This document shows positions 1 through 64,000 of a stretch of DNA of 64,000 nucleotides, piece by piece; position 1 is the first letter of the stretch; each line of letters begins with the position of its first letter. This stretch comes from Sphyrna mokarran (Eukaryota): assembly GCA_024679065.1 (NCBI GenBank), contig JAGIQG010000008.1, positions 96,906,001 to 96,970,000 of the forward strand, given 5' to 3'. The notes below the pieces were generated by a model, which saw only the letters and a list, made by a program, of their open reading frames with translations, searched no databases and had not been told where the DNA came from. The position numbers and the translations under genes are program-made.

Positions 1-207
1 ACAGGAGCTGTCAACAAGCCCCTCTCCTTCGTGAATACCGACGCAAAGTATTCATTCAGGATCTCCGCCATTCCCTCGGGCTCTAAGCACAGTTCCCCTC
101 CTCTGTCCCTAAGAGGTCCGATTTTTCCTCTAACCACCCTTTTATTCCTAACATAGTAGTAAAAAGCCTTTGGATTTTCCTTAATCCTATCCGCCAAAAT
201 TATTTCA
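1..207 (-). mobile_element. CR1 LINE ORF2 fragment inserted in the paralogue A intron upstream of the TM exon
   Basis: Near-identical to 29956-30162 of the long minus-strand CR1; absent at the homologous site in paralogue B (~43811). Confidence 0.9.
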
Positions 208-1108
208 GGATTTGTGATCATGGCTAATGTGGTTGTTAACTTGCAACCTTTGTTTTGGAATTTATTATTTGTGTGGACATGTCAGTAATTGAAGTTTGAA
301 ATGATCACCTTATTCCTTGCTCTACTATTCCATGTGTTTCTCCCTTTATTTCGATCTCAATCTTTTGGTTTTCCTCATCCAGCTCTTTAAAGGATTTGTA
401 TCACCCTGACACAGATCCCTAGTTCATACACAACAAGTTTACATATCACTGTTTGATGAAAAGGGAATGTCAAAGGCAGGTATGCAATTACACTGCATAG
501 ACTCTGAACTTCGTACTGGAGTTGATCACTAAACACTGATTATGGTTAGAGTTCGACCAGCGTCCTTGCTCCTCCTTATCTGATAAAAGATAGAAATTTT
601 AAAATTTTGTTGGAAGGGGGAGGGGCTGCTGAAGAATTCTTAAATAGGCAGAGCAAACAGCTGCTCTACACATTGTAAGGACATTTTTCATAGTGGGTCC
701 TTCAACAAGCATTAGACTCCTAAGCAACAAATCCAAAGGACCTGGTGCCTGTTATAGCAATCTCGACTAAAAAGTTTGTTTCAGACTAAATGTGCCAGAG
801 CAGTGTGCATTTCACATGGATATGTGGGTTGGAATTTTACTGTCCTGCCCACCACGGAAATCAGTGCAGGCAAGAGGCATTCCATGGAAAGATGCATTGA
901 CTTCAGGCAGGATTTTACGGCTTCAGGATGAGCAAGGCTGTAAAATCCTGCACATAATGTATACCAATTTCCTGACCTCTTTTTCAAGTAAATAATCAGA
1001 TCTGATTGATAGAATGGGGCATATACGTCTTCTAATGATTATATACAAATTGTGCAATTATTTATTGTCAAGTTTTCTGAGATTGATTTATAATTTATAC
1101 TTTAACAG

Positions 1109-1207
1109 AACATATACCGAAAGGAGCAATCATCGGAGGGATCTGTGGCTTTGCTGTATTATGTGTAGTGTGTTTAGGAGTTTATTGCTGGATCAAAAAA
1201 TGTAAAG
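1109..1207 (+). CDS. Paralogue A transmembrane exon, B7-H6/NCR3LG1-like (EHIPKGAIIGGICGFAVLCVVCLGVYCWIKKCK)
   Basis: tttaacag acceptor, G|gtacag donor, 99 nt phase 1-1; hydrophobic stretch followed by basic residues; near-identical to 44717-44815. Confidence 0.88.
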
Positions 1208-3670
1208 GTACAGTCCTTTTCATTTCCAAAAAGAAGAACTATAAATGCTAAAATAAGAATTACCTGGATTTTGGATTTTTAAAGTCACTTTGCTTAAAGA
1301 AGTTGACTATCTGTTGTTAATGTACTCAGCTACAGAAAGGTAATGATTTCTTGGCAAGTAATCGCAATTATTGAATTGCTTTGTTTCTCTAACATTGGTT
1401 TCAGTTAACATTGGCCGGTCTCAGTATGATAATTCCTGGTTTCCTGTTACTCTTTTCATCACAAATGACAGAGTCATTATGGCACAGAAGGCGGTCATTC
1501 CCCTATCAAATCCTGGCTGGCTGTCTGTAGAGCAACCCAATCAGTCTCCTTTGCCTGCTCTATGTCTGTGGCTCTGCATGTTTATTCCCATTTGCCCATT
1601 CAATTCCCTTTTCAAATCATTTATTACCCTCATTGCGGGTTATTATGACCCGCTGTGTCAAATAACTGTCCTTCACTTTCCCTCTTCGATTCTTGGCTCA
1701 ATCTTAAATGTGTCAGCCAGCTCTTGTAGCATCAGCCTTTATTAAATCTATGTGGAGTGGGTGGGTGTCATTTTCAGCTCACATCCATCATCAGACATAA
1801 TGGTGACAAGGATGGAAAACTTTGAGAATTGGGAAACATGATTCACTCCAAAGAGATCACATTTCCCAATTTTCTACATCCCTCGCCAGTGACGTCACGA
1901 GGTTAACTCCACGATAGGATGAGAACCTCATTTTAATGGCTTTAAATAAATTTTATTACAATTACCCAGCCCCCAACATGATTCTATCCTCACAATATTC
2001 AAACTTTGCTGACATGACATCACATCAGCAAGATTTACAAGAGCTTTTCAAAAATTGAGAGTCAGTCGACTCAGAAGTAAGTATAAACCTTTGGAGGAAA
2101 GGGCATGACCTGGCACTTCCCCATGGCACTGCTTCCTGACTCAGATCACAACTTTCCTCCAAATTGACACTGACTGACTTTCTGATTCCATGGGTATTCT
2201 TGAACAGTGATGGGATTTCCTGTCCACAGAACAGGTTGGTGGAGAGTACATCCCTGTTTTGTAGGGCAGCTCCTCTGTTATTCAGTGCTCTGAGGAGATC
2301 GGTCTGTCTTTGAGAAGTCTTGGCCATCTCATGTAACTACGGAATCTCCTATAATACGTTGCTGTCCCTGCATCGCACCCCCCTGACCCCCAAACCACCC
2401 CCCCTGCCCCCGACCCCCCTCTCCATCCCAGTTGTCACCCAATTGCAATCCTTTGTCCATTGATGCCATGAGCTGGAAAGCACTCTTTCAGGGTGTTGTC
2501 AAACGTTAGTCTTCAATAATAAGTACCAGCCTCAGAGTGGCAGACACCCTGAAGACATCTGCACTGCTGTCTCTTCCTACTCTTCTGGCTTGTTGCACAT
2601 CCAGTATCCTGACCTGCCTATGAGGTAGCCACCTGTTGGAACTTACAATCCAGGAAACTCCTTGATGTTGTGGAGTGACTTCAGATATCCTTCAACAATT
2701 CCTCTCTCCCATAACATTTTTTCACTTCCCTAATGTGGTCCTCCCAATAACAAATTTGTAAGTGGGAAATAATCCAGAGATTATAATCTTTGAGATGTTT
2801 TCCTTCAATTAGTTCTGGGACCCTGATAGTTTCCAAATAGAATTTCGCTCCCACGCTTTACCATGTTGTTCATCCTGACATGGATGGAAATGATAGGATC
2901 CATCTGTTCATTTCCAAAATCATTTCATGCCAGTTTGAAATGTTCCTCACCCTCACACAGCTTAGAAAACAATCCATGTAAGACTCCTGATCCTGCTTAC
3001 AAACAGCGCTATCTTTCCTCTTAATTACTGAATCTCCTACAAATACCACACTAATCTTCTTCTCTTCCCTCGACTTTTGACAGCCTGCTGCTCCAATGAT
3101 GCCATTATTCATATTCTGTCTATCTCTGAATATCCACGCTGGTAACAGGTATATTGTGTGTGTTACATAGGATCAATTTCTAGGTTTCTATTTAACCTAT
3201 GCTCCCTTTGAGCTGCACACAGCTGGTCACAGCAAGCCTATTCTGAACTTGTACTTCTTTATAAGATGTTACCAAAGTCTTAAGTGGCCAGAAACTGTTT
3301 CCATCCTTGTGTGTCAGAGCACTTTCACTTCACAATCTGGCTCAATGATTCTGACCCAGAACAATTTGAAATAGCAACAACCACCTGACATATATATGTC
3401 TGGGGCTATCTCACAGTCCAGAACCACTAACCTTCTGCAGTCCAGACAAAAATCCTGCTTGCTATAACTTTTTTATAATCATCAGGATGGGTTCAGTTTC
3501 ATTTTACCTGAACAATGGAAGAGTTGAGACAAATGTTTCATTCGAGTGGTATCATAAATTCTTAATTAAACGACAATCTGTAATGGCATTGTTAAAAAAT
3601 TCTCACATTCAGGATCAGCTGAGATAGTTTGTGTGCTTGTTAATATATTTTGATTACATTGTTCTTTCAG

Positions 3671-3727
3671 AACCAAGCAATCGAGAGGAAAGTGAAGATG
3701 AAAGAAGCAAAGCTCCTCTTGTAACAG
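3671..3727 (+). CDS. Paralogue A cytoplasmic micro-exon (EPSNREESEDERSKAPLVT), single copy
   Basis: ttctttcag acceptor, G|gtaaat donor, 57 nt phase 1-1; homologous to the 7 micro-exons of paralogue B. Confidence 0.82.
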
Positions 3728-6141
3728 GTAAATACTTATGCTGAGTACACAGTTTCTGTTCTCAGCAATTTAACCTGAATTTAGACATTTATTTAACAAC
3801 AATTAGAAGTTCGACAATATCAGGATGAATTTTCGTGAATTATCGAGGCCTTTTAAAAAGCTGGTTCACATCACTGAAGAGATTCTTGGGCAGTGACTGA
3901 AATGCAGACATTATGGAAATTATTGCAGAAATATGCACATCAACATCCTAAAACCAATAAATAAAATGAATAGGGCACTCAGTAGAACCTCCACCACACG
4001 TGTTAACTCATCATTATTACAATCACCTCGTGCTATTTCCCTGTTTGGTTGATGTCCTGCAAGGACAGAGCAGAAAGATAAATCTTTTTATTCGGAGCTT
4101 CCATCTCACGGAGGAGACTTCAGGCCAATTCGCATTCAACAATCTGTTCTGAAATCACAGCTCACATTTTGACAGCTGCGACAAATTTCACCACAGCAGC
4201 TGAATGAATTCATAACATTGAGAAGGTCAATTTGCCCTATCTCCCAATGATTATGGCTCCATTAAAAAAAACAGGATCTAGATCCAGATCAATATTTTCA
4301 CCAAAAACTAATCATCTCTTTCTTGGGACATCTCCTGCTGTGCACCAAGTTTCGCTGAAATCAGGCCATTCAGTTTTGAGATATGGTTTGGCAATTTTGA
4401 ACCCCACACTCTCCATCTGCGGGAATGGTGGTGCATGTTCAAAATGCCAAGAGCGCAATTTGTGCTATCCAGTTTCCGAGTGCCGAACTTTCCAGCTTCT
4501 TGTCAGTGGAGTGGCATGAAACATGTGGTGGAATGGTAGTACGCTCATTTTAACATATTAGTATGTCATTAGCAAACACTTTCTCCAGATCTTTCCCCTC
4601 ATCTGATATGCTAGCTCCATTTATAACAGGTTCATCCAGACATGAACCTGTCATGGGATTCTTCCTGGAGCATAATGGTGAGCGTAGACAGAGGACAGAG
4701 ACATGGCAGAGCAGTGGTCCAGCCCTTTAGCACAGATTGGCGCTGCCAGGTTGACATCATGCACACATCAACCTGGCCATGCCAAACAGTGCCAGGTGTC
4801 AGCCCCATTCCAAACGTCAAGAGGATTTATTCACATTTGGTTATGGACCAGAGATGGATTGAGGAGCAGGGTGTGCCAGTGATGGCTCTCGGTTGGATGG
4901 GTATTGGCTCCTTAATTTCTTTTGGCAGAGTGCCGTAAGATCTATAGAGAAAATCAAACGGTTTCTTTGGAGAGTAACACACTAGTTTTGTCACCCGGAG
5001 CAACATTTTGCCATTTTGATAAGATTCTTCCCATTATTTTCAAATATACAAATGGACTAACAAATGAGTAATAACATTACCTCCTACACCTTCACTGTGA
5101 TAGGTTATTCTGGGTTTTTTTGTTTGGCATTGGTTGAGAGCGAAGAGCAGTTTAGTATAAGCAGAGTGTCAAGGGATTATTTTTTAACATTTATCTGAGC
5201 AATCAAATAATCCTTAAATTACCAAATCTTTTAGAAATTGCCACCATTAACTTTTATCGCAATCACCTTGGATTCTGTACTTAAGCCATAGAATGGAGTT
5301 CAAACCCATAACATTATGAATTAAAGCCAAGATTGCTGCCAACTGAACTAATTGAATCGTGGAGGGCTGTGTGTACAGGTCTTCGTGACAGCATTCTGTC
5401 AAATATTAACAATGGTTAATACATTCCATTTGCCATTGGGCTTCTGATTAGCAAATTATCAAATGTTCTCACTATATAAAACAAAATATTATCCAAATGA
5501 CTTCAATTTAGCAGAGATTTGCCTGTAAGTACATCGTAAATATTGTGATTCTCATAAGGGCTCTGGATCTGAACTGGCAGTTCACTAATCCTGCTTTAGT
5601 TACAAAGCTGCCATAATGTAAGTAACATCAAATCACTCACTCGCAGAGACTCAAACTATGATAGAGTGGTCCCTGTAAGGCGACGGATATAAGTGTGTTA
5701 TAGGACTCTACTGGAGCAATGGGGAAGTGCATGAACAGACACCCATTGGGTGTTGGAGTGTGGGTCCTGTTAAGAGGAAACCTTTAGTGTGAGCCCAGCA
5801 GTTGGTGAAACTAGACCTGTACCTGCATTGAGATTATTGCATGTAGTTTTATTCTTTCCTTCAATAAACCACTGTTGTGATTCGAAATTTCCTGGTCATG
5901 ATATCTTATTCTAAAACACAAACAGTGGCCCATTAGCTTGTTAATATCAAGATGCAACCAAGAAGAAATCAGTTTGAGCAAATCAGTGAAACAGCTGCTG
6001 CTGAAAACCAATTAATCCGCTCATCGAATTTTTAAATAAACATTCCTGTCAGTTCAGTTTCTAGTTTGTATCTAAATAAGAATATGCAGGAGAGAATCAC
6101 AATATAAGAGTTCATATCACAATAATGTTTTTGTTTTGTAG

Positions 6142-6564
6142 TTCCTCCTATAATTAGTGATATCAAGAAACCACATGAAATTAGTGATGGTGAGGAAACC
6201 ATTCTGCATTGGGACGTTACTGTGTTCAGACCAGAGGTGATGAACATTGTTACATCTGTGAAAAGGAAAGGGCAGCAGGAAGCAAAGAAATTATTTCACT
6301 GGAAAATTTCAGCAGAGATGCTATCAGGACCAAAGAGAATAACTACTCCCATCAAAAATGTATTGAATGGCAAGAAAGACGATTCCTTCAGTGCTGACAC
6401 GCCAGAATTGCAACGCAAACCTGACAGATCTTTCTGCATTCCCTGCTCCATTACATTGTGTCCTGATGTATCCAAGGATGATGGTGCTGAATTAATCATT
6501 GAAGTTAAACGGGATGCCAGTGAGGAAACGTGGACGAAAAGCACAGTATTGAAGATCACAGCAG
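6142..6564 (+). CDS. Paralogue A exon encoding a degenerate C1-set Ig-like domain lacking the canonical cysteines, predicted cytoplasmic
   Basis: ttttgtag acceptor, G|gtaatt donor, 423 nt open, phase 1-1; VPPIISDI...TILHWDVTVFRP...PDRSFCIPCSITL...ELIIEVKR...STVLKIT follows C1 strand order. Confidence 0.8.
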
Positions 6565-6787
6565 GTAATTTCTGTACGTTGTATATCACAAATACTGATA
6601 CGATTATGAAAACGTGAATATAAAAAGAAATAAAGAGAGCTTGAAATGCTATTGCCTTTCAATATTATGATGAAATTTAGCAAATCCTACATAGATATGA
6701 TTAATCAAACATCAGTGTAATAATTTGGTCAGAAGTTATTTACTGGTTCAGATCAGCACTGTCAAAGAGGACTTGAGAACAGGAGCA

Positions 6788-7322
6788 GTACAGGGCCTTA
6801 GTGAGACTGCACCTGGAGTATTGTTTTGCAGTTTGGGACTTTATCTAAGAAAGGATACATCTCCTTAGAGGGTGTTCGGTGAAGCCTCACCAGACTGATT
6901 CCTGCAGTTGCAAGATTGTCATACAGAGAGAGATTGGTTCGACTGGGCCCTTATACACTGGAGTTTAGAAGAATGAGAGTGAAACTAATTGAAACGTATA
7001 AAACTCTTAACAAGGTTGGACAGCGTGGATGCAGAGATATGGTTTCTTCAGGCTGGGTCACAATCTCAGTATATAGGGCAAGCCATTTAGGACTGAAACA
7101 TGTGAATTCTCGACCACAGAAGGTTGTGGAGACCAATTCGCTAAATGTTTTTAAAAAGGAAATGGATAGATTTCCACATTCTAAAGGAGTCAAGGGGATA
7201 CTTGGAGAAAGTGACAATATGTCGTTGAGATAGAGGATCAGCCATAGCCATGTTGAATGATGGAGCAGGCAAAAAGGGCCAAATGGCCTTTATCTGCTCC
7301 CATTTTCTATGTTTCTGTTCCT
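6788..7322 (+). mobile_element. Degenerate CR1 LINE 3' fragment
   Basis: LSYRERL..LG.YTLEFRRMR..LIETYK motif; ttctatgtttct tail. Confidence 0.85.
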
Positions 7323-7638
7323 GAATCACTGAGTTGAAACTTCTTTTGCAACATTATCACTTGGAATTCTGCAGCCATTCACACCCTACCATCCCTGCAA
7401 GCATGGACAGAGAATCTGGCAGTCAGCTAAGTCTCTCTTTATTGCAGTAAAACCTGAGATTCCTGCCGATGTAAAGGGCTGGAAAATTCCAGCTCCCGTC
7501 AACACTCTGTGGGAAATATTGTTGGTTCTCAAATATGTCCACGCAACATGTGTGGCACGGTGATTATTACAGAAAGCACTATCAGTTAAAAGAATTAATG
7601 GCTACACAATTAATTAATTACAGTAATTAACTGTAATT

Positions 7639-7972
7639 GGGCAGCATGATAGCACAGTGGTTAGCACTGCTGCTGCATAGCTCCATGGGCCTTGATTCAT
7701 TCCTGGCTTGGATCACTATCTGTGTGGAGTTTGCACATTCTCCCTGTGTCTGTGTGGGTTTCCTCTGGGTACTCCAGTTTTCTTCCACAGTCGAAAGATG
7801 TATAGGTTAGGTTGATTGGCCATGCTAAAATTGCCCCTTGGTGAGTTGAGATGTGTAGGTTAGAGGGATTAGGGGGTAAATATGTAGAGATATGGGGGTA
7901 GGGCCTGGATAGGATTATGGTCAGTGCAGACTCTATGGCCAAATGGTCTCTTTCTGCACTGTAAGGTTTCTA
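7639..7972 (+). mobile_element. tRNA-derived V-SINE (HE1-like)
   Basis: A-box-like head gcacagtggttagcactgctg; V-core tgtgtggagtttgcacattctccc; LINE-type tail. Confidence 0.85.
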
Positions 7973-8737
7973 ACATTTGCCAAAAGCACAAAAATACGTT
8001 AATAGATACTAATTTCTACAAGTAATTCTTGGCTTCTACTGGTGTTCTCTGTTTGTAATTTACATTTGTTATGCTGCCTCTGAACTGACCATTGATAACC
8101 AGGTAGTTATTAATGACATAGATTGCAGCAATCCTGAATCCTGCAGTCACCCCAGAATCCTTAACAAATACAGACCCAAAATGAGATGGACAATCTTATT
8201 AACTAACAAAATTTATGCACTCAAGCCTGCTCTGTCATTTAATAAGATCTGTCTAATCTGGTAACACTCTCAAATCTTCATTGCACCCACCTACTCCTGA
8301 TAATCTATCACCACCTTGCTTACCAAGAATCTATCTGGTTAAATATATTCTTTTTATCTCTACGTTGGGTTGAGGATGATTTGCTTGTACACTAAAAATT
8401 CATTCTCAGGTGACTATGAAGTTCTATGGTCTCAGTAACAGGTGGAACATATAATGGTTGGAGGATCTGGTGATTGGAAGTGTATGGATTTCCAGATGCT
8501 CCTTTCACTGTCAACACTTGGCTTTCACTTGTTCTTGGCAATGGAACTTAAGGTGTTCAATTCCTTCCTAAATGCTTTTTGTCCATATCAGGTGTTCTTG
8601 GGTCACGGATTCCCAGGTCAACGGGAATGTTGTAGTTTTTCAAACAGCGTACCTTCAAAATATATTCAAAGAATATGCTTCCCCCACCTTTTTAGAAAGA
8701 GTTCCAAAGACTCTCAATCCAACGAAAAAAAAAAATC

Positions 8738-9146
8738 TTTTTCGAGAGTATCCTAGTGCTTCACGTTGTTAGTGTATGCTTGACCTGGACCATTTGATGG
8801 GCAACACGACAGCTCAGTGACTATTGCTGTGCTGTTCAGATACATGGATTTGGGCCTGTGTCTGTGGGAGTTTGCGCATTCTCCCCGTGCTTGCGTGGGT
8901 TTTCTCTGGGTGCTCCGGTTTCCTCCCACATCCCAAAGATGTGCTCTTAGGCTAATTGGCAAAACAAATTCTTCCTAATTTGTCTCAAATTTGGTTTTTT
9001 AATCCATAGATCTTTAAACATAGACAGGGATCATGGGTAGAGGTGGGAACACTGGGGAGGCAGTGCGGGCTCGTTGGGCCGAAGGGCCTGTTTCCCATGC
9101 TGTTTTGTTCTTCTTTGTTCTTCTTCTTCTTCTTTGTTCTTTGTTC
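8738..9146 (+). mobile_element. 5'-truncated copy of the CR1 3' UTR that contains a V-SINE core
   Basis: Matches 35530-35897; ends in a (TTCTTTG/TTC)n tail. Confidence 0.85.
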
Positions 9147-9882
9147 TGAGAGAAAAGATTTCATCTCATCTCCATTTTAAATGGGCAATCCCTTTAAAAC
9201 AGTGACCTGAGCTCTCGCACAAAAGGAAACATCTTCTCCATATCCATCCTGTCAAAGCCCCTCCTCATTTTATGTGTTTCATGATATGTATGATTCATAA
9301 ATGAAACTGTAGTGGATTCAACATAACATTAATCTGAATGGAAGTTCATCACCATCAGGATGTTCCACAATGTGTCTACTGGTCAGGTATAGTGAAGTCA
9401 TGACATCCTTTCTCCACTTGTATCATTCCCTGTTCCCTTGCTTTGCTGTCTGTGGAAATTGTTCCTGATTGTCATGGACATTCTTGTAATTTGACAAAGA
9501 AAACCTGAGATAAATGCAGCCAAGCTAACTATCAGTCAAGGACTCCAATGCTTTGAGTACTTCCTCTCTCTTTATGATTATTCCATCCAATATCTCACAA
9601 TGTTCTTCCTGGACTGCTAAACCTGCATGACCTCTTTCCTTTGTAAATATGGAGACAAGGGCCTGGTTGTGCCAAAAATTCGAGCGCAAAATCGTGGTAA
9701 ATTCGGGCTTGGGTCTTTAATGCAATCTGCACCTGAATCCGAGCAGATTGCAGCTTTACCGACATGATTCAGATATGGACCAGTCCATGCCTGGATTGTG
9801 CAGCCCAATGATTTAAATGCATTAGCATGCATTTGAATCGACTTATTGAACCACGCGCCCAATTCTACCGTCAAATCCCAGT

Positions 9883-10449
9883 CCATCTTAAGGCCAGAAA
9901 CGAGAAAGTTTGCTGGAGATTGCATAATGTTTGGCTCTATTTGCTACTTGTCAGAGTCTGAGACAGTCTGTTTCCATATATTTGATTTATTATTGTCACA
10001 TGTCTTCACATACTTTGACTCTGTCTGCACTTCACACTTCCTTGGCAAAGCAGGCATCATAATTAAGGACCCCACATACCCCAGACGTTCTCTCTTCCAC
10101 CTTCTTCTGTCAGGAAAAAGATACAAAAGTCTGAGATCATGTACCAACCTTCTGAAGAACAGCTTTTTCCCTGCTGCCGTCAGACTTTTGAATGAACCTA
10201 CCTTGCATTAAGCTGATCTCTACATTCCAGCTATGATTGTAACACTACATTCTGTACTCTTTCATTTCCTTCTCTATGAACAGTATGCTTTGTCCACAAG
10301 AAACAATACTTTTCACTGTATGTGAAGGCATGTGACAATAATAAATCAGATCAAATACATGGAAACAGACTGTCTCAGACTCTGACAAGTAGCAGAGCCA
10401 AACATTATGCAATTTTCAGCAAACATTTCCGTTTCTGGCCTTATGATGG
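9883..10449. repeat. ~130-bp inverted repeat (9883-10013 / 10318-10449) flanking a Rex1/Babar LINE 3' end
   Basis: The two arms are reverse complements with few mismatches or indels. Confidence 0.9.
10019..10357 (+). mobile_element. Rex1/Babar-like LINE 3' end
   Basis: IIKDPTYP..SLFHLL.SGKRYKSLR..T..LKNSFFPAAVRLLN C-terminal motif; aataataaatcagatcaaat tail. Confidence 0.75.
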
Positions 10450-10519
10450 AGGCGAGGTTATTGGGATTAGGAAGTGCCTGTGAAATTCCTGCAGTGATCA
10501 TCAAGGTTGAGTTAAATAG

Positions 10520-10865
10520 CTTCCAACATGCAGAACCATTTTCCATTGTGCCAGATTAGACTAACCAGTTGAAGAGTTTTCTCTCCGATTCCCACTGACA
10601 CCAGTTTTAACAAAGTTCCTTGATACCACACTCTGTCAAGTGCTGCCTTAATGTTAAGGACAGTCATTCTCACCTCATCTCTTGATATGAATTTTTTTTT
10701 ACTCATGTTTGGACTGAGGCTGGAATGAGATCAGGAGCTGAGGGTCTTGGCAGAAGTCAAACTGTCAGTGAGCAGTTCATTGCTGTGTAAGTGTTGCTTC
10801 CATCACTTAGCTGATGATCGAGAGCACACTGATGAGAATTGGATTTGTCCTGTTTTTTGTGAACT
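10520..10865 (-). mobile_element. Old LINE (CR1/L2-like) RT fragment
   Basis: LNIKAALDRVWYQG resembles the RT motif LDxxKAFDxVxH. Confidence 0.65.
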
Positions 10866-10871
10866 GTGCTC

Positions 10872-12849
10872 CTAAAGGCAGGAACTTATGGAAAGTGATT
10901 GGGAACAGTTGTTCGAGGGTAAGTCCACGCTAGACATGTGGGACTCTTTCAAGGGAATACTGAAAATGTTGCAAGATAGATATGTGCCGGCTAAGAGGAA
11001 AGATGGGAAAAGTAGGATTAGAGAGCCGTGGATTACTAGGGATATTGAGGACTTGGTTAGGAGGAAAAGAGAGGCATATGAGAGGTCAAAGCAGATGGGA
11101 ACGGAGACAGCATTAGAGGAGTATGGAGAGAGTAGGAGGGAGCTCAAACTGGAGTTAGAAGGGCAAAAAGGGGGCATGAAATGATTTTTAGGATAGGATG
11201 AAGGAAAATCCAAAGGCTTTTTACTCCTATGTTAGGAATAAAAGGGTGGTTAGAGGAAAAATCGGACCTCTTAGGGACAGAGGAGGGGAATTGTGCTTAG
11301 AGCCCGGGGGAATGGCGGAGATCCTGAATGAATACTTTGCATCGGTATTCAGAAAGGTATTCACAAAGGAGAGGGGCTTGTTGACAGCTCCTGTCTATGA
11401 GGAAGCTATGGACCAGTTGAGAGAAATATCCATACCAAGGGAGGAAGTGTTAGAGCTTCTGGGTAGCATTAAAACTGATAAATCTTCAGAACCTGATGGC
11501 ATTTATCCCAGGCTGCTTAGGGAGGTGCGAGGTGAAATTGCTGGGCCTCTGACGCAAATCTTTGTCTCTTCTTTGAACACAGGTGAGGTCCCAGAGGACT
11601 GGAGAATAGCTAATGTTGTACCGTTGTTTAAAAAGGGTAGTAGGAATAACCCTAGAAATTATAGGTCAGTGAGTTTGATGTCAATGGTAGAGAAGCTGTT
11701 GTAGGGGATTCTTAGAGATAGGATGTATAGGCACTTAGAGTGTTGCGATCTGATTAGGGATACGCAGCGTGGATTTGTTAAGGGGAGATCGTGCCTTACA
11801 AATCTGGTAGAATTTTTTGAGGAAGTGACGAAAATGGTGAATGAAGGGCAAGCTGTTGATGTCGTCTATATGGATTTTAGTAAGGTGTTTAACAAAGTCC
11901 CTCATGGGAGGTTAGTTGAGAAGGTCAGGGCTCATGGGATACAAGGACAGGTAGCTAGATGGATAAGTAACTGGCTTGGTAATAGGAGACAGAGAGTAAT
12001 AGTGGAAGGGTGTTTTTCTAGCTGGAGGTTCGTCACTAGTGGTGTGCCGCTCGGTACTGGGACCTCTTCTATTTGTAATATATATAAATGATTTGGAAGA
12101 GGGAGTAAGTGGAGTGATCAGCAAGTTTGCAGATGATACAAAGATGGCTGGATTTGCGGATAGTGAGGAGCATTGTCAGGCGATGCAGCAGGACATAGAT
12201 AGGCTGGTAGCTTGGGCAGATAGATGGCAGATGGAATTCAATCCTGAAAAATGTGAGGTGATGCATTTTGGGAGAAAGAATGTAGCGGGGAGGTATATGA
12301 TAAAGGGTAGACCTATTAAGAAACGCAGAGGGACCTGGGGGTGCAGGTGAACAAGTCTCTGAAGGTGGCAGAGCAAGTGGAGAAGGTTGTGAAGAAAGCA
12401 TATAGTATGCTAGCCTTTATAGGAAGGGTATAGAGTACAAGAGCTGGCCTTTAATGTTGCAGTTGTATAAAACGCTGGTTAGACCTCATTTGGAATACTG
12501 CGTCCAGTTCTGGTCGCCTTACTACCGGAAGGACGTGGAGACTCTGGAGAGAGTGCAGAGGAGGTTTACCAGGATGCTGCCTGGTATGGAAGGTCTGAGT
12601 TACGAGGAGAGGTTAGGCAAATTGGGACTGTTTTCCTTAGAAAGACGTAGACTTAGAGGAGATCTAATAGAGGTGTACAAGATTATGAGGGGTATAGATG
12701 GAGTAAACAGGGTTAAGCTTTTTCCTAGGATGGACTCGAATAGCACAAGGGGTCACGGGCTTAGGGTGAGGGGGGTAAGGTATAATTTGGATGCTAGAGG
12801 GAGTTTTTTCACACAGAGGGTGTTGGGGGTATGGAATGCGCTGTCAAGT
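10872..12849 (+). mobile_element. CR1 LINE ORF2 fragment with frameshifts, truncated at both ends
   Basis: KENPKAFY, DWRIANVVPLFKKG, YMDFSK, KFADDTK and VRPHLEYCVQFW motifs. Confidence 0.95.
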
Positions 12850-13023
12850 ACTCTTCAGAGTAATAGGAACATCTATTGATGGATGAAAAACATTGAACTG
12901 AAAATGTCTATTATTTGCAAATTGGCCAAAACAATTATCTCTGTCCCTCCTGCTCCATTATAAAATGAGTTCACACTGCCCTGTAATTTTGTGTTCACTT
13001 TGAAACAACAAATGCCTCTTCAG

Positions 13024-13101
13024 GCAGTCCAAGCAGTTCTCTGATTGAAACGGGAATACCACAGAATCAAAATGAAGTAACAAGAAATCAGGATACTAAA
13101 G
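13024..13101 (+). CDS. Paralogue A cytoplasmic exon (GSPSSSLIETGIPQNQNEVTRNQDTK)
   Basis: cctcttcag acceptor, AAG|gtgagt consensus donor, 78 nt open, phase 1-1. Confidence 0.62.
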
Positions 13102-13399
13102 GTGAGTTGATGTTCAAATCCAGGAAATCAGTACGTATTTGATGAAATGCTGCAAGACACAATATTCAACATATTTGTATCAGATAAAGCAGCTTTTGTT
13201 AAGTGTAGAAATTGATTGAATTTTCTGATTTGAACACCAGGCATCATTCCAACTGAAATGAGAGCCACGATTCTCCCAAAAATGCTGAACTGGTTGGAAA
13301 ATTGTTCTAAATCCTGTTTTGTCAATTCAGCTTTTCTTCCAAATTTCTGCGCTGTATGGACTGTAGAGGCTCCAGTTGTGATTATCATTAAAAACCTGG

Positions 13400-14910
13400 G
13401 CAGGGGGTGGGGGGAGTGCTATTTGCGCTGAGTGTTTGACAGCTCTGGAACTCTGCACATATGCAGTGGTCCCGATCTGTCAGTCTCCCTACTTGCTAGC
13501 CTGCTCGATCACTGACCAGATGGGGACTTTTGCAGTGCTGTTTCTCCAGACCTCCTACAGCCTAATTGCGGTCCCCACAATAATTCCCGGGCCAACCCTG
13601 ACCCCCCCCCCCCCCCCCCCCAACCACCACCACCACGACCACCCCATCCCTGATGCATAGCCCACCCACCTTCCCGCAGTGACGATCCCACAATCCCACA
13701 CCGCAGCAGACATCTTCCTGCTGATCGCTCCAGGTCAGACACCCCAGAGGTAGGCCCTGTCTAGCAGACCACCCTGCCCCAGCCCACCCAATTGCTGCTC
13801 TCCCTCTATCCTAGACTGATTCTGTTTGTAGAGTGACAGCAGGACCCCCACCTCCACCGATTGCACCTTAGCCCTTTCACAATAGGCCACTTCCCCTTGA
13901 CAGTGCCCAATGCCAATGGGCAGTGCCAAGGTACCCATTGGACATGGGCACTTTACCCCTTGGGCAATAACAGGACACGGGCTGGCACTGCCAGAGTTCC
14001 CATGCCCAGGGGACACCACTAATCATCACTCGATTCCCTGAAGGGTCCTGATTGCTTCCCTTTCATTCTGGCAGGGTCTCCTGCCGGTTCCTCAAACGTG
14101 AGAAGATAATGTAAATCTCGCTGGAATAAAGTCCCCTTAATGGGGTGGATAGTAAAGACCAGTAGCAAAATGCTGATCAGTCAGTGACGCAACCCTGCAA
14201 TGCCGGCCGTGTGACCCCCCTCCTCCTCGCATCCCCCAGTGACAGCCTCAATCTCACACCTTCCTCATCCCCCGTCCCCATCCCCAGCAGTCCCAAAGCC
14301 ACCCTCACCCCATCTCCACAGTGCCTACCACTATCTCCCCCACCCTGGCCTATCCAACCACTCAGCAAACTGCTCCCATTCTGATGGCTGGCCTTCTACC
14401 AATACTGGCTGCAGAATGGCAGTATGATCCCCTGCCTTCAAAAGGCCCTAACCCTAGGCACTGCCTTATGCCTGGTGGGCAGTAACAATGCATCCTCTGG
14501 GCATTGGCACTTTGCACCTTGGGCAGTGTCAGGTGTCCAGGCTGGGACTGCCAAGGTGCCAATGCTGAGGGGCATCCTCTCGGCGCCCAATCTTCTGGGG
14601 GATATTGATTGCCCCCTCTTCACTCCAGCTGGATCAGGCCGCTACCTCTCCATTGGTGGGATCTATAATGGTCCCTGCTGGAGTGAAATATTTCTGGGCC
14701 CGGAGATTTCAGTTCCGGGCCTGTAAATTGCATTCAAATTACATTAAAATTAGGGCTGCATAAATTATTCAGCTCCATGCCTATTTTCAGCACAGAGTTG
14801 ATGGCATCAAAATCCAGCACTGGGAGATGTGCTCAAGACTGGATGCCCAGCACGGATTGTATATTCAGCCATAGCTTGAATGTCCTGGTTCACTGTGCTG
14901 AGAATCACCT
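13400..14910. repeat. GC-rich unclassified interspersed repeats (MITE-like; ggcagtgcc/ggcactgcc motifs)
   Basis: The same motifs recur at ~17110-17230, 21535-21585, 24700-24800 and 45700; boundaries approximate. Confidence 0.5.
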
Positions 14911-15524
14911 GTTATATTTTAATATTTGCTAATTGCATTATCATTACTGTTTCTGCATCTTTACACATTGTACACAATATCTTTAGATTGTTTATATTTC
15001 TTTTGTGCATCAATGAAGGATCATAGGTCCCTGTGCAAAAGACAAAAGCATTACTGAAAGAAGAAAGTAAAGTGCCACTCCCTGTGTAACTGCATTACAG
15101 CACCTACACACCATCAGCTTCTTGTTACACAAAACACCACACATTCGTCACTCACCCAGCACAAACAACACTCCTGGTCACTGCGACCACCTATCGGACA
15201 TCAAGATACTTCTCAATCTTTCATTCAGGCACCTATCAATGAAGCTACTAATCTGTTACCCATTTCTTGTGATCTCCAGAGACCTCCACCTATTCAACTG
15301 TGGCAGGCACATCATCCAAACAAACCATTGCGCAATCACTGCTGTTCTTCACTCATTATTGCAGGGCAAGGACACAGAGCTGGGAGGCATAAGGATATCT
15401 TCACCTCCTGATCTGTGGGGACTTGACAGTTCTCTGCATCATGCACTATTGCAGCATCAGGAGACCTAGCTGCTGATGAACCGTCTCTTGTATTTGGAAC
15501 AGGTCAAGAATTGAATGAAATGCT

Positions 15525-16244
15525 GGAGTTAATGGGAATCAGGGGAAATCTCTTAACTGTTTGGAGCAATACTTAGGGTAAAGGAAGATGGTTATGGATG
15601 ATAGAGATCAATCATCTTAGCTCCAGAACTTCACTGCAGGAGTTCCTCAGAATAGTGTCCTAGGCCCACTACTTCATCAATGACCTTCTTCCATCACAAG
15701 GTCAGAAATGAGGATGATCATAGCTAATTGCACCATTCGTGACTCCACAGATTCTGAAGCAGTTCATGTCCAAATGCAGCAAAGAGTGGATAATATTGAA
15801 ACATGGGCTGATAAGCGGCAAGTAACATTTGTGCCACATAAGTGCTAGGAAATGACTATCTCCAATAAGAGAGGATCTAATCATCAGTCCTTGACATTCA
15901 ATGGTGTACCATAGCTGAATCCCCCACTATCGAGAACTTGGGGATTACTGTTGACCAGAAAAAGAACTGGATTGGCCACATACTGAGGCTACAGAGCAGG
16001 TCAAAAGCTAAAAGCCTTTGGTGAGTAACTCACCTCCTGAATTCCCCAAAACCTGTCCACCATCTACAAGGTAAAAGTTAAGAGTATACTGGAATACTGT
16101 ACACTTGCTTGCATGAGTACAGCTCCAATAATACTGAAGAAGCTCAACATGATCCAGGATAAGACAGCTCATTTGACTGACATCCATCCCGCATTCACTT
16201 CCTCCACCACTGAGTTGCAGTGACAGCTGTGTGTATGGTGTGCC
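15525..16244 (+). mobile_element. Old LINE (CR1/L2-like) RT fragment
   Basis: ggagttcctcagaatagtgtcctaggccc (GVPQ.SVLGP), heavily decayed. Confidence 0.7.
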
Positions 16245-17599
16245 TGTCATACAGTTTTTTTTAATCCTTAAACGATGGAAAAAGAATTGCGAGTAGACTT
16301 CTTGTTAGTACACCAATATTTATTTAAAAGATACAATCAATAATCACCACCCAACCAGTAATAAATTAACTTACAGAAAATACGAAAGTTCAAGCTCAAT
16401 TACGAGACCTTGCCTTAACTTTGCGTAACTGGCAAGTACCCAAGTAGATATTGACATTTGTCTGTGTGCTGGTCTCTATGGTCCTCTACATAGTCTGCTC
16501 CTTTGGTCTGGTCTGGCACTCTGGCTCTGGTCTTCCTTTCTCCTCAGGTGTGGCGGTTCTCCTCGTGCTGCTCGTTGCTGGCGACGGTCACCATTGTCAC
16601 TTGTTTGTGGGTCAGAGAGAGAGAGAGAGAGAGAGCTTCTGTTGTGCCGCAGCTTTTATCCCTCCTTGGTTTCGTGTCCTTTTTGGGCGCTTCCTGATTC
16701 TTGTCAAACAATCAATCAATCAGGAATCGATCATCTTGATTGGCAAGAATCCAATCAAATGCTGCCACACTGATCTATGGGTGTGTACCCAATGGCCATG
16801 CCTGTCGCTGCTGGAGGTGCATAGGTCACATACTTCCTTCCCAAATAAGTGAATAAGGCACCCCTTTGCATGGTAAACAAATATGTTTGATCAGAAAATA
16901 TCCAATATCTTTGGGATGGCCTTTTTCCTATTATTCAGTCATCTAAGTTGTAGCCTGTTTATCTCTGTCTTTTAAGCTGCAATCTGCTGTTCCTTCTCTC
17001 ATCAATTCCAATGCAGAGTGGCATTGAAAACTCCCACCTTCATTGACTGTTCCCTAAGTCCCGTCCCTAATCAGGCCCACAGCCCTATAAGATTCTGCTC
17101 CTTGTTACAATGCCCCATAATGGATAGGTAGTGCCAAGGTGCCTGCTGGGCATGGCCATTTTGCCCTATAGTCAGTGCCGTGGAGCATAGGCTGGCACTG
17201 CCAAAGTGCCCATGCCCAGGTGGTACCATTCCCCACTGCCTGACCCCTTGGGGGATGTTACTGATTGCTCTCCTCTTCATTCCAGCCGAGTGGTTCCGAT
17301 AGCTTCCCGAAAGTGGGGACTACTGTAAACCTCAGTAGAGTGAAGTAAATGGAGAATTCAGTCCAGGGCCCACTAATCACACGGAAATAACATTAAACAT
17401 AAATGTAAATAACTTGCTTGGTGTTCCCACCAATTTCCAGTGCAGATCTGACAGCACCAGAAATCTGGCATTAGAAGATACACGTACAGCGGGAATGCAT
17501 GCATGAATCCCACGCCTGCCCAGATGTGACATTATCCCACTGCGCTGGACTAGAAAACTAGCAATAATGGGGTGGAAAAATCATCCCCTTATGTTCTAT

Positions 17600-17720
17600 T
17601 GGAGTGACGGACATTGAGGGGAGACCTAGTAGAAGTCTACAAGATCATGAGAGGCATGGACACAGTGGATAGTCGGAAGCTTTTTCCCAGGGTGGAAGAG
17701 TCAATTACCAGAAGCCATAG
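17600..17720 (+). mobile_element. CR1 fragment
   Basis: LRGDLVEVYKIMRGMD...LFPRVE. Confidence 0.8.
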
Positions 17721-18440
17721 GCTGGGATTGCAACATAGGATGTGGACAGTGTTGGGACACCATTTATTGGCATCCTTAATTGCCCATGAGGTAACACTGA
17801 TGATCCTCCTAGATGGAATGTTCATGTGGAATATTTGTGTGGTGCAGGTATGTCTACAGAGTTCTTAGGAAAATATTCCAGGTTTTCAGTCCTTTGACAG
17901 TGAAAGAACTGACAAATATTTCCAAGTCAGAATTGTGTCAGACTTAGAGGATAAGTTGCAATTGCAGGTGTTTCAATACACTTTCTGCCCTTGTTCCTCT
18001 AGATGTCAGTGGTTATGAATTTGGAGGCTAATCTCATATAAGCAGTACTGGACCAACTAAACCAAAATATAATTTATTGATTGTGTGGAATATAGGAGAC
18101 TGTTCAAGTTAGCAAAAACCTCATTTCATCAAAGACCAGCAGATTTATTTCAAGATTGCACCCTTAACAAACCAATTTGTGCAATAGATGGTGGTAGTAA
18201 GAAATACAGTCAGACATATTTTATTGAATGCAGGAAATAATTTTTACTCAATGAGGCAATGACCTGTACATAATGGCATCAAGTGTTTTTTGAAATATTA
18301 GCTACACTATTCATAAAGTAACATTGAGTTCATCTAAATTCATGTCCATTGTTTGCATGTCAGCCAAAAGAAATATCACTGTACTTTCTGCTCCTTCATG
18401 CTATGAGTTTATTTTATCATTTATTTTTGTGTTCTTCTAG

Positions 18441-18590
18441 AATTAACAGAAGCATCTGCAGAATATCAAACAATATCAAAAAAAAATGGAAGCTCCACTA
18501 AATCAGAATGAAGAGCAAACGAGTTCAGAAAATCAAGAATCAAAATTGGAGCAAACTCAACTGTCCCAATCGTCTTGTTCTGTAATGTAG
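18441..18590 (+). CDS. Probable terminal coding exon of paralogue A (ELTEASAEYQTISKK...); stop at 18511 as written, or at 18590 if the A9 run is A8
   Basis: Strong polypyrimidine/ctag acceptor, phase 1; YQTI motif; the shifted frame resembles exon 13024-13101; AATAAA at 18828. Confidence 0.6.
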
Positions 18591-19264
18591 GGATTCTATG
18601 TGTTGTTATTGCAATGTATCTTGTTCTTCAAGATATCAGTTGTTGTGAGTCTGGACACAGCCTTCGAAGAAGAAGTACTTAACCAAATTAAACAAAGTAT
18701 CATTAATTAATGGTATGGAATGTAGGAGTGTTCCAGTTAGCAAGATCCTCATTTTGTCATTGGTCAACAGATTTATTTCAAGATTGTCATCCTTCACAAA
18801 CTAACATGAGCAATAGATGGTTGAGGTAATAAATGTGTAGAAACGCCTAATGCTCTATTGAAATAGGGGGAAATAATGTTTTCTCACTGAGGCATTTATC
18901 TGTACATAGTGGTTTCAGGTAGTCTAAGAAATATTAGCTGCAGCATTTAGAAATGGCAGATAGGAATGTATTGATATTCTAGCTCAGGACTTTGAGCAAA
19001 TATTTTCACTGACTCCTTGTCCATTTTTTAATGGAATGATGCAGTTGCTCAGGCATCCTCATATTTGGACGAATGGACCCTGTTTTTCTCAAATTCAGAA
19101 ATCGATTAGGTTTTCTGCTTTAAACACAATTGTTATGTCTTTATCTTGAATTATGTTACTTGTGATATTTTTTTCTTGTTGCTACTCATGGTGTTCATGG
19201 GTAGCATGCTTGTAAAATTTGTAGAAATCACCAAGGAGTCTTTATGAACATTCACTTATGAACA

Positions 19265-19625
19265 AAAATTCTATCAAGATTCGACAGGGTAGATTCAGAA
19301 AGAATGTTCCCAATGGTGGGGCAGTCCAGAACTAGAGGTCATAGTTTGAAGATAAGGGGTAAACCATTTAGAACTGAGTTGGGGAGAAACTTCTTCACCA
19401 AGAAGGTGGTGAATGTGTGGAATTTACTACCACAGAAAGTAGTTGAGGCCAAAATGTTGCCTGATTTCAGAAAGAAATTAGACATAGGTCTAGAGGCTAA
19501 AGGGATCGAGGGGTATGGGAGAAGAGGGAATCAGGATATTGAATATGATAATCAGCCATGATCAAAATGAATGGCAGAGCAGGTTCAAAAAGCCGAATGG
19601 CCTACTCCTAATTTTAGTTTCTATT
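19265..19625 (+). mobile_element. CR1 LINE 3' end
   Basis: SRTRGHSLKIRG...FFTKKVVNVWN.LP; gccgaatggcctactcct tail. Confidence 0.85.
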
Positions 19626-21245
19626 ACTAACTTATGTATGTATTTACAGTGGAGGATAGATATATGGAGAGTATTGCTTGTCATGTCTTTAACTGTTGCT
19701 GCCTGTCCCAAAATGAAGGTATAGTTCATGTATTAACTAACATTACCAGTGGATGGTATTAAACTCAGTGTCTTGTTTATCTTTAAAGTACCAAGACTTC
19801 CCCACAAGTATTTATCCCTTGGATATGGACTAATAATAATTTACTTACAGTTTGATTCAGATCCTGTGGAGTTTTAGTCTTGTGTCCTTAACTTCAGTGC
19901 TGCAACTATAACTTCTTTGTGATTAAAATTTCCATGTTAACAGCACATTAACAAAGTTCACATGAGCCCATCTCCCCATCCCCCCTACCCCATTCAAGTC
20001 TTTAAAATCAGAGTCTGAGGCAGTGCAGAGATCTTGTACCACAGCCACGTCTCAAATGCCATTTGGTCAAGAGACACGACTGATACTTGAACAGTTTGAA
20101 CCACATGAGTCCACACAATGACTTCTTCCTTAATAAGATGGATGCATACTGATTTTTTTTTCATCCTTTTATGTGATGTATACATTGCTGGTTCCAGAAT
20201 ATTTATCCATCTTTCATTGCCCTTGAGAAGGTGAAGGTTAGCATCTTCTTGGGCCTTTGCAGCCCATGTGGTGCAGGTACACCCATAGTGCTATTAAGGA
20301 GCAAATTCCAGGATTTTAATCCAGTGACAATGCAGAAACCACAATATCATTCCAAATCAGGATGATGTGTGGCTTGGTATGGAATTTGCAGTGATGGTGT
20401 TTCCATCCATCTACTGCCCTTGTCCTTCTAAATGGTTGAGTTTGCAGATACTAAATCTAAAAACTTGCTCAAATTTGAAGCTCGAGACCTTATTATCATA
20501 TTAAAATTATGAACCATCCTCTGGTGAGCAGCTTAGTTGACTGTTCTCCAACCTGCCGCCTTTGCACCTTTGTCTCATTTTTTAATTTCCTGCCGCTGGT
20601 AATTGTTTCAGAGAAAGCTTTGAGCAATCATTAGGTGTGGCCTTTTCTAAAACTTTAATTTATTCCAATAAGAAAAAGTAATGAAGAATCCATAGTTTTT
20701 TGCAATAGGACCATTTTATATTAATTTTAGGGACCACTGTTCAGCTTGGAAATGATGCCAACTGTTTGGAGGCCATGTGCTAAAGTGCCAGTTTTGAAAA
20801 CCTTCCTACTCTATATCGCCAGCATAATCTTTAATCATCAGAAACTACACTCTGATGGCAATCGTAATTCAGAGGCTGATATCTGGGCCACTATACTAAA
20901 AATAGAATTTTAAACACAAATTAAGAAATGAATTAAAACAGTATATTCAATTAGACATTTTAATATCACACATTCCCAACTTTTATCTTGCACTATCAGT
21001 GAAGCAGAATGTTAATGGATTGATTAGGAGTCACAGCTGAATTCTTACATTTCAAACCTGTTGTTGAGATGCCAAGGTGTTGTAACCTTCCAGTTGCTTC
21101 TGAAATATTGCATTCTTGTGACGTCACTACTCTGAAATTAAATATTTGTATTTATGTATTATTCATATCACTCTGTGATTATAATGTGCAGTTACCTGTG
21201 TTCACCCACTTATAGTTTTTGACAGATGAGAGGAGTGTTCTCTGT

Positions 21246-24200
21246 GGGCACAATTTTACCAGATCACCCTGCCCATCGATGGTTGGAGCACGCCTGAAAT
21301 GGGCAAGAGGCTGAATAAATTATTCAAATATATTTAAATTTGAATTTTCATGTGTTTAGCAAGCCCGGTGTTCAAGCATCCAAGCTCATTTGCCTTTAGA
21401 GTCTTGTTGCAAAAGATTGTCTCCGGTAAGGAAAATCCCGCTCCCCATGAATGGGGAGCAGTCGTGTTGGCCTTGCTCGTGGAACCAGAGGCCATTGAGG
21501 CCCCCAGGGGAGGCTGAGAATAAGGGTGGGGCGCCCTGCCTGGCACCTTGGCAGTGCCACCCTGGCATCTGGGGAATGCCCAGTGGACTAGGGCCTATGA
21601 GGAGTGAAGCCAATGGGGGCGGGGCCTTTGAGGGCTAGACGTATGGGATCAGGCTTATACAGTTAGAAGTCTCTCAAGACCAGGTTAAATCCAACAGATT
21701 TATTTGGTAGCAAAAGCCACTAGCTTTCAGAGTGCTGCTGCTTCATCAGATAAGTGGGAGTGGATACACTTAAGTGGACGAAGGAGTAGTGCTCCAAAAG
21801 CTAGTAGCTTTTGCTACCAAATAAACCTGTTGGACTTTAACCTGGTGTTGTGAGACTTCTTACTGCCTTTACCCCAGCCCTCTCCACATCATGAGGTTTA
21901 TAGGGGCAGGGTTTAAAGGGTGTCCTATTGGGGATTTGCGGGGGATGGGGGGGCAAGGTGAGAGGGCCTGCTGCCTTTCTGCAGTGTGTTCAGATTGGGG
22001 GAGGCTGTTGCACACTCTGCAATGGGATCAGATCAGTGAGGGGGTTCTTGTCAGTCTGGGCAATGGGGAAGCAGGGTGGGCGGCAAGAATTAGATGCCCA
22101 TGCATTGTGGGGCTTGTGGTCAGCCATGAGCCCTTGCAATTGCAGGAGGGGGAAGGGAAGCTGGCTGTAGGTCCTTGCCATAGCAGGCATCTGACAGGTC
22201 TCTGCCTGTCAACCCTTGCAGTTGTTATTGACCTATCAGGCCTGATTTTACCATCAAATTGCACCTGTTTTTGGACGCAAAAACTTGGTAAAGTGTGAAG
22301 CGAGTAGCTCGGTATGCATCTGTTTCCATGCCAATTCCTTCTTTACCAAGGCCCAAAAATAGCCACAATCAGGTCTGCACTCGAAATTGGCGTGATGGCC
22401 ATTTAAATGCATTTGCATGTGTTTAGATTGACTTAATGGGCTGCACATCAAACCTGACCGACACTCCCCCCCTTTACCACCACATTCACCCATCCAGATT
22501 GGCGCGAAGCAGATATGCTCCACAAAAGTTCGATTTGTGTGCTCCAGTTAGTGTCAAACATTCAATGGCTTCCTGCTTGAGATCACTGGTGGGGTGGGAG
22601 AGGAAAGGTTGGGGGGGATGGAAGGTTGGTGAGAAGATGGTGTGGGGGAGGAAGTTGGACGAAGGTTGGGGGCAAAGGTGGATCTGAATGCTTGAGATCG
22701 GTGGGGGAAAGGGGGCTCATCCGCAGCTCTATCTGAGATTAGTTAGGGGGAGGGGGATCTGCTGCTACTCTGCTTTTGATCAGTGGGAGGGAAAGAAGGG
22801 GAGTGCCACAATCAATTTGGTTCTTGGGAGGGGGTGGGGGGATAAAGGGGTCAGTAATTTTGTGGGGATGGGGCAATGTCAGTGGGAGCCATGTGGGGAC
22901 ATTATCCGGCCAGGAGTGACGTGTCAAGAGAGCTGTATTTTATCTTTGTTTTGCTCTGCATGTGTGGTTGGAGATGTCGATTGGAGCTGCAAGATATTGG
23001 GCGTGTTAAGTCCTATCCATGGGCTTGTGCAGAACGATTCAGACTCACTAATATTTTTGCAGGCAGAGCTTGTATTAAGATGCCTGAGAACGGGACTAAA
23101 AATCAGATCTGAAACACTCCCTGTTTCTAGTCTGCCCAGCACTTAACATCAAAATGGTAAAATTGGGCCTGTTGAGTCTGCATATGTGCAGTAGCTCCCT
23201 CTACAGGCTGTCTAGTGAATTAAACCCAGCCCACTGCCTGCAGCAGCTAGAAACAGTCTCGACCATTTATTCAATGACTAAGTATACGGATTGGATCAGG
23301 AACTCTCCATTTTCCTGCTAGCTGGGCACATAGACCTCGATTTTACCATCGAGTTGCACTCACTTTCACGTGCAAAAATTTGGTAAAGTCGGTTGCGAGG
23401 TGAGTAGTATGATCCACGACTGCCTCCATGCCCATTCCCCCTTTACGAAGTGCCAAAAATGGCTGTCATTGGCATTGCACCTGAAATGCTGAAACGGGCG
23501 TTATGTCAATTTAAATCTCCCTAAATTGTCTCAAATTTGGTTGTTAATCCATAGATCTATAAACATTGGCAGGGATCACGGGTAGAGGTGGGAACATCGG
23601 GATGGCGGCACTGGCTCCCTGGGGGGTGCTGAAGTGCCTGTTTCCCGTGCTGTTTTGTTTTTTGTTCTTTGTAAATGCATTTGCAGATGATTCAGATGGC
23701 TCTCTGGTGGAGGCGGTGGGGGGTGTGGGGGGGGGTGCGGTGCAGGCAGATCAGATCACTCTCAAGTTGAGGGGGTTCAGATCATTTTCTGATTCGGGAA
23801 GGAAGGTGGGTCAGATCATTCTCTGGTGGGGGGAGAAGAGAGGTGGGTCAGGTGGCTCTTTGGTAGGGGGCATGTGGGGCAGGGGCTGCGATCAATCTGA
23901 ATAGGGGGAGTAGGGGCATAAGGGGACAGGTATGTTGTGGGGGTGGGGCAATGTCTGTGGGGCCAGAGAGAGGCATTATCAGGCCTGGGAACATGTGGCA
24001 GGAGACGTTTCCTATTTCTTTACTGTGCATGCACGGTTGCCAACTTAGATCAGAACAGCAGTGTTTTGGGTGCACTGCTTCTGCAGTGCAATTCAGAATC
24101 TCTGTTTTTCAGGCTGATTGTATAGGGGGGATGCCTGAGAACGGGTCTAAAAATTGGATCTGAAACACTCCCAGATTCAGCGCTTAGAATCCAAGTGGTA

Positions 24201-25152
24201 AAATTAGGCCCTTAGGGGGTGATTTTACCATTTTTTTTCTAAATGCCGGGAAGCCATGAAACTGGGAGATCCATTTTTTCAGGATCCTCCCATATGCATT
24301 TTGCCTGCAAAATATTGAGCAAGTCTGTTGCTTGGTGCAGAAGTCTATGGGCACGTCTTAACATACTCAAAACCCTACAGAGGGAGGCAGTGTGCATGCG
24401 CAGACCTCTGATGCTGCACATGCGCATTAGCAATAGCAGGGGTCTGACAGAAAAGAGAGAGCTGTGAGGCCCCTGCTACTGCCGGCTACCTGGAGCAGCT
24501 CCTGCCCCTGCAATTGTGAGGCACCATGGCCTGAGATGAAGCCCCTGCGTACACCTCTGCAGCCGAGACCAATTGTGAACCTGCGCCCTCCATTCAGCAA
24601 TCAGGGACCCGTCATCCTCCCCTCACCGATTACTGCAGATAACAGTGGACCCCCGCTCCATCCCTCCCCTCATTTAGTCTACTTCCACCGGGCCCTCTCC
24701 TATTGGCAACCCCAGCACGGTGCAGTGAGCATTGCCCAGATGCCAGACTGGCATTGCCCAATTGACAGGGTGACACTGTCAGTCTGGCACTGCCCAAGAG
24801 ACACTCTCCTTTCCCTCAGCTTCCCTACGTTTTCTCAATGGCCTGCGGTTCTACCAGTGAAGCCAAGTCGACTGCTTTCCATTCATGAGGTGCATGTCTA
24901 TTCCTCACTGGCGAGATCCGTTCCCGGTGAGATCATAAAGAGTGGCAGGCCCCAGCGACTAAGCTGATGTAAAATAGCATTAAAATAAATTTACATACAT
25001 TATCCTGACTCCCGCCCATTTCCAGTGAGAAGCTGACCATGCTGGAAATCCATGCTGGCGCTCGTAAAATGGCTAAGCGATTTACGCCTGACTTTACCAC
25101 GACATCAATGGTAAAATCGCCCCTTCAGAATCAATCTCATAAAATTCTGCCC
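21246..25152. mobile_element. Nested cluster of non-autonomous TIR elements (PIF/Harbinger-like MITEs)
   Basis: Outer TIRs gggcacaattttac / ataaaattctgccc with 3-bp TGT duplication; inner elements 22237-23171, 23333-24211 and 24215-25124 with ggNNNgattttacca...tggtaaaatNNNcc ends. Confidence 0.65.
21660..21880. mobile_element. Palindromic Penelope-derived non-autonomous element with two degenerate hammerhead motifs
   Basis: Inverted copies of the Penelope terminus ccaaataaacctgttggactttaacctggtgttgtgagacttcttactg. Confidence 0.75.
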
Positions 25153-25377
25153 TGTGTCTCTTGTCCCACTATTCCATGAATCAAAACATATCTTTAAATG
25201 TTTCCATCTGGTTCAACTCTAGGCTTTACCTTTTACCCTCAGAGTGACCATTCAATACCCAGGGGTGGGATTTTCCAGCTGTGTGTGCCCCAAGATCTGA
25301 AGTTCCTGTCCGAGGTTAACAGACCATTATTCCCCCAGTGGACAGGATAGGAAAATTCATCCCTCGTTTCTTCGATA

Positions 25378-26722
25378 AGTACAGTAAGAAGTCTGACAAT
25401 ACCAGTTTTAAATCCAACCAATTTATTATGCTTTGTGGCATCCTTTCTTGCAATGTATTAGGTAGACAACGTTGGCCGAGTTGCAAGAATATGTACCGTG
25501 TATCTGGTGAATGGTAATTTCACGTTTGATGATGTCATCCATGTCGATGATCCGGCATGTCTTGCAGAGGTTGCTGTGGCAGGGTTGTGTGGTATTGTGG
25601 TCCCTGTTTTCCTGAAGGCTGGGTAGTTTGCTGTGAACAATGGTCTGTTTGAGGTTGGGCGGTTGTCTGAAGGCGATTTTCACGGCGATAAACCATACTG
25701 ACCTCCTCAGAAGACGAACATGGGACATGTGGACAGAGTACCCTTTGTTGTCCAGTACTTCCCCGGAGCGGAGAAGCTACAACATCTTCTCCGGAGTCTT
25801 CAACATATCATTGATGATGATGAACATCTCGCTAGGGCCATCCCCACACCCCCACTTCTTGCCTTCAGACAACCCTGCAACCTCAAACAGACCATTGTTC
25901 ACAGCAAACTACCCAACCTTCAGGAGAACAGTGACCACAATACCACACAACCCTGCCACAGCAACCTCTGCAAGACATGCCGGATCATCGACATGGATGA
26001 CATCATCAAATGTGAGAATACCATTCACCAGGTATAAGGTACACACTCTTACAACTCGGCCAACCTTGTTTATCTAATACGTTGCAAGAAAGGATGTCCC
26101 GAAGCATGGTACATTGGGGAGACCATGCAGACACTACGACAGCAGATGAACGAACATCGCTCGACAATCATCAGGCAAAACTGTTTCCTTCCTGTTGGCG
26201 AACACTTCAGCGGTCACAGGCATTTGGCCTCCAACCTTCGAGTAAACATTCTTCAAGGGGGCCTTCATGACACACGACAGCGCAGAGCCGCTGAGCAGAG
26301 ACTGATAGCAAAGTTCCGCACACATAACGACAGTCTTAACAGGGATCTTGGCTTCATGTCACACTATCTGTAACCCCCATGACTTGCCTGGGTTAGAAAA
26401 AAACCTCACTTACTGTGCTGTCTGGAGACAATACATATCTCTCTAACCTCAGTGGTCAGTGTTCCTTGCACTCACATTGTTAGCCACTTTAAGAGTTGAA
26501 CAGTAGGTTAGGTGTAAGGATTTGCATTCTAATCAGCAATCTGTAAACTGTCTGTGCTGATATGTGTGCTTTTGGAGACCAGAACACCTCATTCGCCTGA
26601 CGAAGGCCATAGAGCCGAAAGCTTATGAGTTTACTATCAAATAAATCGGTTGGATTTAAAATTGGTGTTGTCAGACTTCTTACTGTGTTTACCCCAGTCC
26701 AACGACGGCATCTCTACATCAT
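25378..26722 (+). mobile_element. Penelope-like element (GIY-YIG endonuclease C-terminus) with an inverted partial terminal repeat at 25378-25676
   Basis: CHSNLCKTC; LVYLIRCKKGCPEAWYIGETMQTLRQQMNEHR; EHFSG; LNRDLGFMSHYL; premature stop at 26035. Confidence 0.92.
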
Positions 26723-27273
26723 GACTTCTTTGATGAGTAACAGCATCTTTATAGTTTATTATAAAAAAAGCTTTGTCAAGTAGAAATGCAAGGCTTTTTA
26801 GCACACAGCAGGAAATACAAAGGCCTGTTCTTTCTTATACTTTCTAAATACCTAGCTCGCACACCAATCAAAAAATAAAAGTAAAGGAATGAGCTAAAGG
26901 TTAAAAGTTAATGGTTCAAAGGAAAAGGACAGTGGAGTCTGTAAAATGACATCCAGGTGAAAGAGCTGGTCTCTCAGATCTGTGAAACTTGCATTGCTTT
27001 TCAGGAGGACTTGAGGAACATTTCCAGGTATTCAATTCCAATATTGAGAGCAACTTAGGAAGAATTTATATTCACTTCCAGCAATGCACTAGCTCTAGAC
27101 TGGAAAGAGCTGTGGTCTTCTTTACACACACAGCTGGTCCTTTTTCTCCAAAGTAAAAACCAAAACCAACCTTTAAACCCAGTTTTGCAGGCATGACTTT
27201 TTCAAAGCCAAGAACAACAAAGTGATTCCTTTTGTACACAATCCACAAGGGTCAAGAGGTATTAGGCTCCTTT

Positions 27274-30200
27274 CAAAGAACAAAACAGCATGGGAAACAG
27301 GCCCTTTGGCCCAACGAGCCTGCACTGCATCCCAATGTCCCCACCTCTACCCGTGATCCCTGTCTATGTTTATAGATCTATAGATTTAAAACCAAATTTG
27401 ATTAAATTTAAGGAGAATTTGTTTTGCCAATTAGCCTAAGAGCACATCTTTGGGATGTGGGAGGAAACCGGAGTACCCGGAGAAAACCCACGCAAGCACA
27501 GGGAGAACGCACAAATTCCCACAGACAGTCCCAAATCCATGTATCTGCACAGCACAGCGATAGTCACTGAGCTGTTGTGTTGCCCATCAAATGGTCCAGG
27601 TCAAGCGTACACTAACGACGTGAAGCACTAGGATACTCTCGAAAAAAAATCCAAGAGCAGCCCTCTCACGACCCACCGCGTGTATGCCCCTTGTTAGACA
27701 ACAAGGTGGACCAAAGCACCTGTAGGATAAAAATGAGTACATCAATATCATCATCTATTTACACACTCCCAGGGACTCCCACGGCTCATGATCCCATTAA
27801 ATCAGTTTTCTATACCCCTCCATTCCCATTCTGTTTATGTGCCATCTTGGCTTTTATTGGTAGGGGGATGATTTTCGGAGCCGCAACGTCATGTTGCAAC
27901 TGTACAAAACTCTAGTGCGGCCGCACTTGGAGTATTGTGTAAAGTTCTGGTCCCCACATTATAAGAAAGATGTGGAGGCATTGGAGAGGGTACAGAGGAG
28001 GTTTACCAGGATGTTGCCTGGTATGGAGGGCAGGTCTTATGAGGACAGGCTGAGGGATTTGAGGTTGTTTTTGTCAGAAAGAAGGTGGCTAAGAGGAGAC
28101 CTTATTGAAACATATAAGATGATTAGAGGTTTAGATAGGGTGGACAGTGATAGCCTTTTTCCTAGAATGAAGAAAGCTAGCATGAAGGGACATAGCTTTA
28201 AATTAAGGAGTGGTAGTTATAGGACGGATGTCAGAGGTAGGTTCTTTACCCAGAGGGTGGTAAGGGTATGGAATGCCCTGCCTGCTGCAGTTGTAGATGC
28301 ACCAAGTTTGGAAGCATTTAAGAGGTCAGTAGATAGGTTTATGGATGAAAAGGGAATGGTTTAGGTTAGAGGGTCATTGCTTTCTCTTAATTGGTCGGCG
28401 CAACATCGAGGGCCAAAGGGCCTGTTCTGCGCTGTAATGTTCTATGTTCTATGTTCTATCTAAGTATTTCTTAAATAATTCCAGAGTGCCTGCCTCCCCC
28501 ACTTTACTTGGCAACGCATTCCATACCCCCACCACTCTCTGTGTGAAAAAACTCCCTCTAGCATCCAAATTATACCTTACCCCCCTCACCTAAGCCTGTG
28601 ACCCGTCGTGCTATTCGAGTCCATCCTAGGAAAAAGCTTAACCCTGTTTACTCTATCTATACCCCTCATAATCTTGTACACCTCTATCAGATCTCCTCTA
28701 AGTCTACGTCTTTCTATGGAAAACAGTCTCAATTTGCCTAATCTCTCCTCGTAACTCAGACCTCATACCAGGCAGCATTCTGGTAAACCTTCTCTGCACT
28801 CTCTCCAGAGTCTCCATGTCCTTCTGGTAGTAAGGCGACCAGAACTAGATGCAGTATTCCAAATGAGTTCTAACCAATGTTTTATACAACTGCAACATTA
28901 AAGGCCAGCTCTTATACTCTATACCGCTTTCTATAAAGTCTAGCATACCATATGCTTTCTTCACAAACTTCTCCACTTGCTCTGTCACCTTCAGAGACTG
29001 GTGCACCTGCACCCCCAGGTCCCTCTGCATTTCTATACTCCTGATAGGTCTACCCTTTATCATATACCTCCCCGCTACATTCTTTCTCCCAAAATACATC
29101 ACCTCACATTTATCAGGATTGAATTCCATCTGCCATCTGTCTGCCCAGCTATGTCCTGCTGCATTGCCTGACAATGCTCCTCACTATCCGCAAGTCCAGC
29201 CATCTTTGTATCGTCTGCAAACTTGCTGATCACTCCACTTACTCCCTCTTCCAAGTCATTTATATATATTACAAATAGAAGCGGTCCCAGTACCGAGCCC
29301 TGCGGCACACCTAGTGACCAACCTCCAGCTAGAAAAACACCCTTCCACTGTTACTCTCTGTCTCCTATTACCAAGCCAGTTACTTATCCATCTAGCTACC
29401 TGTCCTTGTATCCCATGAGCCTTGACCCTCTCAACTAACCTCCCATGAGGGACTTTGTTAAACACCTTACTAAAATCCATATAGACGACATCAACGGCTC
29501 ACCCTTCGTCCATTGTTTTTGTCACCTCCTCAAAAAATTCTATCAGATTTGTAAGGCACGACCTCCCCTTAACAATTCCATGCTACGTATCCCTAATCAG
29601 ATTGCAACGCTCTAAGTGCCTATACATGCTATCTCTAAGAATCCCCTCCAACAGCTTCCCTACCACTGACATCAAACTCACCGGCCTGTAATTCCCAGGG
29701 TTATCCCTACTACCCTTTTTAAACAACGGTACAACATTAGCTATTCTCCAGTTCTCTGGGACCTCACCTGTATCCAAAGAAGAGACAAAGATTTGCGTCA
29801 GAGGCCCAGCAATTTCACCTCGCACCTCCTTGAGCAGCCTGGGATAAATGCCATCAGGCCCCAGAGATTTATAAGTTTTCATGCTACCTAGAAGCTCTAT
29901 CACTTCCTCCCTTGGTATAGATATTTCCCTCAACTGGTCCACAGCTTCCTCATAGACAGGAGCTATCAATAAGCCCTTCTCCTTCGTGAATACCAACGCA
30001 AAGTATTCATTCAGGATCTCCGCTATTCCCTCGGGCTCTAAGCACAGTTCCCCTCCTCTGTCCCTAAGAGGTCCGATTTTTCCTCTAATCACCCTTTTAT
30101 TCCTAACATAGGAGTAAAAAGTCTTTGGATTTTCCTTAATCCTATCCGCCAAAATCATTTCATGCCCCCTTTTGCCCTTCTAACTCCCCGTTTGAGCTCC

Positions 30201-31570
30201 CTCCTACTCTCTCTATATTCCTCCAACGCTGTCTCCGTTCCCAGCTGTTTTGACCTCTCATACACCTCTCTTTTCTTCCTAGCCAAGTCCTCAATATCCC
30301 TAGTAATCCACGGCTCTCTAATCCTACCTTTCCCATCTTTCCTCTTAGCTGGCGCATATCTATCTTGCAACATTTTCAGAATTCCCTTGAAAGAATCCCA
30401 CATGCCTAATGTGGACTTACCCTCGAACAACCGTTCCCAATCAGTTTCCATAAGTTCCTGTCGAATCCGACTGTAGTTAGTCTTCCCCCAATTCAGCACC
30501 CTGACCCTAGGGCAACAAGCATCCTTTTCCATCTGTACCCTTATGTAGACAGAATTGTGGTCACTGTTAGCCATATGTTCCCCGACTGCCCTGCCAACCA
30601 CTTGCCCTGGCTCATTACTCAGAACTAAATCCAATATAGTCCCTTCTCTAGTCCTTCAACGATCCTTCCAGTACACATTTTACAAATTCCTGCCTGTCCA
30701 AACCCCCAGCTCTAGGTACTTTCCAATCCACACTAGGGAGATTAAAATCTCCCACTGCAACAACTCTGTTCTTTCTGCACCTATCCAAAATGTCTTTACA
30801 TATGCCTTCTTCAACTACCCGCGGGTTGTTGGGTGGCCTATAATACACCCCTAGCATTGTAATCATCCCCTTTCTATTCCTCAACTCCACCCACAGCAAC
30901 TCCACTCCTAATTCCTCTGTATTGTCCTCCCTCTGCACCGCCATGATGCTCTCCTTAACTAACAACACCACTCTCCACCTCTTCTGGACCCTCCTCTGTC
31001 ACGCCTGAAACACTTATACCCAGGAATGTTCAGTTGCCACTGCTCCCCTTCCTTTAACCACGTCTCCGTCACTGCAACCATATCCAAGTTCCTCACAAAC
31101 ATTAAGGCCCTAAGTTCATCCGTTTTTCCTGTTACGCTCCTCGCATTGAAACAGACACACTCCAGACCTCCAAGCCCACTCGGAACCTCCTTCTCCCTGG
31201 TGTATTTCTTCTCATCTAAGCTTACTCTATCCCCCATCTCACTCTCTACCGAGCTATCGGTCTCAGCCCCTTCCCCCCTCCATATTAGTTTAAATCCTGC
31301 CGAAACACTCCAGCTAACCTTCCAGCTAAGATATTCACGCCTTTCCCATTTAAGTGATCCCCGTCCCTTCTATACAAGTGCCCTTCTTTCACAAAAACTT
31401 CCCAGTTATCCACAAATATGAAACCCTCTGCCCTACCCCAGTCCTTCAGCCACACGTTCAGCTGTAGGATCTCATTTCTCCTGGCTCCACTATTACCTGG
31501 CCCTGGAAGCAGCCCTGAGATCGCCACCCTGGAGGCCCTGCTCTTCAGCCTACCCCCCAACTCCCTGAAC
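27274..31570 (-). mobile_element. Long CR1 LINE (ORF1 esterase end, APE endonuclease, RT, V-core 3' UTR), decayed
   Basis: NARS, VAVTETW, GVYYRPP, GDFNLP, SDHN and RT motifs; ORF1 end DGDHLNGKG. Confidence 0.95.
27848..28457 (+). mobile_element. Second CR1-family 3' fragment nested in the opposite orientation
   Basis: ORF 27891-28364; (TTCTATG)n tail; atct duplicated at both junctions. Confidence 0.9.
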
Positions 31571-31759
31571 TGCGAGACAGTGGAATGCTCGAAATGGTAT
31601 CCAGTTGGTCGCTCAGCATTCAAATCTGTGAAACAATTGATGATTCTTGCACTGCTTTTCAGGTGGGCTTTATGAAAACTTCCAGACACTTAATTTCAGT
31701 ATCTCGGCTACTTAGAGCAGTCTATAATCACTTCCAGCTGTGCACTGATGAGGATCTTG

Positions 31760-32105
31760 TTAAGGATCTTGGCTTCATGTCACACTATCTGTAACCCCCG
31801 TGACTTGCCTGGGTTAGCAAAAAACCTCACTTACTGTGCTGTCTGGAGAAAATACACATTTCTCTAACCAATGCTCAGTGTTCCCTTCACCCACGTTGTT
31901 AGCCACTTTAACACTTGAATAGCCGGTTAGATGTAAGGATTCGCATTCTAATCAGCAATCTGTGACTGTCTGTGTGGATATGTGTGCTATTGCAGACCAG
32001 AACACTGCATTTGCCTGACGAAGACAAAAGTCGAAAGCTCGCAGATTTGCTATCAAATAAATCGGTTGGATTTAAAATTGGTGTTGCTAGATTCTTACTG
32101 AGTTC
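31760..32105 (+). mobile_element. Penelope 3' fragment
   Basis: DLGFMSHYL* followed by a UTR homologous to 26343-26685. Confidence 0.88.
32009..32046 (+). ncRNA. Minimal type I hammerhead ribozyme (Penelope-associated)
   Basis: AUUUGC-CUGACGA-A-GAC(AAAA)GUC-GAAA-GC-UC-GCAGAU: intact core, 6-bp stem I, 3-bp stem II, palindromic AGCU stem III. Confidence 0.75.
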
Positions 32106-32965
32106 TCACATGACCTCAGCCCAGCTGTGCCACACAACCAAAGAATCCCCGGCCCAGTCCAAACACCCTCCCCAAAGCTCCTGCACCCATTGGGGCTTCC
32201 TACCCCACCCTGTACCATACCATGTCAGCACCCACCCTCATACACCAGTGAGGTATGGGACATCAGTAATGCTTATCTCCTTACTCTCCCTCACAACTGC
32301 TGCACTGGAACCACACTTTATAAAAGCAATAATTCACACCCGTGTGATGTCACACCAGAGCTGTATCTGCATTCCCGGAGCGGGGAGGTAGGGGAGTGTG
32401 TCCAATTCACTAATAAGATTGCAATGCAGTCAATCTCATGCTCATCAGCCTTGCACCCTTTCAGGGTGAGAATGGACGCAAACTGGTTAAGGAAACAGGA
32501 GAATTGCAAACTGTTTGGCGCAGGGTGTGAAACAGATTTTCCAGGATTGGTGAAATTTACTAACAGAGCAGTGAGGGCGGGAAATCACCCCACGCTCCGA
32601 GATTGTGTAACTTGTGTTAAACTTTGATCGAGCACTTATGAAGAGTGTTGCTGGCATCCACTGAGGTTGATTTTAAACCCTATCCATCTTAACGAATCCT
32701 GGTTTTCCTTTCCATCTTTCCCTTCCAGATGTTTAATATGGAACAATGTGGTCTAAACATCAGTGAAAGTGGGTGATGCTGAGAAATCTCTGCAGTGGGT
32801 CTGCTGTGAGAGCCGATTTAAAAATAGGATGTTGTATAGAAATGTAATGAGCAAGAATACTCCCTGATATTTAACGTCAAGGCGAAAACCAAAATCCGTC
32901 AGTGAGCAGAGATTCCTCCGGGTCACTTTGAAATCAATCCAGGATCACAACTGGGCGTGAACAAT

Positions 32966-32980
32966 GAAACGAAAGTGAAA
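32966..32980 (+). promoter_or_regulatory. ISRE/IRF-binding element upstream of paralogue B
   Basis: GAAACGAAAGTGAAA: three GAAA cores including GAAANNGAAA, ~75 bp before the ATG. Confidence 0.6.
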
Positions 32981-33055
32981 TGAAGAGATAGTTTTGGAAA
33001 TGAGCTTCAAGAGTCTATTCCCGGGATAAAATGTTTGTCTTTTTCCAAATGAAGG

Positions 33056-33107
33056 ATGGGGATTTTATTTTTAAGTGTTGTCGCCATGGCTTTCATTTCA
33101 CCAGCAG
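33056..33107 (+). CDS. NCR3LG1: Paralogue B exon 1, signal peptide (MGILFLSVVAMAFISPA)
   Basis: aggATGg Kozak context; hydrophobic leader; CAG|gtaaga phase-1 donor compatible with the IgV exon. Confidence 0.78.
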
Positions 33108-33404
33108 GTAAGATATCAGAGTCCTGTTTCGCGGTCACTTTGGAATACCAGCTTTTGAATCACCAATTCCGCCTTTCTTCTCCATTATCTTCCCTGACAG
33201 AAAACTTTTCAATTCCCTGCCGTTTTGCACGCATTTAGCTTTCAATGATGAATTGTCCAAAGGTTTTCAGTTAACTGTACTTGTGACCCCTAATTTTTAT
33301 TTGATTTCTCCCCATTCCACAGGGCTATGTAGCATTAAGACTCTCAAGTATTTTGTTTTCTCCTTAACTCTATTAAAATCCAATCTTTCGGAGAGGCTGG
33401 GAGA

Positions 33405-33685
33405 CTACAGATTTTCAGAGGTATCACAGAATACTACCTTCAGCCCATCAAGTCTGCACGGCCAGATGGAATGCTCCGACTTACCTACCTATTCCTATTT
33501 GCTAGCCATAGCCTTGAATGTTATGATATGCCAAGTCCTCCTCCAGATACTTCAGCACCTCCACCTGCACCATCCTCCCTGGCAGTGCATTCCAGACTGT
33601 CATCACCCTCTGAGTAAAAATGTTTTTCCTCAAATCCCCCCCCCCTCCAAACCTCCCACTCTTCACTTTTAACTCTTGTCCCCTT
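33405..33685 (-). mobile_element. CR1 3' end fragment
   Basis: TRGQELKV...IFTQRVMTVWNALP. Confidence 0.8.
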
Positions 33686-33935
33686 GTAACTGAGGGGAAC
33701 GCCTGCATAGAATTGACATATTGGTATTTGCAGCTCCAAAAAGAATTTTTTTGTTGCTTTCGTTTTCTTTGTCCAGTGAATATAATTTTAATTTGCTACT
33801 TTACAAACTGAAGGCGCATTTGTAAAAGTTCGAATACCCAGGTCTCATTGCACATTTCTCCCTCTCAATCTATTCAGATAATAATCTGCCTTCTTGTTTT
33901 TTGCTACCAATGTGGATGGCCTCATGTTTTTGCAG

Positions 33936-36168
33936 AGGCAGTGGCACATTGATATTGTTGCTAGACTGGTAATCCAGAGACCCAAGATAACTTGGACACA
34001 GGTGAGGTCCCAGAGGACTGGAGAATAGCTAATGTTGTACCGTTGTTTAAAAAGGGTAGTAGGGATAACCCTGGAAATTGTAGGCCAGTGAGTTTGACAT
34101 CAGTGGTAGGGAAGCTGTTGGAGGGGATTCTTAGAGATAGGATGTATAGGCACTTAGAGCGTTGCGATCTGATTAGGGATATGCAGCATGGATTTGTTAA
34201 GGGGAGGTCGTGCCTTACAAATCTGGTAGAATTTTTTGAGGAGGTGACAAAATCAGTGGATGAAGGGCGAGTTGTTGATGTTGTCTATATGGATTTTAGT
34301 AAGGTGTTTGACAAAGTCCCTCATGGGAGGTTAGTTGAGAAGGTCAAGGCAAATGGGATACAAGGACAGGTAGCTAGATGGATAAGTAACTGGCTTGATA
34401 ATAGGAGACAGAGAGTAATAGTGGAAGGGTGTTTCTCTAGCTGGAGGTCGGTCACTAGTGGTGTGCCGCAGGGCTCGGTACTGGGACCTCTTCTATTTGT
34501 AATATATATAAATGACTTGGAAGAGGGAGTAAGTGGAGTGATCAGCAAGTTTGCAGATGATACAAAGATGGCTGGACTTGCGGATAGTGAGGAGCATTGT
34601 CAGGCGATGCAGCAGGACATAGATAGGCTGGTAGCTTGGGCAGATAGATGGCAGATGGAATTCAATCCTGATAAATGTGAGGTGATGCATTTCGGGAGAA
34701 AGAATGTAGGGGGGAGGTATATGATAAAGGGTAGACCTATTAAGAGTATAGAAACGCAGAGGGACCTGGGGGTGCAGGTGAACAAGTCTCTGAAGGTGGC
34801 AGAGCAAGTGGAGAAGGTTGTGAATAAAGCATATAGTATGCTAGCCTTTATAGGAAGGGGTATAGAGTACAAGAGCTGGCCTTTAATGTTGCAGTTGTAT
34901 AAAACGCTGTTAGACCTCATTTGGAATACTGTGTCCAGTTCTGGTCGCCTTACTACCGGAAGGACGTGGAGATTCTGGAGAGAGTGCAGAGGAGGTTTAC
35001 CAGGATGCTGCCTGTTATGGAAGGTCTGAGTTATGAGGAGAGATTAGGCAAATTGGGACTGTTTTCCTTAGAAAGACGTAGACTTAGAGGAGATCTGATA
35101 GAGGTGTACAAGATTTTGAAGGGGATAGATAGAGTAAACAGGGTTAAGCTTTTTCCTAGGATGGACTCAAATAGAACGAGGGGTCTCGGGCTTAGGGTGA
35201 GGGGGGTAAGGTATAATGTGGATGCTAGAGGGAGTTTTTTCACACAGAGGGTGGTGGGGGTATGGAATGCGCTACCAATTAAAGTGGTGGAGGCAGGCAC
35301 TCCGGAGTTATTTAAGAAATACTTAGATGGGCACATGAACAGAATGGGAATGGAAGGGTATAGAAAACTGATTTAAAATAGGGATCATGAGCCTTGGGAG
35401 TTCCTGGGAAGTGTGTAAATAGTTGATGATATTGATGTACTTGTTTTTATCCTACAGATGCTTTGGTCCACCTTGTTGTCTAACAGGGGGCATACACACG
35501 ATGGGTCATGAGAGGACTGCTCTTGGATCTTTTTCGAGAGTATCCTAGTGCTTCACGTTGTTAGTGTATGCTTGACTTTGATGGGCAACACGACAGCTCA
35601 GTGACTATTGCTGTCCTTGTGCAGATACATGGATTTGGGCCTGTGTCTGTGGGAGTTTGCGCGTTCTCCCTGTGCTTGCATGGGTTTTCTCCGGGAGCTC
35701 CAGTTTCCTCCCACATCCCAAAGATGTGCTCATAGGCTAATTGGCAAAACAAATTCTCCCTAAATTGTCTCAAATTTGGTTTTTAATCCATGGATCTATA
35801 AACATGGACAGAGATCGTGGGTAGAGGTGGGAACATCGGGGTGGCGGCGTTGGCTCGTTGGGCAGAAGGGACTGTTTCCCGTGCTGTTTTGTTCTTTCAA
35901 TATTCTTTGAATAATGCTCTGGGAATCCAGATTTGAATCCCACCATGGCAGATGGAGAAACTTGAACTCAATAAAAATCTGGAATTAAAAGTTTAATGAA
36001 ACTATTGTCAATTGTTGTAAAAATCCATCTGATTCATGAATATCCTTTAGGGAAGAAAATCTGTCGTCCATACCTGGTCTAGCTTATGTGTGACTCCAGA
36101 TCCAATGGAAGGGCAATAAATCCTGACCCAGCTAGCGATGCCTACATCTCATAAATGAATTTAAAAAA
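33936..36168 (+). mobile_element. tRNA-derived SINE split by a CR1 insertion (pieces 33936-33990 and 35911-36168)
   Basis: Head ...ctagactggtaatccagagaccc continues as ataatgctctggg...gaatcccaccatggcag; ataa at both junctions. Confidence 0.65.
33991..35900 (+). mobile_element. 5'-truncated young CR1 LINE with a complete 3' UTR
   Basis: RT ORFs 33992-35029 and 34921-35376 (one frameshift); ~520-bp 3' UTR ending in gttttgttcttt. Confidence 0.95.
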
Positions 36169-36169
36169 T

Positions 36170-38820
36170 TACATTATACTACATCTACCCATTCACTCAA
36201 CTTGTCCAAATCACACTGAAGTATTTCTGCATCCTCCCACACAAACTTTGTCACCTGCAACTATGGAGATATTACATTCAGTTATATCATTAATATGCAT
36301 AGTAAATAGTTGAGGTTCTAACACTGATCTCTGTGGGACACCAATAGTCACTGCCTACCACATGGAAAAAGTCTTGTTTATTCCTACACTTTGTTTCTTG
36401 TTTTCCTACCAGTTTTCTTTCCAGTCAATATACTACCCCCAATCCCACATTCTTTAATTTTACTCTTGAAAGCTTTCTAAAAGTCTAAATAAATCATAAA
36501 TGTTACTTCTTCTCATCAACTCCACTAGTCACTTTCTCAAAGAATTCCAGTAGATTTGTCAAGCATGGTTTTCCTTAAATAAATCCATCCTGCTCCTGTT
36601 TCCCAAGTGCTCTGCAATTAAATCTTTCATAATGGACTCTAACATTTTCTTCACCTTCAATGTTAGGCTGACTGGTTTATAATTCCCTGTTTTCTCTCTA
36701 TCCCCATGTTTAAATAGTTGGACTACATCAGCTATCTTCCAATCCACAGGAACTGATCGGGAGTCTATTGAACCTTGTCGATGGCTGCTAATTCATCCAT
36801 TATTTTCAGGCCACTTCCTTAAGTACTCTGGGATGCAGATTATCAGGCCCTGGGGATCTATTAGAACACAGAACATTACAGCACAGTACAGGCCCTTCAG
36901 CTCTCGACGTTGTGCTGACCAGTGGAACAAATAAAATGACCCTCTAACTAAACTAATCCAATGTTATCCATATGCCTACCTTCTGACCATTTGAACGGGC
37001 TTAAAGTTGGTGAGTCCACAACTGCTGCAGTCAGTGCATTCCACACCTTTACTGACCTCTGAGTAAAGAACCTACCTCTGACATCTGTCCTACAATTACC
37101 ACCCCTCAATTTAAAGCTATGTCCCCTTGCGTGAGCCATCACCATCCGGGGAAAAAGGCTCTCACTATCTACCCTATCTAACCCTCTGATCATCTTGTAT
37201 GCTTCAATTAGGTCACCTCTTAACCTTCTTCTCTCTAACGAAAACAACCTCAAGTCCATCAGCCTTTCCTTATAAGACCTCCCCGCCATACCAGTCAACA
37301 TCCTGGTAAATCTCCTCTTCACCCTTTCCAATGCTTCCACATCTTTCTTATATTGCAGCGACCAGAACTGTGCGCAATACTCCAAGTGCGGCAGCACCAG
37401 ACTTTTGTACAGTTGCAACATGATCTCACAGCTCCAAAATTCAATCCATCTACCAATAAAAGCTAACACACTGTACACCTTCTTAACAGCCTTATCAACC
37501 TGAGTGCCAACTTTCAGAGATCGATGCACATGCACACCGAGATCTCTCTGCTCGTCAACACTACCAAGAGTCCTTCTAATAGCCTTATATTCTGTACTCC
37601 TGTTACTCTTACCAAAGAGAATCACCTCACACTTTTCCACGTTAAACTCCATTTGCCATCTCTCAGCCCAGCTGTGCAGCTTATCTATGTCCCTCTGCAA
37701 ACTATAACATCCATCCTCACTGTCTGCAACTCCTCCGACTTTGGTGTCGTCAGCAAATTTACTAGCCCATCCTTCTACACCCTCATCTAGGTCATTTATA
37801 AAAATGACAAACAGCAGTGGCCCCAAAACAGAATCCTGAGGCACACCACTGGTAACCAAACTCCAGGTAAAATATTTCCCATCAACCACCACCCTCTGTC
37901 TTTCAGCTAGCCAATTCCTAATCCAAACTGCTAAATCACCCTCAATCCTATGCATCTGCATTTTCTGCAGTAGCCTACCATGGGAAATCTTATCAAATGC
38001 TTTGCTAAAATCCATATACACCATGTCAACTGCCTTACCCTTATCCACTTTTGTGGTCACCTTTTCAAAAAACTTGATAAGGTTTGTGAGACACGACCTA
38101 CCCTTCACAAAACCGTGTTGACTATCTCTAATCAATTTATTTTAGTCTAGATGATTATAAATCCTATCTCACATAATTCTTACCAAAACTTTGCTCACAA
38201 CAGAAGTAAGGCTGACCGGTCTATAATTCCCAGATGGTCTCTACTCCCCTTTGTGAACAAGGGGAAAACATTTGCTGTCTTCCAGCACTATACCTGTAGA
38301 CTATTGGTCTTCAGTCTCATCAATTTCCCCAAAAGCATTTCCTTACTAATACTTATTTCCTTCTGTTCCTCCTTCTCAATAAACCCTGTGTTCCCCAACA
38401 TTTCTGGTATATTATTTGACCCCCTTTGTGAAGACAGAACCAAAACTTCTATTTAATTGGTCAGCCATTTCTTTGTTCTCCATTATAAGTTGCACTGTTT
38501 CTCACATATCTATGAAGGCTTTTACAGTCAGTTTTTATTTACACTACAAGTTTGCTTTCGTACCCTATTTTCTTATTCAACCCCTTTGTCCTCCTTTGCT
38601 GACTTCTAAACTGCTCCAAATCCTCAGATCTGCAATTTTTTGTTTCTGGCCACTTTGTATGCTTCTTACTTGGATCTTGTAATATCTCTACGTTCTTTTG
38701 TAATCCATGGTTTGGCCACCTTTCCCATTTTATTTTTGCAGGAGACAGGAATGAACGATTGTTGCAGTTCACCCATGCGCTCTTTGAATGTTTGCCATTG
38801 TCTATCCACCATCATCCTTT
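36170..38820 (-). mobile_element. Old CR1 fragment interrupted by a younger CR1
   Basis: DWKIADVVQLFK...GNYKPVSLT; the host sequence resumes after 38300. Confidence 0.75.
36863..38300 (-). mobile_element. CR1 LINE, 5'-truncated, with a 395-aa open RT/C-terminal frame
   Basis: ORF 36948-38135; ctatt duplicated at 36858-36862 and 38301-38305. Confidence 0.93.
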
Positions 38821-39802
38821 CAAGCAAAAGTATTATATGGGAAATTGTGAGGTTATTCATTTGGTTGTAAAAATAGAAAAGTAGACTATTATTAAAAGGA
38901 GTGAAACATATGAATTTTGATGTTCAGAGGAACTTGTTTGTCTCTTAAATGGAATACTGGATGGTAGCATGCAGGTACATAAGGTAATTAGGAACGCAAA
39001 TGCCACGTTGAACTTTATTGAGACGGGATGTGACAGATCACCTCTCATTCTTCTAAATTCCCAATTACATAAACACAATTTACCAAGCCTCTTCTCACAG
39101 GAAAACCCTCTTATCCCAGGGAAAGATCCAATGAACCTTCACTCTGTACTTCCAATGCACTTCCTTATTACTTTGTGACCAAGATTGATGACTTATATGG
39201 TGAGTGCGTTGCCTAGCCAATTCATAATTAGGTTTATTTGCCAATTAATGTAATTTATAATTCATAATTGCCCATAATTGTCCTGTTAGAAACATAGAAA
39301 ATGGAGCAGAATTAGTTGATTCGGCCCATCAAACCTGCTGTGATATTCAATATGTTCATGGTTGATCTTCTAGCTCAACACCATACACACATTTTCTCTC
39401 TATGTCCCTTGAGATCTTCAGTGTCTAGAAATCTAAATATTTCTTTCTTAAATATATTCACTGGGTGACTTGACCTCCACAGACTTTTGTGATAGAAAAT
39501 TCCACCACCCTCAGAATGAAGAAGTTTCTCCTGATGTCAATCCTGTGTTAATTCATAATTAACTGATTTTGGGCTTGAGTGTATAGAAAGTTTCCTAAGT
39601 CAGTATTTAGTGTTTGCTTTGCTTGACTTTTGTATAGTAATTTTTGTCAGTTACACACTGTGGAATCCTGTGGAAAATACCTGGGATTTTGGATTTCTTT
39701 TTGAAAACAAGTTACCAGCAGCTCATCCAAGATCCTGGCAATAACTTAATAATAAGGTATTTTTATATCAGTTATGTTTTAAAATATTAAATTATTTTAA
39801 AG

Positions 39803-40141
39803 GACCTTTAGAATTGGAGATATTTCCTTCACCACTGGAAGTTTCAGCAAATGAAGATGCTCTTCTAATGTGCAAATTTGATAAACCAGAATACGACCTC
39901 ACACACACAGCTGTTCAATGGATTTTTGGATCACAGACAAACCAGAGAGACATATATGTATTTAATGGAGGAGATCATTACCCAAAGAGAAATGGAGCAA
40001 AGTTGTTCGATGATGCTTTACGGAAAGGAAATGCTTCACTTTACCTTCCAAATGTACAGTTTGATGAAGCAGGAGAATATACATGCATAGTCATTGTTAC
40101 TCCCCAAAAAGAACAAATGAGTTCAGTGATGCAAGTATCTG
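39803..40141 (+). CDS. NCR3LG1: Paralogue B IgV exon, B7-H6/NCR3LG1-like
   Basis: C..W..C V-set pattern; GNASLYLPNVQFDEAGEYTCIVIVTPQK resembles recalled human B7-H6 [28 protein letters not shown]; 339 nt, phase 1-1, G|gtaaga donor. Confidence 0.88.
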
Positions 40142-40275
40142 GTAAGAGAGACTAAATCATTTTCTGATATGATAAATAGCTATTACACTCCCAGTACTGG
40201 CTTATACTGCTCTAAGTAATATTTGTTTGCAATCTACAAAAGGTAATAATTCATTGTAAGCATTAGACTTTTAGT

Positions 40276-40845
40276 GGGTGGTAGCATGGTGGCAGAGTGG
40301 TTAGCACTGCTGCTTGACAAGTAAATCCACGAGCTTTCGACACTATGTTGTGCCTTCGTCAGGCAAATGCAGTGTTTGCCTGACAAAGGCACAACATAGT
40401 GTCGAAAGCTCGTGGATTTACTATCAAATAAATTGGTTGGATTTTAAATTGGTGTTGCAAAACTTTACTGAGTTTACCCCAGTCCAACGCCGGCATCTCT
40501 ACAGCTTGACAAGTGCCAGGGACCTGGGTTCAATTAGGATCATACGTCATGGTGTTGTGTTAGCACATTCTCCCCATGTCTGCATGGATTTCCTTTGGGT
40601 GCTCCAATTTCCTTCTACATTCCAAAGATGTGATGCTTAGATGAATTGGTCACAGTAAATTGCCCCTTAGAGGCCAAAGATGTGCAGATTGGGTGGTTAG
40701 CCATGGTAGATAGTGTGGGTTATGGGGATGGGACTGCAGGGACGAGAGGGAAGTTTTGGGTAAGATACTCTTTCAGAGAGTTGCTGCAGACTCAATGGGC
40801 TGAATGGCCTCCTTCTGCTCTGTAGGGATTCTATGGTTTTATGGT
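40276..40845 (+). mobile_element. V-SINE interrupted by a Penelope-derived hairpin insertion
   Basis: SINE head at 40276, resuming at 40504; LINE-type tail. Confidence 0.8.
40320..40503. mobile_element. Penelope terminal fragment with a ~100-bp hairpin containing two opposed hammerhead motifs
   Basis: 48-bp arms at 40320-40422 with one mismatch; flanked by an 11-bp repeat gcttgacaagt. Confidence 0.85.
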
Positions 40846-40889
40846 TCTTGTTCACTTGGTGAATCTGAATTCACCAGATAGTAATACAA

Positions 40890-41128
40890 TTACAAAGACA
40901 GTTCGATGGGCTTTTGGATCACAGACAAACCAGAGAGTTATAGATTTATTTGATGGAGGAAATCATTATCCAAAGAGAAATGGAGCAAAGATGTTCACTG
41001 ACGCTTTATGGAAAGGAAATGCTTCCCATTACCTTCCAAATGTACAGGTTGATGAAGCAGGAAAATATACTTGCATAGTCATTGTTACTCCCAAAAAGAA
41101 CAAAAGAGTTCAGTGATGCAAGTATCTG
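40890..41128 (+). pseudogene. Partial duplicate of the IgV exon (pseudo-exon)
   Basis: Homologous to ~39905-40141; lacks the 5' part and first Cys; 1-nt deletion after VTP and a lost G before the donor. Confidence 0.85.
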
Positions 41129-41552
41129 TAAGAAAGTTATATTGGGTGGGTAGCTGTACTAAGACTACAAAGGTCAGTGTGAAGCTTGCATGGGACATCA
41201 AACAGAAGTTTTTTGATTAAATAAATACTCAGGAACAGTTTGACTTTTGAAAACTTATAATGGTGATATTGGGGACGATCTTACCAGAATTTGGCACATT
41301 CACAGTTCTGATGGAAACACTGTGGAAAACCCTCCAGCTTCACTGGCCTGTTTTATTTTCAGGGCTTGTTACTTTAATAGTTAAAAAACAGAGTGGTCGG
41401 GGTTTATGCTGTTGCTCTGGCAGGCAGGGACTCGTAGCGCTGGGAACCATCTCCACAATGACTAGGTGCCCTGATACCAAATAAGAATAAATTCCCATCC
41501 TCACCACAGAGGTATCTGGAGTCTCCTCTTCCCCCCACCACCAGAGGTATGT

Positions 41553-41882
41553 GGGGCCTTTATGGGCACAGTGGTTAGCTTTGCTGCCTCACAGTGCCAG
41601 CCATGGACCTGGGTTTGATTCCCGACTTGACTGGCCGTCTGTGTGGAGTTTGCACAATCTCCCCATGTCTGTGTGGCTTTCCTCTGGGTCCCCTGGTTTC
41701 CTCCCATGGTTGAAGAAATGTGAGTTAGGTGAATTGGCATGCTAAATTGCTTCTCAGTATTAGGGGTACTGGCTTGGGTAAATGCATGGGGTTGTGGGGA
41801 TAGGGCCTAGGTGGGATTGTGGTCGATGCAGATTCGACGGGCTGAATGGCCTCTTTCTGCACTTTAGGGATTCTATGATTCT
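41553..41882 (+). mobile_element. V-SINE (HE1-like)
   Basis: Head, V-core and ttctatgattct tail. Confidence 0.85.
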
Positions 41883-42287
41883 GTGAACCTGATTATGTTG
41901 CTGGTGAGGGGCGAGGAAAATCGGAAATTTCTGTCTTGCCAATGGGATTAATGATTTCCAGTTTACTCTGGATTTTGAAATCCCTTTGATGATCTTGTGC
42001 ACAGAGAAGGTGGGCTCATGATCCCGCCCAGAGTAAATAAAAATAAGGAAATGGGGAAATGTTGAGTAATGACTTTGCAACAATCTTTGTAGGAGAAAAA
42101 TACAAGAATAGCTTGTCAGACGTCCGAAGGGAACACTAAGAAGTAAAGAACTGAATCAATGTGGTAGCTTTTCAGATACAGCAGCTGGAATGCAGAATTC
42201 AAGTCTCTTAAAATAAGAAATTGCAACATCTAGTTTGATCTGTGACGCTGTATTAACAGCTTACATATCCTGTTCTCTTTCACACAG

Positions 42288-42593
42288 TTCAGCCAAAAGT
42301 CAATATGTACTTACAAGAAATTGCAACTGCAGATCGCACAGGGCACTTCTTGGTATGTGATGTGAAGGAATTTTATCCTAAACAAGTCAATATTAGTTGG
42401 TTAATGCTATCAGAAGGAAAAAAGGAATATATTTCAGAAAATCAGTCTGTCGAAGATTTAGTTACGAACAGTGATGGAACGTTTAGTGTTTCCAGTAAAA
42501 TAAGAGTTGAACCAACGTTGGATGATCGCACTAAGTATACATGTGTGGTGAAGCACAAAACCTTTCTTGGCGATTTTACACTGGACTCTGAAG
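42288..42593 (+). CDS. NCR3LG1: Paralogue B IgC1 exon
   Basis: LVCDVKEFYPKQVNISW...NSDGTFSVSS...YTCVVKH C1-set signature; 306 nt, phase 1-1; cacag acceptor and G|gtaagg donor. Confidence 0.9.
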
Positions 42594-42744
42594 GTAAGGT
42601 TTGTTTAGAGAAGATTGCAAGTTTTTCTCGTGATATATTTCTTTACAATAATGAAACTCCCAATTAGATTTCTCTTACATAACATCCATTGTTACAAAAC
42701 ATCTGCTTTTGGTACAAGCATTTCCTTTTTAAAAAAAGGACTCA

Positions 42745-43067
42745 TTGAATCCCTACAGTGAAGAAGAAGGCCTTTCAGCCCTTCAAGTCTACACCAACTC
42801 TCCAACATAGCATCTTATCCAGGCTCTATCCCCGTAACCCCACATGTTTACCCAACTAATCCCCCTAATCTGCACATCTAAAGACACTAAGAGGCAATTT
42901 AGTCTATCCTGCACATCTTTGGACTTTGGGAGGAAACCCAAGCATCCAGAGGAAACCCATGGAGACAGGGGAAAATGTGCAAACTCAACACAGACAGTTA
43001 CCCAAGACTGGAATTGAACCTGGATCCCTGGCACTGTGAAGCAGCATTGCTAACCATCATGCCGCCC
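42745..43067 (-). mobile_element. V-SINE (HE1-like)
   Basis: Reverse complement of the SINE head and V-core. Confidence 0.85.
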
Positions 43068-44716
43068 TGGTGAGAATCACACAGCCAGTTGGAAATGCAG
43101 GGCCCCAACATATGTAATGCTGAGACTTTTAAGATCAAGAGTACCCTGATCACAAAGTTAAAATTAAGCAGCCCCACAAAGGATGTTGAACCTCCCCCCA
43201 CCCCCACATAGAAACGGGAGCCTCCGTGGACATAGGCATTTTGCCTCATGGATATAGGGACCCCACTGCATGTACATTGGGACATCTCCCACAGAAATTG
43301 GGACATCCCAGCAGCCAAGGAAAACACCACCAAGCCCCACATGCACAACAGCCTGTCCCCAGCACCCCCCTTCTCCATGGAAAAGGGAAAACACTCCCCA
43401 AACATAGACGGAGAACCTCTCTCCCATATGGAAATGGGTAATTCCTCCTGCGTGTACCCCTTGTCAGTTCCTGCTGGATGTGACCCTTTTGGATGTGCCA
43501 GGGTGTCAGGTGCAGTGCCTAGGCAAGCCTCTCAACCCACGGGGCCCACAGGCATCTCTGCGCTCCCAGCAGTAGTGATTTGCGCTGATGTGACATCACA
43601 CCGCGGGTGGGGGGAGTGGACACTGTGGACAGACATTATAGTATCAGGCAATTACTTAGAATAAAATGTATTTAAATTTATGCAAATCAGGTTTAGACTT
43701 TCACTGGGCATGAATCTGATTACAGTCAGCGGGAGTGGGGTGGGCGTTGGGAACATGTTAAACTGAAATCTCTTTGGTGCAAATCCCATTTTGGCCATTT
43801 GTGAAGTTTACAGGATTTGTGATCATGGCTAATGTGGTTGTTAAATTGCAGCCTTTGTTTGTGGAATTTGTTATTTGTATGGACATGTCAGTAATTGAAG
43901 TTTGAAACAATCACCTTATCCCTCGCTCTGCTATTCTATGTGTTTCTCTCTTTATTTGAAGCTCAATCTTTTGACTTCCCTCACCCAGCTCTTCAAAGAA
44001 TTAGTATCACCCTGACACAGATCCCTATTTCATACACAGCAAGTTTACATATCACTGTTTGATAAAAAGGGAATGTCAAAGGCAGGTATGCAATTACACT
44101 GCATAAACTCTGAACTTTATACTGGAGTTGATCATTAAACACTGATTATGGTTAGAGTTCGATCGGCGTCCTTGCTCCTCCTTATCTGATAAAAGATAGA
44201 AATTTTAAAATTTTGTTGGAAGTGGAAGGGGCTACTGAAGAATTCGTAAACAGGCAGAGCAAACAGCTGCTCTACACATTGTAAGGACATTTTCCATAGT
44301 GGGTCCTTGAACAATGGTCAGACTCCTAAGCAACAAATCCAAAGGACCTGGTGCCTGTTCTAGCAACCTCGACTAAAAAGTTTGTTTCAGACTAAATTAG
44401 CCATGGCAGTGTGCATTTCACATGGATATGTGAGTTGGAATTTTACTGTCCTGCCCACCACGGAAATTGGTGCAGGCAAGAGGCGGACCATGGAAAGATG
44501 CATTGTCCTCAGGCAGGATTTTATGGCTTCAGGATGAGCAAGGCTGTAAAATCCTGCACATAAAGTATACCAATTTCCTGACCTCTTTTTCAAGTAAATA
44601 ATCAGATCTGATTGATAGAATGGGGTTCGTATGTCTTCCAATGACTATATACAAATTGTGCAATTATTTATTGTCAAGTTTTTTTAGAGATTGGTTTATA
44701 TTTTCTACTTTAACAG

Positions 44717-44815
44717 AGCATATACCTAAAGGAGCAATTATCGGAGGAATCTGTGGCTTTGCTGTGTTATGTATAGCATGTTTAGGAGTTTATTGCTGGA
44801 TCAAAAAACGTAAAG
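44717..44815 (+). CDS. NCR3LG1: Paralogue B transmembrane exon (EHIPKGAIIGGICGFAVLCIACLGVYCWIKKRK)
   Basis: 99 nt, phase 1-1; hydrophobic helix followed by KKRK. Confidence 0.88.
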
Positions 44816-46855
44816 GTACGGTCCTTTTCATTTCCAAAAAGAACTACAAATGCTAAAGTGAGAACTACCTGGATTTTGGATTTTTAAAGGCACTTTGTTT
44901 AAAGAAGCTGAATATCTGTTGTTAATGTATTTAGCTGCAGAAAGGTAATGATTCCTTGGCAAGTAATCGCCATTATTGAATTGCTTTGTTTTTCTAACAG
45001 TGGTTTCAGCTAACATTGGCCAGCTGCAATATGATAATTCTTGGTTCCCTGTTATTCCTTTCATGACAAATGGAGTCATTATGGCACAGAAGGGGGCTAT
45101 TTAGTCTATAAAGTCCAAGCCAACTGTCTGTGCAGTAACCCGGTCAGTCTCCTTCACCTGCTCTATCTCTGTGGCCCTGTAGGTTTATTTTCTTGTGCCC
45201 ATTCAATTCCCTTTTCAAATCATTTATTACTCCCCCCAGTCCCCATTGCAGGTTATTACCACCCGCTGTGTAAAATAACTCTCCTTCACTTTCCTCCTTC
45301 AACTCTTGGCCACAATCTTAATGTGTCAGCCAGCTTTTGTAGCATCAGCCTTTATTGGGGAGTGGGGGGGGCGGGGGGTGGTTTGCATTTTCAGCCCACA
45401 TCCACCATCAGAGATAATGGCAATAAGGATGGAAAATCTGGAGACAATCAGAAAACATGATTTGCTCTACAGAGATCGCGTTTCCCAATTTTCCACACCC
45501 CTTGCCAGTGACATTACAAGGTTCACACCTCAAAAGGATGAGAACCTCATTTTAATGGTTTTAAATAAGTTTTACTATAAATACCTAGCCCCCAACATTA
45601 TCTCACCCTCACTGAATATTCAAACTTTGCTGACGTGATATCACACCACTTCAGGGACACAAAGGTAAGCGTAAGCCTTCGGGGGAGAGGGATGTGACCT
45701 GGCACTGCCCCTTGGCACTGCTCTGTCGCATATGCCACAATTTTTCTCTAAGTTGACTCTCACTTTCTAATTCCAGGTGTAGCCTTCAATAGTGTTGGGA
45801 TTTCCTGCCACTCTAAGACCAAGTTGGTGGAGAACTCATCCCTGCTTTGTAGGGCAGTCCTGTACTATTCAATGCTCTGAGGAGATAAGTCTGCCTCTGA
45901 CAGCTCCTAATCATCTGATATAACTATGGAATCTTCTATACTACATTGCTACACATTGCTGTCCCTGTATCACCTTCCCCCAACCTACCCCCTCCCCACC
46001 CCCTAACCGTTACCCATGCAATCCTTTGGCCATTGATGCCATGAACTGGAAAGCGCTCTTTCAAGGTGTTGTCAAACATCTGTCTCCAATGATAAGTACC
46101 AGCTTCAGAGTAGCACACACCGTGAAGACGTTCATCTTCCTACTGTTGCTTCCTACTCTTACGGTTTGTTGAACTATGAGGTGGCTACCTCTTGGAACAT
46201 ACAACATAGAAAACTTCCTGATGCTGTGGATTCAGATATCTTCAGCAATTCCCCATTCCCAATAACATCCTTTCAATTCTGTTTTCATCTCCCTAATGTG
46301 TTCCTCTCAGTGGCGATTTGTATGTGTGAAATAATCCAAAGATTACAATCTTTAAGATGCTGACATTCAATTAGCTCCTGAATCCTGATTGTTTCCAAAT
46401 AGGATCTGAATCCTACTCTTTACCATGTTGTTTATCCTGACATGGATGGCAATGACGGGATCCATCTGTTCATCTCCAACAACATTACATACCAATTAGA
46501 AATGTACCTCACCCTGGCACTGGTGGACAACAAACCAAATGGGACTCTGGTCCTGCTTACAAAGAACGCTATCTGTCCCCTTAATTATTGAATCTCCCAC
46601 AAATATCACGCTAATCTTCATCTCCTTCCTTAACTTCTGACATTCTGCTGCTCCAATGCTACCATAATGGTGATCTGTCTGAATATCCACACTGGTAGCA
46701 GAAATATTGTGCCTATTAAATAGGATCAGTTTCTATGGTTTCTATCCAACCTGTATTCTGCTTAATCTACACACAATTAGTCACAGCAATCTTTTTCGGA
46801 ACTTGCACTTCTTTATAAGCTATCATCAAAGTCTAGTTAAAAGTGGTCAAGTACA

Positions 46856-47110
46856 TGGATAGCACAGTGGCAGAGTGGGTAGTACAGCTGCCTCACAGCT
46901 CCAGGACCTGGGTTTGATTCTGGTTTTGGCTGTCTGTGTGGAGTTTGCACGTTGACTCAGTGTTCGTGTAGGTTTCCTCCAGATGCTCCAGTTTCCTCCC
47001 AGGCTGTAAAGACGTACAGATTAGGTAGATCAGTAATGCTAAATTGCCAGTTAATGTTCAAGATCTGTAGGTTAAATGGACTGGCCATGGGATAGGATGG
47101 GGGATTCTAC
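46856..47110 (+). mobile_element. V-SINE, present only in the first array unit
   Basis: Head and V-core; absent from later units and from paralogue A. Confidence 0.8.
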
Positions 47111-47742
47111 TGCTTCCACCCTTATGTGTCAGAGTGCCTCCAGTTCACAATCCAACTCAATGATTCTGTGTTCAGGCAATTTGATACACAGCAGACGTAT
47201 TTGTTTGGGGCTATACCAAGATCCAGAATCATTCACCTACTGCATTCCAGACAGAAATCCTGCTCTGCTTTGAATTAATATAAATTTTATAATCATCAGA
47301 GATTTGGTTCTGATTCATTTTACTTGAATGATGGAAGAGTCAAGACAAATGTTTCATTTGAGTTATATCAAAAGTTCCTAATATAAGGTGTTGAAACGAG
47401 AATCTAGAAGGGCATAGTTATAAAATTCTCACATTCAGGAATTTCTTGTTTGTTAAAGTTTATTTGTTAATTACAATTAGGCTTACATTAATGCTACAAA
47501 GAAGTTACTGTCAAATTCCCCTAGTTACCACAGTCCGGCTCAATGCATGTCTTTCAGAATGCTCGGAGGAAACCAGAGCACCTAGAGGAAACTTACTCAG
47601 ACCCGTGGAGAACTTGCAAAACTCCACACAGAAAGTGACTTAAGCCAGGAATTAAACCTGGGTGCCTGGTGCTGTGAAGTAGCAGGGCCAACCAGTGTGC
47701 CATTGTGCCTGTTAATGTATTTTGATTGCATTGTTGTTTCAG

Positions 47743-47796
47743 GACCAGGCAAACCAGAGAAAAGTGAAGATGAAAGGAGCAGAGCTCTTCTAAGAG
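47743..47796 (+). CDS. Micro-exon 1 (GPGKPEKSEDERSRALLR)
   Basis: ttgtttcag acceptor, G|gtaaat donor, 54 nt. Confidence 0.8.
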
Positions 47797-49701
47797 GTAA
47801 ATATTTACGCTGAGTACTGACTTTCTTTTTACAGCAGTTCATTCTGAACTTAGGCATACATTTAACAGCAGTTATGGAAGAGAGGCAATTTTCAGCTTGT
47901 GTTTGCTGTCAGAGTGAATGGCAATTGAGGATGGAAAACCTGGAGAGAATTGGGAATCCCAATTCTCCCTGGAAAATATTTCCCCATGTTCCATATCCCT
48001 TGCCCATGACATCACAAGGTTCATACATGGTCAAGAACCTCATTTTAACGGATTTAAATACATTTTTCTCGATTTACAAAGCTACCTCACATCACCCCAT
48101 CCTCACTGTATATTCAAACCTTGCTGACATATCAAAGTAGTGAATCTTCCCCTGAGGACATTGGTTCCAGTGCTGTTGACGCCCCCCCACAATCCCTTCT
48201 CCCCCACTCCACCCCCTCTCCCTCCCTCCCCACTACCACCATCATTCAATCCTTTATCCATTGAAGGTGAACTGGACTGCAATCTTGCCACTCATCGCCT
48301 CCAGTGATGAGTAACAGATTCACGGTGACACAAACACTTCTGTTTCTTGCTACTCTTCTGGTTTGTTGTACATTTTCTATCCTGAACTTTTACTGCCTAT
48401 GAGATGGCCACCTCTTGGAAAGTATGATCCAGGAAACTCCCTGATGCTGTGAAGTAACTTCAGATATCCTTCAACAATTCCCCTCTCCCAAAACCATATG
48501 TGCACCTCCCCAAAGTGTTCATCTCAATGTCAATTTGTCAATGGGAAATAATCCAGAAATTATAATCATTGGCGTGTTGTCCTTCAATTACTCCTGGATC
48601 CTGATAGTTTCCAAATAGGATCTCGTTCCTACTCTTTACCATTGTTGTTTATTCTAAAATGAATGGCAATGACGGGATCCATCTGTTCATCTCCAATATT
48701 ATTTCATGCCAGTTTGAAATGTTCCCCACCCCAGCACTGGTTAGACAACAAACCAAATAAAACTGCTTTTTCTGCCTACAAAGAGTGTCTCCTTAAGCAT
48801 TTAATCTCCTAGAAGAAGCACTAATCTTCTTCTTCTCCCCCTACTTTTGACAGCTTGCTCTGCAATGCTGTTATTATTCCAATTTTGTCTATCTGTCTAA
48901 ATATCCACACTGGTAGCAGGTATGTTGTGCCTGTCAGATAGGATCAATTTCCATTGTCTGTATCTAACCTGTGCTCCCCTTAATTTACATACAGTTGGAC
49001 ACAACAACCTTATTCTGAAGTTGCACTCCTTTATGAACTGTCACCAAAGTCTAGATAAAAGTGGCTAGGTATTCTTTCCACCCTTATGTGTCAAGGTGCC
49101 TACACTTCACAATCCAGCTTAATGGTTCTGAGCCAGAGAAATTTGAGATGCAGATATCCACAGAAGATATGTTCATTGGGGCTATCTCACAGCCCAGAAT
49201 CACTCATCTCCTGTGGCTCAGACAGAGAACCTGCTCTGCTATAACTTAGTAAAAAATTTTATAAACATCAGAGGTTTGGTTCTGTTTCATTCTATTGAGT
49301 GATGGAATGGTTGAGACAAATGTTTCATTCAAGTTATATCAAAAATTCCGAATACAAGGTGTTGAAATGAGAATATAGAATGGCATCGTTACAACATTTT
49401 CACATTTGAGATTAGTTGTTAAAACTTATTACTCAATCACAAGCAGGCTTACATTAAAACTGCAGTGATGAAACTCTGAAATTCCCCTAATCTAGTGCCT
49501 GTAACCAGCATGTCTTTCAGAATGGAGAGAGGAAACCGGAACACCCTAAGGAAACCCATGCAGACACGAGGAGAATGTGCAAAACTTCACACAGTGACCC
49601 AAGCCAGGAATTAAACCCAGGTTCCAGGTGCTATGAAGTAGCAGTGCTGACTGCTCTGTCACCATGCCTGTTAATGTATTTTGATTGTATTGTTGTTTCA
49701 G

Positions 49702-49758
49702 GGCCAGGCAGACCAACAAAGAATGAAGATGAAAGCAGCAGAGCTCCACTTTTAAAAG
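49702..49758 (+). CDS. Micro-exon 2 (GPGRPTKNEDESSRAPLLK)
   Basis: Intact splice sites, 57 nt. Confidence 0.78.
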
Positions 49759-51624
49759 GTAAATACTTAAGCTGAGTATGCAGTTTCTATTCTTAGCAGT
49801 CAACTCTGAATTCAAAGATATACTTAACAGCAATTATGGAGGGGGGGGAGACAATTTTCAGCCTGCTTTTGCTGTCGAAGTGAATGGCGATGATGATGGA
49901 AAACATGGACAGAATCGGGAAGCACAATTTTCATCAGAAATGTCATATTTTTCCATTTTCCATACCTCTAGCCAGTAACATTACAAGGTTCACACCTACA
50001 AAGGTCAAGAACTCATGTTAATGGATTTAAATAAATTTTGTTCCAATTACCCAGTCTTCCCGCATGACCCCACGCTCGCTGAATATTCCAACCTTGCTGA
50101 CATACTAAAGTAGTGAATCCTCGCCCGAGGACATTGGTCCCAGTTCTGTTGAGAGCTATGTCCAATATCCCATACTATCTGGAACTTATGATGATGGTGA
50201 CAGAATGCCTGTCTGTCTCTGTAACAATGGAATCTTCTGTACTGCATTCCCACACATTCTCTATCCCCCTGCCCCCATCCCCAGCCCATCCCACTACCAT
50301 TAAATCTTTTGTTCATTGAGGCCATGAGTTGGAATGTACTTTTTTGGAGTGTTGTCATCCATTGACTCCAATGATGAACAGCTTCAAGTGGCACACACAC
50401 TTCTGTCTCTTCCAACTCTTTTGATTTGTTATACATCTTCCATCCTGAACTCTTACTGCTTATGAGGTGGCCATCTCTTGGAAAGTATGATCCAAAAAAC
50501 TCCCTGATGCTGTGAAGTGACTTCCGATGTCCTTCAACAACTCCCCTTTCCCATAACCATGTGTTTATCTCCCTAAAATGTTCAATCCAAAGGCGATTTG
50601 TAGGTGGGAAATAATCCAGAGATTATAATCTTTGAGATGCTGTTCTTCAATTAGTTCCTGGATCCTGATAGTTTCCAAATAGGATCTCATTCCTTCACTT
50701 TACAATGTTGTTTTTATCCTCAAATTAATTGTAATGACGGGATCCCATCTGTTCATCTCCAATATTTCATGCCAATTTGAAATGTTCCCCATCCCAGCAC
50801 TGGTTAGACAACAGACCAGATGAAACTTCTGTCTGCAAAGAATGCTATCTGTCTCCTTGTTGTCGAATTTCTTCAAATACCACTAATCTTCTTCTCCTGC
50901 TACTTTAACAGCTTGGTGCTCCATTTAACCTGTGGTCCAATTAATCCAGATACAATTGGTCACAACAACCTTATTCTGAACTTGTACTTTATAAACTGTC
51001 ACCAAAGTCTAGATAAAATTGGCCAGGTATTGTTTCCAACCTTATGTTGACATCCATAGCAGAGATATTCATTGAGTCTATCCTACAGTCCAGAATCATT
51101 TACCTACTGCATTCCAGACAGAAATCCTACTCTGCTTTAACTTAGTGTAAATTTTATAATCATCAAAAGTTTGGTTCTGTTTTATTCCACTTGAATGATG
51201 GAAGATTTAAGACAAATGTTTAATTCGAGTTGTATCAAAAGTTCCAAATACAAAGTATTGAAATGAGAATTTAGAATGGCGTAGTTACAAAACTATGACA
51301 TTTGAGATCCTCTTAAGTTGTTAAAGTTTATTTACTAGTCACGAGTAGGCTTACATTAACAGTGCAATGAAATTAACTGCAAAATTCCCTGAGTCACTAC
51401 TCTGGTGCCTGTCCGGGTCAATGCCTCTAAACCAGCATGTCTTTGTGAATGGTGGAAAGAAATTGGAGCACTTGAAGAAAACCCAGGCAGACAATGGGAG
51501 AATGTGCAAATTTCACATACTCAGTCATCCAAGCCAGGAATTGAACCTGGGTCTTTGTCACTGTGAAGAAGCAGTACTGACTGTTGTGCCACAGTAATAT
51601 ATTTTGATTATTTTGTTGTTTCAG

Positions 51625-51681
51625 GGCCAAGCAAACCAGGGAAAAGTGAAGATGAAAGCAGCAGATCTCCACTTGTAAGAG
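51625..51681 (+). CDS. Micro-exon 3 (GPSKPGKSEDESSRSPLVR)
   Basis: Intact splice sites, 57 nt. Confidence 0.78.
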
Positions 51682-53542
51682 GTAAATACTTATGCTGAGT
51701 ACACAGTTTCTGTTCTTAGCAGTCAATTCTGAATTCAGGGGTATATTTAACAGTAATAATGGGGAGCTGGGAGAAAATTTTTAGCCTGCGTTTGCTGACA
51801 GAGTGAATGCCGATGATGATGGAAAACCTGGACAAAATCGGGAATCCTGATTCTCCCCGGAAATACCATTTTTCCCCATTTTCCACACCATTAACCGGTG
51901 ATATCACAAGGATCACATAGGGTCAAGAACCTCCTTTTCATGGATATAAATACCTTTTTCTCTAATTATCCAGCCACTCCACATGACCCCACCCTCACTG
52001 TATATTCAAACTTTCTGACATACCAAAGTAATGAATCTTCCCCCTAGGTCATTGGTCCTAGTCCTGTTGACCCACCCAAATCCTTTCTCCCCTGCCCCAC
52101 TACCATCACAATTCAATCCTTTGTCCATTGAGGCCATGAGCTAGTATGCACTTTTTCAAGGTGTTGCAACCCATTGTCTCTAATAATGAGTAACAGTTTC
52201 ACAGTAGCACACACACTTCTGTCCTATTCTTCTGGTTTATTACACATTTTCTATTCCGAACTCTTACTGCCAATGAGGTGGCCACCTCTTGGAAAGTATG
52301 ATCCAGGGAAATCCCTGCTGCTGTAAGTGAATTCAGATGACCTTCAATAATTCCCCTTTCCCATAATCATATGTTCAATTCCCTAAAGTGTTCATCTCAA
52401 TGACGATTTGTCAATGGGAAATAATCCAGAAATTATAATCTTTGAGATGGTGACATTCAATTAGCTCTTGGATCCTGATAATTTCCAAATAGGATCTCAT
52501 TCCTATTCTTTACCATGTTGTTTATTCTAAAATTAATGGCAATAATAGGATCCATCTGTTCATCTCCAACATCATCTTATGCCAGTTTGAAATGTTCCTC
52601 ACCCCGAACATTGGTTAGACAACAAACCAAATAAAACTTCTGATCTTACCTACAAAGAATGTTATCTGGCATCTTAAGCATTTAATCTCTTTTAAATACC
52701 ACTAATCTTCTTCTTCTCCCACTGGTTTTGACAGCTTTCTGCTCCAGTGCTACCATGATTCTGATTGTGTCTGTCTGAATATCCACACTGGTGGTGGGTA
52801 TATTGCACCTTTTAGATAGGTTCAACTTCCATTGTCTCTATCTAACCTGTGATTCCCTTAATCTATACACAATTGGTCACAACAATCTTATTCTGAACTT
52901 GTACTTTTTTGTAAACTGTCACCAAAGTCTAGATAAAAATGACCAGGTATTGTTTCCAACCTTATGTGTCACAGTGCCTCCACTTCACAATCCAGCTCAA
53001 TGATTCTGAGCCAAAGAAATTTGAGATGCAGACATCCACAGCAGATATATTCACTGGGGCTGTCTCACAGTCCAAGGTCATTCACCTGCTCAGTCCAGAC
53101 AGAAAAGCTGCTCTGCTATAACTTAGTAAAAATTTTACGAACATCAGAGATTTGGTTTTGTTTCATTCTATTTGAACCCTGGAAGAGTTGAGACAAATGT
53201 TTCATTTGAGTTGTATCAAAAATTCCAAATACAAGGTGCTGAAATGAGAATCGAGAATGGCATAAGTACAACATTCTCACGTTCATCCTAACTTTATTTA
53301 TCAATCACAAGTAGGTTTACATTAACACTACAATGAAGAAACTGTGCAATTCTCTTAATCCAATGCCTCTAACCAGCACGTCTTTCAGAATGGTGAGAGG
53401 AAACTCGAGCACCCAAAGGAAGCCCATGCAGAGATTGTGCAAACTTCACACAGTGACCCAAGCCAGGAATTGAACCCAGGTCCTGTGCTGACCATTGTGT
53501 CACCATGCCTGTTAATGTATTTTGATTGCATTGTTGTTTCAG

Positions 53543-53605
53543 GGCTAGGCAAACCAGCGAAGAATGAAGATAAAGTTGAAAGTAACATAGCTCCACTTGC
53601 AAGAG
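53543..53605 (+). CDS. Micro-exon 4 (GLGKPAKNEDKVESNIAPLAR)
   Basis: Intact splice sites, 63 nt (in-frame 6-nt insertion). Confidence 0.78.
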
Positions 53606-55553
53606 GTAAATACTTAAGCTGAGTACACAGTTTCTGTTCTGGGCAGTCAATTCTGAATTCAGGGATATTTTTAGCAGCAATTATGCTGGCGGGGAGTGTA
53701 TTTTCAGCCTGCATTTTCTGTCAGAGTGAATGGCGATGACAACAGAAAACCTGAATAGAATCAGGAACCATAATTCTCATCGGTAATATAATATTTCCCC
53801 ATTTTCCACACCCCTCACGGGTGACATCACAAGGTTCACACGTAGAAAGGTCAAGAACCTCATTTTAATGGACTTAAATACATTTTTCTCCAATTACCCA
53901 GCCACCCCACATGACTCCGCCCTCACTGAATATCCAAACCTTGCTGACATACCAAAGAAGTGAATCTTCCCTCGAGGACATTGGTTCCAGTCCTTTTGAG
54001 AGTTATGTCCAATATCCCATACCATCTGGAACTTTTGATGATGGTAATACAATGCCTGTCTGCCTCTGTACCAATAGAATCTCCTATACTGCATTACCAC
54101 ATATCCTGTATCATCCTGTCCACCCGAGCCTACCTTACTCCACTACCAGTGAATCTTTTGTTCACTGTGGCCATGAGTTGGAATGCACTCTTGTCGGGTG
54201 TTGTCATCTATTGTCTCCAATGATGAGTAACAGCTTCACAGTGGTACACACAATAATGTCTCTTCCGACTCTTTTGGTTTGTTATACATCTTCCATCCTG
54301 AACTCTTTCTGCTTATGAGGTGGCCACCTCTTGGAAAGTATGATCCAGGAAACTCCCTGAAGCTGTGAAGTGACTTCAGATGTCCTTCAACAATTCCCCT
54401 CTCCCATAACCATATGTTCATCTTAAAATGTTCAACCCAATGATGATTTGTAGGTGGGAAATAATCCAGAGATCATAATCTTTGAGGTGCTGTTCTTCAA
54501 TTAGCGGCTGGATCCTGACAGTTTCCATATAGGATCTCGTTTGTATGCTTTGACATGTTGTTCATCCTAAAATTAATGGTAATGATGGAATCCATCTGTT
54601 CATCTCCAACATTATTTCATGCCAGTTTGAAATTTTCCCCACCCCACCAATGGTTAGATAGCAAGCCAGATAAAACTTCTGATCCTGCCTATAAATAATG
54701 CTATGTGTCCCCTTATTTGTTGAATGTCCATTAAAAAGCGCTAATCTTCTTCCCCTATTTTTGACAGCTTGCTGCCCCATTTTCTCTGTGCTTCCCTTTA
54801 TCTACATACAACTGGTCACAACAATCTTTTTCTGAACTTGTACTTCTTTATAAACTGTCACCAAAGTCTAGATAAAAGTGGCCAGGTATTGCTTCCAACC
54901 TTATATGTCAGAGTGCCTCCACTTCACAATCCAGCTCAATGATTCTGAGCTAGAGAAATTTCAGATGCAAGTATCCACAGGAGATTTATTCTTTGGGTTT
55001 ATCTCACAGTCCACAACCACTTACCTACTGCATTCCAGACAGAAATCCTACTTTACTCTAACTTACTGTACATTTTATAAACATTAAAAGTTTGGTTCTG
55101 TTTCATTCCACTTGAACGATGGATGATTTGAGTCAAATATTTAATTCGATTTGTATCAGAAGTTCTGAATATGAGGTTTGAAATGAGAATCTAGAATGAC
55201 ATAGTTACAAAATTCTCACATTTGGGATCGTCTTAAGTTGTTAAAGTTTATTTATTAGTCACAAGTAGGCTTACATTAACATGGAATGAAATTAACTGCA
55301 AAATTCCCTGAGTCAGCACTTTCTGGTGCCTGTCCGGGCCAATGCCTCTAAACTCAGCATGTTTTTGTGAATGGTGGGAAGAAACTGGAACACGTGAAGA
55401 AAACCCACACAAACGTGGGGATAACATGCAAACTTCACATACACAGTGACCCAAGCCAGGAATTGAACCTGGGTTCCTGGCACTGTGTAGAAGCAGTGCT
55501 GATGATTGTGCCACCATGACTGTTAACGTATTTTGATTATATTATTGTTTCAG

Positions 55554-55610
55554 AGCCAGACAAACCAGGGAAAAGTGAAGACGAAAGCAGCAGAGCTCCT
55601 CTTGCAAGAG
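55554..55610 (+). CDS. Micro-exon 5 (EPDKPGKSEDESSRAPLAR)
   Basis: Intact splice sites, 57 nt. Confidence 0.78.
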
Positions 55611-55902
55611 GTAAATACTTGTACTGAATACACAGGTTTTGTTTTTAACTCAGGCATACATTTAACAGCAATTATGGAGGGGAAGCAATTTTCAGCCTGC
55701 ATTTGGTATCAGAGTGAATGGCGATGAGAATAGAATATCTGGAGAGAATCGGGAATCCCAGTTCTCCCCGGAAAGATCATGTTTCCCCAAACTTCACTGC
55801 CCTCGCCAATGATATCACAAGGTTCATACCTAAAAGATTGAGAACCTCATTTCAATGGATTTAAATAATTTTTTCTCTAATTACCCAGCCACCTCACTTG
55901 AC

Positions 55903-56900
55903 TCAAAGAACAAAACAGCATGGGAAACGGGCCCTTTGGCCCAAGAGCCCGCGCCACCACCCAATGTTCCCACTTCTCCCCATGATCCCTGTCTATGTTT
56001 ATAGATCTATGCATTGGAACCAAATTTGCAAGACAATTTTGGCAAAACAAATTCTCCCTATCAGCCTAAGAGCACATCTTTGGGGTGTGGGAGGAAACTG
56101 GAGCACCTGGAGAAAACCCATGCAAGCACGGGAAGAATGTGCAAACTCCTACAGACACAGGCCCAAATCCATGTATCTGCACAGCACAATGATAGTCACT
56201 GAGCTGTCGTGTTGCCCATCAACTGGTCCAGTTCAAGTGTATAGTAACAACGTGAAGCACTAGGCTATTCTCGAAAAATCCAAAGCAGCCCTCTCATGAC
56301 CCATCGCGTGTATGCCCTTGTTAAACAACAAGGCGGACCGAAGTACCTGTAGGATAAAACAGAAATACATCAATATCATTGACAATTTACACACTTCCCA
56401 GGGAACTCCCAAGGCTCATGATTCCTATTTTAAATCAGTCTCCTATATCCATCCATTCCCATTCTGTTCATGTGTCCATCTAAGTGTTTCTTAAATAACT
56501 CCAGGGTGCCTGCCTCCACCACCTTACTTGGCAGTGTGTTCCATATCCCCACAACCCTCTGTGTGAAAAGACTCCCTCCAGCATCCAAATTATACCTTAC
56601 CCCCCTCACCCTAAGCCCGTGACCCCTCGTGATATTTGAGTCCAACCTAGGAAAAAGCTTAACCCTGTTTACTCTATCTATACCCCTCATAATCTTGTAT
56701 ATCTCTATTAGATCTCCTCTACGTCTACGTCTTTCTAAGGAAAACAGTCCCAATTTGCCTAACCTCTCCTTGTAACTCAGACCTTCCATACCAGGCAGCA
56801 TCCTAGTAAACCTCCTCTGCACTCTGTCCAGAGTCTCCACGTCCTTCTGGTAGTAAGGCAACCAGAACTGGAGACAGTATTCCAAATGAGGTCTAACCAG
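55903..56900 (-). mobile_element. 5'-truncated CR1 with V-core 3' UTR inserted in the array
   Basis: ORF 56430-56903; UTR homologous to 35376-35897. Confidence 0.93.
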
Positions 56901-57745
56901 CATTCTGTACCCTCAATGAGTATTCAAACCTTGCTGACATACCAAAATAGTGAATCCTCCCCCGAGGACATTGATCCCAGCCCTATTGACCCCTCCCTCA
57001 ATCCCTTGTGCCCCTTCCACCCTCTACCACTTCCACCATCATTCAATCCATTGTCCATTGAGGGTGAGCTCGAATGCAATCTTTCAGGGTGTTGCCATCC
57101 ATCGTCTCCAATGATGAGTAACAGATTCACGGCAATACAGACATTTCTGCCTCTTTTGACTCTTCTGGTTTGTTGCACATTTTCTATCTTGAACTCTTAC
57201 TGTCTATGAGGTGGCCACCTCTTCGAAAGTATGATCCAGGGGACTCCCTGATGCTGTGAAGTGACATCAGATGTTCTTCAACGATTCCCCTCTCCATAAC
57301 CATGTGCTCACCTCTCTAAAGTGTTCATCCCAATGATGATTTGTAAGTGGGAAATAATCCAGAGATTATAATCTTTAAGGTGTTGTCCTTCAATTAGCTC
57401 CTTTATCCTGATAGTTTCCAAACAGGATCTCGTGCCTACTCTTTACTGTGTTGTTTATTCTAAAGTTAGTGCTAATGACGGGATCCATCTGTTCATCTCC
57501 AACATTATTTCATGCCAATTTGAAATGTTCCTCACCCCAGCACTGGTTAGACAACAAACCAAATAAAACTCCTGATTCTGCCTACAAAGAATGCTATCTG
57601 TCCCCTTAAGCATTTAATCTCTTATAAATACCACTAATCTTGTTCTTCGCCCCCAACATTTGACAGCTTGCTGCTCCAGTGCTGTCATTATTCCGATTCT
57701 GTACATCTGTCTGAATATTGACACTGGTAGCAGGTATATTGTGGC

Positions 57746-57946
57746 TTTTTTTTTGTTTTTATTCCAATTCAATCCAATCAAGTCCAATTCAGTGTCTGAA
57801 CAAGTTGAGACATTCACGATCCAAGCTGACAAGACAGTGCTCTGACCTCTTGGGTTCGATCCACGTGATCCAAGTTGACTGGAGTAGGTATCGCTCCTCC
57901 TCCAAGGCACAATCTCATTTGCATCTTAGCCAAAAGGTGGAGATGC
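57746..57946 (-). mobile_element. Short A-tailed retroposon with a U2 snRNA-like 5' head
   Basis: Minus strand starts GCATCTCCACCTTTTGGCTAAGATG (U2: GCTTCTCGGCCTTTTGGCTAAGATC) and ends AATAAAAACAAAAAAAAA; absent from the other array units. Confidence 0.6.
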
Positions 57947-58729
57947 TGCTTTTAAAAATTGCTTAGATAGGATCAATTTCCTTTGTCTCTATCTAACCTG
58001 TGCTCCCTTTAATCTACACACAATTAGTCACAACAACCTTATTCTGAACTTGTACATTATTATAAACTGTCACCAAAGTCTAGATAAAAGTGGCCAGGTA
58101 TTGTTTCCAGCCTTATGTGTCAGAGTGCCACCACTTCGCAATCCACTTAATGATCCTGAATCAGAGAAATTTGAGATGCAGACATCCACAGAAGATATAT
58201 TCACTGGAACTATCTCCCAGTCAAAGACCACTCACCTCCTGCAGCCCAGACAGAAAAGCTGCACTGGTATAACTTAGTAAAAATTTGTAAAAAATCAGAG
58301 ATTTGGTTCTGTTTCATTCTATTTGAACGATGGAAGATTTGAGACAAATGTTTCGTTCAAGTTGTATCAAAAATTCTGAATACAAGGTGTTGAAATGAGA
58401 GTCTAGAATGGCATTGTTGCAACATTTTCACATTCAGAGTCCACTTGTTAAAATTTATTTATTAATCACAAGTAGGATTACATTAACACTGCAATGAAGT
58501 TATTGTGAAATTCCCTTAGTCAATGCCTCATACCAGCACATCTTTCAGAATAGTGAAAGGAAACTTGAACACTCTAAAGAAACCCATGCTGACACGAGGA
58601 GAATGTGCAAAACTTCATACAATGACCCAAGCTGGGAATTGAACCCAGATCCCAGGCACTGTGAAGTAACAGCGCTGACCACTCTGCTGCCATGCCTGTT
58701 GACGTGTTTTGTTTGCATTGTTGTTTCAG

Positions 58730-58786
58730 GGCCAGGCAAACCAGTGAAGAATGAAGATGAAAATAGCAGAGCTCCCCTTGTAGGAG
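58730..58786 (+). CDS. Micro-exon 6 (GPGKPVKNEDENSRAPLVG)
   Basis: Intact splice sites, 57 nt. Confidence 0.78.
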
Positions 58787-59729
58787 GTAAATACTTATGC
58801 TGAGTACATAGTTTCCGTTCTTAGCAGTTAATTCTGAATTTTTAACAGCAATTATGGAGGGGTGGGGGGACAAATTTCAGTCTGCATTTGCTGTCAGAGT
58901 GAATGATAATGGAAAACCTGGTGAGAATCAGGAAGCACAATTCTCTTCAGAAATATCATATTTCCCTATTTTCCACATCCCTCTCCAGTGATGTCACAAG
59001 ATTCATCCTACAAAGATTGAGAACCTTTTTTTTATGAATTTAAATAAATTTTTCTCCAATTACAGGGCCATCCCACATGACTCCATCCTCACTGAGTATT
59101 CCAACCTTGCTGACATATCAAAGTGGTGAATGTTCCCTTGAGGACATTGATCCCAGTCCTGTTGACCCACCCTACCAATCCCTTTCCCACCCCACCGCAC
59201 TATCACCACCATCCAATGCTTGTCCATTGAGGCTGAATTGGAATGCAATATTTCCAGTTGTTGCCATCCATGTCTCCAATGATGAGTAACAGCTTCACGG
59301 TGACACAAACACTTCTATCTCTTCCTGCTCTTCTTTTTTATTGTACATCTTCAATCCTGAACTCTTACTGTCTATGAGATGGCAGTGTCTTGGAAAGCAT
59401 GATCCAGGAAACTCACTGATGCTGTGAAGTGACCTCAGATATCCTTCAACAGTTTCTCGCTCCCAAATGCATGTCTTCACCTCCCTAAAGATTTCATCCT
59501 AATGATGATTTGTAGGTGGGAAGTAATCCAGAGATTATAATCTTTGAGATGGTATCTTTCAATTAGCTCATAGTTTCCAAATAGAATCTTGTTCCCACTC
59601 TTTACCATGTTGTTTATTCTAAAGTTAATGGCAATAATGGGATCTAATTGTTTATCTCCAAGATCGTTTCATGTCAGTTTGAAATGTTCCCCACCTCATC
59701 ATTGGTTAGACAACAAACCAGATGAAACG

Positions 59730-59987
59730 TTGGGAGTTTGCGCGTTCTCCCCGTGCTTGCGTGGGTTTTCTCCGGGTGCTCCGGTATCTTCCCACATCCC
59801 AAAGATGTGCTTTTAGGCTAATTGGCAAAACAAATTCTCCCTAAATTGTCTCAAATTTGGTTTTTAATCCATAGATCTATAAACATAGACAGGGATCACG
59901 GGTAGAGGTGGGAACATCGGGGTGGCAACGCGGGCTCGTTGGGCCGAAGGGCCTGTTTCCAGTGCTGTTTTGTTCTTTGTTCTTTGT
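59730..59987 (+). mobile_element. Short 5'-truncated CR1 3' UTR (V-core plus tail)
   Basis: Matches 35650-35897. Confidence 0.88.
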
Positions 59988-60825
59988 CTGATCCTGTGTG
60001 CAAAAAATGCTATCTGTCCCCTTATTTGTTGAATGTCCTTCAAATACCATTAATCTTCTTCTTTCTCCTCCTACTTTTGAAAGCTTGCTGCTCCATCTAA
60101 ACTGTGCTCTCTTTAATCTACATACAATTGGTCACAACAACTTATTCTGAATTTGTACTTCTTTATGAACTATCACCAAAGTCTAGATAAAATTGGCCAA
60201 GTATTGTTTGCAACCTTATATGTCAGAGTGCCTCCACTTCACAATCCAGCTCAATGCTTCTGAGCCAGAGAAATTTGAGATTCAGGCATCCACAGAAGAT
60301 ATATTCATTGAGTTTATCTCACAATCCAAGAACATTCACCTCCTGCAGCCCAGATAGAAAACTTGCCCTGCTATAACTTAGCAAAAATTTTATAAACATC
60401 AAAGATTTTGTTCTGTTTCATTGTATTTGAACAATGGAAAGTTGAGACAAATGTTTCATTTGAGTTGTATCAAAAATTCCAAATACAAGGTGTTGAAGTG
60501 AGAATCTAGAATGGTGTAGTTACAACATTCTCATATTTGGGATCCTCCTTAGTTGTTAAAATTCATTTACCAATCACAAGTAGGCTTACATTAACACTGC
60601 AATGAAGTAACTGGGAAATTCCCCTTGTCCAATGCCTCTAACCAGCACCTCTTTCAGACTGGTGCAACAAAACTGGAACACCCTAAGGAAACACATGCAG
60701 ACGCAAGGAGAATGTGCAGAAGTTCACACAGTGACCCAACTCAGGTTCCAGGCACTATGAAGTAGTAGTGTTAACCAGTCTGTGACTGTGCCTTTTAATA
60801 TATTTTGATTACATTGTTGTTTCAG

Positions 60826-60882
60826 GGCTGGGCAAACCAGCGAAGAATGAAGATGAAAGTAGCAGATCTCCACTTGTAAGAG
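60826..60882 (+). CDS. Micro-exon 7 (GLGKPAKNEDESSRSPLVR)
   Basis: Intact splice sites, 57 nt. Confidence 0.78.
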
Positions 60883-62156
60883 GTAAATACTTATGCTGAG
60901 TACACAGTTTCTGTTCTCAGCAGTCAATTCTCAATTCAGGGATACATTTAATAGCAATTATGGGTCGGGGGTGGGTGGAGACAATTTTCAGCCTGCATTT
61001 GCTATCAGAGTGAATGGCGATAATGATGAAAAACCTGGAGAAAACCAAGAAGCACAATTCTCATTGGAAATGTCACATTTCCCTACTTTTCACACCCCTC
61101 ACTGGTAACATCACAAGGTTCACACCTACAAAGGTCAAGAACCTCATTTTAATGGATTTAAATACATTTTTCTCTAAATACCCAGCCATTGCACATGACC
61201 CCACCCCTCACTGAATATTCAAACGTTGCTGACATATCAAAGTAGTGACTCTTCCCCTGAGGACATTGATCCCAGTCCTGTTGAGAGCTATGCCCAATAT
61301 CCCACACTATCTGGAATTTGTGATGATGGTGACAGAATGCCTGTCTGCCTCTGTAACAGTGGAATCTCCTGTACTGCATTACCACACATTCTCTATCCCC
61401 CTGCCCCCATCCCCAGCCCATTCCACTACCATTAAATCTTTTGTTCATTGAGGCCATGAGTTGGACTGCACTCTTTTGCGGTGTTGTCACCCATCGTCTC
61501 CAATGATGAGTAACAGCTTCACAGCGACACATACACTTCTATCTGTTCCTACTCTTTTGGTTTGTTGCACATCTTCTATCCTGAACTCTTACTGCTTATG
61601 AGATGGCCGCCACTTGGAATGTATAATCCAGGAAACTCCCTAATGCTATGAATGTCCTTCAACAATTCCCCTTTCCCATAACCATGTGTTCACCTCCCTA
61701 AAATGTTCAACCCAATAATGATTTGTATGTTGGAAATAATCCAGAGATCATAATCTTTGAGGTGCTGTTCTTCAATTAACTCCTGGATTCCAAATAGGAT
61801 CTTGTTCCTACGCTTTACCATGTTGTTCATCCTAAAATTAATGGTAATGACGGGATCCCTCTGTTCATCTCCAACATTATTTCATGCCAGTTTGAAATGT
61901 TCCTCACCCCAGCACTGGTTAGACAACAAAGCAGATGAAACCTCTGATCCTGTCTACAAAGAATACTATCTGTCCCCTTAATTGTTAAATGTCCTTCAAA
62001 TACCACTAATCTTCTTCTCCCCCTACTTTTGACAGCTTGCTGCTCCATCTAACCAGTGCTCCCCTTAATCTAGATACAATTGGTCATACAATTCTGAACT
62101 TCTATTCCTTTATAAACTGTCACCAAAGTCTAGATAAAAGTGGCCAGATATTATTC

Positions 62157-64000
62157 CTTCACTGTTCTCTGGAACAGAGTGTTTGAAGTACTGGTGGCTG
62201 TGGTGAGTGAGAGAATTTTCTAATTGCTTTTTTTTCTCTATTTCCGGTTGGCGGGTTTTTTCTTTGTTTTTTGTTGCCGTAGTCAGGCGCAGGGGTAGTT
62301 AGGAAGGGAGAGTGGGAGCATAAATCAGGTACTCACCTGTGGATCCACCTCACTGTTCTCTGGAACAGAGTGTTTGGAAGTGTTTGGTGGCTGTGGTGAG
62401 TGAGAGAATTTTCTAATCACTTTTTTTTATTTCTGGTTTGCAGGTTTTTTGTTTGTTTTTTGCTGCTGTAGTTAGGCATGGGGGTAGCTGGGAAGGGAGC
62501 GTGGGAGTATGAAAGGAAGGCTGCAGTAGACAGCAGAGTGAGCAGGGGGCAGATTGAGAGCTCTAAGGGCTTTGGCTTGTTCGGCTTAGGCATGGTGTTG
62601 CTGGTTCTGTCTTTTTTCCATTTGTGTTCATACCTCCAAAGGTGTTCAGGAAAATGGCAGGGTCTATGGGAAGACGCTTTGACTGCATACGGTGTCATAT
62701 GTGGGAGTTCCTGGAGACAACACGTCTCTTGAAAGTCCACATATGCGATAAGTGTTTGGAGCTGCAGCATCTGAGGGCCCGGCTCAAGCAATTAAAGTTG
62801 CGTTTGGAAGATGTATTTTTAGTTACGGAGAACGAGGCAATAATGGATGGGAAGCATAGTAAGGTGGAGATCCCAGAGTCTGGGGGGAGGGATCCAGACC
62901 CTGACTGGTGGGTTACGGTAAGGAAGGGGAAAAAGAAGAGGGGTTATAGTCCAAAGATTTCCCCAGTGGAAGTCCCCCAAAATATCAAGGACAGTGCAAC
63001 AACTGGGGTAAAAAACGTAAGGCAGGAGGACAAGAGTACCTCAGAGGGAAAGAAGGGGGCTAGAAGGGAGATAGTGGTGGGGGATGGGAGGGTTAAAGGA
63101 ATAGAGAGGCAGTTCTGTGGTCAAAGGCAGGACTCCAGGATGGTAGTTTGCCTCCCTGGAGCAGGGTGCAAGATGTTTCTGAGAGGGTAGAGGGAATTTT
63201 GAAGGGTGAGGGGACGCAGTCTGATATAATTTGTTCTTTGTTCTTCTAATTATACATGTAGGAGAGAAGGACGTAGGAAGGAAAAGCAGGGAGGATATAC
63301 GAAGGCAGTTTAGGGAGTTGGAGGTTAACCTGAAGAGCAGGGCCTCCAGGGTAGCAATCTCAGGACTGCTACCAGGGCCAAATAACAGTGGGTATAGGAG
63401 AAATGAGATCCTACAGCTAAATGCGTGGCTGAAGGATTGGTGTAGGGCAGAGGATTTTGTTTGTGGATAATTGGGAAATATTTGTGAAAGAAGGGCACCT
63501 GTATAGAAGGGACGGGGAACATTTAAATGGGAAGGGCACGAATATCTTAACTGGGAGATTAGCTGGAGTGTTTCGGCAGGATTTAAACTAATATGGAGGG
63601 GGGAGGGAATGAGACCGATAGCTTGGTAGGTAGTGGGATTGGGAGCAAGATGGGTGATAGAGTAAGTTTGGACGAGAAGAAATTCACCAGGGAGGAGGTT
63701 ATGGGTGGACTTGGAGGTTTGGAGTGTATCTGTTTTAATGCAAGCAGCATAACAGGAAAAACGGATGAACTTAGGGCCTTAATGTTCGCAAGGAACTTAG
63801 ATGTGGTTGCAGTAACAGAGACGTGATTAAAGGAAGAGAAGCACTGGCAGCTGAATATTCCTGGGTATAAGTGTTTCAGGCATGACAGTGGAGGGTCGAG
63901 AAGAGATGGAGGAGTGGCATAATTAGTTAGGGAGAACATCACAGCGGTGCAGAGGGAGGACAATATAAAGGAGTTAGGAATTGAGTCGCTATGGTTGGAG
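62157..64000 (+). mobile_element. 5' part of a near-full-length CR1: tandem 5' UTR monomers, ORF1 (Zn finger, coiled coil, SGNH esterase; frameshifted) and start of ORF2 APE
   Basis: CIRC...CDKC, LRARLKQLKLRL, VVGDG, CLPGA, IHVG; CFNASS..VAVTET*; homologous to the minus-strand copy at 30890-31570. Confidence 0.92.

Follow-up and report, generated by a model that had tools for sequence, protein, structure and literature searches.

Gene A of Sphyrna mokarran encodes a B7-H6-like receptor with an Ig-like domain, D1, behind its transmembrane (TM) segment. We consider it rather probable that D1 is cytosolic and disulfide-free, is the remnant of the first unit of a longer tail, and acts as a docking scaffold. 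The locus lies on the forward strand of contig JAGIQG010000008.1 (assembly GCA_024679065.1). The window, the whole stretch of DNA analysed, has 64,000 nucleotides (96,906,001-96,970,000), and coordinates refer to it unless given as contig positions. C1-set domains typify the extracellular parts of antibodies, T-cell receptors, and MHC, and are normally extracellular or lumenal. A C1-type array behind a membrane anchor, from chimaeras to alligators, is unexpected.

Exon structure of gene A

Three exons of gene A lie upstream of the window, namely the leader exon (-14155..-14104; contig positions 96891845-96891896), the IgV exon (-5661..-5323; 96900339-96900677), and the IgC1 exon (-3613..-3299; 96902387-96902701). 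Five more lie within it, all on the plus strand. The TM exon (1109..1207) encodes one hydrophobic helix followed by basic residues, and the juxtamembrane micro-exon (3671..3727, 57 nt) encodes a charged linker. The D1 exon (6142..6564) has 423 nt and 141 codons, and its product is predicted to be a 140-aa Ig beta-sandwich. It is followed by a predicted low-complexity tail exon (13024..13101, 78 nt) and by the last coding exon (18441..18511), which is attached through a predicted joint, runs to the stop codon as assembled, and contains the sole tyrosine of the cytoplasmic part. All five exons have an AG acceptor and a phase-1 entry, and all except the last have a GT donor. In agreement with the sequence-only reading, which had called an open, phase-compatible exon behind the TM exon and the micro-exon, the D1 exon is open and has phase 1-1. 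In translation, the eight exons of gene A give one open 477-aa protein (leader-V-C1-TM-D1-tail). The end of the gene had been placed at 18590. That position belongs to another frame, past a run of nine A, and is rejected in favour of the stop at 18511.

B7-H6-like identity of gene A

As judged from its exons and open frame, gene A has a type I layout (leader, IgV, IgC1, and one TM), and its domains are 85-91% identical to the corresponding domains of Mustelus. The paralogous gene B matches both the V-set and the C1-set of Pfam. A profile made from the family alignment finds human NCR3LG1 (B7-H6) first, with an E value of 2e-40 (142 bits), and CD276 with an E value of 2e-22 (83 bits). With the V domain of gene B alone, CD276 scores slightly above NCR3LG1 (56.5 vs 51.4 bits). 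Among PDB entries, human B7-H6 ranks first both for the family profile (E 2e-40) and for an alligator six-domain protein (E 3e-47), and the relatives found via D1 are named NCR3LG1 by NCBI. These comparisons indicate that gene A is B7-H6-like, as had been proposed, with an ectodomain that resembles human B7-H6 more than the rest of the B7 family. The human-type tail, with its GAG-homologous region and ITIM-like motif, is absent from the gene A tail and also from the non-mammalian NCR3LG1 models. Therefore, it is not taken as family-defining.

Predicted fold of D1

Searched alone, the D1 exon of gene A gives no Ig match in Pfam, with no C1-set match at E values up to 10, and no Ig match among PDB sequences. 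The Ig nature of D1 rests on its paralogues, on a model, and on fold searches. The orthologous D1 exons of two neighbours exceed the Pfam C1-set cut-off. In the alignment to a cysteine-keeping orthologue of the same cluster, the strand-B Cys is replaced by Trp, the core Trp of strand C by Thr, and the strand-F Cys by Ile, and the DxxF/S motif ahead of strand E is retained. Against this reference, the four residue changes named earlier are right. D1 is also ~35 aa longer than the ectodomain C1 (140 vs 105 aa); the sequence-only reading had noted a loop insertion of ~25 aa.

The AlphaFold model of D1 (alignment of 29 rows) is an Ig sandwich with a pLDDT of 90.3, and a second model made from the cysteine-less subfamily alone (12 rows) reaches 81.6. 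Ranked by structure, the closest matches of the D1 model are Ig domains without exception (Z 11.3, rmsd 2.7, 113 aligned), a second comparison likewise returns Ig domains (Z 10.4, rmsd 2.6, 112 aligned), and the top Foldseek matches include beta-2 microglobulin and MHC II chains. The fold check put forward with the sequence-only reading thus points to an Ig domain. The insert lies between strands C and D, where the model shows it as one strand, a short helix, and loops; because of these extra residues, the model aligns best with V-type domains. The ESM Atlas returns C1/C2-set clusters for D1 (0.90-0.92); the recognition value is below its mark, which makes this a lead only. A homodimer prediction for D1, run with the alignment not used, scores 0.00 and gives no answer either way. 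On the combined testimony of sequence and model, we file D1 as a putative C1-derived domain, not as a C1-set member. In the cytosol, it is predicted to form an Ig sandwich that does without a disulfide. In this reducing compartment the disulfide would be dispensable, and the bulky Trp and Ile may occupy the core instead.

D1 as the probable first unit of a post-TM array

With a D1 profile, the D1 exon of gene A reaches 69.4 bits, with an ectodomain-C1 profile 4.1 bits, and in the domain tree it falls in the D1 clade with a support of 91/95, which is under the star level of the tool. Behind the TM, neighbouring paralogues carry an array of some six C1-like domains (D1-D6). This array is also present in chimaera, rays, bichir, coelacanth, lungfish, amphibians, snake, and alligator, and several of these proteins carry the NCBI name NCR3LG1. 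The order V..TM..Ig is found in 90 of the 150 best representatives, and one Logan contig of 3,886 bases contains a 949-aa V-C1-TM-D1..D6 frame. D1 orthologues with the same insert occur in chimaera, coelacanth, lungfish, amphibians, and reptiles. By sequence comparison, non-mammalian B7-H6-like proteins generally have Ig arrays behind the TM, and the D1 of gene A is likely all that remains, as the first unit, of an ancestral tail with six C1-type domains. The architecture is already in public gene models, from chimaera to alligator; a precedent in non-mammalian homologues had been thought conceivable. It may also have been reported for Xenopus in 2012. In the shark subfamily of gene A, D2-D6 would have been lost and D1 kept once or multiplied in tandem; other sharks have 2 to 8 tandem D1 copies, and V-C1-TM-D1-only proteins recur in frogs.

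The canonical cysteine pair differs between pre-TM and post-TM domains. In 82 of the best 150 representatives, it is intact in 158 of 164 pre-TM and 149 of 308 post-TM domains, 105 of the latter have one unpaired cysteine of the pair, and D1 keeps the pair in 2 of 57, although counts across proteins are not phylogenetically independent. Among the six-domain tails, both cysteines are retained in D2 (15/16), D3 (15/16), and D6 (14/15), and D4 retains an unpaired B-Cys (16/16). Within the cluster, the D1 exons form a graded series. At one end both Cys and the Trp are kept (Pfam C1-set 35.4 bits), an intermediate exon keeps the B-Cys and the Trp (24.3 bits), and at the other end all three are lost. 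A broken cysteine pair is, in these alignments, the rule for D1 and not a peculiarity of gene A. Of the earlier proposal that a C1 domain was redeployed, the C1-type ancestry and the disulfide loss stand, but neither is the change special to gene A nor was the exon copied from its own C1. The branching order of the five gene lineages is not fixed in the ectodomain tree; the cysteine losses are therefore not rooted by that tree.

Topology and transcripts

Topology prediction for gene A gives one signal peptide, one TM, and basic residues behind it, which places D1 on the cytosolic side, as the sequence-only reading had supposed. The junctions 1207-3671 and 3727-6142 have equivalents in contigs of relatives. 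The TM exon is joined to the micro-exon in three of four runs and the micro-exon to D1 in one of four; these runs come from other species, were used out of 11 with small sequence shares, and have a guessed RNA status, with no run marked as RNA in the sequencing-run search. No single contig in the four runs covers TM through D1. Nine of 11 protein matches are RefSeq V-C1-TM-D1 models of other sharks.

Isoforms that lack exactly the TM exon are annotated in toad, stingray, caecilian, and horn shark, the last of these in a member of the cysteine-less subfamily, so the post-TM domains may be secreted as well. Isoforms skipping V and isoforms skipping C1 are annotated too; TM skipping may thus be splice noise.

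Possible function and alternative explanations

The ectodomain of gene A would, by analogy with human B7-H6, bind an NKp30-type receptor. D1 may bind a cytosolic adaptor or trafficking factor, and this partner would control how the ligand clusters, how much of it is at the surface, or how it signals in reverse. Tandem D1 would raise the avidity for the same partner. Among 16 six-domain tails, no ITAM is found and a conserved ITIM is present in no more than six, and the gene A tail has a single Tyr; tyrosine-motif signalling as a conserved function is rejected on these grounds. We infer that the gene A tail is likely a docking scaffold instead.

Two other readings assign D1 a different role. 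The post-TM domains could be kept mainly for a secreted, TM-skipping V-C1-D1..D6 form, a soluble NKp30 decoy, with the cytosolic place being secondary. This dual topology is consistent with the TM-less isoforms of four species, with the 6 of 115 V-C1-D1 proteins that lack a TM, with the cysteine pairs of D2, D3, and D6, and with a sequon in D2 (11 of 16 six-domain tails). In addition, all exons have phase 1-1, so TM skipping preserves the frame. However, the TM is kept in 109 of the 115 proteins, skipping affects V and C1 as well, the pair of D1 is nearly always broken, and unpaired cysteines are frequent behind the TM. In 15 six-domain proteins, N-glycan sequons number 38 vs 29.5 expected in the ectodomain and 67 vs 65.9 expected in the tail, i.e. 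the tail overall is at chance level. We regard the secreted form as an unlikely main reason for the array. Still less likely, in our estimate, is that D1 of gene A binds nothing and is either a leftover of the ancestral tail in decay or an inert spacer. Among young paralogues, the dN/dS of D1 is near 1 (0.69-0.95, few changes; 0.23 for C1), with 5 synonymous and 18 non-synonymous changes between genes A and B. Gene B has a second D1 that is heavily degenerate (51%), an upstream paralogue is without D1, and an apparently orphan D1 copy 2.4 Mb away is also open. Over longer distances, however, D1 is 73% identical to its lamniform orthologues, similar to V (77%) and C1 (70-71%), and 64-68% identical to the sister subfamily, compared with 44-50% for V and C1. 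The fold recovered from the cysteine-less subfamily alone, the tandem gain in other sharks, and the recurrent D1-only tails of frogs also argue against decay.

Two readings of the exon itself are highly improbable. An extracellular C1 exon of gene A or a paralogue might have been copied behind the TM in this lineage and then have lost its disulfide, as the same phase and the C1 motifs shared by eye could suggest. D1 and D2 do adjoin the ectodomain C1 in the domain tree (96/89, midpoint root only), which is compatible with descent from a C1 exon in the very distant past. But the preference for the D1 profile and the same-insert orthologues from chimaera to reptiles largely refute a recent copy, and what is left is conjecture on how the array arose before jawed vertebrates split. 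Similarly, the exon 6142-6564 could belong to another gene or be a gene-model artefact outside the TM-containing transcript, given that the contigs come from other species and none spans TM to D1. Against this stand the two joints in the contigs of relatives, the recurrent domain order, the 949-aa frame on one contig, and the finding of no other leader or V exon between the TM and D1 of gene A.

Relation to known proteins

Members of the B7-H6 family are NK-cell ligands. Human B7-H6, an NKp30 ligand, shares with gene A the signal peptide, IgV, IgC, and single TM. Its tail is GAG-polyprotein-homologous with ITIM-like, SH2-binding, and SH3-binding motifs, as described in PMC11476788, whereas the gene A tail consists of the micro-exon, the Ig domain, and low-complexity exons, and a seven-gene locus stands against one human gene. 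The NCR3LG1 models of Alligator, Pantherophis, Bombina, and Rhinophrynus have V-C1-TM and then D1, like gene A, plus further C1-like domains, and uncharacterised models in chimaera, rays, sharks, bichir, coelacanth, lungfish, caecilian, and newts have the same V-C1-TM-D1 layout. The non-mammalian NCR3LG1 models, which are automatic annotations and not functional descriptions, have about six post-TM domains with a D1 usually lacking the F-strand cysteine; gene A has D1 only, with the B-strand Cys and strand-C Trp also lost. D1 shares sequence ancestry and the beta-sandwich fold with C1-set domains (antibody constant domains, MHC, beta-2 microglobulin, tapasin), but differs from them by the missing disulfide and core Trp, the ~35 extra C-D residues, and the predicted cytosolic location. 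Butyrophilins combine a B7-family ectodomain with the cytosolic B30.2, a folded beta domain of non-Ig fold. The cytosolic I-set Ig domains of the titin type work without a disulfide, and are not part of a surface receptor.

We found no description of post-TM Ig domains in B7-H6 in the literature searched, which includes passages of PMC12227049, PMC10751288, PMC3964593, PMC6514059, PMC13262535, and PMC11476788 but not Flajnik et al. 2012 (pmid 22488247), Ohta and Flajnik 2015 (pmid 26284468), or two further Flajnik/Ohta papers.

A bolder reconstruction, possible though doubtful, is that the ancestral jawed-vertebrate B7-H6 had Ig domains on both membrane faces, with a six-domain cytosolic scaffold for signalling or pathogen sensing that was secreted upon TM skipping, that sharks and frogs repeatedly trimmed the tail to a disulfide-free D1 and multiplied it, and that the Gag-like tail of human came late. 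If true, cytosolic C1-type domains would gain their first functional class, undescribed in such form. The post-TM array recasts the human tail as likely derived. With a compact 140-aa bait, Xenopus or shark cells would allow a test of what B7-H6 signals into the ligand-bearing cell. The D1 family provides a graded natural series of disulfide loss within one fold, and a disulfide-free C1-type sandwich would be of interest for intracellular Ig scaffolds.

Gene B and the genomic neighbourhood

The locus comprises seven genes. The leader exon of gene B (33056..33107, plus strand, as are all gene B exons in the window) is identical to that of gene A over the compared part. It is followed by the IgV exon (matched range 39808..40140), the IgC1 exon (matched range 42287..42592; Pfam C1-set 53 bits, both cysteines present), and the TM exon (44717..44815). 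Seven of ten tandem in-frame micro-exon copies of 51-63 nt lie at 47743..60882; the other three and two D1 exons (window positions 78607-79029 and 87240-87662) lie past the window. The S. mokarran genome contains no D1 match for the upstream paralogue, whose Mustelus orthologue has two. Around the orphan-like D1 copy, a stretch of 90 kb contains no match to V, C1, TM, or micro-exon.

KCNJ11, which adjoins human NCR3LG1 on 11p15, is on the same contig as the cluster, 10 Mb off, with a myogenic bHLH gene 1.1 Mb from it. In 230 kb of flanks, the only clear neighbour among the ORFs listed is an IFITM-family gene, located ~25 kb beyond the cluster.

Exon structure and topology of gene A

The window (G000:C1437:96906001-96970000) belongs to a 2.77-Gb genome. 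Its closest protein matches come from sharks, with Mustelus asterias at 88%, which identifies the source as a shark. In gene A, the B7-H6-like gene, the exons at 1109-1207 (transmembrane, TM), 3671-3727 (micro-exon), and 6142-6564 (423 nt) are confirmed, with AG/GT ends and phase 1-1. Upstream of the window are three further exons: leader at 14.1 kb, V at 5.6 kb, and C1 at 3.6 kb. The eight exons, including two small tail exons, form a single predicted 477-aa frame with a stop at 18511. The gene end at 18590 proposed in the sequence-only reading is not retained, as it lies beyond nine consecutive A in a different frame. This A run (about 18480-18490), between the assembled stop and the longer frame, is either an assembly error or a real frameshift. 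The Mustelus protein match of the 78-nt tail exon reaches seven codons further upstream (12996-13024). The upstream site there is AG in the paralogous exons and TG in gene A; the acceptor predicted for gene A is an in-frame AG lying 21 nt further downstream.

Four of 11 sequencing runs listed were aligned to window 900-7000; they consist of contigs from related species, and that these derive from RNA is a guess. The proposed TM to micro-exon junction is found in three of the four, and in two of these the GT..AG cut equals 1207-3671. The junction of the micro-exon with exon 6142-6564 is found in one of the four. No single contig of the four runs spans from the TM exon to the large exon. In one run, a micro-exon-like piece follows the large exon, as in the Mustelus model. 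In addition, RefSeq models in which a D1-type domain follows V, C1, and TM make up nine of 11 protein matches, D1 being the first post-TM Ig domain counted from the membrane. The post-TM Ig exon is a real feature.

A signal peptide followed by one stop-transfer helix leaves the tail of a protein in the cytosol. Gene A has a signal peptide and a single TM helix with basic residues immediately behind, and its tail is therefore predicted to be cytosolic. The TM exon codes five cysteines in or just behind the helix, which are candidate palmitoylation sites.

Fold of the exon product

Searched alone, exon 6142-6564 gives no Ig family match. AlphaFold2 with a 29-row alignment gives a nearly all-beta model (pLDDT 90.3), and with the 12 cysteine-less rows only, the same elements (pLDDT 81.6). 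A Foldseek search with an E cut-off of 0.001 returns 233 matches; those listed are Ig domains, beta-2 microglobulin and MHC II among them. In VIA-align, the first model matches a TCR delta V domain (Z 11.3, rmsd 2.7, 113 aligned), and the second scores Z 10.4. The Ig-like domain claimed from sequence is thus predicted as an Ig beta-sandwich. The V-type preference is due to an insert of about 35 residues; judged by sequence, the ancestry of gene A D1 is C1 despite the V-type structural matches.

Origin of the exon

We searched about 570 kb of contiguous sequence (flanks and window) for B7-H6-like genes and found seven V-C1-TM genes across about 455 kb. Behind the TM exon, the four distal genes each have between four and six Ig exons, and most of these exceed the Pfam C1-set cut-off. 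Their first post-TM exons (139-143 codons) align end to end with exon 6142-6564, and the D1 exons of the cluster form a loss series. Its first step retains both Cys and the Trp, the second retains B-Cys and the Trp, and the last two have lost all three, with Tyr/Phe in one and Trp/Ile in the other (gene A). Scored against per-domain profiles from 16 multi-domain relatives, the gene A exon gives 69.4 bits for D1, 19.2 for D2, and 4.1 for the ectodomain C1. In a 56-row tree, it lies in the D1 clade (91/95), separate from the ectodomain C1 clade (100/96). Therefore, the exon is an eroded D1, and the earlier proposal that the ectodomain C1 was copied into the cytosol does not hold. The upstream paralogue has no D1 match in the flank and window search.

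Gene B, the paralogue starting at 33056, has a repeat-expanded charged linker between TM and D1: a tandem series of ten micro-exons, each in frame and 51-63 nt long (47743-60882, on to 76306). Partial frameshifted V-exon duplicates lie in introns of gene B (40778-41133) and gene A (G000:C1437:96893796-96893975). An open D1 copy with 96% DNA identity lies 2.4 Mb away (G000:C1437:99322237-99322659) in a duplicated fragment of ~3 kb; the 90 kb examined around it contain no match to a V, C1, or TM exon or to a micro-exon. At G000:C1437:97160000-97226500, one six-domain-type gene shows D1-D4 only, and an opposing minus-strand gene shows D1-D3, D5, and D6 but nothing that matches D4. The D5 and D6 of the minus-strand gene are almost identical to the corresponding domains of another paralogue, which suggests inversion or conversion. 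Many broken LINE-type reverse-transcriptase copies occupy introns and intergenic space (10875-12876, 27864-31689, 33965-38141, and others), as is ordinary for sharks.

Cysteines, sequons, and selection

Cysteines were counted in those 82 of the best 150 proteins that have a single TM with V ahead of it and Ig behind it; gaps led to the exclusion of six pre-TM and two post-TM domains. Of 164 scored pre-TM domains, 158 have an intact B-F pair, compared with 149 of 308 post-TM domains (D1, 2/57), a contrast that fits a reducing compartment, with counts not independent of phylogeny. The B-strand Cys-to-Trp change is also present in one frog protein. The 16 multi-domain proteins keep the pair in D1 (13/16), D2 (15/16), D3 (15/16), and D6 (14/15); D4 has an unpaired B-Cys in 16/16, and D5 has the pair in 0/14. 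Sequons number 67 in tails versus 65.9 expected by chance, and 38 versus 29.5 in ectodomains, somewhat above; a particular D2 sequon is shared by 11 of the 16 multi-domain proteins.

Compared with great white and basking shark orthologues, gene A is 73% identical in D1, 77% in V, and 70-71% in C1. Other sharks have 2 to 8 tandem D1 copies. Among young paralogues of this genome, D1 has a dN/dS of 0.69-0.95 (on few changes, with lower dS), compared with 0.45 in V and 0.23 in C1; the lower dS may come from gene conversion. Overall, D1 looks like a folded domain that has long been retained while its copies turn over fast.

Possible role of the tail

The likely binding partner of the ectodomain is an NKp30-type receptor. 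No ITAM occurs in the tail, and its only Tyr is unconserved; we therefore propose D1 as a docking surface rather than a module of tyrosine signalling. D1 would lie near the membrane and dock an adaptor or trafficking factor, and tandem copies would add avidity. The main alternative is that V-C1-D-type proteins are used in secreted form through TM skipping. Annotated isoforms from toad, stingray, caecilian, and horn shark lack precisely the TM exon, and six of 115 V-C1-D1 proteins have no TM; however, V-skipping and C1-skipping isoforms are annotated too. We consider exon, fold, side, and ancestry jointly to be very probable and a docking role of D1 to be an even bet; the explanation as a whole, docking included, is moderately probable. 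Viral down-regulation of human B7-H6 is reported (PMC5561058), and host-pathogen pressure acting on the tail would be plausible.

Range across vertebrates

Sharks, rays, and chimaera have the V-C1-TM-D1..D6 form, and coelacanth and frogs have forms related to it. Searching 1.84 billion representatives with a D1 profile gives 291 matches with E no higher than 0.001. The best 150 comprise 90 V..TM..Ig, 16 C..TM..Ig, and 4 TM..Ig proteins and 40 without TM, with TM assigned by our own threshold. Relatives extend beyond sharks: the 30 named among the best 150 are from sharks, rays, bichirs, coelacanth, lungfish, caecilian, newts, frogs including Xenopus laevis, turtle, lizard, snake, and alligators. 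Teleosts, birds, and mammals do not appear among these 30, which does not show that such proteins are absent from them. Relatives from Bombina, Rhinophrynus, Pantherophis, and Alligator carry the NCBI name NCR3LG1, and human B7-H6 is the top match of both the family profile and the alligator protein.

The B7-H6 receptor family is known, and the post-TM Ig architecture is already in public gene models, unremarked. Cytoplasmic Ig domains are reportedly mentioned in Xenopus B7H6-type genes by Flajnik et al. 2012. Apart from that paper and Ohta and Flajnik 2015, the two most likely to contain a precedent, the literature searched yields no description of post-TM Ig domains in B7-H6; the chance of a precedent of the Xenopus kind is about one in two. 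The human B7-H6 tail is GAG-homologous, with ITIM-like, SH2, and SH3 motifs (PMC11476788), whereas non-mammalian relatives have an Ig-domain tail. In the simplest reading, based on the non-mammalian relatives surveyed, jawed vertebrates would have had the Ig tail ancestrally, and the human tail would be a derived state.

Two D1-profile matches, P0113 and P0157, have a non-Ig N-terminal stretch fused to D-type Ig domains and no TM, and are possible soluble cytosolic fusions. By eye, this stretch may resemble the helix start of a pyrin/death fold. About 25 kb beyond the last B7-H6-like gene lies a two-exon IFITM/CD225-family gene (L059:2479-2808, 6236-6565).

What the first reader, a model, noticed from the sequence alone, without database searches (positions are those of the whole stretch)
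47743..60882. Array of at least 7 symmetric micro-exons building a repetitive, tunable cytoplasmic tail
Seen: all 7 copies keep tttcag and G|gtaaat splice sites, have no stops, and show only frame-preserving length changes (54, 57, 57, 63, 57, 57, 57 nt), while the surrounding introns carry many indels. Paralogue A has one copy. Inference: selection to keep the exons coding. Phase 1-1 symmetry lets any subset be included, so splicing or copy number could tune motif dosage or the spacing between membrane and the cytoplasmic Ig domain, which is expected beyond the window end.
Basis: partly seen in the sequence, partly recalled or inferred. Interest (0 to 1): 0.85.

Follow-up and report, generated by a model that had tools for sequence, protein, structure and literature searches.

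The report
Seven tandem micro-exons, shark B7 gene
A shark immune-receptor gene of the B7 family carries seven tandem copies of a tiny 57-base exon that would repeat a 19-residue unit in its intracellular tail, a layout that recalls chicken BG genes but whose use in RNA is still unproven.

Summary
Seven exon-like segments (54, 57, 57, 63, 57, 57, 57 nt) lie about 2 kb apart at 47743-60882, each between TTTCAG and G|GTAAAT. An eighth lies in the neighbouring gene at 3671-3727. They follow leader, IgV, IgC1 and transmembrane exons of a B7-H3/B7-H6-like gene, all in phase 1.

Selection is visible on splicing and frame only. Both 9-nt splice motifs are invariant, while 48% of intron columns are. 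Both exon indels are multiples of 3, against 5 of 47 in introns.

The peptide itself drifts near-neutrally: exon identity is 83.9% against 78-80% in introns, Fisher p = 0.12, and pN/pS is 0.88.

The 19-residue unit is the family's linker before a post-membrane Ig-like domain. RefSeq models of other sharks use it in tandem runs of one to four, and their isoforms skip single units, domains and even the transmembrane exon.

Closest known: chicken BG tails built from 21-nt exons. Verdict: a real, probably coding array, a new variant of a known kind. The first stage also noted this stretch in another read (s1-886677).

The parts
33056..33107 (+). Gene B leader (signal peptide) exon, ends in phase 1 before GTAAGA
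   Evidence: Short tblastn with the N-termini of relatives, plus an ATG/hydrophobic/donor scan; sequence read.
39803..40141 (+). Gene B IgV exon, 339 nt, phase 1-1
   Evidence: Pfam V-set E = 1.6e-11. 90% identical to Mustelus asterias P0052. Best solved relatives are CD276 (2.6e-15) and NCR3LG1 (2.4e-13). Borders read.
40778..41133 (+). Relic of a duplicated V exon with an in-frame stop; probably not used
   Evidence: tblastn gives 57% identity to the P0052 V domain, with a stop in the aligned stretch. Weak V-set hit, E = 0.0053.
42288..42593 (+). Gene B IgC1 exon, 306 nt, phase 1-1
   Evidence: Pfam C1-set E = 4.6e-14. 82% identical to P0052. Borders read.
44717..44815 (+). Gene B transmembrane exon, 99 nt, phase 1-1, ending in K-K-R-K
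   Evidence: Sequence; tblastn to the P0052 transmembrane segment.
47109..62155 (+). Tandem array of the ~2 kb unit (7 units). Each has a SINE-like insert upstream of its micro-exon. Spacing between micro-exons: 1959, 1923, 1918, 2011, 3176 and 2096 nt
   Evidence: Local blastn of one unit against the window; alignment; exon coordinates.
47743..47796 (+). Micro-exon B1, 54 nt
49702..49758 (+). Micro-exon B2, 57 nt
51625..51681 (+). Micro-exon B3, 57 nt; 89% identical in peptide to a Mustelus linker
53543..53605 (+). Micro-exon B4, 63 nt (6-nt insertion); the most divergent copy
55554..55610 (+). Micro-exon B5, 57 nt
58730..58786 (+). Micro-exon B6, 57 nt
60826..60882 (+). Micro-exon B7, 57 nt
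1109..1207 (+). Gene A transmembrane exon (the gene's Ig exons lie before the window start)
   Evidence: tblastn 79% to P0052; sequence.
3671..3727 (+). Gene A single micro-exon, positional homologue of B1
6142..6564 (+). Gene A post-membrane Ig-like domain exon, 423 nt, phase 1-1. This is the kind of exon expected after the array in gene B
   Evidence: Splice sites. 39 homologues. AlphaFold2 pLDDT 92.4. Ig-fold matches in the PDB.

Best explanation
The seven segments are real, splice-competent coding exons of a cartilaginous-fish B7-H3/B7-H6-like type I membrane protein (gene B).

Origin and layout. The ancestral gene had one 57-nt linker exon between the transmembrane exon and a post-membrane Ig-like domain exon, as gene A still has. 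In gene B, a ~2 kb genomic unit holding that exon was amplified to at least seven tandem copies, probably by unequal crossing-over (inferred). Every exon of the gene is in phase 1-1, so each copy adds 18-21 residues in frame. Any subset can be skipped without breaking the frame.

Predicted product. It would be a proline-, lysine-, glutamate- and serine-rich stretch just inside the membrane, probably disordered, of up to about 134 residues. Each repeat has an invariant acidic E-D-E core, and most have a PxxPxK stretch.

What selection acts on. It has acted on splice sites and reading frame, not on most residues. That fits a spacer or multivalent docking tail whose length or number of short motifs matters more than its exact sequence.

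Shown: anatomy, phases, the conservation pattern, and homology of the unit to linkers used in RefSeq models of other sharks. Inferred: inclusion in mRNA, disorder, and the spacer or docking role.
For: - Eight copies against 0.04 expected by chance, and exactly eight by profile search.
- All exons from leader to transmembrane are intact and in phase 1.
- The copy tree is star-like, with 0.075-0.13 changes per site on each end branch and 0 of 5 inner branches supported. The copies have therefore diverged independently.
- At this divergence 48.0% of intron columns are invariant (325 of 677). Yet the 9 columns at the acceptor and the 9 at the donor are all invariant. They are two of only three invariant runs of 9 columns in the 1434-column alignment. 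p^18 = 1.8e-6, and p^4 = 0.053 for the AG/GT cores alone.
- Introns carry 47 copy-wise indel events in 834 columns, and only 5 are multiples of 3. The exons carry 2 events (-3 and +6). (5/47)^2 = 0.011. About 2.9 frameshifting events were expected in the 7 exons, which gives Poisson P(0) = 0.06 (my arithmetic).
- Relatives use the unit. Mustelus asterias XP model P0052 has one unit after the membrane and two in tandem between its Ig-like domains, 79-89% identical in peptide to B3, B5, B6 and B7. Heterodontus francisci has one unit before each of 7 domains, plus 3 or 4 in tandem at the C-terminus.
- Predicted isoforms differ by exactly one 26-residue unit, one 141-residue domain, or the 31-residue transmembrane exon.
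Against: - There is no RNA evidence for this array. The only run offered held 8% of the sampled words and is only guessed to be RNA.
- No database protein of 377-1200 residues carries such an array apart from P0052 itself.
- The exon body is not significantly more conserved than intron (p = 0.12). pN/pS is 0.88. Invariant sites by codon position are 13, 7 and 12 of 18. Nothing shows that the peptide sequence matters.
- Freedom from stops is expected by chance in 27-44% of neutral runs.
- The invariant GAAGA..GAAA core could be kept as a purine-rich splicing enhancer rather than as residues (inference).
- The 3' end of gene B lies outside the window, after transposon sequence, so the gene's integrity is unknown.
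- The RefSeq isoforms of relatives are computer models. I could not see their read support.
Confidence: 0.6

Rival explanations
1. Only one or a few copies (for instance B1, the positional homologue of gene A's exon, or the last copy) are spliced. The others are duplicated exon look-alikes that sit unused in a long intron.
For: Sequence conservation of the exon bodies is statistically the same as that of the introns, and pN/pS is 0.88. The largest tandem run in any relative's model is 4 units, not 7. B4 is visibly divergent, with a 6-nt insertion and changed residues. No transcript was seen.
Against: Unused copies should have lost splice sites and frame at the intron rate. With 10% divergence per copy, P = 0.053 for keeping the four core splice bases in all 7 copies, 1.8e-6 for the 18 invariant columns, and about 0.06 for keeping the frame. 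The star-like tree argues against recent homogenisation by gene conversion.
Confidence: 0.2
2. Gene B is a decaying or truncated member of a multigene cluster. The array is then a by-product of unequal crossing-over in a pseudogene and has no present function.
For: A V-exon relic with a stop lies inside the gene at 40778-41133. LINE and SINE insertions lie inside units, one unit is stretched to 3176 nt, and transposon ORFs follow the last unit. No downstream exon is visible in the window. The family evolves by fast gain and loss, with tails that differ strongly between species.
Against: The leader, IgV, IgC1 and transmembrane exons are all open, with canonical AG/GT borders in the right phase, and are 82-90% identical to the Mustelus protein. 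The same splice-site and frame arguments apply as above.
Confidence: 0.13
3. The conserved blocks at the unit borders serve something other than splicing of coding exons, for instance a repeated regulatory or RNA element. The open frame would then be incidental.
For: Freedom from stops is not significant. Some intron windows are as conserved as the exon (15.5% of 909).
Against: The invariant blocks are a textbook acceptor (pyrimidine tract plus CAG) and donor (AG|GTAAAT) set 54-63 nt apart. The unit is homologous in peptide to linkers in annotated proteins of several sharks. No Rfam family matches 49600-64000 at gathering scores.
Confidence: 0.03

Closest known systems
Chicken BG genes (butyrophilin/B7 superfamily), with cytoplasmic tails encoded by arrays of 21-nt exons
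   Same: Both are B7-superfamily type I membrane proteins. In both, the cytoplasmic tail is built from many short exons of equal length that preserve the frame. [quoted passage not shown]
   Different: BG exons are 21 or 24 nt and encode heptads thought to form a coiled coil. Here the exons are 57 nt, with 1-3 prolines per 17-20 translated residues (1 in B4 and B7) and no heptad pattern, so a disordered tail is more likely. BG has a single V domain; here there is IgV plus IgC1. The shark units sit in ~2 kb introns that carry transposons. Expression is proven for BG and not here.
Uncharacterised chondrichthyan IgV-IgC1-TM proteins with post-membrane Ig-like domains (RefSeq models such as Mustelus asterias LOC144499029, Heterodontus francisci XP_067902348, Cetorhinus maximus LOC144684897, Scyliorhinus torazame XP_072322181)
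   Same: The ectodomain is the same (82-90% identity to the Mustelus model). So is the transmembrane exon, the 19-residue linker unit with an acidic core, and the 141-residue Ig-like domain in gene A.
   Different: In those models the linker occurs singly or in runs of 2 to 4, usually before each Ig-like domain. Outside Mustelus it is often followed by a second unit of 6-7 residues. Gene B has 7 linker exons in a row with no domain between them, the longest run seen here.
Human B7-H6 (NCR3LG1) and B7-H3 (CD276)
   Same: The IgV exon's best solved relatives are CD276 (E = 2.6e-15) and NCR3LG1 (2.4e-13). The second domain is C1-set, and NCR3LG1 is among its matches. One catshark relative is named NCR3LG1-like by NCBI.
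   Different: Orthology is not established. As I recall it (not from any call), the human B7-H6 tail is a single exon-derived segment related to retroviral Gag. It has no repeated micro-exons and no Ig-like domain.

Membership tests
B7 family (B7-H3/B7-H6-like) | Ectodomain of one IgV followed by one Ig constant-type domain, then a single transmembrane segment | tested here: met
   V-set E = 1.6e-11 and C1-set E = 4.6e-14. The transmembrane exon ends in KKRK.
B7 family (B7-H3/B7-H6-like) | Closest sequence relatives among characterised proteins are B7 members | tested here: met
   The top solved-structure hits for the V exon are CD276 and NCR3LG1, then VTCN1, CAR and PD-L1.
B7-H6 (NCR3LG1) orthologue | Specific orthology: closer to B7-H6 than to other B7 members, linkage to NKp30, binding of NKp30 | tested here: inconclusive
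   CD276 scores slightly better than NCR3LG1 for the V exon. NCR3LG1 is one of many C1 hits. Linkage and binding could not be tested. The key paper (Flajnik et al. 2012) is not held.
BG/butyrophilin-type tail made of arrays of small exons | Cytoplasmic tail encoded by a series of short, frame-preserving exons of equal length | tested here: met
   Seven exons of 54-63 nt, phase 1-1, downstream of the transmembrane exon.
BG/butyrophilin-type tail made of arrays of small exons | 21-nt (heptad) periodicity predicting a coiled coil | tested here: not met
   The unit is 17-20 translated residues with 1-3 prolines, and 80-94% of its residues are disorder-promoting.
BG/butyrophilin-type tail made of arrays of small exons | B30.2/PRY-SPRY domain after the repeats (butyrophilins proper) | not tested
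   The end of gene B lies outside the window. Relatives end in Ig-like domains and acidic tails, not B30.2.
Chondrichthyan IgV-IgC1-TM-linker-Ig-like family | The 19-residue linker exon with an acidic core directly after the transmembrane exon | tested here: met
   Genes A and B both have it. Profile hits to the three linkers of P0052 have E = 3.7e-7 to 1.1e-12.
Chondrichthyan IgV-IgC1-TM-linker-Ig-like family | Post-membrane 141-residue Ig-like domain | tested here: inconclusive
   Met for gene A: exon 6142-6564, 39 homologues, pLDDT 92.4, Ig-fold matches. For gene B no such exon lies within the window.

The most novel reading that the evidence does not exclude
Cartilaginous fishes have a B7-H6-like receptor family whose whole post-ectodomain part is a kit of phase 1-1 modules: transmembrane exon, 19-residue linkers and disulfide-less Ig-like domains. 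Genomic amplification and cassette splicing of these modules together set how many linkers and intracellular Ig-like domains a cell displays, and whether the protein is anchored or secreted. On this reading, gene B's seven-linker array is a lineage-specific expansion that makes a multivalent, phosphorylatable docking platform (SH3-type PxxPxK plus acidic serine sites), and exon inclusion sets its valency.
Probability: 0.25. Interest if true: 0.75.

Novelty: new variant of a known kind. Interest (0 to 1): 0.5.

Why it matters
B7-family ligands are usually thought of as ectodomains with unremarkable tails. Chicken BG genes are the main exception: there, tail exon number varies between genes and has been linked to function. 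A second, independent case would strengthen the idea. It lies in the oldest jawed vertebrates and uses a different unit (57 nt, proline-rich, next to post-membrane Ig-like domains). It would suggest that modular, copy-number-variable tails are a recurrent way of diversifying signalling or anchoring in this superfamily. It also offers a clean natural test of how arrays of symmetric micro-exons are kept spliceable while their coding sequence drifts. The family is unnamed in the databases seen here ('uncharacterized protein'), and my paper searches found no description of it.

Tried and rejected
- Array in the protein database. A search with the two-linker region of P0052 found only P0052 itself among 20 candidates. 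A blank says nothing about proteins outside 377-1200 residues.
- Profile of the eight window peptides. It recognises only the Mustelus linkers and one marginal site. Homology to the Heterodontus, Cetorhinus and Scyliorhinus linkers rests on position in the protein and on reading the sequences by eye.
- Freedom from stops as evidence of selection: rejected, because 27-44% of neutral simulations also stay open.
- Higher-order two-unit repeat (alternating S-type and N-type copies). The blast identities suggested it, but the tree of 360-nt segments does not support it: 0 of 5 inner branches are supported. Left open.
- Motifs. I looked by eye for dileucine [DE]xxxL[LI] and TRAF-type motifs (consensus recalled, no call) and found no fit. 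PxxPx[KR] is present in 5 of 7 array copies, and [ST]xx[DE] in 4 of 7. Both are leads only.
- Pfam gives no family for the post-membrane domain. DUF7462 and PH_29 are below cut-off or are made of sub-threshold stretches.
- Rfam finds nothing in 49600-64000 at gathering scores.
- Papers. Four searches found nothing on shark B7-H6 tails or cytoplasmic Ig domains. For PMC10751288 and PMC12227049 I read only the matching passages, and neither describes such tails. Ohta & Flajnik 2015 and Flajnik et al. 2012 are not held, so a prior description there cannot be excluded. Supplements were not opened. Figures S2, S7 and S11 of PMC4046983 may bear on the BG comparison.
- The spliced model was never joined. 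Exons were searched one by one. No joined tail was folded or searched, so disorder of the tail is inferred from composition only.

Full report
**Observation.** The pattern TTTCAG-N(50-66)-GGTAAAT occurs 8 times on the + strand, against 0.04 expected. None of 100 shuffles reaches 8. Seven matches lie at 47743-60882 and one at 3671-3727. After removing the splice motifs the segments are 54, 57, 57, 63, 57, 57, 57 nt, and 57 nt in the outlying copy. With two bases completing a codon at the start and one base left at the end (phase 1-1), all eight translate without stops into 17-20 whole codons, plus one residue split across the border. The peptides look like P-G-K-P-x-K-S/N-E-D-E-S-S-R-A-P-L-V-R. 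A nucleotide profile of the eight copies finds exactly these eight in the window (E <= 3e-24; next best E = 3.2). The window has no N and no soft-masking.

**The repeat unit.** The copies are not isolated. A local blastn of one 2-kb stretch against the window shows a tandemly repeated unit of about 2 kb, alignable over introns at 75-83% identity, from about 47109 to 62155. Spacings between micro-exons are 1959, 1923, 1918, 2011, 3176 and 2096 nt. The long one holds a LINE fragment (ORF 56433-56912 on the minus strand). Every array unit has a SINE-like insert just upstream of the acceptor. The single unit of the neighbouring gene lacks it, so the insert predates the amplification.

**The host gene.**
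- Upstream on the same strand lie a leader exon (33056-33107), an IgV exon (39803-40141; Pfam V-set 1.6e-11) and an IgC1 exon (42288-42593; C1-set 4.6e-14).
- A transmembrane exon follows (44717-44815). It ends K-K-R-K, then one G, then GT.
- All have AG/GT borders and phase 1.
- A broken relic of a second V exon, with a stop, lies at 40778-41133.
- By the positive-inside rule (established knowledge), the basic stretch after the hydrophobic segment puts everything downstream in the cytoplasm.
- The V exon's best solved relatives are CD276/B7-H3 (2.6e-15) and NCR3LG1/B7-H6 (2.4e-13). NCR3LG1 is also among the matches of the C1 exon.
- This is a B7-family gene. Orthology to B7-H6 is not settled.

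**The neighbouring gene (A).** It starts before the window. Within the window it shows a transmembrane exon (1109-1207), one micro-exon (3671-3727) and a 423-nt phase 1-1 exon (6142-6564). A 203-3280 aligns with B 43808-46834 at 81.5%. A's micro-exon is therefore the positional homologue of B1.

**Is there selection?**
- *Divergence between copies.* A tree of 360-nt segments is star-like. None of 5 inner branches is supported, and end branches are 0.075-0.13 changes per site. The copies have diverged independently by about 10% each. This matches the share of intron columns invariant in all seven copies, 325 of 677, or 48.0%.
- *Exon bodies are barely better conserved than introns.* Mean pairwise identity is 83.9%, against 78.3% and 79.9% in the 300 columns on either side. 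Of 909 sliding intron windows, 15.5% are at least as conserved. Invariant columns are 32 of 54, against 325 of 677 in introns (Fisher p = 0.12).
- *No protein-level signal.* Pooled pN/pS over the 21 pairs is 0.88. Invariant sites by codon position are 13, 7 and 12 of 18, so second positions vary most.
- *Absence of stops says nothing.* Neutral simulations at 8-13% divergence leave all seven copies open in 27-44% of runs.
- *Splice sites are protected.* The alignment has only three invariant runs of 9 columns. Two of them are TTGTTTCAG at the acceptor and AGGTAAATA at the donor. At 48% per column this gives 1.8e-6 for 18 columns, and 0.053 for the four core bases alone.
- *The frame is protected.* Introns carry 47 copy-wise indel events in 834 columns, and only 5 are multiples of 3. 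The exons carry two events, -3 in B1 and +6 in B4. The chance that both are multiples of 3 is about 0.011. About 2.9 frameshifting events were expected across the seven exons, giving Poisson P(0) of about 0.06 (my arithmetic).
- *Conclusion.* Splice sites and frame have been protected; most residues have not. The one invariant peptide core, E-D-(x)-E, is encoded by GAAGA..GAAA in exons that are 67-72% purine, against 49-53% in the flanks. It could be kept as a splicing enhancer as much as for the protein (inference).

**What the unit is.**
- A phmmer search of gene A's 140-residue exon product against 1.84 billion representatives gave 39 proteins at E <= 0.001, 16 at <= 1e-10 and 10 at <= 1e-30.
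- The strong hits are RefSeq 'uncharacterized' models from Heterodontus francisci, Scyliorhinus torazame and S. canicula, Stegostoma tigrinum, Callorhinchus milii, Heptranchias perlo, Mobula and Rhinoraja.
- Weaker hits come from Latimeria and frogs.
- The shark and ray models among them that I read have the same IgV-IgC1-TM start, followed by one to seven copies of this domain.
- With a 15-row alignment, the domain folds confidently (pLDDT 92.4, pTM 0.85). It is an Ig-like sandwich: Foldseek matches are myelin P0, nanobody V domains, and beta-2-microglobulin and MHC C1 domains, at TM 0.45-0.62.
- Pfam does not recognise it.

**The linker in relatives.**
- In these proteins, the segment after the membrane and before each domain is a linker that resembles the window's micro-exon product. 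Mustelus asterias P0052 is the closest relative (V domain 90% identical). It has one unit after the membrane and two in tandem between its two domains. The window profile hits all three (E = 3.7e-7 to 1.1e-12).
- By tblastn, B3 and B5 are 89% identical to the Mustelus unit, B6 83% and B7 79%.
- Heterodontus has a 19 + 6-7 residue version before each of 7 domains, and 3 (isoform X2) or 4 (X1) in tandem at the C-terminus. Cetorhinus and S. torazame have single and double versions.
- Gene B's run of seven with no domain between is the longest seen here.
- A search with the tandem-linker region of P0052 found only P0052 itself, among 20 candidates of 377-1200 residues.

**Cassette behaviour in relatives (predicted models only).**
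- Heterodontus X1 and X2 differ by one 26-residue linker unit.
- Heterodontus X1 and X3 differ by the 31-residue transmembrane exon.
- Stegostoma X1 and X2 differ by one 141-residue domain.
- S. torazame isoforms differ by a domain and a 25-residue linker.

It also raises the possibility of a secreted form. I could not see the read support for these models.

**What I could not get.** The one sequencing run offered held 8% of the sampled words and is only guessed to be RNA. There is therefore no transcript evidence for this array and no orthologous genomic comparison. No joined tail was folded, and disorder is inferred from composition (80-94% disorder-promoting residues; 1-3 prolines per unit).

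**Comparison with what is known.** The nearest described system is the chicken BG family. BG genes belong to the butyrophilin/B7 superfamily, and their cytoplasmic tails are encoded by 13 to 36 exons of 21 (sometimes 24) nt. [quoted passage not shown] The shark array shares the principle and the superfamily. It differs in unit length (57 nt), in predicted structure (not a coiled coil), and in its link with post-membrane Ig-like domains. Four paper searches found no description of shark B7-H6-like tails or cytoplasmic Ig domains. The two most relevant papers are not held, so prior description cannot be excluded.

**Earlier notes of this scan.** Unchecked first-stage notes describe the same gene cluster: s1-886677, s1-886593, and s1-887014, s1-884563 and s1-886771 further along the same piece. 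I tested only the Ig-like fold of gene A's exon. A note of a U2-derived SINE at 57746-57946 (s1-886713) got no Rfam match at gathering scores.

**Verdict.** The array is most likely a set of live, in-frame cassette exons that lengthen a disordered juxtamembrane tail (confidence 0.6). Selection is on spliceability and frame rather than on sequence. It is a new variant of a known kind. Interest is moderate until RNA data show which copies are used.

Noticed in passing
window 6142-6564 (+): A 423-nt phase 1-1 exon after the transmembrane exon of gene A encodes a confidently folded Ig-like sandwich (pLDDT 92.4). Read by eye in the alignment, it has no canonical disulfide pair. Pfam has no model for it. 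Homologues occur one to seven times per protein in sharks, rays and chimaera, with weak hits in coelacanth and frogs.
   Followed up: partly
P0040 versus P0042 (Heterodontus francisci isoforms X1 and X3): The two RefSeq isoforms differ by exactly the 31-residue transmembrane exon. The 'cytoplasmic' linkers and Ig-like domains may therefore also exist in a secreted form.
   Followed up: no
window 40778-41133 (+): A relic of a duplicated IgV exon lies between the IgV and IgC1 exons of gene B. It is 57% identical to the Mustelus V domain, lacks a recognisable first part, and has an in-frame stop.
   Followed up: partly
window, about 250 nt upstream of each array micro-exon (for instance 47440-47704); absent upstream of 3671: A SINE-like insert is present in all seven array units but not in gene A's unit. 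It entered before the unit was amplified and dates the array relative to the A/B split.
   Followed up: partly
window 62159-62507 and 62567-63999: A 189-nt tandem repeat (1.8 copies) and transposon-like ORFs follow the last unit directly and fill the window to its end. The true 3' limit of the array is therefore unknown.
   Followed up: no
window 57746-57946: A first-stage note calls this a U2 snRNA-derived SINE. An Rfam scan of 49600-64000 at gathering scores found no family at all.
   Followed up: partly
P0052 residues 1-38 (Mustelus asterias model): The model's N-terminus has no signal peptide. It aligns weakly with reverse-transcriptase-like ORFs of the window (12126-12260; 37533-37763 on the minus strand). 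The first exon of that RefSeq model is probably mis-predicted from a transposon.
   Followed up: no
P0004/P0044 (Stegostoma), P0045/P0046 (Chiloscyllium, Hemiscyllium): Orectolobiform relatives replace the 19-residue linker with other tandem repeats of about 36-43 residues rich in Q, E and D. These occur in 1, 2 or 3 copies in different isoforms. Repeat-built tails seem general in the family.
   Followed up: no
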